The notes under the pieces: generated by a model
Told to the model about the DNA's origin: nothing
Seen by the model: only the letters and a program-made list of their open reading frames with translations
The model's database searches: none
Translations under genes and position numbers: made by a program
Part shown: piece by piece, positions 1 to 64,000 of the stretch
Layout of the letters: each line of letters opens with the position of its first letter
Position numbering within the stretch: the first letter of the stretch is position 1
From: a virus
Strand: one strand, 5' to 3'
Length of the DNA stretch: 64,000 bases
Virus record (IMG/VR): IMGVR_UViG_3300033153_005812
Span: 11,915 to 75,914 of that record

Positions 1-276
1 AAATACGATGTATCTGCAGCGGAAGCTTACGGTAAAATAATTTATCTTATCGATGATTATCTACCACCGTTCGATCCAGATAAAACTATTGAGCGTATAA
101 GGTTTGAATTAGATCAAGCAAAATTTAATCCTAATCAAGATGCGATAGTTCTCACCGGAGCATCGATTCTTGTTTCGATGTTCTTAGCTGTACTCACTTT
201 TGATTATGGAAAAGTAAAGACCTTGCTTTTCGACGCACGAACAGGACGTTATAAGTTAGTCGTTATAGAAATGTAA
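1..276 (+). CDS. 5'-truncated hypothetical phage protein
   Basis: Frame 1 is open from base 1 (KYDVSAAEAYGKIIYL...RYKLVVIEM) to TAA at 274-276; the start lies outside the window. Confidence 0.6.
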   Translation, partial: KYDVSAAEAYGKIIYLIDDYLPPFDPDKTIERIRFELDQAKFNPNQDAIVLTGASILVSMFLAVLTFDYGKVKTLLFDARTGRYKLVVIEM

Positions 277-355
277 AGGTGAAACAACTATAAAAGTTCT
301 TGATGTTCAACCATACGCTATTTTAGGAAATTATAGTTAAAGGAGAAAAAGAACA

Positions 356-940
356 ATGTTTTCAGTCATCACAAAATATCTACCAAAGCCAATACGTATC
401 AAAAAAGGTGTTGCGAAAAAACTTCAAAGTGTATTCGGAGAATGTCAACTCTTATATAATTTGGTTTACGGTTTCTTGAGTGAATCAACTCCTGCTATAA
501 AATCTAAGGCTCTAAGCAACGAAGAGCTCACAGATTTTGGTTTTCTTTGTAGGGAATTGGAGAAATTATTCGATGAGCTACGAAAAGAATGCAAAGCTCG
601 AAAAGAACTTTGTGGGAGTGTAATTGCTTATCGATTGATTCAAGAATCTTTGACAGATCCTACAATTACTATGAAGTCGAAAGGGGAATTAGCGACTGGG
701 ACGCCAAATCTAAAAATGGAAGTTCAGTTACCGAAGAAGTTTACAGATGAATATTTTCAACTGACAGATTTCTTCGGTGTTCCCAGAGAAGTTGCGGAGA
801 CCGGTATTTTACGTCTTGATTGGAAAATGGTCACAACATATTGTACGAAACTCTTAGAGGATGGGAAATCAATCCCAGAAGGTTTTGGGAAAAAATATCC
901 CCGGTATGTAACAACATACAGAAGAACGAAGGGAGGTTGA
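356..940 (+). CDS. hypothetical protein (replication region)
   Basis: 194-aa ORF with AAGGAG RBS; no family recognised. Confidence 0.6.
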   Translation: MFSVITKYLPKPIRIKKGVAKKLQSVFGECQLLYNLVYGFLSESTPAIKSKALSNEELTDFGFLCRELEKLFDELRKECKARKELCGSVIAYRLIQESLTDPTITMKSKGELATGTPNLKMEVQLPKKFTDEYFQLTDFFGVPREVAETGILRLDWKMVTTYCTKLLEDGKSIPEGFGKKYPRYVTTYRRTKGG

Positions 941-1014
941 AACAAAAAAGAAAACCCTGATAATTGTTGGTGAGAGAATCAATGTAAATTAATCTAAATT
1001 TTGGAGACCTGATT

Positions 1015-1902
1015 ATGAGTGAAAATGGTAACGGTCAGAACGGCCAAAGTAAAAAGGCAAGCAGAACGGAAACTGCGATCAACAAAGTTGAGGGGATAGA
1101 TCCAAACTATCTTCAGAAGTACATCGAAGATGATAAGAGTTTGGACACCCTCAAAGAACAGCGTGTGGTTCCGCGGTTGAAGATTATTCAGGCGACATCG
1201 GAGACTGAGCTGAAGAGTCACTTTGGCGAGGGTACTGTTATTGTTCGTCCTGGCGATGCTATGATCTGCAAATTTAACGACGATCCACGTTCGTTCGACT
1301 TTGTCCCTCTGTTCTTTTTCATAGAGTGGGCGAAGTGGGCAGATCTTCGAGCCGGTTCCGGACCAATGATCTTAGATCGAACTCACGACGCTTCCAGTGA
1401 GATCGCTATCAAATCGAAAAACTTTGAGACGCGTACAGAGGTTTATCCGGGGCACGCACAACTCCCAGAGCCCGATAAGCATTATTATCGCTATGTCGAA
1501 CATCTCAGGTTCATCGGGCTTATCTACGGCGATCATCCTTTGGCAGGGACTCCGGTGACGTTGTCTTTCGAACGTGGTGAATGGGGTCAAGGAAAGAATT
1601 TCATCTCTGCCGTAACATTGCGAAGGCAAACGATAGGTGATACTCCTCGCCCAGTTCCGCTCTGGGCTCAGGTATGGAGACTCTCACCGAAGTTTAGAGA
1701 GCCTGATGCAAGCAGAAAATGGTATGGCTTCGGTTTCGAGCCTGCTGATCCGTCTCTTATAAGAGAAGATGAGGCAGAAGCTATGTCGGCTTTGCACACC
1801 GAATTCAAAGAGCTCTTTAAGCAATCGAGGTTGATGGTTCAGGATGAACCGACCGAGCAGACCGTCGACGAAGCTGAGACAAAAGCCCATAAAGACTTCT
1901 AA
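1015..1902 (+). CDS. putative ssDNA-binding/annealing protein
   Basis: PRLKIIQ N-terminal motif, aromatic beta-rich core, acidic C-terminal tail ending in F, GGAG RBS, upstream of the primase-helicase and followed by a terminator. Confidence 0.5.
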   Translation: MSENGNGQNGQSKKASRTETAINKVEGIDPNYLQKYIEDDKSLDTLKEQRVVPRLKIIQATSETELKSHFGEGTVIVRPGDAMICKFNDDPRSFDFVPLFFFIEWAKWADLRAGSGPMILDRTHDASSEIAIKSKNFETRTEVYPGHAQLPEPDKHYYRYVEHLRFIGLIYGDHPLAGTPVTLSFERGEWGQGKNFISAVTLRRQTIGDTPRPVPLWAQVWRLSPKFREPDASRKWYGFGFEPADPSLIREDEAEAMSALHTEFKELFKQSRLMVQDEPTEQTVDEAETKAHKDF

Positions 1903-1929
1903 ATTTGAACCTTGTTTTTACTAACTAAT

Positions 1930-1965
1930 TAGCAGCGGGATGTGAATATGTTCCGCTGCTATTTT
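1930..1965 (+). terminator. intrinsic terminator
   Basis: TAGCAGCGG...CCGCTGCTA stem followed by TTTT. Confidence 0.6.
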
Positions 1966-1969
1966 GCTC

Positions 1970-2039
1970 AGCCTATAACACCGACTCACTCCCGCAGAGG
2001 CTCTGAGCGATCGCTGGGGAAGCCGATATCAGGCTGTAA
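1970..2039 (+). repeat. dispersed 70-bp intergenic element, copy A
   Basis: AGCCTATAACACCGACTCACTCCCGCAGAGGCTCTGAGCGATCGCTGGGGAAGCCGATATCAGGCTGTAA; 69/70 identical to 54291-54360. Confidence 0.9.
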
Positions 2040-2079
2040 ATCACGTTTTAGACGTTATCAGCCTTTTCAGGAAAATTAA

Positions 2080-4953
2080 GTGTCGTACAACATCAAAGCC
2101 ATAAATGCTTTAGCTGAATTAGAAAGATATGGTTGGACGTATCAACCGTCTGGATCAGATGAAGTTAGATGTCTTTGTCCAGTGCACGACGATGAACATC
2201 CCAGTCTTTTCCTTAACATAGAAAAAAATGTTTGGATCTGTCATGCTTCGCAATGTAGAGCTCATGGCGATATAATCGCACTTCTTGCTCACATCGGTAA
2301 AGTTCAACGAAAAACAATCATCGCAGATTTATTGACAAGATACCCGGATCTACAAGACATTAAAATTGTAGATCAAAAACGAATAGAAAAATTTCATCAG
2401 GCGATTTGGAAATCTGGTTCTTTCTTACAAGAATTATATAAGAGAGGAGTGACGGATGACGATATAAGAGAACAGAGAATTGGTTTCAATGGCGAGCGAA
2501 TAATTATTCCTGTTTATAATTTGCAGAAGCAAGTGATCAATCTTCGTAAATATATGCCAGGAGCTCCCGGTCATGAGAAGATGAGAAATCTTAAAGGATA
2601 CAGCACTTTAGCTTTATATATGCCAGAACAGTTAAAGTATGAAACAATATGGATTTGCGGTGGAGAATTGAAAGCTCTCGTAGCTAAGAGATTATTAAAT
2701 CCTGAGAATATTGGAGCGACATCGGTAACTGGAGCAGAGGGTGCTTGGCATAAAACTTTTATCCCGTTCTTCAAAGACAAATTTGTTTTTATCTGTATGG
2801 ATATTGATGTTGGTGGTGTAACAGCAGCGAAAACTGTTGCTCAACAAATTCTTCGAGTTGCGAAGGCTGTCTTTATAGTACATTTACCGTTAGACGAACG
2901 AAAATATCCGAAAGGTGATATCAATGATTGGGTGGGAAGTGAGAAAGCTACTACTCAAGATTTCTTAGCTTTAATGAAAAATGCTAAGAAATATATGCCT
3001 CAAGAAATCTTAGATGAGGTAGATAATTCTGAACCCAAAAGATGTAGGTTGATAGAAGCAGGGAAAGCAAATAACATAGGGATTAAAATTCAATGCGATG
3101 CAGTTATTTCAACTATAAGTGAAGATACTCTTATAATAACGAAAGAAGTAGATATAGCTTGTACGCGAGATACTAAATTCTGTGCGTTGTGTCTTGTAAA
3201 TTCTAAAGAACCAGATGAAGAAACTGGTTTAACTCGAATCAAAATACAAGCTACAAATCCGGCGATATTAGAAATGCTGAATTCATCGCCCTCGAAATTG
3301 AAATCTGCTGTGCTATCATCTCTGAATGTTCCAGACTGTAAGTCTGCAAAAGTTAAACCATTTTCGTATTATAACATCGTGGATACAAGGCTGACTAATC
3401 CTTTAGAAATACACAGTGAGGAAAGTGAGCATATTGTTCAACCTGCATATATAATCACCGATAAGATTTTAGATCTAAATATTCCTTACACAATTATTGG
3501 TAAGGCATATCCTCATCCCATAAATTGGGCCGGTGTTCTTCTTATTGACGCGGTAGAAGAAAAAGAAGATAGTTTATCATCTTATGTTTTCAACGATGAA
3601 GATTATGAACAATTGAAAATTTTCCGACCTGAAGAATGGTCTTATGAAGGTTTGGAAGAAAAGCTGAATTGCATTTATAAAGATTTCGCTTATAATGTAA
3701 CTCGCATTTTTCAACGTCAAGACTTACATCTTGCAATGGACTTGGCTTATCATTCAGTTTTACATTTTAACTTTGAAGGTCAAGTTCAGAATGGATTGAT
3801 AGATTGTCTTGTGTCTGGAGATAGTTCTCAAGGTAAAAGTGAAGTCGCTATTCGTCTCATACAACATTATAAATTAGGAATGAGACACGATTGTGGAGGT
3901 GCTACGATATCTGGTCTTCTTGGAGGAGTAGAACAGATGGGAAACAAGTGGTTCGTTAAGTGGGGTATAATTCCAATCTATGATATGCAATTGGTTATCT
4001 TAGAAGAAATAAAAGGAGCCAGTGTTGAAGTTTTAGGTAAGCTGCGTGATATGAGAACCTCTAAAATCGCTGAGATAATGAAAATAGCACGGCGAAAAAC
4101 TCATGCAAGAACTCGTATAATAATGATCTCTAATCCACGTAGTGATAGAGCTGTATCTTCTTATAGTTATGGAATAACTATTGTAAAAGAACTAATGGGT
4201 AATCTGGAAGATGTTCGCCGCTTTGATTTCGCTTTAATATTAGCTCAACAGGAAATAGATAGAAAAGTTATAAATGATTTTCAGCGAAATCAAAATATGG
4301 TAGAACCATATTATTCTTCAAAAATTTGTAAGAAAAATGTTTTATATGCGTGGACTCGAAAAGTGGATCAAATAAAGTTTGAAGACAAATTCCGTAATTT
4401 GTGTTTAGACTATGCAAATAAATTGTGCTCCAAATTTTCTGAGTCATTGCCTCTTTGTGACAAAGGGACTATGAGACATAAATTAGCCAGGATAGCTATC
4501 GCTTTAGCTTGTAGAACTTTTAGCACTACCGATGATTACAGAATAGTATTAGTGAGAGAGTGTCATATTAAATACGCCTATAGATTTCTAAATAGAATTT
4601 ATAGTGCTCCTTACTGCGGCTACGATGGTTATTCTAAAGCAGAACGACAACATTCGCAATTACAAAATACGGATAAGATAAAATCAGCATTAAAAGAGAC
4701 AAAACATCCACGAACTTTACTCGAACAGATATTATACGCAGAGAGAATAAGTCTTGTAGATCTTCAATCGTGGTGTGAAATAGATCGAGATAACGCTCAA
4801 AGATTGTTATCTTTATTAGATCGCAATGGAGCTCTACATAGAGATTCAGGTGGATTTGAATATGTAAAATCAGCAGGCTTTATAAGTGCGTTGAAAGAAA
4901 TGCTGATAGACAAAACTTTTACAGATAATGTTGCTGAAAGTTCGGAGTTCTAA
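2080..4953 (+). CDS. primase-helicase: CHC2 zinc finger + TOPRIM + MCM-like AAA+ helicase
   Basis: CPVHDDEHPS...CHASQC zinc-binding domain; TOPRIM DxD (CMDID) and KGDIND; central Cys cluster; Walker A GDSSQGKS, Walker B LVILEE, sensor ISNPR, arginine-finger-like VRRFD (MCM SRFD). Confidence 0.8.
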   Translation: MSYNIKAINALAELERYGWTYQPSGSDEVRCLCPVHDDEHPSLFLNIEKNVWICHASQCRAHGDIIALLAHIGKVQRKTIIADLLTRYPDLQDIKIVDQKRIEKFHQAIWKSGSFLQELYKRGVTDDDIREQRIGFNGERIIIPVYNLQKQVINLRKYMPGAPGHEKMRNLKGYSTLALYMPEQLKYETIWICGGELKALVAKRLLNPENIGATSVTGAEGAWHKTFIPFFKDKFVFICMDIDVGGVTAAKTVAQQILRVAKAVFIVHLPLDERKYPKGDINDWVGSEKATTQDFLALMKNAKKYMPQEILDEVDNSEPKRCRLIEAGKANNIGIKIQCDAVISTISEDTLIITKEVDIACTRDTKFCALCLVNSKEPDEETGLTRIKIQATNPAILEMLNSSPSKLKSAVLSSLNVPDCKSAKVKPFSYYNIVDTRLTNPLEIHSEESEHIVQPAYIITDKILDLNIPYTIIGKAYPHPINWAGVLLIDAVEEKEDSLSSYVFNDEDYEQLKIFRPEEWSYEGLEEKLNCIYKDFAYNVTRIFQRQDLHLAMDLAYHSVLHFNFEGQVQNGLIDCLVSGDSSQGKSEVAIRLIQHYKLGMRHDCGGATISGLLGGVEQMGNKWFVKWGIIPIYDMQLVILEEIKGASVEVLGKLRDMRTSKIAEIMKIARRKTHARTRIIMISNPRSDRAVSSYSYGITIVKELMGNLEDVRRFDFALILAQQEIDRKVINDFQRNQNMVEPYYSSKICKKNVLYAWTRKVDQIKFEDKFRNLCLDYANKLCSKFSESLPLCDKGTMRHKLARIAIALACRTFSTTDDYRIVLVRECHIKYAYRFLNRIYSAPYCGYDGYSKAERQHSQLQNTDKIKSALKETKHPRTLLEQILYAERISLVDLQSWCEIDRDNAQRLLSLLDRNGALHRDSGGFEYVKSAGFISALKEMLIDKTFTDNVAESSEF

Positions 4954-4954
4954 G

Positions 4955-5488
4955 ATGAGAAATCTACAAGATTTAGTGCGTGAATTTAATGAAGCAAATG
5001 GATTTCCAGTCAATAGTTTGTTGCTGGATAAAAATGGACCGGCGAAAGGTCCTCTTTGGGTTTTATGGTATGTAAAGATTATAGGTTACATACTTTTGAT
5101 TCTTGGTAGAATCAGTGTCTGGCTCGACAAGCTGACAACAAAATTAGGACATAGAGATCCGAGGATCTTCAGGTGTCATATTATGGTAGATGAATTGGGA
5201 GAAACTTTGGTTGCTATCTCTAATAATGATGAGATAGAAGTTGCAGATGGATTAGCTGATTTAGCTTATGTTCTATTCGGGACAGCCGTCTTACACAATA
5301 TACCTTTAGAAACAATCTTCAGGGAGGTTCATCGTTCGAATTTAACGAAAGGATTTATTCCTGGCCAAGACGGTAGAATTAAAGGTCTTTATAGAACAAA
5401 GAAATATTCGCCACCGAATATCAAAGCTGCTATCTATGTTGGCAGAAAAATGAATGATGGAGGTACTACTGATGTCGTTGATAATTGA
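4955..5488 (+). CDS. MazG-like all-alpha NTP pyrophosphohydrolase (DR2231/dUTPase-like)
   Basis: DELGE...EVADGLADLAYV...EVHRSNLTK motifs; ATG at 4955 preferred. Confidence 0.75.
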   Translation: MRNLQDLVREFNEANGFPVNSLLLDKNGPAKGPLWVLWYVKIIGYILLILGRISVWLDKLTTKLGHRDPRIFRCHIMVDELGETLVAISNNDEIEVADGLADLAYVLFGTAVLHNIPLETIFREVHRSNLTKGFIPGQDGRIKGLYRTKKYSPPNIKAAIYVGRKMNDGGTTDVVDN

Positions 5489-6038
5489 AGGTTCTGATAA
5501 TTTAGGTAAAACTACTTTCGCCAAGAAACTTATAAGGTATGTTTGGGATCATGATAGATATCCTTGTATGTATTCTTGGATGACAAGGCCAAATGAAGAG
5601 ACATTCGACTTCTTCGAAAGTTATAAGATGATGATCAATCCTTATACAGTACAGGATAGATTTCATCTTGGGGCTTTAGCTTATCACGAAGATAGAATCT
5701 CAAATAGCAATTTGATTAAGATCGAAGAATGGATTCGAGATATAGGTGGGTTTGTAGTTTTATTCTATGCTAAGGATGAGGACTGGTATAAAGATCAAAT
5801 TGCTAAAGATAGAAGAGGCAACTTGCTTGCGAACGAAATTCTATGCAAAGGTAATTCTATTTTCACAGCTATCACTACTGGTCTTCATCCACTACGTCCA
5901 GATTTCAAATATGCTTTTGATATTAGTGGAGGGAATTATGTTAGCGATGAAAATATCGCACGTATTGCAGAAACTTGGATGAGATACAGACAAAGAGCAA
6001 TGGAACAACTTGTTAGGATCCAGAATGAATTGGTTTGA
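5472..6038 (+). CDS. P-loop nucleoside monophosphate kinase (thymidylate-kinase-like)
   Basis: LIIEGSDNLGKTT P-loop and DRFH motif; GGAGG RBS before ATG at 5472. Confidence 0.7.
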   Translation: MSLIIEGSDNLGKTTFAKKLIRYVWDHDRYPCMYSWMTRPNEETFDFFESYKMMINPYTVQDRFHLGALAYHEDRISNSNLIKIEEWIRDIGGFVVLFYAKDEDWYKDQIAKDRRGNLLANEILCKGNSIFTAITTGLHPLRPDFKYAFDISGGNYVSDENIARIAETWMRYRQRAMEQLVRIQNELV

Positions 6039-6261
6039 ACTTTTAGGTATAATTAGTTTGATTTTTGCAATAGCAGGGTCTCTATTAAATAATCGTAAAA
6101 TGATTGTTTGTTTCCCTATTTGGATGATTGCAAATTTAATATGTTTTGGAATGCATCTTCAAATTATTATAACTTTAGGTCAAGGTTGGTCGCTCGCTGC
6201 GAAAGATGTGGCTTTCATGTATATTTGTATCGACGGTTATTTTCGGTGGAGAAAAAAGTAG
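6025..6261 (+). CDS. small membrane protein, PnuC/SemiSWEET-like
   Basis: About three hydrophobic helices, PIWMIAN motif and C-terminal GYFRW. Confidence 0.45.
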   Translation: MNWFELLGIISLIFAIAGSLLNNRKMIVCFPIWMIANLICFGMHLQIIITLGQGWSLAAKDVAFMYICIDGYFRWRKK

Positions 6262-6328
6262 AATGGAATCGCATTTACAATTACAACTTTTAGAAGCTTT
6301 TGTAGGAGCTACAAAAGGAGACAAGACA

Positions 6329-6838
6329 ATGGAAGATCTAATTAAGAGAGTAATTCTGCAGTCTTTTAGAGACATCAAGAAAGCGGCGAGGAAAAATCAG
6401 AAGTGTCAGAGAAAAGGATGCGGCTGTGTTATTTTAGAAATCAACCTTCGAGAAAGTTTGATTCAACATTTCGCAGCCGTAAATGGACCCTCTGGTCCTA
6501 AGAATAAATGTTCTAATATCAAAGGAGCCTGCGGCTGTTCACATGCTGAACCGAGAGCTATTATGAAGTATCTAAAGCAACGAAAGCCCAGAATTAAGAG
6601 GGATTATATTAAGACTATTCTACTCACAACTTTTTCTTCGTGTGTGAATTGTGCTAATATCATCGTTGATTCTGGCGTCATAGATGTAGTTATATATGAG
6701 TTCCTTGCTACTCACTGGGCGACTCCGCCTCACGATGCAAAAAGTATGCTTGATCGTAGTCTTTTGCATTGGTCGAAGAAAGAGATTATAAAAGACAAGG
6801 ATAATAAGTTGATTAAAAAATGGCTTTTCGAGAATTAA
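6329..6838 (+). CDS. dCMP deaminase-like zinc deaminase
   Basis: CSHAE and SSCVNC zinc motifs, N-terminal C..RKGCGCVI; AAGGAG RBS before ATG at 6329. Confidence 0.75.
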   Translation: MEDLIKRVILQSFRDIKKAARKNQKCQRKGCGCVILEINLRESLIQHFAAVNGPSGPKNKCSNIKGACGCSHAEPRAIMKYLKQRKPRIKRDYIKTILLTTFSSCVNCANIIVDSGVIDVVIYEFLATHWATPPHDAKSMLDRSLLHWSKKEIIKDKDNKLIKKWLFEN

Positions 6839-6839
6839 G

Positions 6840-8831
6840 ATGATTGACATACGTGGAAATTTTCATATTATTGAAGAGCTCTCGGAGCTTCCTAATCTGC
6901 AGAATCGCAAAGAAATTTTTTGCGATGTAGAAACAAAACGAGTCTTCGATAATGATAAAGTCGGCGGTCTCTACCCATGGAAAGGAGATAAGATCTGTGG
7001 TTTTAGTGTAACTGCAGATAACATCAAAGATATTTGGTATCTCCCCGTTAGACATACGAGTCCGAATGCAAAGAATCTCCCTTTAGAACCTGCAATGAAT
7101 TGGATTCGAGATATCCTACAAAGTTGTGGCGATTGGATCAATCACTTTGTAAAATTCGACGCTCTAATGTTCAGTGTTGGAGATAGCGTAGAATTTGATT
7201 GTCGCCTCATAGACACTTGTGTTTTCGCGAAAGTTTATTACAGTGATAGATTCGGCTATAGTCTAAAACCGCTCTGCCGAGACTGGTTGAATTACGATAC
7301 AGGAAGTTTAGACAGAGTTACGACTTATTTAGATAGCCTGAGACCTAAATCTAAATCTTATGCAGATGTACCTATCGATCTTCTTGGTGAATACTGTTGT
7401 GATGATGTACAAATGAACCGAGAATTATATCGTTATCTACAGATAAAAATGCCAGAACAAGTGAAAGGTGTTATAGAGACAGAAATAAAGTTGACTCCGG
7501 TTCTATTCGATATAGAGAAAAGAGGTTTGTGCGTTGATACAACCGAATGTAAAATAGCTTCTGCAAAATCTTTGAGAACAATGATAAGTTCTTCTTCAGA
7601 ACTTGTCGAGTTAACTGGGCGAGAATTTGTCAATTCTAATGCTTGTATCTATGATATCTTAGTAACACAGTTCGGTCTTCCTATTTTAGCGACGATAAAG
7701 AAAAAGGACAAAGAATCCCACCAGACTTTTGACACTGGCCGTCCTACTTTCGATAAAGACTCTTTATTATTGTATCAAATTTGTCCTGAAGTTCTCAATG
7801 ATCCAAAGTTGACTCGAATAGTAGAACTCATCCAAACATATCGTAGAGAATCACAGTTCAAAAGTCTATATCTCGATACGTTTTTAGAACTCAATGCAGA
7901 TGGAATTATTCATCCTAACTACAATCAAGTTGTACGAACAGGAAGATTGTCTTGCAGTAAGCCGAGTTCACAGCAACAAAATAGTCGTTCGAAAGCTCTT
8001 ATTCATCCTTATCCGGGTTATGGTTTTCTTTCTAAAGATTATTCGCAAATTGAATATCGCTTGATTGTCCATTATATAAAAGATGAAAAAGCGATAAAAG
8101 CATATAACGATGATCCTAATACAGACTTCCATAAATGGGTGTCTGAGTTACTAATGATAGATAGAAAATCTGGTAAGACATTGAATTTCGGTATGGCTTA
8201 TGGAGCGGGAAAGCCTCGTGTAATGAAAGGGCTCATGTCTAATGAACATATAATTGAAATTATGACAAACAAGGTCGATGAACTAATAGAGAGTGGAAAG
8301 TTAGATCCAAACTTAAGAGGTGTGAAATTTCAAGAGTTATGTCGAACTCACGCAAACGAAAGTTATGAAAAGTATCATCTTCAAATGCCTGGGATTAAAA
8401 GAACTTCAAAAAAGGCTGTAGAAGTTGCTTCTATGAGAGGATTTGTTTTCAATGCTTATGGTCGTCGCCGTTATTTACCTGGAAGAGCTTCCTACAAAGC
8501 ATTCAATACAATCGTTCAAAGTGGGGCCGCAGATATAATGAAAGAGCGAATTATAGCTATTTCTCCTCGTTATAATTCTGAGTCAAAAAAGTGGGGTATA
8601 GAACTTGATGCTAATGTTCACGACGAGTTATTGGATTCGGTTCCTCTGGATGTTTTATATAATCCCGAATTGCATAAGTTCGCATGTGATTTGATGGAAG
8701 AGACCACAGTGAAATTTAGAGTACCTATAAAAATAGGTTTAGGGATAAGTCCAAATAATTGGAGTGAAGCTGCTGGAGATAACACGATATGTGATGATAA
8801 TGGTGAATTCATAGCGGGAAAATTCATATAG
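6840..8831 (+). CDS. family A DNA polymerase with 3'-5' exonuclease
   Basis: Exo motifs DVET, KFD and YCCDD; TGRLS; motif A DYSQIEYR, motif B KTLNFGMAYG, motif C VHDEL. Confidence 0.92.
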   Translation: MIDIRGNFHIIEELSELPNLQNRKEIFCDVETKRVFDNDKVGGLYPWKGDKICGFSVTADNIKDIWYLPVRHTSPNAKNLPLEPAMNWIRDILQSCGDWINHFVKFDALMFSVGDSVEFDCRLIDTCVFAKVYYSDRFGYSLKPLCRDWLNYDTGSLDRVTTYLDSLRPKSKSYADVPIDLLGEYCCDDVQMNRELYRYLQIKMPEQVKGVIETEIKLTPVLFDIEKRGLCVDTTECKIASAKSLRTMISSSSELVELTGREFVNSNACIYDILVTQFGLPILATIKKKDKESHQTFDTGRPTFDKDSLLLYQICPEVLNDPKLTRIVELIQTYRRESQFKSLYLDTFLELNADGIIHPNYNQVVRTGRLSCSKPSSQQQNSRSKALIHPYPGYGFLSKDYSQIEYRLIVHYIKDEKAIKAYNDDPNTDFHKWVSELLMIDRKSGKTLNFGMAYGAGKPRVMKGLMSNEHIIEIMTNKVDELIESGKLDPNLRGVKFQELCRTHANESYEKYHLQMPGIKRTSKKAVEVASMRGFVFNAYGRRRYLPGRASYKAFNTIVQSGAADIMKERIIAISPRYNSESKKWGIELDANVHDELLDSVPLDVLYNPELHKFACDLMEETTVKFRVPIKIGLGISPNNWSEAAGDNTICDDNGEFIAGKFI

Positions 8832-8930
8832 CCTAAAAACGAGCTCTCAGTTCGCTCTCAGTGAGCCAAACGAGACGACTCCGGCCCTATAGTACCCCGT
8901 ATCTCAGGTCAGAGCAACTGAGAGCCCTGT
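8832..8930. repeat. GC-rich intergenic element with phased CTCTCAG/CTGAGAG motifs
   Basis: CTCTCAGTTCGCTCTCAGTGAGCC on the left and AGAGCAACTGAGAG on the right; the reverse complement of the left arm recurs at about 27959-27982. Confidence 0.55.
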
Positions 8931-9001
8931 AAGTTATCACAGTTACTGGAGTTATGTAAAGTAGGAATTTTTCACAATTTTGTAGGATTTTTATTTTTTC
9001 A

Positions 9002-9031
9002 TTTGCTTTGTTCTAAAAATAGGTTATACTT
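9002..9031 (+). promoter_or_regulatory. sigma70-like early promoter, copy 1
   Basis: TTGCTT-16 nt-TATACT with an AT-rich upstream tract; nearly identical to 23110-23139. Confidence 0.7.
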
Positions 9032-9085
9032 AATATAGTTAGTGAAAATCAATATCACAAGGTTAAATTTTTAGGAGACAAAGAA

Positions 9086-9439
9086 ATGGGAAAATCGAAA
9101 AGCAAAGTTAGGGCCTCTGTGAAGAAGGCGAAGACGGTTAAAATCGCTATGAATAAAGAACTTGCGGCTTCTATCGCTGCTCTCGAGAAAGTCGTCGTGC
9201 CAACGAATCTTGTCGATTGCAGGGATCGGCTGATCGTCTCGCTTACTAAGTTGAACGATCGCATTCATACTGAGGCCAGAAAAGCTGTTAAGACCGCCGA
9301 GCGTGAAGCTGCGAAAGTCATTCGCGAAAAGGCGAAGGCCGAGCGGGCTGCGGCGAAGGCCGAGCGGAATAAAGCCAAAGCCGTAAAGCTCCAAGAGCAG
9401 ATTAGAAAGCTCCAGGCTCAGGTTAGTTCGCTCAGCTAA
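9086..9439 (+). CDS. Lys/Ala-rich basic coiled-coil protein
   Basis: 117 aa, very K/A/R-rich, AGGAG RBS, first gene after the promoter. Confidence 0.65.
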   Translation: MGKSKSKVRASVKKAKTVKIAMNKELAASIAALEKVVVPTNLVDCRDRLIVSLTKLNDRIHTEARKAVKTAEREAAKVIREKAKAERAAAKAERNKAKAVKLQEQIRKLQAQVSSLS

Positions 9440-9521
9440 AAGACGGTGAGCAAGTTTATCATAGATCGTTCTATGATACTGACGAGATAACGTAAAAATC
9501 AAATTTCTATGGAGACCAAAA

Positions 9522-10016
9522 ATGGCGAAATCAAATTCAAATGTCACAAAAGTAGGAGGAGCAGGAGCAGAGAAGTCGATCACCACAAAGGAAATCCCGG
9601 AAAAGGCAAAAGGCCGTGTTGACTTCCCGAAGAAATCTGCGATGTATCGAGACAAGGACGGAAACGTAATAACAGCATTGAACGCAGAAGGTTTACTACT
9701 TGCCGTGCCAGCGACAATCCTCGACGGGGAGAAAGTCGTATATTCCGGCTTTGATCCTCGGAAGCATAATCCGCTTAAGAAAAGCGATTTCGTTTCTATG
9801 GCGACATTTTTGCAATATCAAGGTTACGTCGCTCGTTCTCGTGCCGCTCGCCTTATCAAGGTCGCTGAGACCAAAGAAGCCGCAGCAAGTCGGCTTCTGA
9901 AATTCGGCGATGAGCAGACTCGCAAGAAGGCCGCAAAAATCGCCAAGATGCGTGATCAGCTCAAAGCTCTGGAAATGCAGCTCATGGAAGAGGGTATCGA
10001 TGTCTCGGACATCTAA
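9522..10016 (+). CDS. basic hypothetical protein
   Basis: 164 aa, GGAG RBS, followed by a terminator. Confidence 0.65.
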   Translation: MAKSNSNVTKVGGAGAEKSITTKEIPEKAKGRVDFPKKSAMYRDKDGNVITALNAEGLLLAVPATILDGEKVVYSGFDPRKHNPLKKSDFVSMATFLQYQGYVARSRAARLIKVAETKEAAASRLLKFGDEQTRKKAAKIAKMRDQLKALEMQLMEEGIDVSDI

Positions 10017-10030
10017 AAGCTATACTTGGA

Positions 10031-10064
10031 AACCAGAGGGTATGGAAACCCTCTGGTTATTTTT
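10031..10064 (+). terminator. intrinsic terminator
   Basis: AACCAGAGGG...CCCTCTGGTT stem followed by ATTTTT. Confidence 0.75.
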
Positions 10065-10099
10065 GTCGTTGTTATTGTAAAAGTAAGGTATAAAGGAGA

Positions 10100-10498
10100 A
10101 TGAGAATGTCATTGAGTGAAAAAGACCGAAAACTCAAAGATATGGCAGATATGAAAAAAATTATTAAGCATCAACAAGCTCATTTCGCTCAAGTCCTTAC
10201 TCATTTCGATGAACAAATCGCTCGCATTGATGAGCAGATTGTAGAGCATGATTTAGAAATCGTAGCTTTACAAGAAAGAAAAGCTGTAGTAGCTCGGCAC
10301 TTTATTGAAGCTCCAGAACAGCTTATAGTTTTGGCTCAACATCTGAGAGATGTTGAAAAGAAGGAAAGTCTTCTTAAAACCGATGGAAAAAGTAAGGTGA
10401 AAAAAGTCGCTCGAATCAAAAAACGTATCGAAAAATTACGTGAGAAGTTGAGTCGAATGGATCCCGATGGAAGAAATCAAAACAAAACAACTCCTTGA
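10100..10498 (+). CDS. coiled-coil hypothetical protein
   Basis: 132-aa ORF with AAGGAG RBS. Confidence 0.55.
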   Translation: MRMSLSEKDRKLKDMADMKKIIKHQQAHFAQVLTHFDEQIARIDEQIVEHDLEIVALQERKAVVARHFIEAPEQLIVLAQHLRDVEKKESLLKTDGKSKVKKVARIKKRIEKLREKLSRMDPDGRNQNKTTP

Positions 10499-10754
10499 AC
10501 TAATCGAGCAATGGACACGAGCTGAAATTATGGCTCGTCATGCTCCGCTCATTGGTTTAGATTTCACTAATTATGCTGAAGTTCAAATTGAGAAAGAAAA
10601 TGAGATAAGGCGATTAGTTTTTGGGACAGATAACCTAATTCAGTTAGGACTCAAGTGGAAGTTATTGAAAGATAAGAAAACTCAGAATAAAGAAAATGCA
10701 ATAAAGCAATTCCAGCGACTACAAAAAGAGTTAGCTGAGATGATGAAAACATAA
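10467..10754 (+). CDS. hypothetical protein
   Basis: 95-aa ORF overlapping the previous gene. Confidence 0.5.
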   Translation: MEEIKTKQLLELIEQWTRAEIMARHAPLIGLDFTNYAEVQIEKENEIRRLVFGTDNLIQLGLKWKLLKDKKTQNKENAIKQFQRLQKELAEMMKT

Positions 10755-10820
10755 GTGTTATTGTACTGATTCAATACCATCACTGTAAAAGAAAGAACTG
10801 ACTTTTTCTCTCTTCTCCCG

Positions 10821-10870
10821 TATCGGTCGACAACCTGAGAGTAAGAAACTCTCAGGTTGTTTGGCCGGTA
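10821..10870 (+). promoter_or_regulatory. long hairpin upstream of the modification operon (terminator or processing site)
   Basis: Perfect CAACCTGAGAGT/ACTCTCAGGTTG stem, extendable with G-U pairs. Confidence 0.5.
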
Positions 10871-10897
10871 TTACTGAAAAATTAAGAAAGGTGAAAA

Positions 10898-11968
10898 ATG
10901 GATTATGTAGATCTAAACAAGTTATGGCATGAGACACTTTTCGACGTTAATCTTCGCGGCCATATACTTAACAGCAGAGTCGGATATTGTAAAGAGATTA
11001 TAGGTTTTCAAACAACGCTAACTTATCCTCTTCATAATATCCTCTTTGCTCCAAAGCGAAAATTTTCGTTGGCCTATGCTTGTGCTGAAATGCTCTGGTA
11101 TCTTTCTGGTACTGGTAGTATCAAAATGATTCAGGCTTATGCTCCACAGTATGAGAAATTTGCTGAAGATGGATGGGCCTACGGAGCATACGGACATCGA
11201 TGGAATCATAATCCTGGCTTTGTAAATGCGAAAGCCTCTCTAATAGAAGGTCTTACGAGGCAAGATTGCGAAATCGACATCGAAAATCAACTCTCTGCTT
11301 TGGTGCATCTATTGAGGGCAGATCCAAATACCCGTCAAGCTATCATGACGATGTGGGATAGCGGTGATCTTATTCATGCAATCGCAAGGGATCATAAAGA
11401 CCTCCCTTGTACTCTTTCATTGATGTTTTTTGTCCGAGACAACAGACTTCATCTTGTAGCTACAATGAGATCTAACGATGCGTGGCTCGGTCTTCCGTAT
11501 GATATCTTTTGCTTCACAACTCTACAAAGGATTATTGCAGCGGAGCTTGGATTAGAATTAGGAGCTTATATTCACCAAGCTGGAAGTGAGCACATCTACG
11601 AAAAGAATCAGGAGAAGATAGATGAAATCCTTAGGATAGAAAGTGAATCGAAGTGGTCCGGTGAAGGAGCGATTCTGCTATATCCTTATCCTCTAAACTG
11701 GAATCACAAACGGCGAGACTACGATTTGCAGCACAATGTTAAAGCTGCTCTTTCATTGGAAAAGGAGATTCGAAAAGCGACAATGGATGAACATTGTTTA
11801 GCGAAAGGTATTGCAGGGAATCAAAAAGCATGGAAAGAAATTGATCCTCTTTTCAAAGATCTTGTTCTTGGTTGTGCAACGAAATGGACTCATGTTCCGA
11901 ATGATTGGTTTGATAATCCCCTCTACGCAAGTTGTCAACGATATACGGAGAATCTAAATGAAGCTTGA
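10898..11968 (+). CDS. thymidylate-synthase-family enzyme, probable dCMP hydroxymethylase
   Basis: AEMLWYLSG, AYG, TRQA, KDLPCT (catalytic Cys) and SEHIYE; RSNDAWLGLPYD has Asp at the position of E. coli ThyA Asn177, as T4 gp42 does (cytosine specificity). Confidence 0.8.
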   Translation: MDYVDLNKLWHETLFDVNLRGHILNSRVGYCKEIIGFQTTLTYPLHNILFAPKRKFSLAYACAEMLWYLSGTGSIKMIQAYAPQYEKFAEDGWAYGAYGHRWNHNPGFVNAKASLIEGLTRQDCEIDIENQLSALVHLLRADPNTRQAIMTMWDSGDLIHAIARDHKDLPCTLSLMFFVRDNRLHLVATMRSNDAWLGLPYDIFCFTTLQRIIAAELGLELGAYIHQAGSEHIYEKNQEKIDEILRIESESKWSGEGAILLYPYPLNWNHKRRDYDLQHNVKAALSLEKEIRKATMDEHCLAKGIAGNQKAWKEIDPLFKDLVLGCATKWTHVPNDWFDNPLYASCQRYTENLNEA

Positions 11969-12812
11969 TAAAATTCCATTCGGAGAATGCACGTCTAAAG
12001 ATCTCGCCGATTATATGAATGAGCGACACAGTATTTGGATGAGGAGAGATAAAGGTGAATGGAAACCATGGACAACCGATGTGATTCTCCAACAATATAA
12101 ATTCACTAACGTATTTCGACAGCTCGACAAAGGTACTGTTGCTCTACGAAAAATGTTAAAGAGTCAAACAGATCCTATTCTTATTCTTTTCAATATTATT
12201 TGGTATAGATATTTTAACTGGTACAAACATGCTGAAGAGCTCGGCTTCGTCAATGATTATTCACAACTTGAAGACTTCATAATAACCAAAGGGAGAAGAT
12301 GCGATAAAATTTTTACTGGAGCTTGGATGACAACTGGAGTTTCTTGTGAAGATAAACATATAACCTATCTTCGAGCTTGTAAAGAAGCTTGGGATAAACG
12401 AGATATGCTCTATCATCTTGTTTCTTCTTCTTCTAAATTAGAAACGGTTTGCGTACTCCTCAAAGATTTATATATGGTGGGTAGATTCTTAGCTTATGAA
12501 TTAGCTTGTGATTTAAGGTTCACAAAACTTCTTGATGAAGCGACAGATATATTGACGTTCGCAAATCTTGGTCCTGGAGCTCAAAGAGGACTTCGGCGAT
12601 TAGGAATGCCGCATAAAAATCAAAAAGAAGGTCTTACTTCTATGCGAAAATTATACGATGTTCTTATGGAGCATTATCTCAGCTATTATATTGTTAACGC
12701 TTCTTGGCCGTTTGAACTGCGAGAGGTAGAACATAATCTTTGTGAGTTTGATAAATATATGCGAACAAAAAATGGAGAGGGACATCCACGAAGTAAGTTT
12801 CCTGGAGTGTAA
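11958..12812 (+). CDS. aGPT-Pplase1-like DNA base-modification protein (HhH-glycosylase-like fold)
   Basis: ERHSIW.RR..G...PWT.D.IL..YKFTNVFR.LDKGT, G.F.AYE...DL, GPGA.RGL and EHNLCEFDKY motifs. Confidence 0.8.
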   Translation: MKLDKIPFGECTSKDLADYMNERHSIWMRRDKGEWKPWTTDVILQQYKFTNVFRQLDKGTVALRKMLKSQTDPILILFNIIWYRYFNWYKHAEELGFVNDYSQLEDFIITKGRRCDKIFTGAWMTTGVSCEDKHITYLRACKEAWDKRDMLYHLVSSSSKLETVCVLLKDLYMVGRFLAYELACDLRFTKLLDEATDILTFANLGPGAQRGLRRLGMPHKNQKEGLTSMRKLYDVLMEHYLSYYIVNASWPFELREVEHNLCEFDKYMRTKNGEGHPRSKFPGV

Positions 12813-12813
12813 A

Positions 12814-12990
12814 ATGGATATCGATGAAGTTAAAAAATGGTTGCAAAGTTATTTGAGGTTAGAAAATCATGGTCATGCCGGTCGTCTTTTATCTGAAGAA
12901 TATAAAGAATATCGGAAAGAAGATCCAAAACCAGATTGTAATTTAATGACATGGTGCGTGAAAAAAGCATTGGAAAAATTAAATAGTTGA
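12814..12990 (+). CDS. small hypothetical protein
   Basis: ATG at 12814 after GGAG; fills the gap inside the operon. Confidence 0.45.
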   Translation: MDIDEVKKWLQSYLRLENHGHAGRLLSEEYKEYRKEDPKPDCNLMTWCVKKALEKLNS

Positions 12991-12998
12991 GGTGTAAT

Positions 12999-13790
12999 AT
13001 GAACATAGGAATAATCGGTTGCGGTGTTGTTGGAACTGCTTTGAAAAATGGTTTTAGATTCTTAGAACACGAAGTGTCTATCGCAGATCCTAAGTTTGGT
13101 ACGAGCACTTTAGATGTCTGCCATACTGAAATAGTATTTATTTGTGTTCCTACAAACTGTAACTTAAATGGGAGTTGTGATCTTTCTATTGTTAAGAGAG
13201 TTCTACAACATCTCAGAGCTTATCGGTATAACGGAATCGTAGTGTTAAAATCTACTGTAGTACCGGGAACAACTGAAAAGCTATCGAAAGAATTCAATAG
13301 AGAAATAGTTTTTGTCCCAGAGTTTCTTCACGAAAGATATGCTACAGAAGATTTTATTTATCACCAAGATATATTGGTGATAGGAACTGATGATAAAGAG
13401 TTAAGAAAGGTAGTTGCGAATATTCATAAAGACCTACCAAAGAGAGTTGTGACTTGTTCTAAAACAGAAGCAGAATTGGTTAAGTATTTCAATAATGTTT
13501 ACAACGCAACTCTGATAACTTTCGCTAATAGTTTTTACGAAGTGTGTGTTGGACTCGGTGTTAATTACGACAATGTTAAATCGATCGTTACATTGAGGGA
13601 TCATATAAACGATGTGTATCTCGATTGTAATAATTCGTTAAGAGGATTTGGCGGCCCTTGTTTACCTAAAGATACGAAAGCATTAGCTTTTCTTGCAGAA
13701 CAATTGAATACCGATGTTAAGTTTTTTGATATGCTTTTATCAGAAAATGTTAAGTACGAAACAACAGTGTTGAAAGGAATGCGATCATGA
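12999..13790 (+). CDS. UDP-glucose/GDP-mannose 6-dehydrogenase family (short form)
   Basis: GIIGCGVVG Rossmann motif, ICVPT, KSTVVPGTT, PEFL, AELVKY and catalytic GFGGPCLPKD; no C-terminal UDP-binding domain. Confidence 0.85.
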   Translation: MNIGIIGCGVVGTALKNGFRFLEHEVSIADPKFGTSTLDVCHTEIVFICVPTNCNLNGSCDLSIVKRVLQHLRAYRYNGIVVLKSTVVPGTTEKLSKEFNREIVFVPEFLHERYATEDFIYHQDILVIGTDDKELRKVVANIHKDLPKRVVTCSKTEAELVKYFNNVYNATLITFANSFYEVCVGLGVNYDNVKSIVTLRDHINDVYLDCNNSLRGFGGPCLPKDTKALAFLAEQLNTDVKFFDMLLSENVKYETTVLKGMRS

Positions 13791-14734
13791 ATATATTAGT
13801 AACAGGTAGTGAAGGTTCTTTGATGCAATTTGTCATTCCTCTGTTGGTTACTAAGAAATACAATGTAACTGGTATAGATATCAATGAAGGCGGTGGATCA
13901 AAAACCAAACGCAATTATGAGTTTATTAACGCAGATTGTAGAGAGATTACAGAACTCGAAGATGTTTTTCATAATAGATTTTTCGATTATGTAATTCATA
14001 GTGCTGCTACTATTTACGGTGTTGTAGGATTTAATAAATTCGGTGCAGATATAATTTCTAATGATCTTATTTCTACTGCGAATACGCTACGATGTAGTCT
14101 TACACATGAAATAAAAAAGTTCGTCTTCATAAGTTCTTCGATAGTCTATGAGCAAGTACCGAAAAATTATAATAACATAGATCAATTTCCAGCTCCGAAA
14201 ACCTATTATGGTCTTTCAAAATTTGTTGGTGAAAAATTATGTCGAGCATATCGAGAGCAATATAATCTGCCTTATATTATATGGAGACCGTTTAATATAA
14301 TTACTCCATACGAGAAAGCTCAAGCGACACAGGGATTTAGTCATGTCTTTGCAGATTTTATTCAACAAATTGTAATTGATCGCAAAGAAACTATCGGTAT
14401 TCTTGGCGATGGTAGACAAGTTAGATGCTTCACTTGGATAAAAGATGTGGCTGAAGCTATTGCAGATTTATCTTTTGGCTCTGAACAAGGCGAATTCAAT
14501 CTTGGGAATGTCGAACCTCTAACTATGACCGATTTGGCTGTATTGATTTATGTGACTGCTCAACGTTTGAACTTGATACCTAAAGAACAAGATCTGAAAT
14601 TCTATCATACACCGCCTATGGTCAACGATGTTAGATATAGAGTACCTTACATGGAAAGAACTGAAAAGGTGTTCAATTGGCGAGCAAAATTGAAGATCAA
14701 AGATTCAATTGAAAAATGTTTGAAGGAAATGTGA
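13787..14734 (+). CDS. extended SDR NAD-dependent nucleotide-sugar epimerase/decarboxylase
   Basis: NILVTGSEG, HSAA, SSSIVY, YGLSK (YxxxK), RPFN and GDGRQVRCFTWIKD. Confidence 0.85.
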   Translation: MNILVTGSEGSLMQFVIPLLVTKKYNVTGIDINEGGGSKTKRNYEFINADCREITELEDVFHNRFFDYVIHSAATIYGVVGFNKFGADIISNDLISTANTLRCSLTHEIKKFVFISSSIVYEQVPKNYNNIDQFPAPKTYYGLSKFVGEKLCRAYREQYNLPYIIWRPFNIITPYEKAQATQGFSHVFADFIQQIVIDRKETIGILGDGRQVRCFTWIKDVAEAIADLSFGSEQGEFNLGNVEPLTMTDLAVLIYVTAQRLNLIPKEQDLKFYHTPPMVNDVRYRVPYMERTEKVFNWRAKLKIKDSIEKCLKEM

Positions 14735-14737
14735 TCG

Positions 14738-15523
14738 ATGGATAATCAAAATCTAATACTCTCATTAAATGAAGCTATATCGTCTTCAAATATAAGATTA
14801 GGAGTTTTAGACTTTAGAAAATTGCAAAGTTTAGTGGGAGCAACCCCAATTCAAATGTCTGTAAAAGTTTTTTGGGGTGAAGATATAACTGTAATTTTAC
14901 CAGAATATATTTCTTGTCGCCTTTTCTTAGATGAATTTTTTGAAAAAGACTTAACAAAGTTTATCATAGAACACTTAAATTCTGGTATGACTTTCATCGA
15001 TGTAGGAGCTCATATCGGTTACTTTTCTTTATTAAGTTCAGTTTTAGTTGGAAATACAGGTCAAGTCCATTCATTCGAGCCTACGAAAGATGTGTTTCAG
15101 ATTTTACAAAAGAATTGTTCAAACAAAGAAAATATCACAATGAATAGTGAAGCAGTTTTTTCGAAAGTCGAAAGACTTGTATTGAACACCTACGGACTAA
15201 AATGGTCGGCGTTCAATTCTTTATTCGTTCCGAGAATATTAGGGATCTTATCAAAAGTGAAGTGTAAAAGAATGGAGGTTCAAACAACTACGTTAGATCA
15301 ATACTGTGATGATAAACATATTCAGCCTGATTTTATTAAAATCGATGCAGAGAAATCGGAATTGAATATTTTAATAGGAGCAGAAAAAACGCTTAAAAAA
15401 GACCATCCGATTATTTCTGTAGAAAGCGGGGATGAAGAAAATGATGCACAGATTATAGACTTTATGCGAGCCTTGAATTATTCATATCAAAAGGTCTTAA
15501 ACAGTAATTTAATTTTCGTTTGA
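14738..15523 (+). CDS. FkbM-family SAM methyltransferase
   Basis: FIDVGAHIGY, SFEP, TTLD and IKIDAEKSE. Confidence 0.85.
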   Translation: MDNQNLILSLNEAISSSNIRLGVLDFRKLQSLVGATPIQMSVKVFWGEDITVILPEYISCRLFLDEFFEKDLTKFIIEHLNSGMTFIDVGAHIGYFSLLSSVLVGNTGQVHSFEPTKDVFQILQKNCSNKENITMNSEAVFSKVERLVLNTYGLKWSAFNSLFVPRILGILSKVKCKRMEVQTTTLDQYCDDKHIQPDFIKIDAEKSELNILIGAEKTLKKDHPIISVESGDEENDAQIIDFMRALNYSYQKVLNSNLIFV

Positions 15524-15562
15524 ACTAATATAAGTTCTGCATAAAAATAAGGATTTCTGATT

Positions 15563-16402
15563 ATGAAAATTATTATTCCTACAAAATCAAGAACAGATCT
15601 TCAATTTACTGCTAATCAACTTATGAGAGCAAATATACCTGATCAATACGAATGCTTTCTGGTAGTTCCTCGAAACGAAAAGGACAACTACGCAAAAAAT
15701 TCTATAAGCGGTTTTCGAACTATCTCTGTAGATTGTGAGGGAATTAACAATGTTCGTCAATATATCATGGAACATTGTAAGGTCGAAGATAATAAGATAC
15801 TAATGATAGATGATGATTTGAGATTCTTTTATCGACCTTGCATAGAAGATGTTTCATTGTTCCAAGCTACTGGGGATCAAGTACTTGAAATGATTCAATG
15901 GTTAGAAAGCCAACTTGATAAATTCGCTCATTGTAGTATCCCTGCTCGGACACAAAATTTTCAATTGACCCGTCGTATAGAACGAGCAGAAAGTTTCGAA
16001 CTACAAACAGTTCGCCCTTATCGCCTTTACGGTTTTCGCCAAGACATAGTGTTAGGAGAAGAGTTAGATTTTCATGCTGGATTGCGAATAAATACGATGG
16101 ATGATTTCCACATGACTCTTAACCTTTTAGAACTCGGTTATCCTAACATCATATCTTGTAGATGGGCACACGATCAATGCACTTCTAATTCTCGTGGTGG
16201 GTGTTCTACTTATCGTGATTTGGAATTATTAAGAGTGTGTGCTTTGAATCTTAAAGAAAACCATCCTCAAGTTGTTAAGATTGTGCACAAAGAAACAAGC
16301 TCTTCTTGGGGAGGGACACCTAATAATCCAGTAACAAGAACAGACGTTAGAATACAATGGCAAAAGGCTTTAGGAATAAGAGCAACTGAGAGCAAACTAT
16401 AA
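15563..16402 (+). CDS. TAGT/GREB1-like GT-A glycosyltransferase
   Basis: IIIPTKSR, GINNVRQYI, MIDDD, DDFHMTL..L..GY, GGCSTYR and C-terminal I.WQKA, as in circularly permuted phage DNA glycosyltransferases. Confidence 0.75.
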   Translation: MKIIIPTKSRTDLQFTANQLMRANIPDQYECFLVVPRNEKDNYAKNSISGFRTISVDCEGINNVRQYIMEHCKVEDNKILMIDDDLRFFYRPCIEDVSLFQATGDQVLEMIQWLESQLDKFAHCSIPARTQNFQLTRRIERAESFELQTVRPYRLYGFRQDIVLGEELDFHAGLRINTMDDFHMTLNLLELGYPNIISCRWAHDQCTSNSRGGCSTYRDLELLRVCALNLKENHPQVVKIVHKETSSSWGGTPNNPVTRTDVRIQWQKALGIRATESKL

Positions 16403-16408
16403 CACTCA

Positions 16409-16477
16409 CCTATAGGGTCGGCCTACTCCCGCAGAGGCTCTGAGCGATCGCTGGGGAAGCCGATATTAGGCTGTAAA
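16409..16477 (+). repeat. dispersed 70-bp intergenic element, copy B
   Basis: ACTCCCGCAGAGGCTCTGAGCGATCGCTGGGGAAGCCGATATTAGGCTGTAAA; 5' end diverged. Confidence 0.85.
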
Positions 16478-16479
16478 CT

Positions 16480-17403
16480 ATGCTTTACATACTAATCTCA
16501 AAAATCGAGCTTAGAACCTTCAAAATTTGGGCAGGACACTTAACTGCTATCAGAGAGGTTTTAGACATAAATGGAAGTCGTTATCGACAAATAGATATAC
16601 TCCATGCAAAGCAAAAGACATTCAAAACAAACGATATTATCATCAATATTGGAAATCACCAATACGCTGGTTCTCAATTCTTAAATGAATTAGCCGAGAG
16701 TGTTTCAAAAGCAGGTAGAACAGTTTTCTTTATGGATGATTACACGGCTCCTCCAGCAACACAATTACGTAAAGCTCTCACTAAAAGTTCTAATCTTTTA
16801 GTGACAAACATCAAAGATTTGAGCATCTTAACGCAACGAAAATCTCTTCAGCATTTTGAACCTGTCTATGTAAATCTAAACAAAGCTTCTTTCAAAAAAC
16901 TCCCTCTCAAAGCTCCACAAGTTCCTGGCAGCTTTATTTATTGGGGTTCTTGTCGACGAGGAAGAGAACAAAGTTTCTATCGTTATTTCAAACCAAATCT
17001 TTATCCGCTTTATATTTCTTCGAGTGATAGGGGGCACAATAAGTATTGTAATTTATACATAAATTATAGACCGTTAGAAAAAATGCTGCTACCTGAGGAC
17101 TTACAAAAATATGGATTCACAGTAAATATTCGTGATAAGAAGCAACCAAAGATGGCTCCAGCAAATAGATTTTATGAAGCTATAGGTGCTGGACTTCCAA
17201 TTTTCTTTGACCATGAATGTATTCCACGAATTGAAACTCCACTCTGCGTAAAAGACTATATTGTTTCTGAAGCAGAACAACTGCTTGAAAAAGATCTGCA
17301 AAGAACACAAGTAGAACAACGGAAGCTCTGGGGGCAACGTAATTATCGAATAGAGTTAGTGAATGAATTAACCGAAATATTTTTTAAGCATGGTATTTCA
17401 TAA
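16480..17403 (+). CDS. GT-B glycosyltransferase resembling T4 DNA beta-glucosyltransferase
   Basis: FIYWGSCRRGRE resembles BGT IYGGSFRSGQRE; NRFYEAIGAGLPIFFD is a GT-B C-terminal motif. Confidence 0.6.
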   Translation: MLYILISKIELRTFKIWAGHLTAIREVLDINGSRYRQIDILHAKQKTFKTNDIIINIGNHQYAGSQFLNELAESVSKAGRTVFFMDDYTAPPATQLRKALTKSSNLLVTNIKDLSILTQRKSLQHFEPVYVNLNKASFKKLPLKAPQVPGSFIYWGSCRRGREQSFYRYFKPNLYPLYISSSDRGHNKYCNLYINYRPLEKMLLPEDLQKYGFTVNIRDKKQPKMAPANRFYEAIGAGLPIFFDHECIPRIETPLCVKDYIVSEAEQLLEKDLQRTQVEQRKLWGQRNYRIELVNELTEIFFKHGIS

Positions 17404-17939
17404 TGAATTATGGACTCAACTATTTTGAACACACATTACGCAAAATGAGCATGACAGCAGAAGATATTTGTCAACGAAGATGGAAATTTATAACTCCTAC
17501 GAAAGCAATACGAATTTTAGACTATGGTTGTGGAGTAGGTTGGTTCCGTGCTTTCAAACCAGATAAGAACCTCATTGTAGATACTTACGATGTAGGGAAT
17601 TACCCTCAAACGGGTATAAATGAAATGGAATATGATCTTATTTGTTTTTGGGACTCTTTAGAGCATATTCCAAATTTAGATGAAATAAATTGGCTATTAA
17701 CAAGAACCGAATTTGTTGCCATTTCAATCCCTATATTTCTTGGTGATATGCAGCAAGAAGAATTTAGAAAATGGAAGCATTATCGCCCAAATGAACACTT
17801 ACATTATTTCACACTACAGACATTAGCGAATTTCTTTGAAGAACGTGGGTTTGAAATGTTCGAGAAAAATCAAAACGAATGTCCTCCACGAGAAGATGTT
17901 TGGTCAATTTTGTATAGGAGAAAACGTAATGCAAGTTAG
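17403..17939 (+). CDS. class I SAM-dependent methyltransferase
   Basis: ILDYGCGVG, WDSLEHIP and EHLHYF. Confidence 0.8.
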   Translation: MNYGLNYFEHTLRKMSMTAEDICQRRWKFITPTKAIRILDYGCGVGWFRAFKPDKNLIVDTYDVGNYPQTGINEMEYDLICFWDSLEHIPNLDEINWLLTRTEFVAISIPIFLGDMQQEEFRKWKHYRPNEHLHYFTLQTLANFFEERGFEMFEKNQNECPPREDVWSILYRRKRNAS

Positions 17940-20295
17940 AAAACGTGACGGACGAATTGTTGACTTCGACTCATATCGTATTCTCAAAGCTATGAAAGGA
18001 GCTTTTACTGAACTTAACATCGATATTCTTTCAGGTGGAAAAATAGATGCTCTAACTGCAAAAGTGATTGACTTTCTTCCAAGTGTGAAAATCATAGATA
18101 TTGAAGTGATTCAAAACACTGTAGAGAAGATCTTAATGGAAGAAGGATATTACGAAGTTGCAAAAGCATATATTCTTTATCGTCAACAAAGAACCTCGCT
18201 TCGAGAGATAGAACCAGATCCAAATGCTATTTCAGATTACATTCATGCCGCGAAATACGCTCGTTACATCCCAAGTAAAAAGCGAAGAGAGACTTATCAC
18301 GAAACCATTAAAAGAGTCGAAATAATGCACAAGAAAAAGTATCCTCATCTCACAGCAGAAATTGGAGATGCTTTTCAATTTGTTCATGATAAATTTGTCC
18401 TCCCGTCTATGCGGAGTATGCAATTTGGAGGCAAAGCTATCGAGAGACGAAATGCTCGGATGTATAATTGTAGTTTCACTCTCGTAGATCGGCCTCGTGT
18501 TTTTGGCGATATGATGTACTTGCTTCTTTGTGGATGTGGAGTAGGATTCAGTGTTCAAAAGCGACATGTCGCAAGACTTCCATTACTCAAAGTAATAGAT
18601 TTCAACTTAACTTATTTTCATGATGTTAAAGATTCAATCGAAGGATGGGCAGATGCGGTGAACGCTCTAATAGATTCTTTTCTACGAGGGTATCATATAG
18701 AATTTAATTTTGAAGCAATACGTCCACCCGGAAGTATTCTTAATAGTGGTGGAAAAGCTCCTGGGCATGTTTCGTTAAAAGAATCTCTCGAAGCTACAAG
18801 ACAGATTTTGCTTTTAGCTCAAGGGAGAAAATTGAAGCCAATAGAATGTCACGATATTATCTGTCATCTGAGTAAAGCAGTTCTTGCAGGCGGAATTCGA
18901 CGAAGCAGTTTAATTTCATTGTTCTCTGCAGATGATGACGATATGTTGTACTGTAAAGATAGAGCTAATTTTGATTTTCAACTTAAGAATCCACAGCGAG
19001 CTTTAGCGAATAACAGTGTTGTCTTAGACAGAGAGAATTACACCTTTGCAGATTTCGCAAGAATTCTACATTTGAATAAAGTAAATCATGGTGATCCAGG
19101 CTTTGTATTCTTAGAAGATTTCGATACTGGTGTTAATCCTTGCGGGGAGATTGGCATCGACCCTGTCTTAAAAGTAGCTATGAGAGATACCTATGACGAT
19201 GTATGGTCGAAGAAAAATAAAGATTCGGCTCTCGTAAATCAATGCAAGACAGGTTTTGGATTTTGCAACCTTGTAGAAGTCAACGCTGCAAAGTGTCGAA
19301 CTTACGAACAATTTTTAGAGGCTTGTAAAGCTGCGAGTTTCATCGCTACTTTGCAAGCGGGTTATACGGACTTTCCTTATCTCGGAGAAGTAACTGAAAA
19401 AATCGTACAACGGGATGCTCTTATCGGTGTAAGTATAACAGGGATGATGGACAATTCTTGGATCTTTGATGAGGGTTATTTAGAAGGAGGAGCTGAAATA
19501 GTAAAAGCTACGAATGCGAAGACAGCAAAATCGATTGGAATCAATCCTGCGAAACGATGCACTTGTATAAAACCAAGTGGAACAGCGAGCTTAGAACTCG
19601 GATGCGTAGGGAGCGGAATCCATCCCCATCATTCAAAGCGATACTTTCGGAGGATTACTGCAAATCCTTTGGAGCCAGTCGTACAGTATTTCAGAAAAGC
19701 TAATCCCCAGATGGTCGAGACAAAACCAAACGGAGATCTCTGTATAACGTTCCCGGTTAAAACAGATGGTCTAACTGTGAATAATATATCAGCAAGAGAA
19801 TTTCTTGATAAGGTCTTTCGCACTTATAAAGGCTGGATTCTTACTGGTCACAGACAAGGTCAAACGCACAATGTAAGTTGTACTCTTGTTGTTGACGATC
19901 AAGAATGGGAAGAAGCTTTTGATTATATTTGGAATCACAGAGATAAAATCAGTTCGATGACTTTTTTACCAAAACAAAGCGATAAACAAATTCCGTTCTG
20001 CCCCAGAGAATCAGTTACGACAGTCAAAGATATCGCTCACTTCGATTCTTTAGTAAAAGGCTATAAACCTGTAGACTATTCTAAAATGATCGAAGAAGAA
20101 GATGTGACTGTGAAAGACGCCGCCTGTAGTGGTATGGTTTGCGATTTAGGTCTCGATTTTTGTAGTGGAATTGGCCTACGCGTCTTTCAAAATGAATTTG
20201 ATTCTCGTATAAAGACCTTCACATATCGAGGTTTGACATTTGAACTATATGAACAAAGAAACGGATATTTTATTGCTAAGCGAATTATGGAGTGA
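17929..20295 (+). CDS. nrdJ: class II (B12-dependent) ribonucleotide reductase with N-terminal ATP cone
   Basis: VRKRDG ATP cone, PSMR, YNCS, GCGVGFS, GGIRRS, NPCGEI, FCNL, KPSGT; no beta-subunit gene; ATG at 17929 after AGGAG. Confidence 0.85.
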   Translation: MQVRKRDGRIVDFDSYRILKAMKGAFTELNIDILSGGKIDALTAKVIDFLPSVKIIDIEVIQNTVEKILMEEGYYEVAKAYILYRQQRTSLREIEPDPNAISDYIHAAKYARYIPSKKRRETYHETIKRVEIMHKKKYPHLTAEIGDAFQFVHDKFVLPSMRSMQFGGKAIERRNARMYNCSFTLVDRPRVFGDMMYLLLCGCGVGFSVQKRHVARLPLLKVIDFNLTYFHDVKDSIEGWADAVNALIDSFLRGYHIEFNFEAIRPPGSILNSGGKAPGHVSLKESLEATRQILLLAQGRKLKPIECHDIICHLSKAVLAGGIRRSSLISLFSADDDDMLYCKDRANFDFQLKNPQRALANNSVVLDRENYTFADFARILHLNKVNHGDPGFVFLEDFDTGVNPCGEIGIDPVLKVAMRDTYDDVWSKKNKDSALVNQCKTGFGFCNLVEVNAAKCRTYEQFLEACKAASFIATLQAGYTDFPYLGEVTEKIVQRDALIGVSITGMMDNSWIFDEGYLEGGAEIVKATNAKTAKSIGINPAKRCTCIKPSGTASLELGCVGSGIHPHHSKRYFRRITANPLEPVVQYFRKANPQMVETKPNGDLCITFPVKTDGLTVNNISAREFLDKVFRTYKGWILTGHRQGQTHNVSCTLVVDDQEWEEAFDYIWNHRDKISSMTFLPKQSDKQIPFCPRESVTTVKDIAHFDSLVKGYKPVDYSKMIEEEDVTVKDAACSGMVCDLGLDFCSGIGLRVFQNEFDSRIKTFTYRGLTFELYEQRNGYFIAKRIME

Positions 20296-21923
20296 AGATG
20301 AAACTTAATCAAGTGATTTATGGTGATAATAGAGAGAAGCTCAAAGAGTACCCCGATAATTTCTTTGATGGAATTATCACTGATCCTCCTTACGGTATGG
20401 GGTTTATGGGGAAGACATGGGATACTTTTAATTCTCAGATAATTCAAGAATCAAAAGAAAACTATGATAATACGCCGTCCAAAAATCTACAAGGAATAGG
20501 ACCAGATGGAAAAGTTAGACGAATAAATAAGCCAAGAGGTTCTATCGCAGAAGTAGCTGGTTCTTATGATTTATCAGTTAATGGACAGATTCGGTTTCAA
20601 CAATGGTTTTACGGAATAGCTGTTGAGATGTTAAGAGTGGCTAAACCCGGAAGTTTCTTATTTTGTTTTGGTGGAACACGAACTTATCACAGAGTTGCTT
20701 GTGCAATAGAAGATGCCGGATGGATTATCAGAGATCAAATAATGTGGCTCCATGGAATGGGTTTTCCAAAATCTACAGATATAAGTAAAGCTATTGATAA
20801 AGAAGCTGGAGCAGAACGAAAAGTTATTGGTGAATATAAAGTTGGTGGAAATGCTTTGACTCCTCTTAATGAAAAAGGAGGGATGACTTTTTCAACAGGA
20901 GCAAAAAATAGTCCTTCTGGTTATCTGCCAACAACTGTGCCAGCAACGAATGACGCAAAACGATGGGACGGATATGGAACAGGATTAAAACCAGCATGGG
21001 AACCGATTATCGTTGCGATGAAGCCGTTAGAAAAAGGATTAACGTATGCACAAAACGCTAAGAAGTGGGGTGTTGCTGGATTGAATATTGATGGTGGCCG
21101 GGTTGGAACGAATCCAGGTTATAAATACAACGCAGATAAAAACGGTGTAACTTTTCATGGACAACAAGGAGAAAGGATAAAACAAACAGCAGAGAAAAAA
21201 GGTCAACAATTTATTGAGAGCACAAAAGGTCGTTGGCCAGCGAACGTAATTCTAAGTCATTCACCAAATTGTGTTTGTATCGGTGAAAAAGAAATTGGAG
21301 ATGGGAATAGCAAAACACGCATAGTAAAAGATGCAAAATCTTCTTGGGCTAATAGTTGTCAAGATATAAATGTAATAGCTTACGGAAAAGAAACTATAGA
21401 AATTTGGGCTTGTGTGCCTAATTGCCCTATACGGATTATGGATAATCAAAGTGGACAAGCTGGTGGAGGTAGTCATAAATATCATAAAGAAACCTCCAGC
21501 AAAACTTGTCATACAAACAATGTAAGAAAAGATAGCTTTATAGGACAAGAAATTGGTATAGGTGATTCAGGTGGAGCGTCGCGATTCTTTTATTGTGCGA
21601 AAGCAAGTAAAGCGGAGAAGGAAGAAGGTTTGATGGGATTTATTGAATGTGCGAAGTGTGAAAGATTCGAGTCTAAAACACATACAAGAAAAGGTGTCAA
21701 AGAAAAGTGTTATCGTAATAATCATCCAACCGTAAAACCCCTCGCTCTTATAAAATATCTTTGTACTCTATTAAACATGCCGAATAGAGATCAAGTTATC
21801 CTTGATCCATTTTGTGGGAGTGGTACGACGCTCGTAGCTTGTAAAAATCTTGGTATAAATTATGTCGGTATTGAACAAGATATGAATTTTTGTTTAATAG
21901 CGACAGCCAGAACCGGAGACTAA
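20292..21923 (+). CDS. N6A/N4C DNA methyltransferase (beta class)
   Basis: TDPPY near the N-terminus, HPTVKP and LDPFCGSGTT near the C-terminus; long central insertion. Confidence 0.88.
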   Translation: MKMKLNQVIYGDNREKLKEYPDNFFDGIITDPPYGMGFMGKTWDTFNSQIIQESKENYDNTPSKNLQGIGPDGKVRRINKPRGSIAEVAGSYDLSVNGQIRFQQWFYGIAVEMLRVAKPGSFLFCFGGTRTYHRVACAIEDAGWIIRDQIMWLHGMGFPKSTDISKAIDKEAGAERKVIGEYKVGGNALTPLNEKGGMTFSTGAKNSPSGYLPTTVPATNDAKRWDGYGTGLKPAWEPIIVAMKPLEKGLTYAQNAKKWGVAGLNIDGGRVGTNPGYKYNADKNGVTFHGQQGERIKQTAEKKGQQFIESTKGRWPANVILSHSPNCVCIGEKEIGDGNSKTRIVKDAKSSWANSCQDINVIAYGKETIEIWACVPNCPIRIMDNQSGQAGGGSHKYHKETSSKTCHTNNVRKDSFIGQEIGIGDSGGASRFFYCAKASKAEKEEGLMGFIECAKCERFESKTHTRKGVKEKCYRNNHPTVKPLALIKYLCTLLNMPNRDQVILDPFCGSGTTLVACKNLGINYVGIEQDMNFCLIATARTGD

Positions 21924-21924
21924 A

Positions 21925-22830
21925 ATGAAGATCCTCGTAGATGCTTTTCTTATCATACATCGAGCTAAATACAAGTTAGATTTTCTCGAGAATACAGCCG
22001 GTCGAAAAACAGGAATGGAATACGGTTTTATCAAACTTTGTGAAGCTCTTGAACGAGAATTTGCAGGTGGAGATATAGTTTTGTGCTGGGAAGGTAAGAA
22101 CAATTTTCGCAAGGAGCTTTATCCAGACTATAAGGGAAATCGTAAACCAAGTACGAATCCTCTTGCAAAACTCGACTGGGATCGCGTCGCCGATCTTAAA
22201 AACTTTTTAAGACAACCTTATATCAACGCAGAAGCTGAAGGCTACGAAGCAGACGATACGATAGCCAGTCTTGTAGATCACTACAAAGATCAAGAAGAGG
22301 TTATAATTTGGTCGAATGATAAAGATCTACTTCAACTTGTTAGAAAAGGTGTAACGGTTTGGAGAAGTTTTCAAGAGTTGCATAAGAAGTATAAGTGGAC
22401 ACCGAGGACAATTGAAGAAAAGTATGATGGATTATTTCCAAATGAGCTTCCAATTTATTTTGCTTTTGCTGGCGACAAGGTTGACAATATTCCTGGTGTT
22501 CCAAAGATAAGAAAACCTGTTTTAATAAATGCAATTATCAACGCTCGTCGATTGATAAAGCCTGGATCGTTTATTTTCAAAGGGTGCTTGATTCAAGATA
22601 TTTTGAATTACGAACTTTGGTCTGGGCCTGAATTATTAAGGTTAGAAAATTTTATTGAAGCTGGTCATTATCAAAGAAATATGGAGTTAGTAGTTCTAAG
22701 AAGACCAGACGTCATTATACAAGAACCAATAAAGAATGAAGAAATAATAAGAGAGTGGCTTGAAGAGTTAGAGCTTAGAAGTTTGAAAATGTCTGAAGAA
22801 ACAGGAGTGTTAGATAATGCAGAATTCTAA
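21925..22830 (+). CDS. 5'-3' exonuclease / flap endonuclease (PolI N-terminal-like)
   Basis: YPDYKGNR, EADD, SNDKDLLQL and GDKVDNIPGV. Confidence 0.88.
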   Translation: MKILVDAFLIIHRAKYKLDFLENTAGRKTGMEYGFIKLCEALEREFAGGDIVLCWEGKNNFRKELYPDYKGNRKPSTNPLAKLDWDRVADLKNFLRQPYINAEAEGYEADDTIASLVDHYKDQEEVIIWSNDKDLLQLVRKGVTVWRSFQELHKKYKWTPRTIEEKYDGLFPNELPIYFAFAGDKVDNIPGVPKIRKPVLINAIINARRLIKPGSFIFKGCLIQDILNYELWSGPELLRLENFIEAGHYQRNMELVVLRRPDVIIQEPIKNEEIIREWLEELELRSLKMSEETGVLDNAEF

Positions 22831-23041
22831 GATGTCAAATCCAGAAGAAAATGATCTGTCAAAATTACTGAAGCTCAGAAGAAAAACTAATAAGAATTTT
22901 CTTATGTTATTAAACGAATTACAGACCTCTATAGAATCTCTTCGAATCATGGTGAAGTATATGCAATTTGATTTAGAAGCTACGAGGCGAGAAAACATGG
23001 TTCTCAAAGAACAATTACGACAATATGAGGAAGGTGGTTAA
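22817..23041 (+). CDS. small coiled-coil protein
   Basis: 74-aa ORF with KYMQFDLEATRREN. Confidence 0.55.
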   Translation: MQNSKMSNPEENDLSKLLKLRRKTNKNFLMLLNELQTSIESLRIMVKYMQFDLEATRRENMVLKEQLRQYEEGG

Positions 23042-23109
23042 AATAAAGTAGAATTCGTTATTTTAGAATAAATAAGCTGGTTATTATAGGTTATAAAAAA
23101 TGGATTTTA

Positions 23110-23139
23110 TTTGCTTTATTCTAAAAATACGTTATACTT
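23110..23139 (+). promoter_or_regulatory. sigma70-like early promoter, copy 2
   Basis: TTGCTT-16 nt-TATACT, near-identical to 9002-9031; positioned to drive the hairpin-separated gene array. Confidence 0.7.
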
Positions 23140-23238
23140 TAGGTAGTTAAGTTAATTGACAATTGAATCGGGCTGAAACGGAGAAAACAGGGGTGTCGGT
23201 AGGGCTAACCTTTCAAGGCTGACGGCTGAGGACGTAAT

Positions 23239-23293
23239 GGAAAACTTGTGGAGCCGCGACGTTGCGACGTTGCGGATCCGTGTGTTTTCTTAA
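23239..23293 (+). repeat. array hairpin 0 (leader copy, diverged left arm)
   Basis: GGAAAAC..GGAGCCGCGACGT-TGCG-ACGTTGCGGATCCGTGTGTTTTCTTAA; the right arm is shared with hairpins 1-5. Confidence 0.7.
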
Positions 23294-23311
23294 TACAATA
23301 AAGTAAGGAGA

Positions 23312-23554
23312 ATGAAAATGATTACTGCAACTCAAGTTCAAAAGGCAAGTCGTTCGGCGAGAAGAAATGCGTTCTACTTGGTGAAAGAAAACGATGTCAC
23401 TATTGGCATGATTGAAAAACCATATCACAATAAGGACTATCGTGCTCAAGTTGATGGTAGGACTGTTGAGGTGTGTTCAACAAAGAAGCAAGCGATACGA
23501 ACGATACTACGAAGAAAAGGTATATTCGGGGAGTGGATAATTCTCAATAACTAA
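23312..23554 (+). CDS. small early protein, array unit 1
   Basis: AAGTAAGGAG RBS; stop TAA is the first 3 nt of hairpin 1. Confidence 0.75.
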   Translation: MKMITATQVQKASRSARRNAFYLVKENDVTIGMIEKPYHNKDYRAQVDGRTVEVCSTKKQAIRTILRRKGIFGEWIILNN

Positions 23555-23605
23555 GAACGCAAGTCACCGTCCCGTTTCACAACGGGGCGGACACGTGTGT
23601 TCTTA
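23552..23605 (+). repeat. array hairpin 1
   Basis: TAAGAACGCAAGTCACCGTCCCGTT-TCAC-AACGGGGCGGACACGTGTGTTCTTA. Confidence 0.9.
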
Positions 23606-23638
23606 AAATTAAGTGGTGTAAAGTAAGAGGTGTGAAAA

Positions 23639-23863
23639 ATGGATGCTGTTAAAACCCAAATCTTGAAAAGTTTACAAGAACAAGGGTATAAAGTTTTATA
23701 TGTCAAAGGTATTTATGTTTTCAAAGACGGTAAAAGATTATCAACAGCCAAAGCAATAAAGTTAGCAGGTATTAAAGTGAAACCAAAATCACGAAAGACT
23801 AAAACATCACAACCGTTGTATGGTGATTTCGCTTGGCTGGCTGGTATCAACCGTATCAACTAA
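23639..23863 (+). CDS. small early protein, array unit 2
   Basis: GAGGTG RBS; basic 74 aa; stop within hairpin 2. Confidence 0.75.
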   Translation: MDAVKTQILKSLQEQGYKVLYVKGIYVFKDGKRLSTAKAIKLAGIKVKPKSRKTKTSQPLYGDFAWLAGINRIN

Positions 23864-23922
23864 GAACGCAAGTTACCGCCTCGTTTTGAGAAACCACGAC
23901 GGGGCGGATCCGTGTGTTCTTA
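23861..23922 (+). repeat. array hairpin 2
   Basis: TAAGAACGCAAGTTACCGCCTCGT...ACGGGGCGGATCCGTGTGTTCTTA. Confidence 0.9.
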
Positions 23923-23947
23923 AAGTAAAGGCTGTAAAGTAAGGAGA

Positions 23948-24157
23948 ATGAAAATGACTACGATAGCACAATTAAAAACTGACATCAAAGACTTGAGTGG
24001 TCGCTTGTACTATTGCAGTAACACTGGTGAAGGCCGCAAGATGAGACGTGAGATTGAAAAGGCTATTCATCAAAAAGAACAGCAACTTGAACAAATCTTT
24101 GTTGAAGAAGGATGTTTAGATTATCAACATCAAGCTGGTCGAGTAGTGAGGAGCTAA
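23948..24157 (+). CDS. small early protein, array unit 3
   Basis: AAGTAAGGAG RBS; stop within hairpin 3. Confidence 0.75.
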   Translation: MKMTTIAQLKTDIKDLSGRLYYCSNTGEGRKMRREIEKAIHQKEQQLEQIFVEEGCLDYQHQAGRVVRS

Positions 24158-24208
24158 GAACGCAAGTTACCGCCCCGTCGTGAGACGGGGCGGACACGTG
24201 AGTTCTTA
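24155..24208 (+). repeat. array hairpin 3
   Basis: TAAGAACGCAAGTTACCGCCCCGTC-GTGA-GACGGGGCGGACACGTGAGTTCTTA; GNRA tetraloop. Confidence 0.9.
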
Positions 24209-24241
24209 AACAAAACAAAGTAAGTAAAGTAGAGGTGTAAG

Positions 24242-24433
24242 ATGGAAAAGCTAATTATAATTAAAGCGACAATGAACGATGGTCGAGAAAAAGAATATCG
24301 AGCTACAAATTTCACAGTGAAGCCTCTTCGTGATGGTACAGGGCTATGTATCAAAGTAGCTACTGACCACTCTATCATTTGTAGGAGTATCGCTGTTGAG
24401 CAAAAAGAAGTTGAGCCAGCTATTTGTTTGTAA
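24242..24433 (+). CDS. small early protein, array unit 4
   Basis: GAGGTG RBS; stop within hairpin 4. Confidence 0.7.
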   Translation: MEKLIIIKATMNDGREKEYRATNFTVKPLRDGTGLCIKVATDHSIICRSIAVEQKEVEPAICL

Positions 24434-24551
24434 GAACGCAAGTCACCGCTCAGTATAGAGATAATGACACGTTGTACCGGGAAATCAGTTGTTTGTGCTA
24501 CTAACGACCTGGGAATCAACACTCTTTGCTGAGCGGATCCGTGTGTTCTTA
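24431..24551 (+). repeat. array hairpin 4 (long apical insert, compensatory stem)
   Basis: TAAGAACGCAAGTCACCGCTCAG...CTGAGCGGATCCGTGTGTTCTTA with about 75 nt between the arms. Confidence 0.88.
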
Positions 24552-24584
24552 AAGTAAAGCGGTATAAAGTAATAGGAGTATGAA

Positions 24585-24989
24585 ATGATAAAGTGGACAG
24601 AAGAATCAGTTCTCGCTGTTATAGCGGAAGCAAGAAAACTTGGTGCTGAATTCGCTGCTAAGAAGTTAGCAGAATTGCAAAGAAATGGACCTCAATATGA
24701 AGTGACTTCTGGTAGTACAACAGTTGGTACGCTGCTCGATGTCTGTGGATCTGCTCACTTGAAGATTTCAGCGAGAGGCAAGTTTTATCAGATCGCTAAG
24801 AAATTATCTGCTGATAAAGGGATATATAGATTTCTTTGTGATCGTGCTTATCATGGTGGAGGAATGCTGTGCATTTTTGACAGCACGATGCGACAAGAAA
24901 TGTCAGTGAATGTTGCCGCTTGTAAAGGACAACAAAGTATCTTAGAAACTTATGGAATCGATGCGACAATAAAAAGTCGCATCGACTAA
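24585..24989 (+). CDS. early protein, array unit 5
   Basis: AGGAG RBS; 134 aa; stop within hairpin 5. Confidence 0.75.
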   Translation: MIKWTEESVLAVIAEARKLGAEFAAKKLAELQRNGPQYEVTSGSTTVGTLLDVCGSAHLKISARGKFYQIAKKLSADKGIYRFLCDRAYHGGGMLCIFDSTMRQEMSVNVAACKGQQSILETYGIDATIKSRID

Positions 24990-25047
24990 GAACGCAAGTC
25001 ACCGTCCCGTTTTGAGAGCCACGACGGGGCGGATCCGTGTGTTCTTA
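24987..25047 (+). repeat. array hairpin 5
   Basis: TAAGAACGCAAGTCACCGTCCCGT...ACGGGGCGGATCCGTGTGTTCTTA. Confidence 0.9.
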
Positions 25048-25062
25048 ACAAAGTAACGGAGA

Positions 25063-25284
25063 ATGAGAATGGCGAAACGCAAATTAAAATTCAAACCTCG
25101 TCGGGCTCTGCTTAGATCAGATTTTAGAAAAACTCCAAAGCAAGAACCCCTCGCAGGAATGATTCTAATTGAGGGTGATGGTTGCATCGCCGTAGATAAA
25201 ATCAATAACTCGTTTCCTGATAAAGCAGAACGATTAGCGTACATCCGTGCTCTTATTGTAGGTATGGGCGGCTCACTTGAATAA
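25063..25284 (+). CDS. small early protein after the last hairpin
   Basis: AAGTAACGGAG RBS; Arg/Lys-rich N-terminus. Confidence 0.65.
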   Translation: MRMAKRKLKFKPRRALLRSDFRKTPKQEPLAGMILIEGDGCIAVDKINNSFPDKAERLAYIRALIVGMGGSLE

Positions 25285-25442
25285 AGTAAGGAGAACAAAA
25301 TGACAGAATATTATCTAAGACAAGCAGACCTTCGCAAAGATATTCCACTTCCAGATATGACAGATCTGATGGATTTTTGCGAGCAGGTTGATCGTAAAGA
25401 AAGAGCAAAAGAAAATCAGCGTAAAAAACAGGAGGAAGACAA

Positions 25443-25754
25443 ATGACTAAAGTATATTACAGAGTTGTGAAGCCGATTAGTCCTATACACGAATTGAGAA
25501 AAGGTTCTACAGGTGAGCTTCTTTCTATTGAAGCTAACGGTCTGGAAAACGAGTATTTGACCTTACGATTTGAAGATGGAGTAGAATTCTTTCATTCCAG
25601 TGAGGTTAAAATAGTAGGTATGCTCGTTCATACTATTTTAGGTGATCTATACCTTCTCAATTCTACTTCAAATTGGTGGTATCGCACAGAACAGAATCCT
25701 TTTAGAAATCATAAGGAAGATACGAACACTGAGTCCTTAAATACCGGAGAATGA
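25443..25754 (+). CDS. hypothetical protein (SH3/KOW-like beta N-terminus)
   Basis: GGAGG RBS; KGSTGEL...LRFEDG...HSSEV pattern. Confidence 0.5.
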   Translation: MTKVYYRVVKPISPIHELRKGSTGELLSIEANGLENEYLTLRFEDGVEFFHSSEVKIVGMLVHTILGDLYLLNSTSNWWYRTEQNPFRNHKEDTNTESLNTGE

Positions 25755-25755
25755 A

Positions 25756-25977
25756 ATGCTGCTTACATTACATGAAGATATGAATCCTCTTGCTGAGATT
25801 CACACACAAGGAGAAAATGAAAACAGAACAGCACGACTGAGACAACATCGAGTTGTGCTGAGAATACGTCAATTGCAAAGCGAAAAGAATCTACGAGGTT
25901 CTTTGAGTCTAATTCAAGATACTGAAATGATAACATTACAGGACGAGGCAAACAAGAACAATTGGCTCTACTGGTGA
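25756..25977 (+). CDS. hypothetical protein
   Basis: 73 aa, GGAG RBS, tightly packed. Confidence 0.5.
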   Translation: MLLTLHEDMNPLAEIHTQGENENRTARLRQHRVVLRIRQLQSEKNLRGSLSLIQDTEMITLQDEANKNNWLYW

Positions 25978-26001
25978 GAAGAAATTTATGGAGATAAGAT
26001 A

Positions 26002-26223
26002 ATGCTATATGCAGAAATAACAATTAAGATTTCTGTTGACGAGAGTAAACTAACTGCAGAACAACAAGAACAAGCTAAGAAAGGGGATGTAGATGTAACA
26101 GTTGAACATCCTCTTGAGAATGGTGTCGATGATTTACGCAATACCATCGAGAATATTGCTTTAGCTCGCTTTGAATATCTTGGTAATGGTATTAAAGCAA
26201 TAAAGATTGAAACGGAAGAGTAA
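26002..26223 (+). CDS. small acidic hypothetical protein
   Basis: 73 aa, GGAG RBS. Confidence 0.5.
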   Translation: MLYAEITIKISVDESKLTAEQQEQAKKGDVDVTVEHPLENGVDDLRNTIENIALARFEYLGNGIKAIKIETEE

Positions 26224-26343
26224 AGGAGAAAAGAAATGGCAAAAAAGAAATCAAGATACGAGAGAAAACTACAACGAAGAAAGATGAATAAAAATCTTAC
26301 TTCTAATAGACTCACAAAACGCCATAAATAGGAAGATCGAAAA

Positions 26344-26781
26344 ATGAAAACAATAGACAATACTTTATTGAATTTCGAAGATATTCAAATCTATGCTGAT
26401 AATCTAATAGATTCAGGTAGAGCAGAAAATGAGCCGCCTTTAACACAGAAAGAACGTTCTGAGCTTATTCTAAGATATCTTCATACATTCTTAGAATGGA
26501 ATCTGTTAGATAAATATGTCTATTCATCTGTTTGGGTGTTAAACTATGTATCTATAAAAGATAATAGTCATAACGCCCTTACTACAACTATAAAAACTGG
26601 AACTCAAAAAGAGGCTAAGAAAATAGCTATAGAAAAAATTAGTCGCTATTTGAGAACACCGATTCATTTCGAATATGACGATCAGGACAATCTGGAAGAA
26701 GATCTTTACATGGTGGTTGATTCAAGAGGTGTTTATCGAGGAATGGTGGAGATTCAATTGGAGAAAATTGAAACAAGATGA
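26344..26781 (+). CDS. hypothetical protein
   Basis: 145 aa; ATGA overlap with the next gene. Confidence 0.55.
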   Translation: MKTIDNTLLNFEDIQIYADNLIDSGRAENEPPLTQKERSELILRYLHTFLEWNLLDKYVYSSVWVLNYVSIKDNSHNALTTTIKTGTQKEAKKIAIEKISRYLRTPIHFEYDDQDNLEEDLYMVVDSRGVYRGMVEIQLEKIETR

Positions 26782-26999
26782 AAGATCCTCACAGAAACAA
26801 ACATAGCAGACACGTTAAAAGAACTGAGCCGAAATCAAACAAGCGAAGAGAACGTGCCGAAAATGTTAAAAAGCGATACACCGCAACGGTCATGGATGTC
26901 TTATTTCGAAATAAACTACAAGATATGGACTTCGAAAAGTTGTTAAAACAAGGTATAATCAAAGAAATCAAAGACAATACGACAGGAGTGATCAAATGA
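26778..26999 (+). CDS. basic hypothetical protein
   Basis: 73 aa; ATGA overlaps on both sides. Confidence 0.5.
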   Translation: MKDPHRNKHSRHVKRTEPKSNKRRERAENVKKRYTATVMDVLFRNKLQDMDFEKLLKQGIIKEIKDNTTGVIK

Positions 27000-27421
27000 T
27001 TAAAGTTTACATAGGTGCGAGTTTTCCCAGACAAAAAGAAGCTCAACTACTGGCTCTAAGACTTTCCCCCATAGTAGAAATTGTCTCTACTTGGCATAGA
27101 GATGATTTGAAAGCTGTCCCGAGAGATGGCGAAGAATGTTTTCACAGAGTAATGAGGGATCTCTCCCAAGTTAAAGATTCAGATTTAGTTATCATCTTTA
27201 TCGGAGATGAACTCACTGGTGGAGGGAGACATACAGAGTTAGGTATAGCTATTGGAATGGGAAAGAATATAGCTATCATCGGAGAGTATGATTCTAATCC
27301 GTTCGAGCTTCTTCCTTATCTACATCCTTTCAGTTCAGCAGATAGTTTTGTAAAAGAACTGTTTTGTTTTCAAGATGATCTACAGACGCATCTCGATAAT
27401 TGGAGTCCAAAATTCAACTAA
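26996..27421 (+). CDS. nucleoside 2-deoxyribosyltransferase / NMP N-glycosidase-like protein
   Basis: KVYIGASF, DLSQVKDSDLV and GGRHTELGIA (catalytic Glu pattern). Confidence 0.7.
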   Translation: MIKVYIGASFPRQKEAQLLALRLSPIVEIVSTWHRDDLKAVPRDGEECFHRVMRDLSQVKDSDLVIIFIGDELTGGGRHTELGIAIGMGKNIAIIGEYDSNPFELLPYLHPFSSADSFVKELFCFQDDLQTHLDNWSPKFN

Positions 27422-27610
27422 AGTGGGAGAACAAAATGAAAGAACAATTTTTGTGTGCTTGCGGAACCAACCTGAAGTGTAATGGAATTTGTAGGGAGAC
27501 AAATTTGTTTCGTAAAAGGAGCAATCTAACTCGTATGAATCGTTGTCCTGCCGCTTATAAAGTGAGTAAGTTGCAAAGAAGAATCAAAAAATAAAATATC
27601 GGAGAACAAA

Positions 27611-27946
27611 ATGGAAAAGTTAACACGAGCAGAAAGAAAAGAACGCAAAAAAGCTGATCGAGTTCGAAGCGATGCTGTTGGTATATTCGCCGAAGCGATG
27701 CTGAGAAGATTGAAACGGCAAAATGAAAAAGACCAGCAAGGTGCTCTCCTCGGCCAGAAGAAAGACCACGATATTTGGTTCTACTTCAAAAGAATAAATG
27801 GAGAGCTCGGAGAACTGCGAGGAGCTTTGAAAAGATACGATATCAATCCTAACAGTGTGACCCGCGATGCTGTGTTAAGCGAATGCTGTGACATCGCTAA
27901 CTTCGCAGCCGCTGTCGCGGAGAAGGTCGCTGAAGGTATAAGCTGA
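27611..27946 (+). CDS. second MazG-like pyrophosphohydrolase
   Basis: GELGEL...ECCDIANFA (ExxE/ExxD). Confidence 0.6.
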   Translation: MEKLTRAERKERKKADRVRSDAVGIFAEAMLRRLKRQNEKDQQGALLGQKKDHDIWFYFKRINGELGELRGALKRYDINPNSVTRDAVLSECCDIANFAAAVAEKVAEGIS

Positions 27947-27949
27947 CCA

Positions 27950-28025
27950 AAGCCGTTCGGCTCACTGAGAGCAAACTGAGAACCCTGATGGTAGATGTGA
28001 GAGGCAACTGGGAGGCCTAAAAGGG
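27950..28025. repeat. GC-rich intergenic element with phased CTGAGA motifs
   Basis: GGCTCACTGAGAGCAAACTGAGA matches the reverse complement of 8845-8867 with one mismatch. Confidence 0.55.
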
Positions 28026-28032
28026 GATTAAA

Positions 28033-28656
28033 ATGAAGCAAGAAAGAGATAAATCATTCGTCTGGATTTCGTGGCTTGCAAAGTTACTCGCTGGAGAAAT
28101 TCAATGCGAATTCGCGTGTTGGTTCAAATGCCATTATAAGTACGATAAAATCCCAAATGATTTTAACCTTGTTCGTTGGACGATGGATCATAATCAGTTG
28201 GTTCATAAGACACGTGATGAATTAGAAAAGCAAGGTTATAAAGTCTTTATAGAAGACCAGAATGCTCTCAAGGTAGATATGCACGGAACTTGCGTTTCTG
28301 CAAAACCAGATATCGTAGCCATTAAAGACGACGAAAAGCTGGTTGTAGATTGTAAGACAGGCCGTTCGAAGAACAGCGATCACGTCCAAGTGATGCTCTA
28401 TATGATGTTCCTCGAAGGTGAAGATTGGAAGGGGCGGATAGTCTACAAGACGACCAGCATTCCAATACCGAGTGTAGCTTTGAACAAGAGTTTTACAGAT
28501 CTCGTAGAGAACACTGTTAAAAAACTTGGCTTTAATAACTCGACTCTTTCAAGGAGGGTTCCAAGCGAGAATGAATGTAGAAGGTGTGATATCACAAAGG
28601 AAGATTGTCCTGAGAGATTAGAGGATGATGGACAAGAACGCAAGCGATTCTTTTAA
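28033..28656 (+). CDS. PD-(D/E)XK nuclease, Cas4-like/RecB-like
   Basis: AKPDIV, VDCKTG, QVMLY, an N-terminal Cys and a C-terminal CRRC...C cluster. Confidence 0.75.
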   Translation: MKQERDKSFVWISWLAKLLAGEIQCEFACWFKCHYKYDKIPNDFNLVRWTMDHNQLVHKTRDELEKQGYKVFIEDQNALKVDMHGTCVSAKPDIVAIKDDEKLVVDCKTGRSKNSDHVQVMLYMMFLEGEDWKGRIVYKTTSIPIPSVALNKSFTDLVENTVKKLGFNNSTLSRRVPSENECRRCDITKEDCPERLEDDGQERKRFF

Positions 28657-28903
28657 TAGGGGATTATGATGAGAATTTTCGGTTTTATCTGTTTATCAGT
28701 TTTTGTTTTATCATTGACAGCAGTTGCAATTCTCTCTAATCGGAAGGAGAGAAAGAAAAGGAGACATAGAAAATGAAAGTAAAAAAGTTGAAACTTAAAA
28801 GGATGAAGGGACATAAATGGCGGAAGAAAATAGGCTGTTTTTTCTTTGGTCATCTATGGACTTTAGCACCTGATGGAAGTGGTGATGTATTCTGTGAAAG
28901 GGG

Positions 28904-29161
28904 ATGTGGAAAATGAAACCGATAATTCTAAATGAGTATGGCGAGTACGTATTACCTCTAAATGATACAGAGGAAAAACTTTCCTTCGGTTGTGCAACTC
29001 ACGGTGTTTGTGGGGGATTTGCAGATCTTAGTCGGGTGTCTAAAACTCATCAGGCTTTTCATTGCCGAATATGCAATTTTCGATTTGTATTTCCAATACA
29101 AATCGGTACGTGGAGAAAATTAAGACAGTATGCAGAAAAGATCGCACATTCCTGGTCGTGA
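28904..29161 (+). CDS. small Cys/His (zinc-ribbon-like) protein
   Basis: CATHGVC and CRIC motifs. Confidence 0.45.
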   Translation: MWKMKPIILNEYGEYVLPLNDTEEKLSFGCATHGVCGGFADLSRVSKTHQAFHCRICNFRFVFPIQIGTWRKLRQYAEKIAHSWS

Positions 29162-29221
29162 ATACCAACAACATAATACAACTGAATCGCCCTCCGAGAT
29201 ATTAACAGAAAGGAGATCAGA

Positions 29222-29578
29222 ATGACACCTGAAGAATTAGCAGAACTCTATCATAAATCTTATGAAGAACTGGCTCCTCATTTCAATTACGAGACAAGAA
29301 ATGAGAGTAAGAAACCTTGGAATGAGGTTCCTGAAAATAATAGAGAGTTGATGATCGCAGCCGCAAGAAGAGTTCTCTCTGTAATAAAGAGACAACAAAA
29401 GTTGACAGACTGTATGAGCGAATGTCATCTCATGGCGGAGCATGAACAATTAAAAAGGGATTTTATACTTTATGTTCAACACGCGGTTCTTTGCGAAAGT
29501 CGACTTAAAGATGCAGAGAACAACTCCTGTCCTTGCACCTGCGGTTTGGAAGAGATCTTACAGAGACTGAAAGGATAA
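29222..29578 (+). CDS. hypothetical phage protein
   Basis: AAGGAG RBS; C-terminal H...C...CTCG motif. Confidence 0.6.
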   Translation: MTPEELAELYHKSYEELAPHFNYETRNESKKPWNEVPENNRELMIAAARRVLSVIKRQQKLTDCMSECHLMAEHEQLKRDFILYVQHAVLCESRLKDAENNSCPCTCGLEEILQRLKG

Positions 29579-29783
29579 GAGATGGACCAAGAAGTGGAAA
29601 TAGCAAGGATGAAAATGTTAGAATACAAAGCAGATCCTAAAACTGCTAAGACAGAAGAGTGCAAAATGTGGACTGTTCGTTATTTGCAGTTAAGCATATT
29701 GCACAAGAGTTGGGTGTAGATTAAGAGCCATAAGAGGGGGTACTGGGTTTGAGAGCTGTTATCGGGGGTGATAGGGAATAAAA

Positions 29784-29839
29784 CGGCTTCCCCAGCGATC
29801 GCTCAGAGGTCGTACAGGAGTAAGTCGATATAATAAGGC
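29784..29839 (-). repeat. dispersed element, copy C (inverted, partial)
   Basis: CGGCTTCCCCAGCGATCGCTCAGAG is the exact reverse complement of the core of copies A, B and D. Confidence 0.8.
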
Positions 29840-30055
29840 CAACTCATCAGAGCACGAGGCTTGTGGGAGCGGGTTATTACACCCGGAGAAAAAGAATGAC
29901 AAAGAAAGAGTTAATTAAGCAGTTGCAAGAATTCAGTGATGATGACAAAATATGGCTTCATCATAAGTTGTTAGGTGAAGTTATGCCAGAAGAAATTTTC
30001 GTTCTATTAGAAGAAGTTGAATTTACCGCAGATGGAATCTTGTTAGAGGGTTGAA

Positions 30056-30343
30056 ATGAAAGTCAGGGAGAAAGAAAATCCAGAAGTAGTATTCTTCTCG
30101 TGTCTATTCAATGTTCACGCATACGGAGAGATATTAGGCTACGATGAAACATTCGGTTGTGATCTGTTCTATATCGAAGATCTCGAAGTCCTTCTTGAGA
30201 ACAGTACGTGCAATATGATGAATGGTGTATGGAAAGATATGCGACAGGCGTTCAAAGATCATGATCTAATTACAGATAATCACAATACTCGCTTCTTTGA
30301 GCCTGCAAATGAAGAGGATAGAAAGAGAGGCTTTACGATATGA
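30056..30343 (+). CDS. hypothetical protein
   Basis: 95 aa, GAGG RBS. Confidence 0.5.
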   Translation: MKVREKENPEVVFFSCLFNVHAYGEILGYDETFGCDLFYIEDLEVLLENSTCNMMNGVWKDMRQAFKDHDLITDNHNTRFFEPANEEDRKRGFTI

Positions 30344-31044
30344 GCGATGAAACAGCAGCAGCAAAGTTAGCACGAGTTAGAAAACAGTTCAGTAAGGATG
30401 TTTGTCAAGGAAATCGCTTTGACGTCGGTTCTATCTGTCGAAATAAACCTCCTGAAACTACAAATTTTATGAACGCTTGTTTGTCTTGCCGTCTGCTGGA
30501 GACTTGCAGATTGTTGTTTGTAGACAAAGGAAGGACTAAGATGGAAGATTCTAAGCGAGAAGAGAGGGATAAGAATATAAGGCGAATAGATGCACTTCTT
30601 GAAGAAGGTCAAAACCAAGAACAAGTAGTAAGTTCGCCCACCTATGCAGTATTGGAAAAGTACGGTTATCCGTGTAAACCATGTTTTCTGTGCATGTATT
30701 CGAATCCGAGTGATAATGGTAATTGTCTTCAGCGGCACTGGATGGATCAGTGTAACTTGCTTCAACTTTGGGAGAAACGGACAGCGATAGACAAACAACA
30801 GGCGAGAGAAGCTGAAAGACTACAAGAGTTTGAAAAGTGGTTCGCCGAAGCTGAGTTTCCAAGTTGGTATGAGCAGTATTATGGGAGAGGTGTGAAAGAT
30901 ATACATCGTAAGATTGTCGAGAAGGGATGGGAAGCCGCGTTAATATGGGTGATGAAATTAGGGATGAAGTATTATGGAAATGATTTTCTCACTGATATGA
31001 CAGAAATAAGCGACGATATAAGAAAAGAATTAGGAGAAGAATAA
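30340..31044 (+). CDS. Cys-rich protein with C-terminal FEKWF...KELGEE domain
   Basis: Several CxxC motifs; the C-terminus is paralogous to the next two ORFs. Confidence 0.55.
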   Translation: MSDETAAAKLARVRKQFSKDVCQGNRFDVGSICRNKPPETTNFMNACLSCRLLETCRLLFVDKGRTKMEDSKREERDKNIRRIDALLEEGQNQEQVVSSPTYAVLEKYGYPCKPCFLCMYSNPSDNGNCLQRHWMDQCNLLQLWEKRTAIDKQQAREAERLQEFEKWFAEAEFPSWYEQYYGRGVKDIHRKIVEKGWEAALIWVMKLGMKYYGNDFLTDMTEISDDIRKELGEE

Positions 31045-31045
31045 G

Positions 31046-31228
31046 ATGGAAGCCTTTGAAAAGTGGTTTGAAGAAGTCTATCGCGTTGACGACGTGAGTT
31101 ATATAGATGCTAAAGCAGCGTGGAAAGCTGCGTTAAGATGGGTCTTAGAAGATATTGAATCTTTTCAGTGTCTTTATGATAGATGGCTTGTAATGAAACG
31201 CATTGAAAAAGAATTAGGAGAAGAATAA
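31046..31228 (+). CDS. MEAFEKW-family paralogue
   Basis: 60 aa, bounded by 45-bp direct repeats. Confidence 0.6.
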   Translation: MEAFEKWFEEVYRVDDVSYIDAKAAWKAALRWVLEDIESFQCLYDRWLVMKRIEKELGEE

Positions 31229-31229
31229 A

Positions 31230-31556
31230 ATGGAAGCCTTTGAAAAGTGGTGGTCTGAAGCTGAATCTCAAATCAACCCAGATAGTTGCGAATCATTTAT
31301 TGATAAGTGGTTAGAAGAGATAGCGAAAAAAGCATGGGACGCTGCGATAGACAATTGTAATTTGGTGTCCGATGCAATTCGCAAGTCAGCGTTCACCGGT
31401 GAAGAAGTTCTGGAGATCTTAGATAACTTACAAAGAACACTGGAGAGAACCAGATTTCCAAAGGCGTTCTTCCTAAAGGCTGTCTTCAAAATAATGAAAA
31501 CCATGCCTACCGTCGAAAATATGATGAATGTAGCGAACAAAGATGAAGGAAAATAA
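31230..31556 (+). CDS. MEAFEKW-family paralogue
   Basis: Same N-terminus and RBS as the previous ORF. Confidence 0.6.
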   Translation: MEAFEKWWSEAESQINPDSCESFIDKWLEEIAKKAWDAAIDNCNLVSDAIRKSAFTGEEVLEILDNLQRTLERTRFPKAFFLKAVFKIMKTMPTVENMMNVANKDEGK

Positions 31557-31929
31557 GATGAATCATAGTGATTTTCAAAAGAAAGTAAGTGAGTTATTGA
31601 AAAACAAAGGATGCTGGCTCTTCAACATTCATGGTCATAGAATGCAAAAGAGAGGTGTCCCAGATCTATTAGTTATTGGTTTAAGGTGGAAGGGTTTTTT
31701 AGAGTTCAAAATCGGGCGAGATAAATGTTCGAGAGTCCAGCAAAATGAAATGGAAAAAATCGAGAGGAGAGGAATGCCATGTTACGTTCTACGATACGAT
31801 GAAGAAAACGATGCAATTCAAATAGAGAATAAGGGCGGTGATGAGCTGAATCTTGTAGTATGGGATGCGTTGTGGGACTGGCTAAAGAAGCACATCGGTG
31901 ATCCTAATTATCATTGGGAATTACCGTGA
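31543..31929 (+). CDS. VRR-NUC / Holliday junction resolvase-like nuclease
   Basis: GVPDLLV...FLEFK...SRVQ. Confidence 0.75.
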   Translation: MKENKMNHSDFQKKVSELLKNKGCWLFNIHGHRMQKRGVPDLLVIGLRWKGFLEFKIGRDKCSRVQQNEMEKIERRGMPCYVLRYDEENDAIQIENKGGDELNLVVWDALWDWLKKHIGDPNYHWELP

Positions 31930-32191
31930 AAATTATCGGCTCACTTAATATTAGTGTTGAGATTCTTTATAATTGGATTAGCGTTCGTAGAGCAATTTCG
32001 TTATGTAATCCTCGAAGCCAAAAAACTCTTCGTCATCTTTGGATTTTTGTTTTTCCGTTGTTCGTTGTTCATTTTTGGGTGAATCAAAAATGTAATGTCT
32101 GCGACGGTCAAGGTCACAGAGAAAGATATGACTTAGGAGCTTCGTTTGAAGGTCCTTGTCCAAATTGTAATGGAACTGGAAGGCAAACAAA

Positions 32192-32722
32192 ATGAAGAAT
32201 TATGTACTGGGATTTTTGTTTAACAAATCTCAAAAGACAGTCCTACTTATTGAAAAGAAAAGACCAAAATGGCAAGCCGGTCGTTGGAACGGAATCGGCG
32301 GTAAGATTGAGGAGACAGATACTACTCCCTTAGAAGCAATGAAAAGAGAAGCCTGGGAAGAAATTGGTCACGATGTTGATTGGACACACGTGCTTACAGT
32401 GGAACTGTTTCATCTGTCCGTCTTCGTCTATAAAGCTATCGATATTCCCGAACATGAAGCAATCTTCTTCGAGCAAAAAGAAGATGAATTACTAAAAGTT
32501 TGGCCGATAGATGCTCTTCCAGATGAAGTGATAAGCGATGTGAAATGGATGATACCTATCTGTCTTTCACCTCTCCAATTTCCGTTGATCATTCAGCAGG
32601 ACACTCCGGGATCTGAGTGTCAAGGTTCAACAGAAAAATGGACGTGTCCGAAATGCAATTATAAAAATTCTCCTGAAGATAAGATCTGTAAGGGTCATAC
32701 AGATTTTAGTACGATTAAGTAG
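32192..32722 (+). CDS. NUDIX hydrolase with C-terminal zinc ribbon
   Basis: Nudix box GGKIEETDTTPLEAMKREAWEEIG; WTCPKC...C. Confidence 0.85.
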   Translation: MKNYVLGFLFNKSQKTVLLIEKKRPKWQAGRWNGIGGKIEETDTTPLEAMKREAWEEIGHDVDWTHVLTVELFHLSVFVYKAIDIPEHEAIFFEQKEDELLKVWPIDALPDEVISDVKWMIPICLSPLQFPLIIQQDTPGSECQGSTEKWTCPKCNYKNSPEDKICKGHTDFSTIK

Positions 32723-32878
32723 GATTTTTCTAAAATCAATGAAAGAAGTTGAAGACAGTAGTCCACGATGTCTGGATCTATATCATTCCGTTGTTCGTTG
32801 TTCATATTTGGTAGGAGGTGAAAGATAACTTTTAGATCAACCAAACGTGCATCGACGATGAAAACCCGTAATTCTACA

Positions 32879-33095
32879 AGATTGCGGTTTACACGCAACG
32901 AGGTTTTAGATCTTGATTAGGCTTGGTAAACTACAAATAAAAAGAGGAAGTTGATGTAACTACTAATAACTGAACAATTTATAAAGATATGCGAGTCTGT
33001 TTGTGTGTGTGTGTTATACATAAGGGGATAAAGTTGGAGAAGAGATGGTAAGCTCTGGGGAGATTGAGAATGTCGCTGCGTGTAAACCGCAATCT
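32879..33095. repeat. non-coding segment bounded by 23-bp inverted repeats
   Basis: AGATTGCGGTTTACACGCAACGA (32879-32901) and TCGCTGCGTGTAAACCGCAATCT (33073-33095); 22/23 complementary. Confidence 0.8.
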
Positions 33096-33115
33096 ATGAA
33101 AAGTGGGGTGTTAGT

Positions 33116-33859
33116 ATGAATTACATTGAAGAAATATTCAGAGAAGCTGAACGAAAAAGAAAAGTTAATAATGAAGAACAATTAAGACTGCAATCTTATC
33201 TTGATGAAGAAGGAATGCCAGATATGACCTGTCCATCCTGCAGATGTTATATCGGCGATGATATGAAGAAATGGGTGAAAGGGATGCACGGTGTTTCTTA
33301 TGTTTGTAGAAAGTGTTATGAGAGGTTTGATAATTTACGGAAGACTCTACAAAGTAAACAAGGATTAAATGTAGGATCTCGTAGAAAAGAAAGTCAACCT
33401 CTATTTATATGTCCGTCTTGTAATAAAGAACGATCTCCTATTGTGGATAAGAAATTGACGATGAGAAAATGGTTAATAGATCCTGAAGACGGTTGGATCT
33501 GTATTTCTTGTAAGATAAGAAAGTATAGACAGATAAATGAAACAATAGGTTATACAAGTCAAATAGTTCTTCCTTATAATTTTTTGATAAATGGATGGTG
33601 TCTTAGAGTTGCACGGATGAGATTACAAGAACTATTGATGAAAGAAGAAGATCCAAAAGATAGGTTGAAGAAGATCAGTGTGGAAATCCTTGCTCAAGAA
33701 GCAGGAATGAAATCTAAATTCGACTGGTATCATTTAGAGAACGGTTCAACAAAGACGATAAAAAGATTAACTTGGGAACGCATTAAGTACGTTTTTCATA
33801 AGCACGGTCATGAAATAGAGGATTTAATGGAGAATTATAATGTGGCTGGAGACGAATAA
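33116..33859 (+). CDS. zinc-finger protein with C-terminal XRE-like HTH
   Basis: Four CxxC pairs; SVEILAQEAG...WYHLENG. Confidence 0.55.
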   Translation: MNYIEEIFREAERKRKVNNEEQLRLQSYLDEEGMPDMTCPSCRCYIGDDMKKWVKGMHGVSYVCRKCYERFDNLRKTLQSKQGLNVGSRRKESQPLFICPSCNKERSPIVDKKLTMRKWLIDPEDGWICISCKIRKYRQINETIGYTSQIVLPYNFLINGWCLRVARMRLQELLMKEEDPKDRLKKISVEILAQEAGMKSKFDWYHLENGSTKTIKRLTWERIKYVFHKHGHEIEDLMENYNVAGDE

Positions 33860-34036
33860 AAGGTCTCTTAAAAATTTTCCCGCACGAGCGAGAATCTTAG
33901 AAAGTCTTCTTCTCTTGTAGATCTTTTATCGTAGATTATAAATCTTCGAAAGGAAAATGATGAAAGATTATCACTCAGAAGAGGGAGAATAGATATAAAA
34001 TGATCTATCAAGACGACGTGAATCTTCAAAAGGAGG

Positions 34037-34270
34037 ATGACAATGTTAACACACTACGAATCGTTCTTTCATTATTTTGTAGGGTTGATCGTAGGAGGTT
34101 GGATCTGTCTTAGACATCTTTTTCCTATGATAGGAAGATGGAGTATCAATCGAATGGTTAGGCACTATTATCAAAAGGATGAGAAGAAACGATCATTATA
34201 TCATGAAAGATGGACTCAACAAGAAGATTGGGAGGTTGATGTAGGTAGAGAGGAGAGGGGTAAGTTGTAA
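34037..34270 (+). CDS. small membrane protein
   Basis: AGGAGG RBS; N-terminal hydrophobic helix. Confidence 0.5.
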   Translation: MTMLTHYESFFHYFVGLIVGGWICLRHLFPMIGRWSINRMVRHYYQKDEKKRSLYHERWTQQEDWEVDVGREERGKL

Positions 34271-34398
34271 GGATATAGAATTTTAGAAGGAAGATATAAC
34301 TCCAGTAATAATAGGTACTTATGTCTTAGAAAAAATTATATTTTTGTCCAAACTTTTTCTTCTGGGGGACGTATAACGCAACAGGTAACTTACAAATC

Positions 34399-34923
34399 AT
34401 GTCTGATACTCACTTAGTTTGTGACTTAGTAATAGACGCTGTTGTAGAATGGCTGGGAATGAAATACAGAAAGTCGCAGATTAAAGCAGAGCTCGCAGAG
34501 ATAAATGGCGGAGAACCATTAAACATCTGGACTTTCAATGCGATTGTAAAAGCTGCAAAAAAGAAGATACGAGATATCTATCATATAGACGCTGTTGAGT
34601 CAAAAGGAAGCTCTATTGAGTTTTATTCTGTAATTATTCGTAACCCTAAGATGCCTATAAAGTATAAGCTCATCGCTCAACAACGTCTTGATGCTCTTCT
34701 TGGTCTTGAGCATTTGGCGACAGATGATCCAAAGGTCTACGCTGAAAAGGTTACAGAAGCAATGAAAGCGATGGACGCTTCTGTTGATGGATCAGTGAAA
34801 GAAGATGAGAAAGTTAAATCTTCAAGTCCGTCTAAAGATGAGACACATAATGATCCTGGATTAGCTGAAGGTCTTAAAGACGTGGAGCTTAGTAACGATG
34901 GCCTTTCTTTGAAGAAGAGGTGA
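34399..34923 (+). CDS. putative terminase small subunit
   Basis: Helical HTH-like N-terminus, LDALLGL motif, just upstream of TerL. Confidence 0.5.
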   Translation: MSDTHLVCDLVIDAVVEWLGMKYRKSQIKAELAEINGGEPLNIWTFNAIVKAAKKKIRDIYHIDAVESKGSSIEFYSVIIRNPKMPIKYKLIAQQRLDALLGLEHLATDDPKVYAEKVTEAMKAMDASVDGSVKEDEKVKSSSPSKDETHNDPGLAEGLKDVELSNDGLSLKKR

Positions 34924-35119
34924 GATGAAAGTAATACCAGCACCATTAACGACTGAGGAACAAGAAGCTGTTGTTCAATCTAATTGTTTACCAGTTGAAC
35001 AGCGATGGCTTTTGGTTTTTGAAAGTGAGTTAGAAGCTCAGGATTTCATAGAGTACTTACGAAGACAGATGTATAACGAGGATGGTTCTTTGAAAACTGA
35101 ATAGCGAGGTTGTGGGACG

Positions 35120-36460
35120 ATGTCTGAGATCTTAACTCCAAGATGGACTCCGCTCATCCCACATAAAGAACAGATTAGGTTCTACAATTCACCGGCCCGT
35201 TTTAACATCGCTCACGCCGGACGTAGAGGAGGGAAGACAGAGCTCAGTAAGCGGAAGCTGATTAAGAGAGCGATAAAATGCACTCGTGGAGATGGCCGAT
35301 ATGTTTTCGGTGCTCCTACTCACATGCAGGCTGTAAAGATCTTTTGGGACGATACGGTTGCGATGGTTCCAAGATGGGCTTTACAAAACGGTCTACGATC
35401 TATTTCAAAATCCTTTAGACACGTTCAGTTGATGAACGGAGCAACGATTGAAGTTGCTGGTTTGGATAGACCGGAACGTATTGAAGGTCCTCCGCTTGAT
35501 GGATTTGTAGGTGATGAGTATGGAAACTTTAGGCGAGAGGTTTGGACTCAGCATGTTCGTCCTGCATTGTCTACTCTTGACCGCCCTGGATGGGCAGATC
35601 TTATTGGCGTCCCTGAAGGAAGGAACCACTACTTTCAATTAACACAAGATGTTAAGGACAAAGAAGACTGGGATATCTTCACTTGGAATACAGCGGAGAT
35701 AAACCCTGAAGAAGCTGAGTCTGCTCGTGGGGACTTAGATGAGTTGACTTATTCTCAGGAGTATGAGGGAGCTTTTGTATCTTTCAAAGGGAAAGCATAT
35801 TATGCGTTTGATCAAGAGTTGAGTTGTCCTCCAGACGGTGTGAGGGTAATATACGATTCACGTTATCCATTGATCTTTTGTCATGACTTTAATCGTGTCC
35901 CAGGAACATGCCTTATTGCTCAAGAGCTTCCTTGTCCTGATTGGTTGGTGAAAAGAAATAATGGACAGAATAGAGGAACCGTGACTTGTGCGATCGATGA
36001 AATCTTTCTACGACAAGATTCTAATACGGAGAAGGTGTGTGACATCTTAATTCAACGCTGGTCTCATCATACAGGTATTGTCTATCTACACGGGGATGCA
36101 ACTGGTGGAGCGAAGGTCTCGTCTGGTATTGCTGGGAGCGACTGGGACATTATAAAGAGTAAGTTGTCTTCTGTCTTTAATCTAAAAGAACGTTATCCTA
36201 AAGCTAATCCATCTATAAGAGTAAGAATCAATTCAACTAATTCCAGGTTACGATCGGCGGACGGATATGTAGGATGTATCGTCGATAAAAAAGGTTGTCC
36301 AATGTTGATACGAGACTTTGAAGCTGTAACTTGCAACGACGCAGGGGAAATAGAGAAGACTGAAGCTCTATTGACTCACATCTCAGATGCTTTTACGTAT
36401 TATCTTACAGAAGAGTATCCTTGTGGGGGTGGTCACAAATTCAGTAGTCAGTCTATTTAA
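35120..36460 (+). CDS. terL: terminase large subunit
   Basis: AGRRGGKT Walker A, VGDEY Walker B, GVPEG coupling motif, QEYEG and nuclease HDFN...GDATG...HISDA. Confidence 0.9.
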   Translation: MSEILTPRWTPLIPHKEQIRFYNSPARFNIAHAGRRGGKTELSKRKLIKRAIKCTRGDGRYVFGAPTHMQAVKIFWDDTVAMVPRWALQNGLRSISKSFRHVQLMNGATIEVAGLDRPERIEGPPLDGFVGDEYGNFRREVWTQHVRPALSTLDRPGWADLIGVPEGRNHYFQLTQDVKDKEDWDIFTWNTAEINPEEAESARGDLDELTYSQEYEGAFVSFKGKAYYAFDQELSCPPDGVRVIYDSRYPLIFCHDFNRVPGTCLIAQELPCPDWLVKRNNGQNRGTVTCAIDEIFLRQDSNTEKVCDILIQRWSHHTGIVYLHGDATGGAKVSSGIAGSDWDIIKSKLSSVFNLKERYPKANPSIRVRINSTNSRLRSADGYVGCIVDKKGCPMLIRDFEAVTCNDAGEIEKTEALLTHISDAFTYYLTEEYPCGGGHKFSSQSI

Positions 36461-36931
36461 CATAATGAAAAAGGGAAAAGATAAACAAGAATTCATCAGA
36501 GCTAAGAAAGCTCTAAAACAATGTATGTATGATCATGAAAAGACGAACTGTAGTGACTGCCGCTATAGTCGCTTTCAGCATTGTCAAGTTCTTTACGAGT
36601 ATGAGGAAGCGTGCAAAAAGGTTCGACGTGGTTGATGATAATCAGACAATCTTTGTAGGGCCGATCTACTCTATTATCCGCAGAGTTGGAGAAACGATTC
36701 GAGTATTCAATGTCTTTGCGGAAAATGAGATAAGTCTTCATATCTTTATGACTCGTTTCGTTGAGAATCGTGATGGTTTTCGTTATGATACATTCTTTCC
36801 GCACTATGTTATGTTAGAGACAAGACGAGTTGAGATAATCGAAGGTGGAGCAGTTGCAGTAAGTAAAGAGGGTGAGGAGAGTTGTATTCATGATTGGTTG
36901 ATGAAAGCATTAGAATAAAGGTTTATGTAAG

Positions 36932-37333
36932 ATGAGAGTTAATGGAAAAGAATACTTTGATGATGCGACAATAACCAGAGCCGCTGATTTGATAGAAGCA
37001 GCGGAGCTCTCTCTTTCAGCTATTTGTAAAGAGCTACATACATCGCTCCCAGTTTTGACAAGAAGTATGAACTTACACTTTCGTATTTCTAAAGATGAAC
37101 CTAATTGGCGAGAGATTTATAAAGCAAAACGGTTAATACTCAAACGGAAGAAGGATGTACGGATTGTCTGGGAATGCCAATCTTGCAGTTACGAAGCGAA
37201 GATAAAATTTGAACGCTGTGCAAAGTGTGGCTCAAATAGTGTAGAGAAGAGGGAGCTAAGAAACAAAATAAGACCAGATGAGATGCGAGCTATTAAAAAG
37301 ATAGGATGTGAGTGGAGTAAAGATCATGAGTAG
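36932..37333 (+). CDS. HTH + zinc-ribbon protein
   Basis: SLSAICKELHTS; WECQSC...CAKC. Confidence 0.55.
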   Translation: MRVNGKEYFDDATITRAADLIEAAELSLSAICKELHTSLPVLTRSMNLHFRISKDEPNWREIYKAKRLILKRKKDVRIVWECQSCSYEAKIKFERCAKCGSNSVEKRELRNKIRPDEMRAIKKIGCEWSKDHE

Positions 37334-37470
37334 AACAATTCGTGGGAAGCGTGATGGGACTGGTCCTTATAAAGATTCTTATCAACGAAAACGATCTGGG
37401 AATAGAGGTAAGCGAAAACAAAGTGGACAAAGATGTCCAAAACGATAATAATACTTGAAAGGATAATGAA

Positions 37471-37923
37471 ATGACGTATGATGAATTAAAAGCAAAGATA
37501 GACGAGAAAAGAAAGCATTTCGTTTCTGTGCCTGTCTTCGTTCCGGCTGATGCTGCGAATGGAACAATGAGTCCACCGGTTATAATGGACGACGCAGTTG
37601 AAGAGACTTGGACTGTGACGGCGAAAGCAAATCCGGCGACATTCACGGTGACAGGATCAGTGAGTGGTCTTGACGCTAATGAAGCTACTCCTGGGGAGAT
37701 ATATGTTACCGCAGATGGTAAGGTTAGTTTTCTTCTCACCGATGGATCCGTTACGTTCGAGGAAAATGACGAATTTACATTCAGCATCGAACATAAGACT
37801 TCCGGCGTGGAGGGTGCAACTATAATTCGAGAGCTCAATTTTATAGTGCATTCTCAAGCGGATGATGTCAAGGTCGGCTACGATGTGGAGAACAACGCAA
37901 TTCGTGTTATTAAAATGACCTAA
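37471..37923 (+). CDS. protein carrying one copy of the tail-tube insertion module
   Basis: ETWTVT...FTVTGSVSG...AT.G..Y...VSF...G...F.END.F.F matches modules in 52272-54263 and 57724-58971. Confidence 0.65.
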   Translation: MTYDELKAKIDEKRKHFVSVPVFVPADAANGTMSPPVIMDDAVEETWTVTAKANPATFTVTGSVSGLDANEATPGEIYVTADGKVSFLLTDGSVTFEENDEFTFSIEHKTSGVEGATIIRELNFIVHSQADDVKVGYDVENNAIRVIKMT

Positions 37924-38014
37924 GAGTTAATATGTTTTGGGAATCACTATTTCTGGTAACTTATGCGATGTGTTATATCGCAGTTTGGATTATCCCTTAT
38001 TGGAGGTCAGTACG

Positions 38015-38470
38015 ATGCGTAAAATAATGTGTATATGGATTTTAATGGTTTTGTTCTCTCTCGGCGGATGTCTTATGACACAGAACGAGGATGGGGATTC
38101 GCAGTATAATTTGGATCCTAATGTGGCTCAGAAGATAGAAGAGGGTGGAGAAGCTACTCTCGGTCTATTAGATTTATTGGCTCCTCTTTTCGGCCCTGCT
38201 GGTGGAGTGGTAGTTGGAGCATTTGCTTCGGCTCTGGCAGTTTTCAGGAAGATGCATCCAAAGTTGGAGATAGCACAAAATAAATACGAATTATCTAATA
38301 CCATCGCTTTGATCGTGGTTGAGGAAATTGAACACTTAAAGAAAGAACATCCACAGATTTGGAAGAAGATGGCTAAGAAGTTAGCTATCGAATGTGAAGC
38401 GTCTGGGATTGATACAAAGATCATAGAGAATGCAATTCGAGGTCTACGTGGACTACCAGCGAAGAAGTAA
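38015..38470 (+). CDS. putative lipoprotein
   Basis: GGAGG RBS; signal peptide ending in lipobox LGGC; internal hydrophobic helix. Confidence 0.6.
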   Translation: MRKIMCIWILMVLFSLGGCLMTQNEDGDSQYNLDPNVAQKIEEGGEATLGLLDLLAPLFGPAGGVVVGAFASALAVFRKMHPKLEIAQNKYELSNTIALIVVEEIEHLKKEHPQIWKKMAKKLAIECEASGIDTKIIENAIRGLRGLPAKK

Positions 38471-38558
38471 GCCGGACTCCTCAAGAGCCTATACACCTCC
38501 TTGGTCAAAAGCTGCGGCTGACAGGGAGGTGCAATCATAAGATAGGATTATTATTATT

Positions 38559-38777
38559 ATGGCAAAGAAAAAAGCTAAAAAGAAAGTAAAGAGAACAAAG
38601 AAAAGAGCTAAGAATTTAACAGCGACAAATTCTAATACCAGCTATGTCGTAGAGAATGCTGCTGATACGCTAATGAGAGCGAGTGAGATCAATGCAAATC
38701 CAAATCTCAAACGACGAGCAAAGGCTTTGTTGAAACAGCGTCAAAGGCTTATTGGAAAAACTATCAACGGGAAATAA
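38559..38777 (+). CDS. small basic protein
   Basis: MAKKKAKKKVKRTKKR N-terminus; ENAADTLMRASEI. Confidence 0.55.
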   Translation: MAKKKAKKKVKRTKKRAKNLTATNSNTSYVVENAADTLMRASEINANPNLKRRAKALLKQRQRLIGKTINGK

Positions 38778-38779
38778 AA

Positions 38780-39133
38780 ATGGCTCCTTCATATCCGTCT
38801 GACGAAGAGTTGTTGAATATACATTTTGAGGATGAGGATGATGATAGGATAGACGCCGTATTGTGTATAATTGATTTTGAAAATGTCGATGAAGCGATAG
38901 CTTTTGCATTAGAGCATTGGCCAGATCAGACAGCGAAAAACATAGAAACAATGCGAGTAATTCAAGCTGAGGAGCTCGAAGAGGGGGATGCTTGGCTCTG
39001 CATGATCGGTGTTTGTGATATTTGTGGTGCTGAAGGGATTAACTTTCTTCCGGCTGCCGTTTTTGAAGACGAGATAGTTGGAACAGAGTGCTTTTGTTGT
39101 GGGAATATGTCAATGTATCCAAAGGAAAGGTAG
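38780..39133 (+). CDS. acidic zinc-ribbon protein
   Basis: CDIC and CFCC pairs. Confidence 0.5.
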   Translation: MAPSYPSDEELLNIHFEDEDDDRIDAVLCIIDFENVDEAIAFALEHWPDQTAKNIETMRVIQAEELEEGDAWLCMIGVCDICGAEGINFLPAAVFEDEIVGTECFCCGNMSMYPKER

Positions 39134-39140
39134 ACTTACG

Positions 39141-39824
39141 ATGAATCATAAGACTATAAAAATTATTATACTTATGCTGGGACTGATATCTCTTTCTTGC
39201 AGTCCTAATCTTTCAAAATTACAACAAGGAGCTTTGGTGTATCAACAGACACTACCTTCAGTTGTGATGGTGAAAGGCGAAGTGATGAATAACTGGAGGG
39301 GGAGTGAGATACAAGGTATTGGGACAGGCTTCTTTATCAATAAAGAATATGTTCTTACGAATCATCATATCGCATCTATAATAGCCGACGGCACAATAAA
39401 GCTACGCCTTTGGAATGGAGAGATGATCTCGGCTAAAAAGATAGCGTTAGATGAGAAATACGATTTAGCACTTCTTCAAGTTGATGTTGAAGATACTCGG
39501 TTTTATGATTTACCTGAGTTGAATCTTGAAACTATTCCGCAGATCGGTGACGAGGTTTATATAATCGGTTCTCCTCGGTTATACTACAATACGATGACAA
39601 AAGGAATTTTATCAAGAAAGTCAACAACAGGGAATTCTGCAGGATGGCTTTGGAATTGTAAAATTTATTTTGTCGATGCTCCTATTCAAGGAGGGAACTC
39701 TGGTAGTCCAGTTCTTGATATAGATTCTGGTGTGATTGGGATTGTGTCAGGTATGGGTGGTAATTTAACGATAGTAATTCCGTCATATAGTATCCTTTCT
39801 TTCTTAAAAGAACAAGGTATCTAA
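39141..39824 (+). CDS. trypsin-like (S1/HtrA-type) serine protease with signal or lipoprotein peptide
   Basis: Catalytic triad in LTNHH, DLALL and GGNSGSP; hydrophobic leader ending SLSC. Confidence 0.85.
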   Translation: MNHKTIKIIILMLGLISLSCSPNLSKLQQGALVYQQTLPSVVMVKGEVMNNWRGSEIQGIGTGFFINKEYVLTNHHIASIIADGTIKLRLWNGEMISAKKIALDEKYDLALLQVDVEDTRFYDLPELNLETIPQIGDEVYIIGSPRLYYNTMTKGILSRKSTTGNSAGWLWNCKIYFVDAPIQGGNSGSPVLDIDSGVIGIVSGMGGNLTIVIPSYSILSFLKEQGI

Positions 39825-39825
39825 T

Positions 39826-41277
39826 ATGGCTAACGATATTGCGATTCCGTGTGTCGGTTATGATGTGATGTCTCCAGATTGGGATCTTCTCCACGATCTT
39901 TTAGGAGGCACAAGAGCAATGAGATTAACTGGTGAGAAATGGCTCCCCAGAGAACCTCGAGAGGAAGGTTATAATGCACGATTGAATCGGTCTATACTAT
40001 ACAATGCCTATCGAGATACTTTGAGTAAACTTGCAAACAGACCGTTCGCTCATCCTATACAATTTACAGATTTACCAGATGAGTTGACATACTTAATAGA
40101 CGATGTTGATGCTACTGGTAAGTCTTTTGAGTCTTTTGCAAGAGAGGTCTTAAAAGATCTGATAAATTACGGTCTTGCTCATATCTTTGTAGATCATAGC
40201 GAATTACCGGAAGTTGTAGAAGGTGAAACTCTTACGAAAGCAGATGAGGAAAGATTAGGAGCAAGAGTTCTTCTAAATGTTATTCATCCTCCTAATCTTA
40301 TCGGTTGGCAGACAGAGATTGTTGATAAACGGGTGACACTAACACAGATAAGAGTAAAAGAAATTATAACAGAAGCTTTTGGAGATTATGGTGATGCAGA
40401 TATAAATTATATAAGAGTCTATACTCGAACTGGTTGGGAAGTTCATCAAGAGTTTGATTCAGAGAATAAAGAAGGTGAAAAAGTTTGGAAAATAGTTGAA
40501 TCAGGGGAGCACACTTTTGGTAGTATTTCTTTAGTGACAATCTATGCAAATAGAGTCGGGTTTATGATGGCCGAACCTTCGTTAATGGATTTAGCATGGC
40601 TTAATCTTGCTCATTGGCAATCTTATTCAGATCAAAGAAACATTTTGCGTCTTTCACGGTTTGGTCTTCTTTTCGGTAAAGGTTTTCCTAAAGATATGGT
40701 TGGACAATCGCTCGATATTGGACCGAGTAAGGCTTTCTTAACAACAGATACGAATGCGGATTTGAAATATGTTGAACATACTGGAGCGTCAATTGAGGCT
40801 GGAGCAAAGGATATCGAAGACATTGAAATTAAGATGGAGATCCTTGGTCAGCAGCCTTTGATGCGGAGTACTTCGCTTAGCACCGCAACAGCAAAACGAA
40901 TCGATGAGAGTAGAAATGTCAGTCAACTTCAATCTTGGGTGAGAAGTCTTGAAAGAGGATTATTGCAAGCTATTGAAATGGCTTGTGAATGGCGAAAAAT
41001 TGAGATGCCGGAAACTACAAAGATCGATATCTTTAGTGATTTTGAAGTTGCGATTTCTGGATCTACAGATAAAGAGTTACTTTTGAAAGCACGAACGGAG
41101 GGCGAGATCACAAGGGAAAGGTTCTTAAGGGAGGAACAGCGTAGAGGTGTGTTCTCTGGTGATATGGATCCTGAGGAAGAAGCTAAAGCTGCGGAGAAGG
41201 AGAGCGTAGATGATTTGAGTAATTATATTGAACCAGAAAAAGATAAAGAAGAGGAGAATGAAGAAGAGGAAGACTAA
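39826..41277 (+). CDS. portal protein (DUF4055-like)
   Basis: DLLGGTRAMR...WLPR...YNARL, DVDATG, LNLAHWQSYSD, TATA; acidic tail; precedes MuF. Confidence 0.8.
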   Translation: MANDIAIPCVGYDVMSPDWDLLHDLLGGTRAMRLTGEKWLPREPREEGYNARLNRSILYNAYRDTLSKLANRPFAHPIQFTDLPDELTYLIDDVDATGKSFESFAREVLKDLINYGLAHIFVDHSELPEVVEGETLTKADEERLGARVLLNVIHPPNLIGWQTEIVDKRVTLTQIRVKEIITEAFGDYGDADINYIRVYTRTGWEVHQEFDSENKEGEKVWKIVESGEHTFGSISLVTIYANRVGFMMAEPSLMDLAWLNLAHWQSYSDQRNILRLSRFGLLFGKGFPKDMVGQSLDIGPSKAFLTTDTNADLKYVEHTGASIEAGAKDIEDIEIKMEILGQQPLMRSTSLSTATAKRIDESRNVSQLQSWVRSLERGLLQAIEMACEWRKIEMPETTKIDIFSDFEVAISGSTDKELLLKARTEGEITRERFLREEQRRGVFSGDMDPEEEAKAAEKESVDDLSNYIEPEKDKEEENEEEED

Positions 41278-41319
41278 TCTGAAAGGAATGTAGAAATTAA
41301 GCCTGTAAATCAAGAACTA

Positions 41320-43566
41320 ATGGATCGCTATATTCGACATGCTGTCTATGTTGAGAGATTCAAAGCTGGAGAAGCTAAGAAGATAGCACAACATTTGAAT
41401 AAAGAAGTTTTTCCAGAGCTCATTGACAAGTTAATGGCTAAACTCAAAGCTATAGATCCCAGCAAATTAAGTAAGACTTGGACTACGAAACGTCTCAAGG
41501 GTCTAATAGCTGCTACAGATAGAATTATTACAACAGGAATGATGCGAGCAGAAGAAACGACTGTGAATAATTTAATGGATTTGGCGGAGTGGGAAGCGAG
41601 ATGGAATAAAAATGTAATCGAGAATACTGTTCCATTAGATATCGATATGACAATGCCGAATCCTGAAGTTCTACGTCAATCTGTTTTATCATCTTCTTTT
41701 GAAGGTCATAAACTTAAGACGTGGTTCAAGGCTTATAGTAAGTCTGTTCGTGTAGGGATGATGGGAGCGGTGAGAAAAGGTATTGCAGGTGGCGAATCTA
41801 TACCTGATATTGGAAGACGTCTTCGTAAAGTTGCATCTTTGAAACGAAAACAAGCAGAAGCCATCGCAAGAACGGCTGTTAGTAGTGTCGTGAATAATGC
41901 CAGAGATGCTGTTTATGAACAAAATACGGATCTTGTAAAAGCTGTTCAGTTCGTCGCGACTTTAGATACCAGAACTACTTTAACTTGCATAGGTTTAGAC
42001 GGTAAAGTTTTTCCAACCGGAGAAGGACCACGACCACCGATGCACTTCGCTTGCAGAAGTACGACAATTCCTATTATCTCTTCTTGGAAAGAGTTTGGAA
42101 TTAAAGATCCACCTCCTGCGACTCGTGCCTCGATGACAGGAGCGGTCCCTGCAAAGACAACATATAAGTCTTGGCTGAAGAAACAGAACAAAGCAACACA
42201 AATAAAAGTTCTTGGAAAGAAACGTGCTGAGCTTTATCGTAGCGGTCAAGTTACGATTGATAAATTTGTAGGTAAGGATTACAAACCGCTGACGCTGAAG
42301 CAGATTGCAAAGAGAGAAGGTGTCGGTGTACCTGCTCCTCGTGCTGTTAAGACGATTGAAGCTATACCGATAAAAGGAACTGGAGAGCCACTTACATCTG
42401 TAGAAAAAACTTTGATAAAAGAATATACAGATATAAGTGGGACTTATACGGAAATAATTCCTCGACAATTAGGGAAAGTTCCTGCATATTCTTATTGGAC
42501 TAAAAAACAGGCTCTTGGATATGCTGGACAAATAGAAGATGCGTTGAAAAAATTGCCCGGACAAAAAGTAACATCTTATCGTGCAATGGATTTTGCTACA
42601 GCAAAATCTAAAGCCAAGTTTATGAAAGAATTAACATCCGGTGAGGTTTGGCGTTCAAAAACATTTTTGTCTACTTCGACAATGGAGAAGAAGGTTAATT
42701 TCTTTATAGATGCGAGGACAGGAGTGTATGGTGAGGGTCATAATTTAGTGATGGTTATCAAAGGGAGAACTGGTCGTGATATAGCGAAGTGGTCAGCAGA
42801 AAAGGCAGAGAGGGAAATTTTATTCATAAAGGGGACTACGTTCAAAATTGATAAAATTGTTGGTAATAAAGTTTTCATGACGGAAATAACAAAACAGACT
42901 CAATTAAAGAAAGTTCGACCTATTTCATCGGTCACAACTACATCGAAAGTCGGTACATCTTATGTAGGTACGACATCAAAAGAATTTAGAAAGCTGGTCG
43001 ACGATACAATTGAAGCTTATCCCGAGAAAGTAAAACTGGCTTTGAATGATAACGGTATTTCATATAAGGTTGGAAATAAATTAACTGAAATATTCCCAGA
43101 CTTCAAAGGTAAGCATCCAAGAGGATGGCCTTCTGGGACAACTTGGGATTCTGTCAATGGAGTATATATCAAATCAACCAAATCTATCACTGTGGCTGAA
43201 ACTTATCGTCCAGTTAGAAGTAAGGTTTTCACGGATACACCTAAAAGTCAGATAAAAGGAATTTTGAATCACGAAACTGGTCATGGATTTAATCGGACTC
43301 TACGTATAAGAGAGAAAATTCTAACTGAATACTGCAACACAGGTGAATTCAAAACAGCCTATGCAAAAGATTTCGGTGCGATGACTAAAGATGAGATAAA
43401 GCGTAAAGGCTTACAATACTACCATCAAGCTGGTGAAGCTGGTAGGAGTGAAACCTTCGCTGAAGTTTTTGCTGATATAATGGGACAAGGTGCTCAACCT
43501 GAAGGAATAGATATTAGCGAGTATTTTCCTAACTGTAGAAAGTATATTGAGGATTTGTTAAAGTGA
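41320..43566 (+). CDS. MuF/gp7 head morphogenesis protein fused to ADP-ribosyltransferase and zinc metallopeptidase domains
   Basis: MuF: IARTA, ATLDTRTT..C..LDG, PPMHFACRS. ART R-S-E: SYRAM, FLSTS, EREILF. Peptidase: LNHETGH and SETFAEVFA. Confidence 0.82.
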   Translation: MDRYIRHAVYVERFKAGEAKKIAQHLNKEVFPELIDKLMAKLKAIDPSKLSKTWTTKRLKGLIAATDRIITTGMMRAEETTVNNLMDLAEWEARWNKNVIENTVPLDIDMTMPNPEVLRQSVLSSSFEGHKLKTWFKAYSKSVRVGMMGAVRKGIAGGESIPDIGRRLRKVASLKRKQAEAIARTAVSSVVNNARDAVYEQNTDLVKAVQFVATLDTRTTLTCIGLDGKVFPTGEGPRPPMHFACRSTTIPIISSWKEFGIKDPPPATRASMTGAVPAKTTYKSWLKKQNKATQIKVLGKKRAELYRSGQVTIDKFVGKDYKPLTLKQIAKREGVGVPAPRAVKTIEAIPIKGTGEPLTSVEKTLIKEYTDISGTYTEIIPRQLGKVPAYSYWTKKQALGYAGQIEDALKKLPGQKVTSYRAMDFATAKSKAKFMKELTSGEVWRSKTFLSTSTMEKKVNFFIDARTGVYGEGHNLVMVIKGRTGRDIAKWSAEKAEREILFIKGTTFKIDKIVGNKVFMTEITKQTQLKKVRPISSVTTTSKVGTSYVGTTSKEFRKLVDDTIEAYPEKVKLALNDNGISYKVGNKLTEIFPDFKGKHPRGWPSGTTWDSVNGVYIKSTKSITVAETYRPVRSKVFTDTPKSQIKGILNHETGHGFNRTLRIREKILTEYCNTGEFKTAYAKDFGAMTKDEIKRKGLQYYHQAGEAGRSETFAEVFADIMGQGAQPEGIDISEYFPNCRKYIEDLLK

Positions 43567-43793
43567 AAATCAAACAAACGATAGTTCCAGCCTACGGGGA
43601 CGGTGTAGTCGGAGACACAATAATCGCTATGTCTGTTCAATGTTTATCTTGTAGACATCTTCATAATAATATGACGACTTGTAAGGCGTTCCCAGACGGG
43701 ATTCCTTCAAAGATTTTATTAGGGCGATGGGATCATATAGAATCATTCAAAAATGATAATGGAATTCGTTTCGAGAAAGTGGAAGGTCTATAA
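43563..43793 (+). CDS. small Cys-containing protein, candidate immunity protein for the MuF toxin
   Basis: QCLSCRH...CKAFPDGIP..I..G..DH.....DNGIRFE; GTGA overlap with the MuF stop. Confidence 0.6.
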   Translation: MKIKQTIVPAYGDGVVGDTIIAMSVQCLSCRHLHNNMTTCKAFPDGIPSKILLGRWDHIESFKNDNGIRFEKVEGL

Positions 43794-43896
43794 TGACTGA
43801 AGAATTAGAAGTTTTTAATAGATTCATGGGTATCCCTGAGGAATTTGAATTTGTAGGGATGGAAGAGGAAGTTGAAGTTAGTGAGGTTGAAGAGTA

Positions 43897-44145
43897 ATGC
43901 CATATCCAAATTTCCATTCTGCTCGTATTCGCCAGCCAGGAAGATTCGTGAGGATTAGAGTTCTTCGAATACTTTCAAATGGCATTATGATTTATGGCGG
44001 TCCATTAAAGAGTGATTCTCGTGGATTAAGTAAAACGCAGTCTTATCGTTTTCCAGTAAAGAAATGGACTGTTGCTCAGGCGAAAGCATGGCTCAGAAAA
44101 CATAAAATTAAGTGGCTTTTGTTTGAAAAAGCTACAAAGAAATAA
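43897..44145 (+). CDS. small head-module protein
   Basis: MPYPNFHSARI...QSYRFP..KWTVAQAKAWL; lies between MuF and the scaffold gene. Confidence 0.55.
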   Translation: MPYPNFHSARIRQPGRFVRIRVLRILSNGIMIYGGPLKSDSRGLSKTQSYRFPVKKWTVAQAKAWLRKHKIKWLLFEKATKK

Positions 44146-44167
44146 AAACCTTTTTGGAGACCTAACT

Positions 44168-44965
44168 ATGTTGGAAGCAATTCGTGATTCAATTGAGGAA
44201 CTTACTGAAGCAGAGCAGGGACATTATGAGGAGCGAGATGGTAGATTCTACTTGGTTGTAGGATCTGTTGATGGAGTGGCGTTGGAGGATGTTCAAGGAT
44301 TGAAAACTACGGTGGAAACTTTACGAGCAACTGAAAGAAAGCTCAAAAGCTCTCTTGAGCGGATTGAGCAAAAGTTTGAAGATATCGATCCTGAGGAGGC
44401 AAGGAACGCTATAAAGAAGTTCGACGAGGTTAAGAACTGGGATGGTGACACGAAAATTCGTGAAGCACAGGAAGCTGTGAAACGCGAGTTGGTAAAACAG
44501 CACACAAAGCAAGTGGAAGAGTTACAGGATGAGTTAAGTGACACTCAGACGCAACTAACAGATGCGATTGTTAATACGAAGATCGTTGAGGCTTTGCAAG
44601 CTGAAGAAGGTAATGTTGAGCTTTTGCTTCCTCATGTTAAGAGACACGTGAGAATGGTGAAGAATTCAGCAGGAAAATGGATGCCAGAGGTCACGAATGA
44701 GGCCAATGAGCCAAGAGTTGGAGACAGTGATGGCAATCCTATGACTATTGTTCAGTATATTCAAGAAATGAAAAGCCAGAAGACTTTCGCCGCAGCATTT
44801 CCAGGTGCTAACGCCACGGGAAGTGGTGTTAGCGGTTCTTCAGAGAGCGGGAAGCTCAAGAGGACTGACGGAAGTAAGACCATCGCAGCGTCGGATGGTC
44901 GAGCGATGTCTGCCAGTATAGATGATATCGCTACTGGTAAAACAAAAGTCGATATGAATAGATAA
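44168..44965 (+). CDS. capsid scaffolding protein
   Basis: Acidic coiled coil with Gly/Ser-rich C-terminal linker, directly upstream of the MCP; GGAG RBS before ATG at 44168. Confidence 0.75.
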   Translation: MLEAIRDSIEELTEAEQGHYEERDGRFYLVVGSVDGVALEDVQGLKTTVETLRATERKLKSSLERIEQKFEDIDPEEARNAIKKFDEVKNWDGDTKIREAQEAVKRELVKQHTKQVEELQDELSDTQTQLTDAIVNTKIVEALQAEEGNVELLLPHVKRHVRMVKNSAGKWMPEVTNEANEPRVGDSDGNPMTIVQYIQEMKSQKTFAAAFPGANATGSGVSGSSESGKLKRTDGSKTIAASDGRAMSASIDDIATGKTKVDMNR

Positions 44966-45064
44966 TCATATCGATTTTTGTAGACGTAGTACGGGATGTG
45001 CGATTCAGCGGGACGCTGTCTTAAGATCTTAACTACAATTTAATTAAATTTAAGAGGTGCTATC

Positions 45065-46297
45065 GTGAGTTTGGATCCAAATGTATTAACAAACATAGTT
45101 CCTAAAATTCTTGCCAGAGCTTTACTCGTTCTTCGTTCAAAATGTATTATGCCGCGTCTTGTGAATAGCGATTATAGCTCTGAGGCAGCGAAGAAGGGAA
45201 CTACAATTGACGTGCCGATTCCTGTCGCAGTTGAGACTATGCCCGTTGTTCCTTTGGAAACTCACACGGATGGAGATTCTGTCGGTATAACTCCAGGTTT
45301 TGTTCAAGTTCCTTTGAATAATTGGGTGCAGAACAAGCCGATTCATTTGACCGACAAAGATATGGCAGAGATCGACGTGAATGAAAACTTTCTTCCTATG
45401 CAGTTGGAAGAGGCAATCAAAGGATTGGCCAGCGATGTGAATCAAGATATTCTTGCCGAGTATCTTGGTATTTATGGCTTCGTTGGTACTGCTGCGACAA
45501 CTCCATTCGGTACGGACGTCGGTGTTTCTTCAGCAACTCAAGTTCGCAAAGTCCTGAACAAGCAAAAGTGTCCGCTGACCGACCGACGTGGTGTTCTTGA
45601 TTATGATGCTGAAGCGAATGCTCTCGACCTTTCTGCTTTCAGTGATGCGGAAAAGATTATGTCCGCAGTCGTGAAGATGGAAGGTGAGATCGGTCGAAAG
45701 TTTGGTATCGATTGGGTCGCCGATGACGATATCCCGCTACATACCGCCGGAACTCTTGGGACTGGGGGAGCAGTTACAATTACTGGAACTGCTGGTGAAT
45801 CAACTATTCAGGTCAATGGTGAAGCTGCAAACGAGAATGAGACACTTCTTGTAGGTGATGTTTTCACTTTCGCAGATGATACTCAGACTTACGTTGTGAA
45901 GCCTGGAACCGAAGGTGCTTCTGGATATCTTGCTGCAACAGGTGACAACGGGGGGTACACTGTTCCTTCGACTCCCTACGATCTTACCGCTGTTGTTATC
46001 GCTCCTGCTTTGAAGACTTCTCCTACTACGAAGGCTTTTACACCGAAGGGGACACATCGCGTCAATCTCGTTTTTCATCGTGATGCTTTCGCGTTTGCAA
46101 CTCGTTCTCTCGACGATGCAAATTCTTTGGCTAAGACTTTGGGTGGAAGTCAGATTCTCAGTATGCAGGATGCAAAGACAGGTTTGATTCTTCGATTGGA
46201 GATCAGTCGTCGGCATAAGTTAACCTGCTGGGAATTTGATATACTTTGGGGTACGAAGTTGGTGAGACCTGAATTGGCTTGCCGTCTGGCAGGATAG
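45065..46297 (+). CDS. major capsid protein (P22 coat protein gp5-like)
   Basis: KKGTTIDVPIP, GEIGRKFG, beta insertion domain (GDVFTF), NLVFHRDAFA and FDILWG...RPELACRL. Confidence 0.85.
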   Translation: MSLDPNVLTNIVPKILARALLVLRSKCIMPRLVNSDYSSEAAKKGTTIDVPIPVAVETMPVVPLETHTDGDSVGITPGFVQVPLNNWVQNKPIHLTDKDMAEIDVNENFLPMQLEEAIKGLASDVNQDILAEYLGIYGFVGTAATTPFGTDVGVSSATQVRKVLNKQKCPLTDRRGVLDYDAEANALDLSAFSDAEKIMSAVVKMEGEIGRKFGIDWVADDDIPLHTAGTLGTGGAVTITGTAGESTIQVNGEAANENETLLVGDVFTFADDTQTYVVKPGTEGASGYLAATGDNGGYTVPSTPYDLTAVVIAPALKTSPTTKAFTPKGTHRVNLVFHRDAFAFATRSLDDANSLAKTLGGSQILSMQDAKTGLILRLEISRRHKLTCWEFDILWGTKLVRPELACRLAG

Positions 46298-46338
46298 AAA
46301 GTTTTTCTGAGCCGGAATGTTAAGGCCTCCGCTTGTGT

Positions 46339-46379
46339 TGGTAGTGGCGGACACCTGATCCGTCACTACCAGTTATTTT
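46339..46379 (+). terminator. intrinsic terminator after the MCP
   Basis: TGGTAGTGGCGGA/TCCGTCACTACCA stem followed by GTTATTTT. Confidence 0.7.
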
Positions 46380-46412
46380 CAATTGCGATTAAGATTACGA
46401 AAGGGAACTCTT

Positions 46413-46802
46413 ATGTTAATTAGGATGATGGGTCCCACAGGTAACATAGAAAAGATTCGAGATGAGGACGAGCAGCATTATGTGAGTCTCGGCTATAAGC
46501 ATGTAGTTGAACCTGAGACCATCGAATTGATGAGTCCTGCCGGTAGAGTAGTCGTCAATGTAAAGGATGCTGAGGATTGTTTGCAGCGAGACGGTTGGAG
46601 CTACTTAGAAGAGGGTTCAATTCGTGATTGTGATGCAGAGGCTGTTGAGCTGGAAGTTTCTGCTGAGCCGGAAGTTCCTGAGCCTGAGGTTCTTGAGAAT
46701 GATGATACGGAAGCTGCTGAGCAGCAAGAGCCGGAAATTCTTGAAGACGAACCGGAGATTTCTGAGGAAGACGAAGTGAACGACGCTCAACTGGATCAGT
46801 AG
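46413..46802 (+). CDS. acidic head-associated hypothetical protein
   Basis: Two MxxP.G repeats followed by a Glu/Pro-rich tail. Confidence 0.55.
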   Translation: MLIRMMGPTGNIEKIRDEDEQHYVSLGYKHVVEPETIELMSPAGRVVVNVKDAEDCLQRDGWSYLEEGSIRDCDAEAVELEVSAEPEVPEPEVLENDDTEAAEQQEPEILEDEPEISEEDEVNDAQLDQ

Positions 46803-46866
46803 TTTTGAGAGTACAAAGCAGAGGCGTATGATTGTCTCTGCTCGCAATAATTTATAAGAGGTAAAA

Positions 46867-47391
46867 ATGGCTACTACGTTTATAGTTGAAGACGGTTCTG
46901 GCAAAGGCGATGCTAATGCTTTTCTTTCAGTTGTAGAAGCAGATCAAATTATGGAGAATTACGGAGCTTCTGCGGATTGGAGTGCGGCAGATAACACCGT
47001 GAAAGAAAATGGAATAAGAGAAGCAACACGATTTATGAATATGCAGTATGTTTGGAAAGGATGGCGAGTTTATACAACACAATCTCTTCAGTGGCCAAGA
47101 TCAGAATGTTATGATGATGAAGATAATATAGTTAATTCTGAAATCGTACCTGAAAGAGTAAAAGAAGCTTGTGCATATCTTGCTTTGAAAGTCGTAGAAG
47201 GTCGGACGTTGCTCGAAGATCTTGAGAATGCTGCGACAGTGAAAAGAACAAAAGATGTGATCGGCCCTTTAACAGAGGAGATAGAGTATGTAAAAGGTGA
47301 AGAGGCTGGCGTGAATTGGCAAGTCGCTGATAAGTTAGTGATGCCATATATAGAGAAGAAATCTTTCTTGTCTAATTTGTATAGGGTGTGA
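46867..47391 (+). CDS. head-tail adaptor (DnaT-like family)
   Basis: FIVEDGSG...ANAF.SV.EAD, WKG.R....Q.LQWPR and VP..VKEACAYLA. Confidence 0.75.
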   Translation: MATTFIVEDGSGKGDANAFLSVVEADQIMENYGASADWSAADNTVKENGIREATRFMNMQYVWKGWRVYTTQSLQWPRSECYDDEDNIVNSEIVPERVKEACAYLALKVVEGRTLLEDLENAATVKRTKDVIGPLTEEIEYVKGEEAGVNWQVADKLVMPYIEKKSFLSNLYRV

Positions 47392-47392
47392 A

Positions 47393-47581
47393 ATGAATCA
47401 AGAAAAACGTTCTACTCGAGATATTGTGATTTCTGTTGAACAACAGATCGATGATCTTAAAGAGCAGTTCAATAATCACCTAACACACCATTGGGGGATA
47501 ACTGTGATCGCTCTTTCAGCGGGCTTCATAGGTTCAGTAAATCTACTCGTTGGTTTGATATTGATTTTCATGAGTAAATGA
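47393..47581 (+). CDS. small coiled-coil protein with C-terminal TM helix (holin-like)
   Basis: NNHLTH followed by a hydrophobic segment. Confidence 0.4.
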   Translation: MNQEKRSTRDIVISVEQQIDDLKEQFNNHLTHHWGITVIALSAGFIGSVNLLVGLILIFMSK

Positions 47582-47582
47582 A

Positions 47583-47945
47583 ATGGCTTTGACCGTAGAA
47601 AAATTGAATGCTCTTCTGCAAAGAAAAGGTTTAGACGCAATAGTGAGAGTCTATCCTGATGCGACGTTTGATCCTACTACAAATAGAACAACGCCGGGGG
47701 ACGTAGTCGAATACGATGTAAAAATAATCCCTCCATATAAGAATCTTGAAGGATATAAGAAGACTGAACTTGTAACAGCAGGAAAAGGATGGACAGGGAT
47801 TGCAAATAAGGACTTAGAATTCACAGTGAAAGCTGGTCTCATACTGGTTATAAGTGAGAAGATATGGACAGTAACGAGTACACAACCGTTGTCTAATAAG
47901 ACGGGAGTCTTGTTCTATCTGATGCAAATTGAGAGTGGTGATTAG
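47583..47945 (+). CDS. head closure protein
   Basis: Size and position; FDPTT motif and beta-rich C-terminus. Confidence 0.6.
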   Translation: MALTVEKLNALLQRKGLDAIVRVYPDATFDPTTNRTTPGDVVEYDVKIIPPYKNLEGYKKTELVTAGKGWTGIANKDLEFTVKAGLILVISEKIWTVTSTQPLSNKTGVLFYLMQIESGD

Positions 47946-48340
47946 TGGCTTCAACTAATGTTCAACAATTCAATACAGCTTTGACAGCCGCATCTAAGAA
48001 AATTGGTGGGGATATTCAAAAGTTTATAAAGCAAGTTTGTATTGAGATATTCAAACGATTTATAATGCGAACTCCTGTTGATACAGGACGGGCGAGAGGT
48101 AATTGGCAAGTTGAAATAAATCGTCCAGCTTCAGGAACGGTTGAAGAAAGTATGTGGGATCAAGTTTTCGAAAGAGGAGCTGCGAAGCTCGCACAACTCC
48201 CTCCATTTAGTATCGTTCATATTACAAATAATGTTGAATATGTTTATTATCTGGAATATGTGCGTCCGAGTCAACAACATCCAGAAGGAATGGTTGAGAT
48301 TACATTACAAGAAATGAAAACGTGGTTATCAAAAATATAA
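47945..48340 (+). CDS. HK97 gp10-like neck/tail-completion protein
   Basis: TPVDTGRARGNW, NNVEY...LEY and P.GMV. Confidence 0.8.
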   Translation: MASTNVQQFNTALTAASKKIGGDIQKFIKQVCIEIFKRFIMRTPVDTGRARGNWQVEINRPASGTVEESMWDQVFERGAAKLAQLPPFSIVHITNNVEYVYYLEYVRPSQQHPEGMVEITLQEMKTWLSKI

Positions 48341-48802
48341 ATGGGACTATTAGCTGGAAATTCTGTTATACAATCTACAGTGACGGGTTTATGCACTATT
48401 CACGACACCCGTGGATTCGCAGGTATAACTAATAGTATCACAGCTTTTTTCCACAACTTTGCAGAAGAGAATAATTTTGTAGTTCGTTATGATAATGATC
48501 CACGAGAAACTCCTGTGAGCGGAGTTTGGATGAATGTAAGTGTCGGTTTCGGGTCTTCTTATCAGGTGGAAATCGGAGTTCCGACTTTTCGTAATATTGG
48601 TATTTTCAATGTAAGGATTAAAGTTGCTATAGGTGGAGGTTTAGCGGGTATTTTGAATATCGCTGATGAGATAGCTGAGAAATTTAAGACAGTGATTATC
48701 GACGAGATTATCAGCTTTCAAACTCCTCGTATTGAGATTGTAGGTAGAGTTGAAGATAATTATCAAGTGAATGTAATTTGTCCATTTCAAGTAGATAATT
48801 AA
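48341..48802 (+). CDS. tail terminator-like protein
   Basis: YDN, W...SV, G.G......ADEI...F and YQVNV.CPF; position. Confidence 0.65.
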   Translation: MGLLAGNSVIQSTVTGLCTIHDTRGFAGITNSITAFFHNFAEENNFVVRYDNDPRETPVSGVWMNVSVGFGSSYQVEIGVPTFRNIGIFNVRIKVAIGGGLAGILNIADEIAEKFKTVIIDEIISFQTPRIEIVGRVEDNYQVNVICPFQVDN

Positions 48803-48813
48803 GGGATGTAAAA

Positions 48814-49146
48814 ATGGGTCAATTAGCTGAGATATACAATGCTGTGAAAGATTTATTCAGTTCTTCGAGTTTGATTCAGCAGAGCACAGCAGGTGGGACG
48901 CAGAAATTAACGGTAACGACCAACGCGGCTGTAGGATCAGATCAAGCCTGTAGAAGTTGTTTGATTCATTGTCCAACGGGGAATCTTGGAGACATCCATT
49001 TAACTATTGCGAATGAAGCCGCGGATGTTAATGATTTTCTAATTACTAAGGGAATACCGATGCCGGTTCCTGTAGATAATCTTAGCGATTTGCATTTCTA
49101 CGGTGCAAATAACGGTGATCTAATTTACGTCCTCTGGAGAAACTAA
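48814..49146 (+). CDS. small beta-rich virion protein
   Basis: 110 aa, VPVDNLS.L motif; coupled to the next gene. Confidence 0.5.
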   Translation: MGQLAEIYNAVKDLFSSSSLIQQSTAGGTQKLTVTTNAAVGSDQACRSCLIHCPTGNLGDIHLTIANEAADVNDFLITKGIPMPVPVDNLSDLHFYGANNGDLIYVLWRN

Positions 49147-52100
49147 TGGCTGACGTGAAATTATATGGTGGGACAATTGGAGCGGGGAGATTATTCGAGT
49201 GGAATAATGTAGACACTTGGATAAGCGTAGCTCTACAATTAAATGAACAAGTTCAAATTTACTCTTTAGCAGTTTTTAATGATAAATTATATGGGGGGAC
49301 TGCTTTTGGAGGAAGATTATTTGAATGGAATGGAGTCGATGCTTGGATTCAAAAAGCTCCGCAATTAAATGATCAAACTACAATTCGTTCTTTGAAAGTT
49401 TTTAATAATAAATTATACGGTGCGACATCTCCTGAAGGAAGATTATTCGAATGGAATGGAGTCGATGCCTGGATTCAAAAAGCTCCAGAATTAGAAGATC
49501 AAGGTACAATTTACTCTTTAATAGTTTTTGATGGCAAATTATATGGTGGAACAGGTGCAGGAGGAAGATTATTTGAATGGAATGGAGTCGATGCCTGGAT
49601 TCAAAAAGCTTCAAAATTAGAAGATCAAGGTGCAATTTTCTCTTTAATAGTTTTTGATGGTAAATTATACGGCGGAACAGGTGCAGGAGGAAGATTATTT
49701 GAATGGAATGGAGTCGATGCCTGGATTCAAAAAGCTCCACAATTAAATGGTCAGGCTGTAATTTACTCTTTAATAATTTTCAATAGTAAATTATACGGCG
49801 GAACAGGTGCAGGAGGAAGATTATTTGAATGGAATGGAGTCGATGCCTGGATTCAAAAAGCTCCACAATTAGAAGATCAAGGTGATATTCGTTCTTTAAT
49901 GGGTTTTAATAATAAATTATATGGAGGGACTCATAATGAAGGGTTGTTGTTTGAGTGGAATGGAATTGATGCTTGGGTTCAAAAAGCTTCGCAATTGAGT
50001 GGAGAGACTTCAATTCGTTCTCTAATAAGTTTTGAAGTAGGAATTAAGAGTTTGAGCAGTTTTCTTGTTGCACAGTCTGTCACTTCTGCACATTTTACGA
50101 GATATGATACACAGTTAATTGGTTCTCTCGCCGTACAGTCTGATACCCCAGATGCAATTCTCCAAGAGTGGAACTTTCTTGCAGGAACGATAGTTGTACA
50201 ATCCACTGTTCCGAATGTCGCAATAAAATCCACACAGTTTGTAAACGGTTATATCTCTTTTCAGTCGGGAGTAACTGGGACACTTAACGAATGGAACGAT
50301 ATTGTTGGGACTGTATCTGCTTTATCTACGGTTGATGCGGATCTTAAAGGTACGCAGGAAATTGTGGGAACCATCGCTGCGACAGCCGGAGCCGATGCAA
50401 CTCTTCAACAATGGAATTATATCGCCGGTTCTCTCACTGGACAATCTAATGTCCCTACTACAACACTTCTAAGATATGATACTCAATTAGTAAGTGGAGT
50501 GGAAGCTGTATCTGGAGTTTCCGGTGTTCTTGGTATTCTTCAAGAATGGAACGATTTCGCAGGGATTATAGACGGCCAGAGCGGAACTTCCGCGGTCTTA
50601 AAATCAACGCAGGCTTTGAGCGGGTTTATTTCTGTTCAATCAGGGTCTGATGCGGCTCTTCAACAATGGAATTATATTGCAGGGACAATAGATGTTCAAT
50701 CTGATGTTCCTAACACGACGCTTTTGAGATATGATACGCAGTTAGTTGGCTCTTCCGTTGTGATGGTTGGAGCTGACGCACATCTTACAAGATATGATAC
50801 GCAGTTAGCTGGAGCTCTTGCAGTGATAGCTGGAGCTGATGCAGAGATTACTTTCCGAGAATGGAATTATTTTGTAGGGACTATATCTGCGTTATCTACG
50901 GTTGACGCAAATCTTAAAGGTACACAGTTTATAATTGGTTATATGTCCATTCAATCAACAGCGGATGGTGAACTTTATGAGGAAACTGAATTTGCGGGAA
51001 CTATTGCTGGTCAGTCTAATGTTCCTGATACAACACTTCTAAGATACGATACGCAGTTGGTCGGTTCTCTCACTGTACAGAGTGAAGCAGATGCGACTCT
51101 TCGTGACTGGAATGATATTGTAGGCTTTGTCGCTGGACAATCTAATGTTTTAGATACAAAATTAACAAGGTATGCTACAAAATTACACGGTAATATATCT
51201 ATTCAAGGCGGGGATGAAGGTGCATTACATTCGACACAACTTATAGCTGCGAATGTAGCTGTTCAATCAACCACATCTGTATATCTAACAAGATACGATA
51301 CACAGTTGATTGGATCTGCGATTATTCAAAGTGGAGTCGATGGTTTATTGCGGGCGATAGTGTATCTGAGAGGGAATATAAGTATTCAATCTACGACGAC
51401 AGGCACACTTAATGAATGGAACGATATAGTTGGCTCTCTTGCTGGCCAATCTACAGTGTCGGCACAGTTTACAAGATACGAGACTCGGTTAATCGTTGGG
51501 GTTACAGAGGCACAATCTACAACTTCTGCGGATCTTAAAGGATTACAGAAAATAGTTGGTTTATCTGAAGGGCAGAGCGGAGTCGACGCAGCTTTACAAG
51601 AATGGGATTACATCGCTGGTTCTTTGGTAGGACAATCTGTTGTTTCAAATGCAGAATTAACAAGGTATGATACGCAGTTTGTTGGTAGTCTTGCTGCACA
51701 ATCTACGGTAGATGCAACTCTCCGCGAATGGAATGACATCGTTGGCTCCTCCGCGGGGCAGTCCACTGTCTCTGCACATCTCATAAGACATGATACGCAG
51801 TTAGTCGGTAGTTTTGCTGTACAGAGCGGAGCCGGTGCGGATCTTAAAGTGGCTTCGAGAATAGTTGGGACTATTACTGTACAATCAGGAGCAGATGCAA
51901 CTCTCTATGAATACAACTATCTTGCAGGAATTATATCTGCTCAATCTAATACTCCGGATACAATACTTTTAAGATACGATACACAGTTGGTTGGGAGTTT
52001 TGCTGCAATAGATGGGACTGATGTTCATCTTACAAGACACGATACGCAGTTAATGAGTGATGTTGGTGCTGTGTCTGGTCTTGCTGGTCATCTTGCTGTT

Positions 52101-52235
52101 CTTGGGGAATGGAATTTCCTTATTGGGATCGCAGCTATGCAATCATCTATGGTTGGATTACTGAGAAAATATAAATTGTATGAAGGACCATCTATATTGT
52201 GGGATCCATTTAATGGCGGTAGTTGGTCTTGGTAA
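49146..52235 (+). CDS. fibre/adhesin-like protein: 7-repeat beta-propeller + EWN/RYDTQL repeat stalk
   Basis: Seven 42-aa (126-bp) GRLFEWNGVDAWIQKA repeats followed by about 35 degenerate 20-22-aa repeats. Confidence 0.7.
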   Translation: MADVKLYGGTIGAGRLFEWNNVDTWISVALQLNEQVQIYSLAVFNDKLYGGTAFGGRLFEWNGVDAWIQKAPQLNDQTTIRSLKVFNNKLYGATSPEGRLFEWNGVDAWIQKAPELEDQGTIYSLIVFDGKLYGGTGAGGRLFEWNGVDAWIQKASKLEDQGAIFSLIVFDGKLYGGTGAGGRLFEWNGVDAWIQKAPQLNGQAVIYSLIIFNSKLYGGTGAGGRLFEWNGVDAWIQKAPQLEDQGDIRSLMGFNNKLYGGTHNEGLLFEWNGIDAWVQKASQLSGETSIRSLISFEVGIKSLSSFLVAQSVTSAHFTRYDTQLIGSLAVQSDTPDAILQEWNFLAGTIVVQSTVPNVAIKSTQFVNGYISFQSGVTGTLNEWNDIVGTVSALSTVDADLKGTQEIVGTIAATAGADATLQQWNYIAGSLTGQSNVPTTTLLRYDTQLVSGVEAVSGVSGVLGILQEWNDFAGIIDGQSGTSAVLKSTQALSGFISVQSGSDAALQQWNYIAGTIDVQSDVPNTTLLRYDTQLVGSSVVMVGADAHLTRYDTQLAGALAVIAGADAEITFREWNYFVGTISALSTVDANLKGTQFIIGYMSIQSTADGELYEETEFAGTIAGQSNVPDTTLLRYDTQLVGSLTVQSEADATLRDWNDIVGFVAGQSNVLDTKLTRYATKLHGNISIQGGDEGALHSTQLIAANVAVQSTTSVYLTRYDTQLIGSAIIQSGVDGLLRAIVYLRGNISIQSTTTGTLNEWNDIVGSLAGQSTVSAQFTRYETRLIVGVTEAQSTTSADLKGLQKIVGLSEGQSGVDAALQEWDYIAGSLVGQSVVSNAELTRYDTQFVGSLAAQSTVDATLREWNDIVGSSAGQSTVSAHLIRHDTQLVGSFAVQSGAGADLKVASRIVGTITVQSGADATLYEYNYLAGIISAQSNTPDTILLRYDTQLVGSFAAIDGTDVHLTRHDTQLMSDVGAVSGLAGHLAVLGEWNFLIGIAAMQSSMVGLLRKYKLYEGPSILWDPFNGGSWSW

Positions 52236-52271
52236 TGAAATAAAAATGAACCTAATTTGAAAGGTGGGATT

Positions 52272-54263
52272 ATGAGTGATGCGAATCGCGTTCAATTAGC
52301 ATACAGGAAGGAAGCCACATTCGGTGTTGCAGGCGAACGAATTTGTTCTGCTCCGATTGATCCTGGGGATAATAATACCGGAGTAGGGACTGTGTCTTTG
52401 CCGACAGCGGTAACTACGGCTCCTAAAGAAACCTGGACTTTACTTTGCACAGCCGTTCCAACTGTTTTCTCTGTTACAGGTAGTGTGAGTGGAGCAAAAG
52501 AAGATGCGACTGTCGGGACTCCTTATGATAACGATATTGTCGCCTTTACTATCACACAAGGGGATCCTGCGTTTGTGCAAGGTGATAATTTTACATTCAC
52601 TGTTGAAGGGGACTTCCAAGTTCTAAGACTTACAGGTGAATCGTTGAAGCAAGATACGACGACAGTTACCAGTGAGGAGATTCGTTCAGACCGGCAAATT
52701 GCAGATATCATTCGTACAGGTGTCGGAGCCAGTGGAGGTATCGATTTTGAACTCAGCTACGGGACCTTCGATGATTTTCTTCAAGCGGTTTTGTTCTCGA
52801 GTGGTTGGTCAACGGAAGTGAATCTTCCTGCTGCTCCCTCTGCTCTATCTGATCCAGATCCTGCGAATACTGGTCAAGGGACTATGACTGAGATTATCGT
52901 AGACAACGATGCTCCTGTAGAAACGTGGACAGTGACTTGTACTTCTACCGAAGGTCCTCCAGCAGTTTTCTCAGTTGTAGGTTCTGTGAGCGGAGCGAAA
53001 GCTAATGCAACTGCAGAAGTTGCTTATGACAATGGTCTCGTTGCTTTTGTCATAAATGCGTCTGGAGAAGCTTTTGTAGAGGGTGATAATTTTGAATTCG
53101 GCGTTACAAGAGGTAATACGATTAGTGCTTTGGCTGATGATAATTCTTTTAATGAATTATTGACTCCGGTATTGATAGTGAACGCAGGGAATGGAGAAGC
53201 CGGGGATATCACCGCTATCGAATCTCCAGGTGCGACTCCTCCTGCCTCTGTTCCATCAGAAACTTGGACAGTAATATGCACAGTAAAAGATACAACTTTT
53301 TCTGTTGTGGGGAGTGTAACTGGGATAGTTACTGGAAAAGAGACTGCAACTCAAGGTGTCGCTTACGACAATGGTTATATCGCATTTACTATTGGTGGTG
53401 AAGCTGATGACTGGGAAGTTGGGGATGAATTTGTTATCACCAATAATTTCAGTGGTTTAGCAGCGAATCAATGGATTCGAGTCGCCGGATTTTCAGACGA
53501 GTATGTAGCGAATAACGGATGGTTTAAGATTATATCTAAGACTTCATTGCAAGTTGTTGTTTCACACGGAGCTTTAGTAACTGCAAGTGCAGGTACAGAT
53601 ATTACTATGCAGATGGGAGCACAGATTGTAAATGGCGAGATCGCTGTCCCCAGTTGGAATATTGAAAGAGAGTATAAAGATCTAAATAATGTCTTTTCTC
53701 TTTTTACAGGGATGTGTCTTAGTGAAATGAGTCTTACTATTCCAGCTGATGGTCGTATTACCGGAAGTTTTACTACGTTAGGAGCAAGAGAAGTGTCTAA
53801 TGACGCGTCTGTTGGAACTGGTAAGACCGCCGCAGGAACTACGAGTATCATGACAGGAGCGAATCATGTCGATGATGTTTTTGAAGACGGATTGGAATCT
53901 GGTATTCTAAGTTTCGCTTTGTCAATTAACAACAATCTACGAACACGACTCCAAGTAGGGACACTCGGTGCTGTCAGTGTAGGATCTGGAACTATCGCAA
54001 TTTCCGGTTCCTTAGAACTTTATCTTTCGAATAAGACGCTCTTTGATAAATACCTGAATCAAGACGCTTCTTCGTTATCTATTGGTGTGACAGATGGTGC
54101 TGGGAACGGATATATAATTGATATCCCTCAGTTAAAAATTACCGATGGCTCAAGACCGGCTGGAGGTCTGAATACTGATGTTGTAGGAGCTTTTGATTGG
54201 CAAGCATACATGGATCCCGATGAGGCGATTAGTATTCGTATAGCTCGATTTCCAGTGATTTAA
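52272..54263 (+). CDS. major tail tube protein with three inserted beta modules
   Basis: SDANRVQLAY, LRLTGESL, SEEIRSDRQ, GGIDFELSYG and INNNLR core; precedes the chaperone and tape measure genes. Confidence 0.8.
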   Translation: MSDANRVQLAYRKEATFGVAGERICSAPIDPGDNNTGVGTVSLPTAVTTAPKETWTLLCTAVPTVFSVTGSVSGAKEDATVGTPYDNDIVAFTITQGDPAFVQGDNFTFTVEGDFQVLRLTGESLKQDTTTVTSEEIRSDRQIADIIRTGVGASGGIDFELSYGTFDDFLQAVLFSSGWSTEVNLPAAPSALSDPDPANTGQGTMTEIIVDNDAPVETWTVTCTSTEGPPAVFSVVGSVSGAKANATAEVAYDNGLVAFVINASGEAFVEGDNFEFGVTRGNTISALADDNSFNELLTPVLIVNAGNGEAGDITAIESPGATPPASVPSETWTVICTVKDTTFSVVGSVTGIVTGKETATQGVAYDNGYIAFTIGGEADDWEVGDEFVITNNFSGLAANQWIRVAGFSDEYVANNGWFKIISKTSLQVVVSHGALVTASAGTDITMQMGAQIVNGEIAVPSWNIEREYKDLNNVFSLFTGMCLSEMSLTIPADGRITGSFTTLGAREVSNDASVGTGKTAAGTTSIMTGANHVDDVFEDGLESGILSFALSINNNLRTRLQVGTLGAVSVGSGTIAISGSLELYLSNKTLFDKYLNQDASSLSIGVTDGAGNGYIIDIPQLKITDGSRPAGGLNTDVVGAFDWQAYMDPDEAISIRIARFPVI

Positions 54264-54290
54264 GATATAAGAGCTAAATAGTTTTGATTT

Positions 54291-54360
54291 AGCCTATAAC
54301 ACCGACTCGCTCCCGCAGAGGCTCTGAGCGATCGCTGGGGAAGCCGATATCAGGCTGTAA
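54291..54360 (+). repeat. dispersed 70-bp intergenic element, copy D
   Basis: One mismatch versus copy A (1970-2039). Confidence 0.9.
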
Positions 54361-54412
54361 TGGCTCAATAGCAACAAAGTAGAGTAAATTAAACTTTTTA
54401 TGGAGGTTGAAC

Positions 54413-54817
54413 ATGGCAAATATAGAGAGCATTAAAACGGACTTGCAAAAAGAAACTGAAGGAGTGTGGGTTAATTTCGAGGTAGGTATTAGACTGAAAA
54501 TTGCAAGAGCAAGGAATGCTGCCTATCGCGAATCGATGAGAAAGATAATGGAACCTCATCGAAAAACTATTCGAGAAGGCGGGATGGATATTGAGGATCT
54601 TGAAGATTTGTTAAGGCAAGTTCGAGCTGAAACTATTCTGCTTGATTGGGAGAATATCGAAGATAAGAACGGGAATCCGATTACGTATTCTTCGAAGCAA
54701 GCATTAGAGTTCTTTAACGATCCTGAATTACGAGATTTCTATACTTTCGTAATTACACAATCTGAGAATATGGAGAATTTCAAAAAGGAATTGGTAGAGG
54801 ATTCGGAAAAAAACTAA
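54413..54817 (+). CDS. tail assembly chaperone (gpG-like)
   Basis: EGVWV...LKIARA.N..Y, ILLDWENI; ends at the slippery site; GGAGG RBS. Confidence 0.8.
   Translation: MANIESIKTDLQKETEGVWVNFEVGIRLKIARARNAAYRESMRKIMEPHRKTIREGGMDIEDLEDLLRQVRAETILLDWENIEDKNGNPITYSSKQALEFFNDPELRDFYTFVITQSENMENFKKELVEDSEKN
54808..54814 (+). other. programmed -1 frameshift slippery heptamer A-AAA-AAC
   Basis: Directly before TAA; the -1 frame is open (KLIEFLQWQLEWG...) and continuous with ORF 54880-55113. Confidence 0.8.
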
Positions 54818-55113
54818 TTGAATTCCTCCAATGGCAATTAGAGTGGGGTCAATATCAAAGTAAGTTAGACGCTGTTGGAGTGAAGAAAACTCCGCCTATT
54901 TTGTATGAAGATTTAATAATAGTTTGGGAAGGTTTCTCAGCTTTAAGTTCTTCAAGAGTAGGCTTACAGGCGGTACAGTTTTCAGAAATTGAAGCATGGC
55001 TAAATCTCAGTGGGATTTTTGATTTAGATTATCGTCAAGAAATCGCACATCTTATTCGTGTTTTAGATGGTGAATATTTAGACTTTCTAAGGAAACGAAA
55101 TGCCAACTCTTGA
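54814..55113 (+). CDS. tail chaperone frameshift extension (gpT-like)
   Basis: PPIL...WEGF.ALSSSR....FSEIEAW...IRVLDGEYL; no good RBS of its own. Confidence 0.75.
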   Translation, partial: LIEFLQWQLEWGQYQSKLDAVGVKKTPPILYEDLIIVWEGFSALSSSRVGLQAVQFSEIEAWLNLSGIFDLDYRQEIAHLIRVLDGEYLDFLRKRNANS

Positions 55114-57724
55114 TGTCGCGATCAATGCACTCCGAGCAAAACACGGAGCACAGCAATTTGATGACGCTGCGAAGAAAATACAACGCGGTGCGAGGGGTAT
55201 AGATAAAGATGTGATTCGCACTCAAAAAGGATTAGGAGGTCTTGCGAGTCAATTCAAAACTGTAGCGGTTGCTGCTGGCGGGATGATGATGCTTTATAAA
55301 GTAGGGGGTCTCTTAAAATCTTCTGTCCAAGAAATGGCAAAATATGAATTGGAGTTAGCTAACATTTCTACAATGTTAGATGAGACTTCGATGAAATATA
55401 TGCCACGATATAAAGCAGAACTCGGAAAATTAGCTGTTGAATACGGAGAAGCAACAACTACACTTTCTAAGGGATTGTACGATATTTTGTCTGCGAGTGT
55501 AGATGCTGCAGAAGCTTTGGATGTGCTGGATGTAGCGGCGAGGGCGGCGAAAGCAGGGATTACAGATACAGGAAAAGCAGCCGATATTTTAACTACGATC
55601 ATCAATGCTTATGGGATGTCAGCAGATCAAGCTGAAGAGATATCTGATATCTTATTTGCTACTGTAAAACGTGGAAAAACTACGTTTGATGAATTAGCAT
55701 CTTCAATGGGTATGGTAGTTTCTTTATCTGCGACGGCTGGTTTAAGCATACAAGAAGTTTCTGCTGCTTTAGCTACAATGACGAGAGCAGGCATTAGTAC
55801 GGATATGGCGATGACTTCTTTGAGAGGGATTTTAACCACATTCTTAAGCCCTACAAAACAAAATATCGTTGCTGCAAAAGAATTGGGTTTAGAATTAAAT
55901 GCTAACACTCTTCGTACAATAGGTTTAACTGGAGCAGTTAAAAAATTAAATGGAGCTTCGGCAGAACAAATATCTGCGGTCTTTTCTAATGTTAGAGCTT
56001 TGACGGGTCTTGCCGCTTTATTGCAAGGAACTGAAGGACACATGATAGATTTAGGAGCTGCTACTGACTCAACAGGAAAAACATTAGAAGCTTTTGGAAA
56101 AGTTTCTGACACAGTTTCTTTCAAACTTGCACAATTCCGAGAAGAATGGAAGGCTACAAAACGTGTCTTTGGTGAAGAGTTAAAACCTTCGCTTACTCCA
56201 GCTTTATGGGTTTTGAGAAAAGTAATGGAGGATCTTGCTTTAGGTGTATCCGATATCGGTCCAGCTATTAAATCAGTATCTGCTCCTTTTGTTGATTTTG
56301 CTGGCGATGTCCTTCTGCTTACAGGGAGAGTAGCAGGTTTGAATCCAGAATGGAGGGAATTGTCTGATAATTTAGTAGATGCTGGTGAGGCTACTAATTA
56401 TTTAGCGGAGAAGCTTTTAGGTTTAGATTGGAATCTTAAGACTGTAACAACTTCGGTGCAAGATTCTACGACAGAGTGGGAAGATTTCACCCAACAGATG
56501 TTTAATGCCGGAGCATCTATGGAGATGTTGGAGAAGCTCGGCGTAAGTGCTGAGAAAAGATTAGCTATGACTACTGCTAATTCTCTCCGGCAGATGGAAA
56601 AGAAGGGTAAGATCACTGATGAGACTACACTGAAGTTTATAGAGAATGCGAAGAAAGAGGCGAAAGCAGCGGAAGACAGATTTGCAGTATTGATTAAAGA
56701 GGTACGGCTTGAACAAGAAGTCGCACATCTTACCGGAGAAGAACGAGAACGTGCTATAAAGTTGCAAGAGCTCGAAGTGGCGACTAAAGTTCTCGGTACT
56801 GCGGCTTCTGGAAAATTGAGAGACGCATATATTAAAGAGCTCGATGTTTTGCAGGAGATTGAAGAGACAAAGAAAAGAGCAGGGAAGATAGCCGAAGCAA
56901 CTGAGCAGACTCAACAATTACTCCGAGAGGTACAACTTGAGCAAGAGGTATTATATCTTACTAATGAAGAGCGAGAACGGGCTATAAAATTACAAGAGCT
57001 TGAAACTGCTGCTAAGATTCTTGGTGCTGACGCCTCTGAAAAATTGAAAACGGAGTATATTGCGGAGCTTAAGAAACTACAAGATATGAAAGAAATGAAA
57101 GTTCTTGTAGATAAAGTTAGAACAGGTGTCGGTGACTTGGTAAGAGCTCCGTTGACTGCTCTTATGGATGAGACTCGAGATATGGGTGATGTTCTTGAGG
57201 ATGTTTTGCGGGATATAGGAATGAGTGTTCTCGAAACATTGTATCAGGAGACAATAACAAAGCCGTTAGAAGACTTATTGATGAAATCAATATCGAAGAT
57301 GACTGCTCCAATAGCAGATGCACTTTCTAATTTACTTGGTGGTATTGCAGGTGGTCTAATGACAGGTATAGGTTCGATGATTGGAGGAGCTTTTTTTGCT
57401 GAGAAAGGTTTGGTTGTGAATAACGGAAGAGTCACAACTTTTGACAGAGGTGGTCTTATAAATAAGCCTACTATATTTCCAATGGCGAATGGAATGGGCC
57501 TTATGGGTGAGAAGGGGACAGAGGCTGTTATGCCGTTATCGAGAGATGAAAGTGGACGCCTCGGTGTTCGTGCTGAGATGCCTCAGACTGGGACTTCTCT
57601 TAAAATTGTGAACGTTCTTGATGAATCAGTTTTTGAGGATTATTTATCGACAGGAGCTGGCGAAAAAGCTGTTGTGAATATCATGAGACGAAATAGAGAC
57701 GAGATTAAAGAGGTTACTTTCTAA
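55100..57724 (+). CDS. tape measure protein (TP901-like)
   Basis: Helical Ala-rich repeats, GLYDILSA, GKTTFDELA; C-terminal GGLINKPT.F...GLMGE.G.EAVMPL. Confidence 0.9.
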   Translation: MPTLDVAINALRAKHGAQQFDDAAKKIQRGARGIDKDVIRTQKGLGGLASQFKTVAVAAGGMMMLYKVGGLLKSSVQEMAKYELELANISTMLDETSMKYMPRYKAELGKLAVEYGEATTTLSKGLYDILSASVDAAEALDVLDVAARAAKAGITDTGKAADILTTIINAYGMSADQAEEISDILFATVKRGKTTFDELASSMGMVVSLSATAGLSIQEVSAALATMTRAGISTDMAMTSLRGILTTFLSPTKQNIVAAKELGLELNANTLRTIGLTGAVKKLNGASAEQISAVFSNVRALTGLAALLQGTEGHMIDLGAATDSTGKTLEAFGKVSDTVSFKLAQFREEWKATKRVFGEELKPSLTPALWVLRKVMEDLALGVSDIGPAIKSVSAPFVDFAGDVLLLTGRVAGLNPEWRELSDNLVDAGEATNYLAEKLLGLDWNLKTVTTSVQDSTTEWEDFTQQMFNAGASMEMLEKLGVSAEKRLAMTTANSLRQMEKKGKITDETTLKFIENAKKEAKAAEDRFAVLIKEVRLEQEVAHLTGEERERAIKLQELEVATKVLGTAASGKLRDAYIKELDVLQEIEETKKRAGKIAEATEQTQQLLREVQLEQEVLYLTNEERERAIKLQELETAAKILGADASEKLKTEYIAELKKLQDMKEMKVLVDKVRTGVGDLVRAPLTALMDETRDMGDVLEDVLRDIGMSVLETLYQETITKPLEDLLMKSISKMTAPIADALSNLLGGIAGGLMTGIGSMIGGAFFAEKGLVVNNGRVTTFDRGGLINKPTIFPMANGMGLMGEKGTEAVMPLSRDESGRLGVRAEMPQTGTSLKIVNVLDESVFEDYLSTGAGEKAVVNIMRRNRDEIKEVTF

Positions 57725-58971
57725 TGGCCTATGAAACAGGAATAATATCTTCAAACGGTTACATCGGCGTTCTTGAAGCTCTGAGAGATTTTGTTACAAA
57801 AGCTAATTCTATTTCTTCAGTTACTGATCCAGATCCTGCGAATACTGGTCAAGGGACTGTAACTGATATATCTGCAGAAGATACAGCTCCTTCAGAAACT
57901 TGGACACTGACTTGCACAGTTGGTGGAGCGACGGGAACTTTCTCAGTTGTAGGTTCTGTAAGTGGAGCTCAAGCTGATGCGACTGTTGGGACTCCTTATG
58001 ATAATGATATTGTCGCCTTTACTATAAACGACGGCGATCCTGATTTTATAATTGGGGATGATTTCGAATTCACAGTGACCGAAGTGATGGGGACGGAAAA
58101 ATGGACTGTGAAAAGAGATGAAGACGCAGATGATGATAAAGAATTGATTTTTAGTGTTGAAGATGAATATTATGTAGGTATAAAAACCTTTCATGGTGAT
58201 TACGAGGGTGATCCTTACTATAATTGGCAGTTGAATGGATTCACAGGTTATAACGCAGTACAGACTTTCTACGAACAACCAGGATCAATATCTACAAGTT
58301 GGATGGATCTTCCGTTGGTTTTACTTGAAATAGGAGCCTGTGAATATTGGTTTGTAGCCAATGGTCGTAGAATAATTGGATGTATAAAAGTAGGAACGAT
58401 TTATGCTCCATTTTATTTAGGACTTCTTCTTCCGTATGGTACTCCCAATACTCTTCCTTATCCGTTGGTTATAGGAGGCTCAGCGGTTTATTATAGCGAT
58501 GATAGATTAAGTTCTTCTTGTACTTATTATAATCATAGAGGTTTTATTGATCCTTATGCTCTCAATAATGAGTATGATTGTCGCAGTTCGTTAAAATTTC
58601 TCAACGGTGTATGGATTTCGTTCGGTAATCAACGCGGAAATGATAATCGAAGTCATCAATCTAATGTCGTGAAAATAAATAATGTTTGGCCGGGAGTGTA
58701 TTCAATATATAGTAGTAGTCCTTATTGGCCGAATGAATTAAAATGGTCTTGTGAAAGAAATATAGATGGGACTTATCCTTTGTTTCCTCTTATTTTAATG
58801 GCTTCACAACCACATAAAAATATCTTTGGAGAATTAGATGGAGTTTTTACAGTTTGGGGTGATAGAGTTATTACTGAAGATGATATAATTTTTGAAGGTA
58901 AAACTTATAAAGTGTTTCAAAATTGTTTTCGCACTTATCCTCATAATTTTTGGGCGATGCGATTGGAGTAA
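57724..58971 (+). CDS. tail/baseplate structural protein with one inserted module
   Basis: After the TMP; YWFVANGRRI, PYPLVIGG, FGELDGVF; the N-terminal module is shared with the tail tube. Confidence 0.65.
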   Translation: MAYETGIISSNGYIGVLEALRDFVTKANSISSVTDPDPANTGQGTVTDISAEDTAPSETWTLTCTVGGATGTFSVVGSVSGAQADATVGTPYDNDIVAFTINDGDPDFIIGDDFEFTVTEVMGTEKWTVKRDEDADDDKELIFSVEDEYYVGIKTFHGDYEGDPYYNWQLNGFTGYNAVQTFYEQPGSISTSWMDLPLVLLEIGACEYWFVANGRRIIGCIKVGTIYAPFYLGLLLPYGTPNTLPYPLVIGGSAVYYSDDRLSSSCTYYNHRGFIDPYALNNEYDCRSSLKFLNGVWISFGNQRGNDNRSHQSNVVKINNVWPGVYSIYSSSPYWPNELKWSCERNIDGTYPLFPLILMASQPHKNIFGELDGVFTVWGDRVITEDDIIFEGKTYKVFQNCFRTYPHNFWAMRLE

Positions 58972-58974
58972 CTG

Positions 58975-60117
58975 ATGGATTATCAAAGTGGTGTTTATAC
59001 ATCTGCACATAATTTGTTAGGAATAATTAAGTCTTCCTTAGAGGCTGATGGATGGACAATAAATAGCTGGACATCGGATGAATCTGGTTATGAAAGTTGG
59101 AGCGGTTTAGATTATGCTGGAGCGATGCGTCTTCATGTTAAGAAGCAAGCTGGTGATGGAACTTGGATGTACTTTAATCTCAAATCAGTAAGTCGAGGGG
59201 TGATTTTTGGGGATTATTACGATAATGAGACTATGCAGAATGATCGTTATTATTCTGAGATTAGAGGTATAGGGATAAATGGTTCTACGGGTTATGACGG
59301 AGGAGAAAAATGGGACGAACAACCGGGATACCCTGTATCTAAGGGAACTTCTAAAAGTACAGGAGCGTGTGTGACAGAGCTCCCTGTAGATTCAGGTCTT
59401 TCATATCATATCTTTCACTACACAGATCTTTGTGTCGTTGTAGTGGAAATCGCTGCTAATCGTTATATGTATTTAGCTTTCGGACTTCTAACAAAATCAG
59501 GAGCTTATACTGGAGGCCAATTTTATTCTGGTTCGTTAGAAGTGTATCGTGCGAGTTATAATTATTGGTATGCGTGGAGTAGCGGAGTTCGTAGAGAAGA
59601 ATGGCGAAGTGCGTTTTTAGGAAATGCAGTTGCGTCTTTTGCGGCAGGGTACGCTGTTAATAGATCAACATTAGCAGTTTATTTAGAAGTAGATGGTTCT
59701 AATGCGTGGCGACATAATGCGAAAGAAGGGAATGATGACACTTCGACGATAGCTAATCTTCAAACTGGAGTTCAAGTTCCTTATTCTCGTACCGATGACG
59801 AGGATAATTATCCGCGTTATGCTATAAATTTCAATGAATTTATTTACGATAGAAGTCCTAATCATTTCAACGGTGCATCTATCTTAGCTCCTGTCTATAT
59901 ACTTGTTAGACGAGCAACAAAAAGATACACTTATTTAGGACTACCAGAAGGGATAAGAGTTATAAATAGATCACCTTATAATTCTGAAGATGAATTTTCT
60001 ATAGGTGACGATACGTGGAAGGTTTTTCCAGCATTCGATATAGCAGATGAAAGAGGGGATGATATTATAAATTTCAGCCCTCATATTGGGTTTGCATTTT
60101 TGAAGGCGACGTCGTAG
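58975..60117 (+). CDS. tail/baseplate structural protein
   Basis: MDYQSG...GWT, FGLL.K.G.YTGG and IGDDTWKVFP; position. Confidence 0.65.
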   Translation: MDYQSGVYTSAHNLLGIIKSSLEADGWTINSWTSDESGYESWSGLDYAGAMRLHVKKQAGDGTWMYFNLKSVSRGVIFGDYYDNETMQNDRYYSEIRGIGINGSTGYDGGEKWDEQPGYPVSKGTSKSTGACVTELPVDSGLSYHIFHYTDLCVVVVEIAANRYMYLAFGLLTKSGAYTGGQFYSGSLEVYRASYNYWYAWSSGVRREEWRSAFLGNAVASFAAGYAVNRSTLAVYLEVDGSNAWRHNAKEGNDDTSTIANLQTGVQVPYSRTDDEDNYPRYAINFNEFIYDRSPNHFNGASILAPVYILVRRATKRYTYLGLPEGIRVINRSPYNSEDEFSIGDDTWKVFPAFDIADERGDDIINFSPHIGFAFLKATS

Positions 60118-60168
60118 AACTGTGTGGTTCTACAATTCAATAAATCGATTTGTTGAAAGGGTTATATC

Positions 60169-60570
60169 ATGGGAAGTTTCGGTAACTATTTAGAGGACAA
60201 GTTGTTGGATCATGTAGTCGGGAAGACATCGTTTACGATGCCAACTTGTTATGTGGGTTTGTCCACAGCGGATCCGACAGATGATGCCAGTGGGAATGCA
60301 GAACCGGCAGACGGGTATGCCAGAGTTGCGACGGATGGAGATGATTGGAATGCTTCGTCTGGTGGTAGTATCAGTAATGCGGAGGATATTACGTTCCCTG
60401 AGGCTTCCGGCGACTGGGGGACGATAACGCACTTCGCGTTGTGGGATGCTGCGACTGTCGGAAACATGTTGGCTCACGGTGCTCTTGCATCCTCGAAGCA
60501 CATTGAGTCTGGTGAAATTGCTAAGTTCGCGGGTGGAACTCCTGGCGATCTGGTTCTGACGCTCGACTGA
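60169..60570 (+). CDS. small tail-fibre-associated protein
   Basis: YLEDKLLDH, YVGLSTADP, GYARV, ITFPEA.GDWGTITHFALWDAAT.GN. Confidence 0.7.
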   Translation: MGSFGNYLEDKLLDHVVGKTSFTMPTCYVGLSTADPTDDASGNAEPADGYARVATDGDDWNASSGGSISNAEDITFPEASGDWGTITHFALWDAATVGNMLAHGALASSKHIESGEIAKFAGGTPGDLVLTLD

Positions 60571-60600
60571 GAATTCCTCGCTTCTGTTGTAAAGCAAAAC

Positions 60601-60633
60601 AAGCAGAGCCTGGATTCTTCCAGGCTTTGCTTT
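60601..60633 (+). terminator. probable intrinsic terminator
   Basis: AAGCAGAGCCTGGA/TCCAGGCTTTGCTT stem. Confidence 0.55.
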
Positions 60634-60667
60634 ACGCAATAATTCATATTATTTCGAGGAAAGAAAA

Positions 60668-62230
60668 ATGTCTAATGTCTATCCTGCAACTGGTTTAATC
60701 GGCGGTGCATCGGGTGATCTCGATAATATAGATGGAGCTGATTTAGCAGATCAAGACGGTGCAATAGTCATAACTGAATCTGCTGTTTATACTTATCATT
60801 TAGACGATGATTCTGCCGCAGGGGAAGATTCTCCGCAGATTATTGCACCAGATGATAATCCTGGTGACAAGAGATGGCTTCTGAAGAACGGTGTTTTCGC
60901 TGATGTTATATCGTATGGAGATGTTTCATTGGTAGATGGTAGCACCGTCGGTGTGGTTGATGGTCCACTAATAACTTTCGATGGCGATAACGATTATCTT
61001 GAAATTTCAGGGTGTTATGTCGGTTTAGGAACAGCCGTTCCAGGTCAAATTATTGATGCAAGAAGTGTTTCGAGCGTCATAGGGGATGCACGATTTAATG
61101 TGCTCCTTTTTGATGATACAGCGATGGATGCTGGAGTTGGAGCGGGTATAGTTTTTGGTGGCCAATATCAGACTGGTGGAGCTCAAACAACATTTGCTGG
61201 TATCTGGGGTGAAAAAGAGAATGCGGATACTGATGATTTTGCAGGTCAATTACATTTAGGAACAAGAGTCGCTGCAGGAACTATTTCAAGCGATCTTATT
61301 ATCGACAGTCTTGGTAGAATAGGTGTCGGTACGATTCTTCCAAACGATATTATACATGTTAGTCATGCGACGGATGCTGTTATTACGATTCAAAGATACA
61401 ACAACGCTGAGGGTGGTGTTGCTGGAATGAAGTTTAAGATTACGCAAAATGAAGATGATGATTATTATTATGCTGGAATTTTAACAAGAAGAAATGCAGC
61501 TTCTTCTCTTGATTTATTTTTTCCTACGCAGTCGACCGAGGGTGAGTTAACGTACGATCTTTCTAAATTCACAATTTTGAACGGAGGTAATGTCGGTGTT
61601 AATACCTTAACACCAGATGCCAAATTTCAAGTTGTAGGTAACTGCAAGTTTGGGGAAGACACTACTAATCATCTTAGTCTTGCTACTAATGGTGAGATAA
61701 GACTATACGGTACAGCGAGAGTGAATAGACATCTTAGGATAGGAGCAGTTTCATTTTTTAAGCTGAGCGATCCTCCTGAAGAAGATGTTGTTGGAGTAGT
61801 TCCTGTCCTTAGATTTTCAGATGCTACTGTGGAACAAGTGTTCTACAGTGGCGTGATTCCATTTAGATTAGTCTCTGGAACCACTATTAACGTGGAAATA
61901 GATTGGTGTTACGGTATCGCACCCGATTCTACGGATCCTGATGCGGGTCAAGTCGCTTGGAAGATAGATTTTCTTAATCTTGCAACAGGTGAAGTAGTCG
62001 CTACGGCTGCGACTACAATTGAGGGATTATCTGCGGCTTCTCAAGATCCAGCAAAACGTATCACAACGGTATTTACAACGGGGATTACAGGAGCTGTGGC
62101 GAAGGATGTTTTAGGTATTAGATTGTATAGAGATACAACTGATGAAGACGATGATTTAGCTGTAGATGCTTGTTTCATTCAACTTTACTTGTATTTCATC
62201 ATGGATAAGTTGGGTGAGCCTACAACATAA
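60668..62230 (+). CDS. tail fibre / receptor-binding protein
   Basis: Repeated G.VG.GT..P shaft motifs and a beta-sandwich-like C-terminus. Confidence 0.65.
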   Translation: MSNVYPATGLIGGASGDLDNIDGADLADQDGAIVITESAVYTYHLDDDSAAGEDSPQIIAPDDNPGDKRWLLKNGVFADVISYGDVSLVDGSTVGVVDGPLITFDGDNDYLEISGCYVGLGTAVPGQIIDARSVSSVIGDARFNVLLFDDTAMDAGVGAGIVFGGQYQTGGAQTTFAGIWGEKENADTDDFAGQLHLGTRVAAGTISSDLIIDSLGRIGVGTILPNDIIHVSHATDAVITIQRYNNAEGGVAGMKFKITQNEDDDYYYAGILTRRNAASSLDLFFPTQSTEGELTYDLSKFTILNGGNVGVNTLTPDAKFQVVGNCKFGEDTTNHLSLATNGEIRLYGTARVNRHLRIGAVSFFKLSDPPEEDVVGVVPVLRFSDATVEQVFYSGVIPFRLVSGTTINVEIDWCYGIAPDSTDPDAGQVAWKIDFLNLATGEVVATAATTIEGLSAASQDPAKRITTVFTTGITGAVAKDVLGIRLYRDTTDEDDDLAVDACFIQLYLYFIMDKLGEPTT

Positions 62231-62273
62231 CAAGAATAGAAACGCACACACTATAATAAGTTAGGAGTAAAAA

Positions 62274-62648
62274 ATGAATATTGATTTCACTCAAAAGTTG
62301 TATAAGTTTAATGGTGAACCGCTTCTTGAGGTAAGGATAGACGAGTGTGGAAAGGCTGAGATAGGAGGGGATTTGATTCTTCGCACCGTTACTGTTACAG
62401 CTTTAACAGACAGCTATCAAGATGAGAAAGATCTGTCAGCGGTAGATAAAATTAAGAGAGGGGAATTAGCATCGAAAGTTTTCAATTCAGATTCTAACGG
62501 TGTAGATTTGAGCACAGATGAAATTGCTCTGATTAAGAAATTGGTTGGGAAACGATTTAAGACGTTGATTGTTTGGCAGACGGATCCACTCTTCGAAGGG
62601 AAAGAACCGAAGCTCGGTCCTAAACTAAACTGTGAACAAAAAGTTTAA
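62274..62648 (+). CDS. fibre-associated hypothetical protein
   Basis: AGGAG RBS; DKIKRGELA.K...LSTDEIALIK motif; follows the fibre gene. Confidence 0.55.
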   Translation: MNIDFTQKLYKFNGEPLLEVRIDECGKAEIGGDLILRTVTVTALTDSYQDEKDLSAVDKIKRGELASKVFNSDSNGVDLSTDEIALIKKLVGKRFKTLIVWQTDPLFEGKEPKLGPKLNCEQKV

Positions 62649-62687
62649 TTCTCATCTCGGCGTTAAACAATAGGTGTCAGTGATATC

Positions 62688-64000
62688 GTGACATTTTGGC
62701 GTGATAGAGACGTTCACTGGAAGGACGCTGACGATATTTGGATTCCGCATTACGCGGATATCACAGGAATTGTAGAGGGACAGTCCGTTGCGTCTGCAAC
62801 TCTTACAAGACACGATACTCAGTTAGTTGGTTCCTCCGCTGGACAGAGTGGGGCTGATGCAACTCTTCGAGAATGGAATGACATAGTCGGCTCCTCCGCA
62901 GGACAGTCCGCTGCGTCTGCACATCTTACAAGACACGATACTCAATTAGTTGGTTCCTCCGCTGGACAGTCTGATGCTGATGCAACTCTCCACGAATGGA
63001 ACGATATAAGTGGCTCTATTGCTGCTCAGTCTGGTGCTGATGCAACTCTCCGTGAATGGAACGACATTGTAGGTTCCTCCGCTGGACAGTCCGCTGCGTC
63101 TGCAACTCTCACAAGACACGATACTCAGTTGGTTGGTTCCTCCGCTGGACAGTCTGGTGTAGATGCAACTCTAAAAGAACGAAATGAAATTGCAGGTTCC
63201 TTCGCTGGACAGTCCGCTGCGTCTGCAACTCTTACAAGACACGATACTCAATTAGTTGGTTCCTCTACTGGACAGTCTGGTGTAGATGCAACTCTCCGTG
63301 AATGGAACGATATAAGTGGCTCTATTGCTGTTCAGTCCGCTGCGTCTACACATCTTACAAGACACGATACTCAGTTAATCGGTTCCTCCGCTGGACAGTC
63401 TGGTGTTGATGCAACTCTCCAAGAATGGAGTGAAATTGCAGGTTCTATCGTTGCTCAGTCTGGTGCTGATGCAACTCTCCGTGAATGGAACGACATTGCA
63501 GGTTCCTCCGCCGGACAGTCCGCTGTTTCTGCAACTCTTACAAGACACGATACTCAGTTAGTTGGTTCCTCTACTGGACAGTCTGGTGTAGATGCAACTC
63601 TCCGTGAATGGAACGATATAAGTGGTTCCTCCACTGGACAGTCCGCTGTGTCTGCACGTCTCACAAGACACAATACTCAGTTAGTCGGCTCCTCCGCTGG
63701 ACAGTCTGCTGCATCTGCACATCTCACAAGATACGATACGCGATTAGTTGGCTCCTCCACTGGACAGTCTGGTGCTGATGCAACTCTCCGTGAATGGAAT
63801 GACATAGTCGGCTCCTCTGCTGGACAGTCCGCTGCGTCTGCACATCTTACAAGACATGACACTCAATTAGTTGGTTCATTGCTGTTCAGTCTGGTGCTGA
63901 TGCAACTCTCCGTGAATGGAATGACATAGTCGGCTCCTCTGCTGGACAGTCCGCTGCGTCTGCACATCTTACAAGACATGACACTCAATTAGTTGGTTCC
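62688..64000 (+). CDS. Ser/Ala-rich tandem-repeat fibre-like protein (apparent frameshift near 63878; runs off window)
   Basis: Alternating EWNDIVGSSAGQSAASAHLT / RHDTQLVGSSAGQSGADATLR units (123-bp super-repeat); repeats continue past the ORF-track stop at 63929 in another frame. Confidence 0.7.

Follow-up and report, generated by a model that had tools for sequence, protein, structure and literature searches.

The nine plus-strand open reading frames (ORFs) at 10898-17939 are best read as a DNA cytosine-hypermodification module whose conserved core is joined by an acquired tailoring cassette, a reading to which we assign a probability of about 0.6. The sequence features make it likely that this phage produces and glycosylates 5-hydroxymethylcytosine (5hmC). 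The supply of a non-glucose donor for DNA by the cassette is a tentative proposal that falls slightly short of even odds, and an O-methylated sugar on the DNA is predicted with still less confidence and is rather doubtful. The gene combination is new, whereas this kind of anti-restriction DNA modification is already known. The borrowed sugar-tailoring cassette may yield an unusual sugar.

The window is the whole stretch of 64,000 nucleotides that was analysed. It belongs to an uncultured phage with a 75.9-kb genome that is siphovirus-like and encodes PolA. The ORF list gives exactly the block coordinates that had been reported in the first-pass annotation. The genes are tightly packed in one direction, with spacing between an overlap of 11 nt and a gap of 77 nt. 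Terminator-like sites are absent from the block, and the closest on the upstream side lies at 10031-10058. Eight of the nine earlier gene annotations stand, and the earlier interpretation as a whole is supported in part. The small ORF has its most likely start at ATG 12814, and it exhibits no family match and no homologue in any locus fetched. The features are listed in Table 1.

Table 1. Features of the hypermodification block and of the upstream nucleotide-pool genes.
Feature	Position	Strand	Listed ORF	Basis
NTP pyrophosphohydrolase (PRA-PH/MazG-like)	4928..5488	+		PF01503 E 1.6e-13; phrog_671 E 5e-18
P-loop kinase	5454..6038	+		Walker A GSDNLGKT; weak thymidylate-kinase PHROG match
dCMP deaminase-like protein	6206..6838	+		PF00383 E 1.2e-7; phrog_174
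TS homologue, 5-hydroxymethyl-dCMP synthase signature	10898..11968	+	10898-11968	PF00303, MilA match, signature residues
aGPT-Pplase clade 1 protein (ORF2)	11958..12812	+	11958-12812	PF18723, predicted structure
Small ORF, unsupported as gene	12814..12990	+	12742-12990	58 aa from ATG 12814; 82 aa from GTG 12742
Short two-domain NDP-sugar-dehydrogenase-like protein	12999..13790	+	12987-13790	PF03721 + PF00984 only
Extended SDR, NDP-sugar epimerase/dehydratase type	13787..14734	+	13787-14734	PF01370 E 7e-40
FkbM-family SAM methyltransferase, candidate sugar O-methyltransferase	14738..15523	+	14738-15523	PF05050, TIGR01444
GT-A DNA glycosyltransferase, TAGT / T6 beta-glucosyl-HMC-alpha-glucosyltransferase family (ORF7)	15563..16402	+	15563-16402	PF20691, phrog_842
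Palindrome-containing intergenic repeat copy (~70 bp), between the two GT genes	16409..16477	.		Alignment of copies
GT-B glycosyltransferase, T4 beta-glucosyltransferase-like fold (ORF8, GT8)	16480..17403	+	16480-17403	AlphaFold model, structure matches
Small class I SAM methyltransferase (PF13489)	17403..17939	+	17403-17939	Pfam E 1.5e-15 (Methyltransf_23)

The synthase and its target base

The TS homologue matches PF00303 (E 1e-28), exhibits a C-terminal extension of about 100 aa and has the CMP 5-hydroxymethylase MilA as its closest PDB entry (E 2e-29). The signature alignment took in the real T4, RB69, M6 and PhiJL001 sequences. The motifs KDLPCT and MRSNDAWLGLPYD give L143D, C146, D169 and N177D (E. 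coli numbering), as in T4 gp42. The TS homologue is thus, on its sequence, very probably a 5-hydroxymethyl-dCMP synthase, and the earlier prediction of cytosine rather than thymine as the target agrees with this Asp-type signature. As the first step of the proposed pathway it would turn dCMP into 5-hydroxymethyl-dCMP, to judge from three signature residues validated in other enzymes.

Two other product types were considered under residue rules that had been determined experimentally in other enzymes (PMC13326640). Position 169 is Asn in RB69 gp48 (5-hydroxy type, D169N) and Asp in this phage, so the 5-hydroxy-dCMP type was ruled out. Position 177 is Asn in M6 gp58 and PhiJL001 gp24 (dUMP type) and Asp here, and the dUMP type was ruled out by N177D.

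A thymine-derived base (5hmU and its glycosylated form) would require that Asp177 does not dictate cytosine in this phage. The N177 (dUMP) type is found in 61 of the 66 synthases linked to Pplase1 homologues, and the cultured Pplase1 carriers M6, PaMx11 and PhiJL001 either hypermodify thymine or have SPO1-like dUMP hydroxymethylases. The upstream dCMP deaminase could also feed dUMP. However, Asp177 is the established cytosine determinant that is common to T4 gp42, RB69 gp48 and MilA, and the synthase clusters with other D177 enzymes outside the 57-row N177 clade (99% support in a quick tree). T4 encodes a dCMP deaminase too, so the deaminase gene does not discriminate between the two targets. 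We consider a thymine-derived base very improbable.

The NTP pyrophosphohydrolase, P-loop kinase and dCMP deaminase genes lie upstream, outside the range 10898-17939. The NTP pyrophosphohydrolase is conserved in the relative L007 and is a candidate dCTP-depleting enzyme by analogy with T4 gp56. The P-loop kinase is conserved in L002, L003 and L007, and has viral thymidylate-kinase/dNK-like clusters as its atlas neighbours and no similarity to the M6 gp54 5-HMUDK. It is probably a dNMP kinase that phosphorylates 5hm-dCMP. The dCMP deaminase-like protein is 53-62% identical in the same three relatives. Together with PolA, the three proteins would replace C by 5hmC in the DNA, by analogy with T4. 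The earlier description of the block as self-contained is therefore partly right, as the nucleotide-level genes sit upstream (4928-6838) and the starting NDP-hexose must be host-derived.

The Pplase1 protein and the glycosyltransferases

ORF2 matches PF18723 (formerly aGPT-Pplase1, now named HMUDK_hel) over its full length (E 7.6e-45), and the first 11 nt of its gene lie within the TS gene. A kinase identity was rejected, as the predicted model (pLDDT 94) is all-helical with a helix-hairpin-helix (HhH) DNA-glycosylase-like fold. Among solved structures the nearest is that of the amino-acid:DNA transferase PaMx11 gp46/PUGT, with a Z of 11.6 over 221 residues, a score that by the aligner's own warning may be generic in a helical protein. 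The next structural matches are HhH glycosylases and Qng1. The motif LCEFDKY is invariant across 54 Pplase1 homologues and includes Cys262-Glu263, whose position near the C-terminus resembles that of PUGT Cys247. Pplase1 had been treated as a side item, but no other partner of the synthase is as conserved. Of the 74 viral loci with a Pplase1 homologue, 66 also have a TS homologue, which usually lies no more than a few kb away, and many of these loci have in addition a TAGT-like or GT8-like glycosyltransferase (GT). From its AADT-like modelled fold and invariant Cys-Glu, Pplase1 would probably perform C6-thiol chemistry on a 5-hydroxymethylpyrimidine in DNA.

The main product may accordingly be imagined as an adduct that Pplase1 forms at the C5-methylene of 5hmC rather than a glycoside, with the GTs modifying only a fraction of sites or acting on the adduct. 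The tight coupling of Pplase1 to the synthase, its structural similarity to PUGT and its Cys-Glu placement agree with this analogy, as does a cytosine-type clade with two clade-specific substitutions (Y123W and V59G). However, the clade-2 chemistry requires a phosphorylated hydroxymethyl group, and no homologue of 5-HMUDK or of a clade-2 aGPT-Pplase was found in the 75.9-kb genome. The aGPT-Pplase chemistry characterised so far acts entirely on 5hmU after phosphorylation, and this, with the predominance of the dUMP type among Pplase1-linked synthases and the missing 5-HMUDK homologue, also counts against the cytosine reading of the block. The clade-1 protein of M6, gp55, is homologous to ORF2 (E 4e-33) and is dispensable for formation of the glycinylated intermediate from lysates (PMC8989533). 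With the possibly generic structural score, these points make such an adduct improbable as the main product, and glycosylated 5hmC is preferred.

Two DNA-type GTs are encoded, as had been annotated. ORF7 matches PF20691 (34.1 bits, cut-off 27.5) and, over its full length, phrog_842 'beta-glucosyl-HMC-alpha-glucosyltransferase' (E 1.9e-34). About 30 viral loci, and also phage PhiJL001, have an ORF7 homologue beside Pplase1 and TS. GT8 matched no sequence family in profile searches, and its sequence is not significantly similar to that of T4 BGT (hhalign probability 0.3). Its AlphaFold model (pLDDT 93.4), however, has T4 BGT as the best Foldseek match (E 2e-8), and the VIA comparison aligns 296 of 307 residues at a Z of 21.2 and an rmsd of 3.3. 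T4 AGT is second (Z 18.1) and other GT-B enzymes score at most 17.4. The neighbours ranked below the T4 enzymes include the Ser-rich-repeat protein GTs Gtf3 and GtfC. GT8 homologues are found within the TS-Pplase1 clusters of L001, L007, L010, L013, L022 and L071. Fold, family and conserved synteny suggest that GT8 and ORF7 would move one or two sugars onto the 5hmC hydroxyl after replication.

Other copies of the repeat between the two GT genes are at 1970-2039, 54291-54360 and 29784-29839 (reverse complement). The core CTCTGAGCGATCGCTGGGGAAGCCG is identical throughout the four copies, three of which also share CAGAGGCTCTGAGCGATCGCTGGGGAAGCCGATAT.

The sugar cassette and the terminal methyltransferase

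The closest relatives retain TS, Pplase1 and GT in front of an RNR gene, and the intervening slot varies. It is empty in L007, which has TS-Pplase1-TAGT-GT8 alone, and is filled in L001 by a radical-SAM/SPASM gene and one uncharacterised gene. L003 has a split MT-A70 and one uncharacterised gene downstream of its GT. In this phage a sugar-nucleotide module and an FkbM methyltransferase are located inside the operon, as first annotated.

For the short dehydrogenase, 12999 is the most likely start and gives 263 aa. The protein keeps the NAD-binding and central domains and the motifs GFGGPCLPKD and AELVKY..N, with the catalytic Cys, Lys and Asn. It lacks the C-terminal UDP-binding domain that every characterised family member has, and its match to TIGR03026 (157.7 bits, cut-off 189.8) covers profile positions 73-302 of 413. 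In view of these features, the donor first proposed, UDP-glucuronate and a sugar derived from it, is at most a candidate. The dehydrogenase has 1983 homologues, and the best 120 of these are mostly about 265 aa with the same two domains. The SDR is nearest in the PDB to Pal, GalE and the B. cereus UDP-GlcA 4-epimerase (about 25% identity). It keeps the S/Y/K triad and has ISSSIVY in place of the STSEVYG-type motif, which is the decarboxylase motif. The Glu of the UXS/ArnA decarboxylases is absent, so the pentose that had also been suggested is disfavoured. The FkbM protein matches PF05050 (E 5e-21) and TIGR01444 (93 bits, cut-off 37.7), with a weak RfbT match. Its atlas neighbours are FkbM clusters throughout, and no close relatives were found in viral contigs.

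Members of this dehydrogenase family are almost always encoded next to an SDR, and in 56 of 80 metagenome loci the gene directly after the short dehydrogenase encodes one. The pair lies within a polysaccharide cluster in L164 (a 397-kb contig, presumably cellular) with a Wza-like exporter, Polysacc_synt_2 and GT2, which indicates that it acts on nucleotide sugars. Viral sugar clusters also contain the pair, alongside FkbM or radical-SAM genes or other GTs. No homologue of TS, Pplase1, TAGT or GT8 was found in the 105 other loci with the pair. The terminal methyltransferase has 209 homologues of about 170-180 aa, and the 26 viral loci with such a homologue contain none of the other operon genes except one weak SDR-like match in L203. 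It is also missing from L001 and L007. Its membership of the pathway, as first annotated, is doubtful given that no link to pathway genes was found in other phages' loci. The synteny comparison thus places both GT families within other phages' TS-Pplase1 clusters, whereas the pair and the terminal methyltransferase never accompany DNA-modification genes in the loci compared.

From these loci, the cassette could serve another glycan, e.g. in virion protein glycosylation or host surface polysaccharide remodelling. The dehydrogenase, SDR, FkbM and terminal methyltransferase would then be passengers, and the two GTs would draw on host UDP-glucose to give DNA with nothing beyond ordinary mono- or di-glucosyl-5hmC. 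The unrelated contexts of the methyltransferase homologues, the gene content of L007 and the protein GTs among the GT8 neighbours are also consistent with this. However, the cassette is within the operon between Pplase1 and the GTs, its genes overlap or nearly abut and there is no internal terminator. Relatives have other tailoring-type genes in the same slot, e.g. radical-SAM/SPASM in L001, as would be expected if tailoring genes are exchanged at this position. Donor-synthesis genes also lie beside the DNA GTs of published DNA-glycosylating phages, and phage-made donors have been reported for RB69, DLP3, RL38JI and Carin-5 (PMC13326640; PMC12686479). We regard the passenger explanation as unlikely but the most serious of the alternatives. 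The tailoring of a DNA sugar is preferred, and the role of the pair and of the terminal methyltransferase on DNA is suggested by position only. From their position, the dehydrogenase, SDR and FkbM protein would probably convert an NDP-hexose of the host into a sugar that is oxidised, epimerised and possibly O-methylated, for use by one GT.

Comparison with known systems

The block resembles the T-even system (T4 gp42, gp1, gp56 and alpha/beta-gt) in its Asp-type synthase with the same three signature residues, its nucleotide-pool set of NTP pyrophosphohydrolase, kinase and dCMP deaminase, its BGT-fold GT-B and its GT-A from the PHROG of the T6 second-sugar transferase (T2/T6 beta-alpha-gt). 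It differs in its siphovirus-like, PolA-encoding background, in a synthase that is 20% identical to gp42 with the C-terminal extension, and in a GT8 that has no detectable sequence similarity to BGT. Pplase1, the sugar-nucleotide cassette and the methyltransferases are absent from T-even phages.

The thymidine clusters of M6, PaMx11 and ViI consist of a dUMP hydroxymethylase, 5-HMUDK and aGPT-Pplase clades 1 and 2 (PMC8989533, PMC5889632). They share the clade-1 protein beside a TS-family hydroxymethylase and a similar replication-module neighbourhood (RNR, PolA). In this phage the synthase is of the cytosine type, GTs replace the amino-acid branch, and no 5-HMUDK, clade-2 transferase, PLP or radical-SAM genes are present.

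RB69 and DLP3 have arabinosyl-5-hydroxycytosine, and RL38JI has hexosyl-5hoC (PMC13326640). There too, the acceptor base is produced at the mononucleotide level by a TS homologue, DNA GTs attach one to three sugars, and phage-encoded NDP-sugar donor enzymes lie next to these genes. Their synthases carry D169N and make 5-hydroxy-dCMP, unlike the synthase here. Their donor genes variously encode arabinose-5-P isomerase, kinase/pyrophosphorylase, phosphatase or mutase, in place of the dehydrogenase-like, SDR and FkbM genes.

The exact gene set had been presented as new, which holds, but the concept is already published (bioRxiv 10.1101/2023.12.21.572611; PMC13326640; PMC12686479). The operon fits the description of the catalogue of ThyS-/5mYOX-associated GT clusters from metaviromes by Pyle et al. 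(bioRxiv 10.1101/2023.12.21.572611), in which a ThyS-linked GT cluster with sugar-modifying enzymes is described. The hexose, HexNAc and heptose adducts in that work were reconstituted from E. coli metabolites, and the sections consulted mention neither a dehydrogenase-type donor module nor FkbM methylation nor a Pplase1 partner. SP-15, Carin-5 and YerA41 also have DNA with sugars, including glucuronate in SP-15, and a block of nucleotide-sugar modification and GT genes beside the polymerase (PMC5977210, PMC12686479). These phages are myoviruses with unrelated gene sets, and their product is an oligosaccharide-hypermodified thymidine with a dihydroxypentyl linker and phosphate.

The gene block and the base it would modify

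The source record of this uncultured virus is 75,914 bp long, has direct terminal repeats, and has a completeness estimate of 100%. The replication genes (primase-helicase, PolA, RNR, DNA methyltransferase, and exonuclease) and the virion genes (terminase, portal, MuF-like head protein, major head protein, tape-measure protein, and tail fibre genes) are encoded on the plus strand, and the phage is plausibly a siphovirus. The nine plus-strand ORFs of the block were found at precisely the coordinates that the first-pass annotation had claimed. Eight of its nine gene labels are backed by family searches, and only the label of the small ORF is left without support: this ORF has no family match and no homologue in any fetched locus. 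Neighbouring genes overlap at three places (TS/ORF2 by 11 nt, dehydrogenase/SDR by 4 nt, and GT8/MT23 by one base). The consensus scan detected no terminator-like site inside the block. When the block was queried by blastn, none of 50,697 phage records matched. The features are listed in the table below.

Coordinates of the gene block, of other features of the window, and of loci used for comparison
Feature	Position	Strand	Details
Whole block	10898-17939	+	Nine ORFs
TS homologue	10898-11968	+	
ORF2 (Pplase1)	11958-12812	+	
Small ORF	from 12814	+	Likeliest start (ATG), 58 aa
Cassette (dehydrogenase, SDR, FkbM)	12999-15523	+	
ORF7 (TAGT-like GT-A)	15563-16402	+	
ORF8 (GT8, BGT-like GT-B)	16480-17403	+	
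MT23 (terminal methyltransferase, PF13489)	17403-17939	+	
Widest gap in block	16403-16479		77 nt
Repeat copy, between ORF7 and ORF8	16409-16477		
Repeat copy	1970-2039		
Repeat copy	54291-54360		
Repeat copy	29784-29839		Reverse complement
Nearest upstream terminator-like site	10031-10058		
ORF between PolA and the block	9086-9439	+	117 aa
Overlapping ORF	9071-9655	-	194 aa
ORF of divergent composition	9522-10016		
RNR gene	17990-20295	+	
N6/N4 DNA methyltransferase	20292-21923		543 aa
Dehydrogenase homologue	L077:3226-4035		Example locus
Dehydrogenase homologue	L084:7965-8750		Example locus
Dehydrogenase homologue	L164:9980-10798		Example locus, 397-kb contig
Radical-SAM/SPASM and 315-aa genes	L001:3920-5943		Closest relative
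Split MT-A70	L003:11836-12389		Two overlapping ORFs
PhiJL001 gp19-gp24	L180:5974-9823		

The TS homologue matches PF00303 (E 1.3e-28). It was aligned with the T4, RB69, M6, and PhiJL001 genes taken from GenBank records, and the diagnostic motifs are shown in the second table. T4 gp42, RB69 gp48, and solved TSs have their catalytic Cys in the same column as the Cys of KDLPCT, which is the equivalent of the catalytic Cys146. The N177 position (E. coli numbering) is Asp in LGLPYD, eight residues past D169, as it is in T4 gp42 and RB69 gp48, and in the alignment it is Asn in M6 gp58 and PhiJL001 gp24. The L143 position is also Asp (KDLPC, three residues ahead of the Cys), as in T4 gp42 (SDFMC) and MilA. 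The D169 position is Asp in the window protein (RSND) whereas the same column holds Asn in RB69 gp48 (RSQN).

Motifs at the diagnostic positions of TS homologues
Protein	Cys146 motif	169-177 motif
Window	KDLPCT	MRSNDAWLGLPYD
T4 gp42	SDFMCT	MRSNDVVFGFRND
RB69 gp48	LEYPCT	MRSQNCAVVMQLD
M6 gp58 / PhiJL001 gp24	KD.PCN	RSND.IWGAYGAN

It has been reported, with experimental grounding for all three positions, that N177D leads to cytosine specificity in TS homologues, that an acidic residue at L143 accompanies hydroxymethyl and not methyl products, and that D169N is the mark of flavin-dependent 5-hydroxy-dCMP synthases (PMC13326640). The window synthase has the gp42 signature since Asp143, Asp169, and Asp177 are all present, and it is likely a 5-hydroxymethyl-dCMP synthase of the T4 gp42 type. 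By its signature it is of neither the dUMP type, given Asp at 177, nor the RB69 gp48 type of 5-hydroxy-dCMP synthase, given Asp and not Asn at D169. The proposal of the first-pass annotation that an Asp-type TS makes cytosine the modified base is borne out by these three residues and by the closest solved relative, the CMP 5-hydroxymethylase MilA (E 2e-29 vs 3e-17 for true TSs). The upstream genes encode an NTP pyrophosphohydrolase, a P-loop kinase with thymidylate-kinase-like neighbours, and a dCMP deaminase, which by analogy with T4 gp56, gp1, and cd would serve the replacement of dC.

The clade-1 aGPT-Pplase and the recurrent core

The second gene encodes Pplase1, an aGPT-Pplase clade 1 protein that matches PF18723 with 153.9 bits (cut-off 25; residues 14-272 on profile positions 5-276 of 281) and is homologous to M6 gp55 (E 4e-33). 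The protein consists wholly of the PF18723 domain, and no extra domain was found in its longer homologues. This family is named '5-hmdU DNA kinase, helical domain' in current Pfam. Kinase function of PF18723 is ruled out by the all-helical model (pLDDT 94), which has no beta-sheet, and by the lack of a Walker motif; the Walker A motifs among the plus-strand ORFs of the window are in genes other than ORF2 only. A homologue of the 5-HMUDK P-loop DNA kinase (M6 gp54), which accompanies the family in characterised T-hypermodification clusters, was found neither in the window nor in the whole genome at E 0.1.

The best structural match of the model is PUGT (PaMx11 gp46, Z 11.6 over 221 residues), followed by MjOgg (Z 11.0) and by EndoIII, AlkA, and OGG1 (Z 7-9); the queuosine-monophosphate hydrolase Qng1 was also matched. 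The modelled fold is of the helix-hairpin-helix DNA-glycosylase-like kind, though helical models can reach such Z by chance. Because the aligner cautions that helical models may score this high without being related, the assignment draws on Pfam clan history and on the motif in addition to the fold. A PDB sequence search with Pplase1 returned nothing useful. The motif LCEFDKY (Cys262, Glu263) is invariant among 54 clade-1 homologues. Its Cys-Glu pair lies near the C-terminus, at a place in the chain comparable to that of the PUGT catalytic Cys247.

Essential Cys and Glu residues have been described for clade 2 aGPT-Pplases, among which PaMx11 gp46/PUGT transfers glycine onto phosphorylated 5hmU. 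Pplase1 resembles these amino-acid:DNA transferases in fold alone; by sequence it is not one of them, and the clade-2 transferase M6 gp51 has no homologue in the whole genome at E 0.1. In the lysate reconstitution of the M6 pathway, the glycinylated intermediate was still formed without gp52, gp53, and gp55 (PMC8989533).

The scan of viral contigs identified Pplase1 homologues in 74 loci. A TS homologue is present in 66 of the 74, mostly within a few kb, and 61 of these 66 have Asn at position 177. Asp at 177 is confined to four relatives (L001, L002, L003, and L007) and the window itself among the Pplase1-linked loci. In a quick tree, the Asp-type sequences and a GenBank 'pyrimidine hmase', which is also Asp-type, form a group (89% support) apart from a 57-row N177 clade (99% support).

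In many N177 loci, and in PhiJL001, a cultured marine phage, a TAGT-like glycosyltransferase gene lies next to Pplase1 and the dUMP hydroxymethylase or between the two. The core TS-Pplase1-GT thus recurs with both pyrimidine types, and the window has what is predicted to be its rare cytosine version. This natural pairing of a clade-1 aGPT-Pplase with a cytosine-type synthase, without a kinase, could reveal the role of a widespread protein. Two differences are fixed in the Pplase1 of the cytosine clade, Y123W (beside the invariant A122) and V59G; drawn from four related sequences only, they are a lead rather than evidence. The TAGT-like glycosyltransferase, Pplase1, and N177-type dUMP hydroxymethylase genes are adjacent in L060-L065, L031, L033, L059, and others, as well as in PhiJL001. 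Where these three stand side by side, glycosylated 5-hydroxymethyluracil (base-J-like) DNA is predicted, PhiJL001 included.

Glycosyltransferases and the variable tailoring genes

ORF7 matches PF20691 (34.1 bits, cut-off 27.5) and phrog_842, the T6 beta-glucosyl-HMC-alpha-glucosyltransferase (E 1.9e-34; residues 1-270 on profile positions 5-257 of 270). These profile matches place ORF7 as a predicted GT-A enzyme of the TAGT / T6 beta-glucosyl-HMC-alpha-glucosyltransferase family. ORF8 has no Pfam, PHROG, or NCBIfam match; it has homologues with 66-70% identity. Foldseek places its model (pLDDT 93.4) nearest to T4 BGT (E 2e-8), and VIA-align against this enzyme gave Z 21.2 and rmsd 3.3 with 296 of 307 residues aligned. 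The next structural match is T4 AGT (Z 18.1), and the remaining GT-B enzymes score at most 17.4. The ORF8 family and T4 BGT were not significantly related by hhalign (probability 0.3), and the local alignment recovers only the nucleotide-binding R..E motif (R230/E233 on RvwE of BGT). ORF8 is thus BGT-like in its modelled fold and not a sequence-level member of that family. ORF8 homologues were identified within TS-Pplase1 clusters at six loci of both base types, which argues for DNA rather than protein as the substrate.

The relatives differ in the genes that accompany this core. The gene order of L007 is TS-Pplase1-TAGT-GT8-RNR with no further genes. L001, the closest relative, has TS-Pplase1-TAGT-like, a radical-SAM/SPASM gene, a 315-aa gene, GT8, and RNR. 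L003 has TS-Pplase1-TAGT, a split MT-A70, a 297-aa gene, and RNR. In the window, the dehydrogenase, SDR, and FkbM genes stand between Pplase1 and TAGT, and MT23 follows GT8. These gene orders are consistent with a core that is conserved while the tailoring genes vary, and the variation of this slot among relatives is the main argument, a positional one, that the cassette serves DNA modification. The swappable slot suggests that phages diversify DNA glycans by cassette exchange. In L001, the radical-SAM/SPASM and 315-aa genes occupy the slot of the dehydrogenase, SDR, and FkbM genes of the window, which suggests other tailoring chemistry on the same core. In L002 and L003, the MT-A70 downstream of TAGT is divided between ORFs of 131 aa and 82 aa that overlap; a frameshift could account for this, or else a programmed split.

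The first-pass annotation had labelled the first cassette gene as a UDP-glucose dehydrogenase. The label holds for the NAD-binding and central domains (PF03721 and PF00984) and for the conserved motifs: GFGGPCLPKD with the catalytic Cys, aligned to GFGGSCFPKD of 3vtf, and AELVKY..N. It does not hold for the C-terminal UDP/GDP-binding domain, as PF03720 has no match, nor for TIGR03026, where the score of 157.7 bits is below the cut-off of 189.8 and covers profile positions 73-302 of 413 only. The protein ends where the UDP-binding domain would be expected to start, and the SDR gene begins before its stop codon. The search yielded 1,983 homologues. Most of the 120 listed have a length of ~265 aa, their identity is 50-63%, and the two domains are common to all of them; the closest among these matches are P0002 and P0003 (63%). 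The missing domain is not a sign of decay, because the homologues listed share the two-domain form. Loss by frameshift is likewise ruled out by its absence across the ~265-aa family, and its location on the upstream small ORF is ruled out by the lack of matches to that ORF. To our knowledge, no member of this two-domain family has been characterised, and a function for it was not found in the accessible literature. Here a short dehydrogenase from a family of ~2,000 without the nucleotide-binding domain may feed a DNA glycosyltransferase.

Dehydrogenase homologues were scanned in 105 loci (L075-L179; 25 viral and 80 metagenome loci), from viral contigs of metagenomes, including several Tara ocean samples, and from the 397-kb contig L164, which is presumably cellular. 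An SDR gene is present in 94 of the 105 loci and immediately follows the dehydrogenase homologue in 56 of the 80 metagenome loci. The pair is accompanied on L164 by a Wza-like exporter, a Polysacc_synt_2 protein, and GT2, while dehydrogenase homologues on viral contigs are accompanied by further SDRs, FkbM, GT1, and B12-radical-SAM genes. No TS, Pplase1, TAGT, or GT8 homologue was found anywhere in the 105 loci. These sugar-cluster contexts and the absence of DNA-modification homologues point to the dehydrogenase-SDR pair as a mobile nucleotide-sugar module. Its union with the DNA-modification core is unique to the window phage among the loci examined. The cassette genes have a slightly lower overall GC (0.32-0.35) than the genes on either side; since GC3 is similar, recent transfer is not proved by composition.

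The SDR has the Ser/Tyr/Lys triad and is at roughly equal distance to Pal, GalE, and UDP-GlcA 4-epimerase. UXS/ArnA decarboxylases have a catalytic Glu after Ser/Thr in a motif of the STSEVYG type. The window SDR has ISSSIVYE, with Ile at the S128 position of B. cereus UDP-GlcA 4-epimerase (ISTSSVYG). The pentose that had been considered as the donor sugar is disfavoured because Ile stands where the decarboxylases have Glu, and an epimer or a 4-keto sugar is the more likely product as judged from these motifs.

The assignment of the predicted FkbM methyltransferase to its family is solid (TIGR01444, 93.4 bits, cut-off 37.7; PF05050, 76 bits, cut-off 22.7), and the single-protein scan of viral contigs found no close relatives. 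The same kind of scan with MT23 gave no match. The MT23 family comprises at least 209 small proteins, and its profile scan identified 26 viral loci with unrelated or unannotatable neighbours, where no other gene of the block was found except one weak SDR-like match. MT23 is also absent from L001 and L007. The earlier placement of this methyltransferase within the pathway is hence not demonstrated. PDB sequence searches with MT23, FkbM, and the P-loop kinase returned nothing useful.

Predicted product and genomic setting

The boldest reading, less likely than not with a probability of roughly 0.35, is an undescribed 5-(glycosyloxymethyl)cytosine in which the sugar would be a uronic acid or an epimer of it and might be O-methylated. 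The two-domain dehydrogenase/SDR pair would supply the donor, and a cytosine-adapted Pplase1 would act as a second DNA-level enzyme. The sugar-decorated, possibly methylated cytosine of the first-pass annotation survives in part: 5hmC with one or two sugars is likely, and a tailored sugar, possibly uronic and methylated, is tentative. If the sugar is plain glucose, the block is an ordinary distant analogue of the T-even phages. Since the dehydrogenase has no UDP-binding domain, it could oxidise glucose already attached to DNA; this sub-case is very improbable, as the pair also lies in an ordinary polysaccharide cluster on L164. Hypermodified bases decide whether phage DNA can be cut by restriction enzymes, by type IV systems, and by CRISPR nucleases, and their pathways are a source of enzymes for 5hmC labelling and sequencing.

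The block is not categorically new; its novelty is the gene combination and not the kind of modification. ThyS-linked clusters of GT-A and GT-B with epimerases and secondary glycosyltransferases have been catalogued at scale (bioRxiv 10.1101/2023.12.21.572611). Donor synthesis encoded by the phage beside its DNA glycosyltransferases has been demonstrated or suggested for RB69 and DLP3 (UDP-arabinose) and RL38JI (UDP-galactofuranose) (PMC13326640), and likewise for Carin-5/YerA41 (PMC5977210, PMC12686479). SP-15 DNA has glucuronate on a thymine derivative (PMC5977210, PMC12686479), whereas the predicted target here is cytosine. Neither a clade-1 aGPT-Pplase alongside a synthase of the cytosine type nor a dehydrogenase/SDR/FkbM donor module in a ThyS-linked glycosyltransferase cluster is described in the accessible literature.

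The widest gap in the block is occupied by a copy of a ~70-bp GC-rich palindromic repeat, which separates the two glycosyltransferase genes. The repeat has four intergenic copies; its core CTCTGAGCGATCGCTGGGGAAGCCG is identical in all four and CAGAGGCTCTGAGCGATCGCTGGGGAAGCCGATAT is common to three. It could be a regulatory element, a recombination site, or a miniature mobile element. The plus-strand ORF between PolA and the block has a Walker-A-like motif (GDKEMGKS) and is overlapped by a minus-strand ORF, a rival candidate gene. The RNR gene (GC3 0.50) and the ORF at 9522-10016 (GC 0.485, GC3 0.50) differ strongly from all neighbouring genes (GC3 ~0.25-0.33), and this divergent third-position composition may denote a different origin. 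The catalytic domain of the N6/N4 DNA methyltransferase is split by a very large insertion, since the PF01555 profile of only 221 positions stretches over residues 26-537.

Follow-up and report, generated by a model that had tools for sequence, protein, structure and literature searches.

The window analysed here, a 64-kb stretch of the genome of an uncultured phage, carries on its + strand an array of small genes that share a single upstream promoter candidate and are separated from one another by near-identical hairpins. The promoter candidate is of sigma70 type (TTGCTT-N16-TATACT, positions 23111..23138) with an A/T-rich tract upstream, and it is conserved in six relatives; in the related loci L006, L027, L037, L043 and L058 both its position and its sequence are kept. 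This conservation suggests that 23111-23138 functions as a promoter, in agreement with an earlier sequence-only reading of this DNA, which had placed a sigma70-like promoter ahead of the array. A near-identical second copy of the promoter lies at window position 9003. Downstream of the array promoter is an untranslated leader (23140..23239), conserved in an alignment of six loci, which includes a Shine-Dalgarno (SD)-like purine tract at 23170-23193 with no conserved ORF behind it; the leader may serve as a 5' stabiliser.

The leader is followed by a diverged member of the hairpin family (23240..23290), with a predicted folding energy of -26.4 kcal/mol (z -5.3) and a score of 15.3 bits against R1, the family model that we used for scoring hairpins and searching relatives. 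It consists of a 7-bp lower stem (GGAAAAC/GUUUUCU), small loops and a 10-bp upper stem, shares its 3' arm, CGGAUCCGUGUGUU, with the cassette hairpins, and has three or more pairs with compensatory changes among the six loci. The sequence-only reading had listed a diverged first copy at 23239; a hairpin is indeed present there, but its lower stem is different, its loop is smaller and it reaches only 15 bits.

Five hairpins follow, each at the end of a small ORF. ORF A (23318..23554; 78-80 aa, no family), which probably starts at its second ATG, 7 nt 3' of GGAG, ends in the first three nucleotides of hairpin 1 (23552..23605; R1 69.3 bits). The stop codon of ORF B (23639..23863; 74 aa, no family) opens hairpin 2 (23861..23922; 70.6 bits), which has an apex of the GUUUUGAGAAACCACGAC class common to many relatives. 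ORF C (23954..24157) belongs to a family that we call CSNTGEGRK, with homologues at other array positions in L006, L037 and L053 and a weak, sub-threshold Pfam match to PF22709; it is followed by hairpin 3 (24155..24208; 68.2 bits), which is capped by a GUGA tetraloop. ORF D (24242..24433; 63 aa) has a homologue in L053 and precedes hairpin 4 (24431..24551; 62.7 bits), where the apex holds an 85-nt structured insertion. ORF E (24585..24989; 134 aa) has a homologue in L048 (56% identity) that is also flanked by hairpins; its look-alikes in the Atlas are phage hypothetical proteins only, and its AlphaFold model has a mean pLDDT of 38.7. Hairpin 5 (24987..25047; 74.7 bits) is the last of the array, and ORF F (25069..25284; 71-73 aa) is the first gene past it, followed by tightly packed small ORFs without hairpins. 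The ORFs of the array gave no Pfam match above the curated cut-off and no PHROG match, and BLASTP of the five window ORFs against one another found no pair at E<=1e-3, in keeping with their earlier description as unrelated.

The layout of the junctions is highly regular. The TAA that opens each hairpin is the stop codon of all five window ORFs, as had been proposed from the sequence. More widely, the stop codon forms the first three nucleotides in 21 of 27 copies by an automatic tally, with a 22nd at offset 0 found by separate inspection; the stop codon carried in the arm is TAA or TGA. The spacers in the window are 21-39 nt long, A-rich and end in an SD sequence, and the spacer, the SD and the AUG stay largely free of pairing (0.66-0.93 unpaired). 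From one junction to the next there is almost no difference in the 18-nt arms, the spacer or the ribosome-binding site.

The 18-nt 5' arm has five exact matches in the 64-kb window, where 0.08 would be expected, all on the + strand and all inside the array; the 3' arm likewise has five, together with the diverged copy at 23273. The five hairpins reported at 23552-24987 are thus present as described. Throughout the phage genome the family consists of these five copies and the leader hairpin, in one array and in one orientation, that of the genes. REP/BIME-type palindromes, which are dispersed genome-wide in both orientations, were rejected on this ground, and MITEs were dropped for the same reason; CRISPR-like or ToxI-like repeats do not fit in size, and a stimulator of stop-codon readthrough or frameshifting was set aside since the sequence suggests no product. 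A search of 22500-26000 against Rfam, including self-cleaving ribozymes, returned only noise (E of 3 or more).

To describe the fold we used 24 distinct hairpin copies from 11 contigs, namely the uncultured 76-kb phage and ten related contigs. All 24 follow the same plan, with a lower stem of 10 bp and fixed sequence in which position 8 is usually unpaired (not a pair in 17 of 24 copies), a 5x5 internal loop, an upper stem of 8-10 bp or more, and a free apex that varies in length from 4 to about 85 nt. In hairpin 1 the 3' strand of the internal loop spans 23591-23595. The window copies fold on the + strand at -30 to -45 kcal/mol (z -4.9 to -7.4). Paired cells amount to 94.4% over the 24 copies and to 98.4% in the upper stem, which stays in register without consistent extrahelical bases. 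Two-sided changes occur at 7 of 18 pairs and include compensatory changes at six of the eight upper-stem pairs. None of 500 shuffles reached these pairing and covariation values, and slid controls pair at 32-46%. The + strand has 25 G-U cells as against four A-C cells and is more stable than its complement in 18 of the 24 copies. This excess of G-U pairs on the mRNA strand means that selection acts on the sense-strand RNA, and the hairpins are structures selected at that level. The fold, the covariation and the sense-RNA character put forward in the sequence-only reading are therefore all upheld, with an upper stem of 10 bp or more in the window; the GNRA loop that it also reported is found at the apex of the 24155 copy (GUGA) and at no other apex in the window.

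An RNA hairpin between genes could be a transcription terminator or attenuator that grades expression along the operon, like the PeSL (promoter-early stem-loop) elements of T4-type phages. The stems are stable, GC-rich and intergenic, and PeSL stem-loops have been shown to terminate transcription (PMC2839356). Every copy here, however, is followed by an A-rich spacer with no U-run, so that the sequence lacks the GC-rich stem and U-tract of an intrinsic terminator, and a terminator scan picked out only short internal sub-stems. Moreover, there is no promoter after the hairpins, and termination would therefore silence all of the downstream cassettes: a promoter-like hexamer pair is absent from four of the five spacers, and the promoter-scan match near a junction (25063-25090, 9/12) lies at the start of ORF F, just past hairpin 5. 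We regard termination as very unlikely.

The early RNase III sites of T7 offer a closer comparison. We folded the T7 R0.3, R0.5, R1, R1.1 and R1.3 regions at what we take, from Dunn and Studier 1983, to be the positions of the sites. As had been suggested from the sequence, they are built alike: the T7 sites fold to the same two-part plan, in which an internal loop separates a lower stem from an upper stem of 9-10 bp and the whole makes about two helical turns. In both phages, hairpins of conserved sequence recur between the cistrons of one polycistronic transcript from host-type promoters, and a stop codon in the lower stem has its counterpart in T7, where the lower stem of R0.5 contains the stop codon of gene 0.4. 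The two sets differ in that there is no sequence kinship (the family model R1 finds nothing in T7), the T7 loop is 4/5 rather than a symmetric 5x5, and the conserved part is the upper stem in T7 but the lower stem here. In addition, hairpins of the present family mostly begin with the stop codon, and their apex may hold long insertions. The early-mRNA hairpins of phage SP82, which we liken by description only, are also conserved and contain internal loops, and each receives a single cut, on its downstream side (PMC1935012). Internal loops limit RNase III to a single cut, which leaves a protective 3' hairpin (PMC1540722).

We therefore lean, with some reservation, towards the view that the hairpins are RNase III-type signals for processing or stabilisation, and that their conserved arms double as homology for crossover. 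All 24 copies form about two turns of double-stranded RNA with an internal loop, on the transcribed strand and between cistrons behind one conserved promoter. The hairpins would act in cis in a sense-strand polycistronic mRNA that starts at the promoter at 23111, where each would place a helix of about two turns, split by the conserved internal loop, at the end of a gene, with an A-rich unstructured spacer and then a strong ribosome-binding site behind it. A double-strand-specific endoribonuclease would cut once, at the internal loop, as in T7 and SP82 early mRNA. The complete phage genome encodes no RNase III that we could find, and the enzyme is for this reason most likely to be that of the host. 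After the cut, the upstream gene would keep a protective 3' stem-loop and the downstream gene would be freed as a separate message, whose proposed new 5' end lies near a strong SD-like sequence reminiscent of Gram-positive 5' stabilisers.

Two properties of the hairpins count against an RNase III site. Bacterial RNase III generally needs little sequence conservation, and with a stop codon within the lower stem, half of its substrate would be melted by ribosomes as they terminate. With an invariant lower stem, a loop and a position 8 that is usually unpaired, the hairpin could instead be the site of a sequence-specific protein or a different nuclease. The arms are about 91% identical (3.3 differences in 36 nt) where the adjoining coding DNA aligns at 67-76%, which points to sequence-specific recognition. 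The structure might be a passive, REP-like barrier to 3' exonucleases, which the GC-rich upper stem alone would stop. It might also be bound or cleaved by a sequence-specific phage or host protein that sets the timing of these genes' expression or ends it; a translational repressor or an endoribonuclease, RegB-like or other, would be an example. Near-invariance of the lower stem, the loop and the base of the upper stem across diverged phages, with position 8 usually unpaired, suits such recognition better than generic binding of double-stranded RNA. Against this, there is no candidate protein, the neighbouring ORFs all being without families; a helix of two turns interrupted by a loop at its centre is the classic design of an RNase III site (PMC1540722); and T7 sites are likewise conserved among themselves. 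We consider a role of this kind a serious but rather unlikely alternative to RNase III-type processing.

The genes bounded by the hairpins vary among relatives in content, number and order, and homology breaks at the hairpins. In L037 and L043 the flanks are 93% identical, while ORF C (72 aa) in one is replaced by ORF Y (94 aa) in the other between the RBS/ATG and the next hairpin. L057 carries five cassettes more than L058, and their R cassettes share an 87% alignment that begins where the upstream hairpin begins and runs through the 5' arm of the downstream one, beyond which the apexes differ. Gene order differs between the window and L053, where the homologue of ORF D is upstream of C rather than downstream. 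The sequence-only reading had expected different ORFs or orders at the same hairpin in related phages, and had held that identical gene content and order would speak against shuffling; the L037/L043 replacement, the L057/L058 indel and the L053 order change accord with that expectation.

These comparisons are drawn from uncultured relatives, and blastn of the region against a collection of isolated phages gave no match. R1 found nothing in the more distant L022-L025, whose exonuclease is 32-39% identical, and the exonuclease gene of L023-L025 is followed by no repeated family of hairpins. Pattern searches were less discriminating: three of the five leader-pattern matches in viral contigs (L026, L028 and L029) are due to chance, and most of the 45 metagenome matches and all 32 genome matches to the 5' arm pattern are chance or coding, the genome ones being rejected by R1. 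As to the host, the window lacks tRNA genes, an SD precedes about half of the genes, the class II RNR has its nearest counterpart in a Microcystis phage, and the portal is nearest to those of Nitrincola and Pseudomonas siphoviruses.

The array also resembles an integron, a likeness that the sequence-only reading had ranked second. The hairpins might be attC-type DNA sites that fold in single-stranded DNA and are cut by a site-specific recombinase which moves cassette circles. The array does consist of promoterless single-gene units behind one promoter and differs in cassette content among relatives, and the elements have AAC...GTT ends and, between an outer and an inner stem, an unpaired central spacer, with a terminal structure that varies. 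Nevertheless, four defining attC/IntI features fail. No integrase or resolvase gene was found in the complete 75.9-kb genome, from which tyrosine (PF00589) and serine (PF00239) recombinases are absent although controls were positive, and neither attI nor an integrase lies beside any of the 11 arrays. The favoured fold is on the top strand, as the 25 to 4 excess of G-U cells indicates, whereas attC acts through the bottom strand; the in-register upper stem lacks consistent extrahelical bases; and the ends are TAAGAAC/GTTCTTA, not RYYYAAC/GTTRRRY. Recombination of the attC type is thus extremely improbable.

A better precedent for the exchange is given by the PeSL cassettes of T4-type phages (PMC2839356, PMC4122927), in which repeated motifs flank ORFans in a hyperplastic region, the boundaries of indels and replacements between close relatives fall inside the motifs, and there is no dedicated recombinase. 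The L037/L043 replacement, the five-cassette indel of L057/L058 and the order change between the window and L053 have boundaries of this kind. In each PeSL, however, a sigma70 promoter of its own is combined with a stem-loop that terminates transcription, whereas the units here have neither a promoter nor a U-tract and instead combine a predicted processing-type hairpin with a ribosome-binding site, with a single promoter for all.

Being almost the same at each junction, the arms, spacer and ribosome-binding site would also constitute portable homology. In addition to RNase III-type processing, we propose that general recombination at the arms replaces, deletes, inserts and reorders single-gene units, and that the TAA or TGA of the arm would provide a ready-made stop codon for an incoming ORF. 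Frequent crossover would predict homogenisation of the arms within genomes, and this was not significant (p=0.35); nor did we find a phage recombinase of the RecT, ERF or RecA families. A bolder and quite unlikely extension would make the junction the dual-purpose element of a recombinase-free, integron-like platform for gene capture in a virulent phage, in which the hairpin directs mRNA processing and, by way of cassette circles or of template switching there, also the precise removal and insertion of single genes, and the built-in stop codon and ribosome-binding site make a captured ORF expressible at once.

Taken together, these findings change no principle, as the T7, SP82 and PeSL elements between them already account for each half of the idea. 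Should the proposed cleavage take place, the hairpins would add an undescribed sequence family without an Rfam match, and one from uncultured phages, to the small number of phage mRNA-processing signals studied so far, mainly in T7 and SP82. The compact combination of stop codon, hairpin, unstructured spacer and strong ribosome-binding site may also find use as an insulator in synthetic operons. For the phages themselves, the replacement of one ORF between flanks of about 93% identity makes this family one of the cleaner comparative cases in which expression signals mark the points where accessory genes are swapped.

The 18-nt 5' arm of the hairpin, TAAGAACGCAAGTYACCG, has five exact matches in the window (23552, 23861, 24155, 24431 and 24987), where 0.08 are expected, and all are on the + strand. 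The 3' arm lies at the five corresponding places, with an extra copy at 23273 carrying three mismatches, and no further copies of the hairpin were found elsewhere in the whole genome. Folded as + strand RNA, the five copies all show a lower stem of 10 bp and an upper stem of at least 10 bp with a 5x5 internal loop between them, at energies of -30 to -45 kcal/mol and z-scores of -4.9 to -7.4; for a diverged sixth hairpin (23240-23290) the energy is -26.4 kcal/mol. The five ORFs whose TAA opens each hairpin are mutually unrelated by BLASTP. The array is real and far exceeds chance, and the sequence-only reading described it correctly, small corrections aside, in its arm counts, folds, unrelated ORFs and opening stop codons. 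Some hairpins carry long structured apex insertions, of about 85 nt in the window (24449-24533) and about 45 nt in two metagenome contigs, L050 (9736-9780, - strand) and L053 (356-399), the latter two having a GGACUCCAUU-like core in common. Within the 3' end of ORF E (24585-24989), a 10-bp hairpin, AUCGAUGCGAC...GUCGCAUCGA (24958-24986), adjoins the hairpin at 24987 and carries the structure on past the stop codon in the upstream direction.

The source record, of 75,914 bp with direct terminal repeats, is rated 100% complete in IMG/VR, and our own check of the whole genome gave an exact terminal repeat of 114 bp. The genome has 39% G+C and carries nearly all of its genes on the + strand. In the window the array is preceded by a nucleotide-metabolism and replication block, with a class II ribonucleotide reductase, a 543-aa methyltransferase-like ORF, a 5'-3' exonuclease and a 74-aa coiled-coil ORF, and is followed by a run of small ORFs. 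The 819-aa reductase (17836-20295) is nearest to that of Microcystis phage Mel-JY01 (39% identity), and the 483-aa portal protein (39826-41277) to those of Nitrincola and Pseudomonas YuA-like siphoviruses (35-38%).

By pattern scans, the element recurs in two viral contigs, L006 and L027 (L027 and L021 being one contig), and in eight from metagenomes (L037, L043, L048, L050, L053, L057, L058 and L074), with nine copies within 2.4 kb in L057. Bacterial genome representatives gave chance matches only, the covariance model of the family had no match in more distant phages (exonuclease 32-39% identical), no comparable repeat family was found in L023-L025, and no Rfam family matched the hairpin. 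From the window and its relatives we pooled 24 distinct full hairpins into one alignment, in which 94.4% of cells are paired in the named structure; sliding the partner columns brings this down to 32-46%. Seven pairs show both-sided changes, and none of 500 shuffles attains any of five structure measures. The upper helix varies freely with its pairing kept (compensatory changes in six of eight pairs, 98.4% of cells paired); its CCG/CGG base, like the loop and the lower helix, hardly changes in sequence. Between copies, about 3.3 of the 36 arm nucleotides differ, where adjacent coding DNA of the same contigs has an aligned identity of only 67-76%. Lower-stem position 8 is unpaired (G-G, G-A, A-G or A-C) in 17 of the 24 copies. 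There are 25 G-U pairs on the + strand and only four A-C cells, which would be G-U on the opposite strand; 18 of the 24 copies fold more stably as the + strand, and all copies are oriented in the direction of the genes. On this pairing and covariation, strand bias, stability and orientation, the object under selection is the sense-strand RNA.

The layout of the junctions is regular. In an automatic tally the upstream stop codon is the hairpin start in 21 of 27 instances and lies 4-8 nt upstream in the remainder, among which was counted L057 933, where the ORF list places the stop at the hairpin start. No copy has a U-run 3' of the hairpin; an A-rich spacer of 21-39 nt follows, with a strong SD and AUG at its end, and predictions leave spacer, SD and AUG mostly unpaired (0.66-0.93). 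Several ORFs apparently begin MKM, and their true start is probably the second ATG, which lies 7 nt past the GGAG of a repeated GGAGAAUGAAAAUG motif.

For comparison we folded the five intercistronic gaps of the T7 early region that hold RNase III sites. These sites are unannotated in the T7 record used, and we take their positions to be those of Dunn and Studier (1983). In their folds, a lower stem of 6-8 bp and an upper stem of 9-10 bp flank a 4/5 internal loop; the copies share the conserved sequence ACUCAAGGU...GGCCUUUAUGAUU, and the gene 0.4 UGA falls within the lower stem of the R0.5 site. The T7 sites thus have the same two-stem plan as our hairpins, stop codon in the lower stem included, but no sequence relationship to them. 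RNase III requires about two helical turns, and internal loops restrict it to a single cut, the remaining 3' hairpin shielding the message from 3' exonucleases (PMC1540722). In the early mRNA of SP82, the sites cleaved by B. subtilis RNase III likewise contain internal loops, and each receives a single cut, on its downstream side (PMC1935012; primary references in PMC4838370). The phage has no RNase III gene of its own, which implies a host enzyme. By analogy with T7 and SP82, these intercistronic hairpins would serve to process or stabilise the mRNA of the phage operon; they are a previously undescribed sequence family, but one of a known kind.

A promoter on the + strand (TTGCTT-N16-TATACT, 23111-23138), conserved in six relatives, precedes the array, and a near-identical copy lies at 9003-9030 (shared sequence TTGCTTTRTTCTAAAAATASGTTATACT). 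The two point to a small promoter family driving separate + strand transcription units. A conserved leader of about 100 nt follows (window 23140-23239; L006 9809-9894; L027 12337-12442; also L037, L043 and L058). Within it is a conserved SD-like purine tract (GGGCUGAAAMGGAGAA), behind which the aligned loci share no ORF; the tract may stabilise the 5' end by binding ribosomes, as STAB-SD and SP82 polypurine elements do. Directly 3' of the leader, the diverged hairpin has compensatory changes of its own. In the window, L027 and L058 the array lies 3' of the exonuclease and 74-aa genes (window 21925-23041), and in L006, L037 and L043 it lies 3' of a large tail-fibre-like gene (1037-1147 aa; L006 5920-9363, L037 oriented 443-3556), so either the contigs differ in their permutation or the promoter, leader and array have been relocated together as one unit.

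None of the cassette ORFs scored above the Pfam cut-off or matched a PHROG; ORF C (23954-24157) has a sub-threshold Pfam match to a Mu Gam/Gp157-like domain, and ORF E resembles phage hypothetical clusters only. The host-takeover or anti-defence role proposed for them is therefore unsupported speculation, as is early timing of the operon, its host-type promoter aside.

With ORF families set by BLASTP, cassette content and order differ among relatives. In six relatives (L006 9978-10109; L027 12532-12657; L057 77-214; L058 4186-4323; also L037 and L043), the array always opens behind the leader with M, a conserved 43-45-aa membrane peptide whose N-terminus is hydrophobic and whose tail, KRQNKV...QYKE, is basic; the window lacks M. 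Family C occupies the third place in the window and the second in L006 and L037; in L053 it stands behind a different gene, in the order D, zinc-ribbon ORF, hairpin, C, G, as against C, D, E, F, ..., G, ..., zinc-ribbon in the window. This small CxxC...C ORF ends in a hairpin in L053 (176-340) and lacks one in the window (27400-27594); the hairpin is thus not tied to a particular gene. The cleanest case of cassette replacement is L037 and L043, which are 93% identical over 1.5 kb (tail gene, leader, M, hairpin and spacer) and unrelated across exactly one ORF (C, of 72 aa, versus a 94-aa ORF); identity resumes, at 94.5%, with the opening base of the next hairpin. Another cassette, R, is 87% identical between L057 and L058 from the upstream hairpin start to the end of the downstream hairpin's 18-nt 5' arm, past which the apexes are unrelated; between M and R, L057 carries five more cassettes than L058. 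Synteny with the window returns on either side of the array in L027, L058 and L050; an exact overlap of 126 bases links L050 with L058, but the two come from different samples, so we infer their joining. With its differences bounded by conserved flanks, the array is a hyperplastic spot, its units bounded by the block of hairpin, spacer and RBS.

The likeness to integron attC sites raised by the sequence-only reading fails on strand, extrahelical bases and core motifs alike, and the genome encodes neither a tyrosine nor a serine recombinase. The economical explanation of the exchange is general homologous recombination at the repeated block, which is about 60-100 nt long. In the PeSL (promoter-early stem-loop) cassettes of T4-type phages, recombination at repeats has been shown experimentally, and there too no dedicated recombinase is involved (PMC2839356). 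No RecT, ERF or RecA family genes were found, and arm similarity within genomes is not significantly above that between genomes; the recombination step is thus one that we infer from the breakpoints. On the PeSL model, with which the array shares modular shuffling at repeated regulatory motifs, shuffling at the hairpins would be an evolutionary side effect of a known kind. Specific to this family are the fixed lower stem, with its built-in stop codon and usually unpaired position, and a very clean case of two near-identical phages that differ by the replacement of one ORF.
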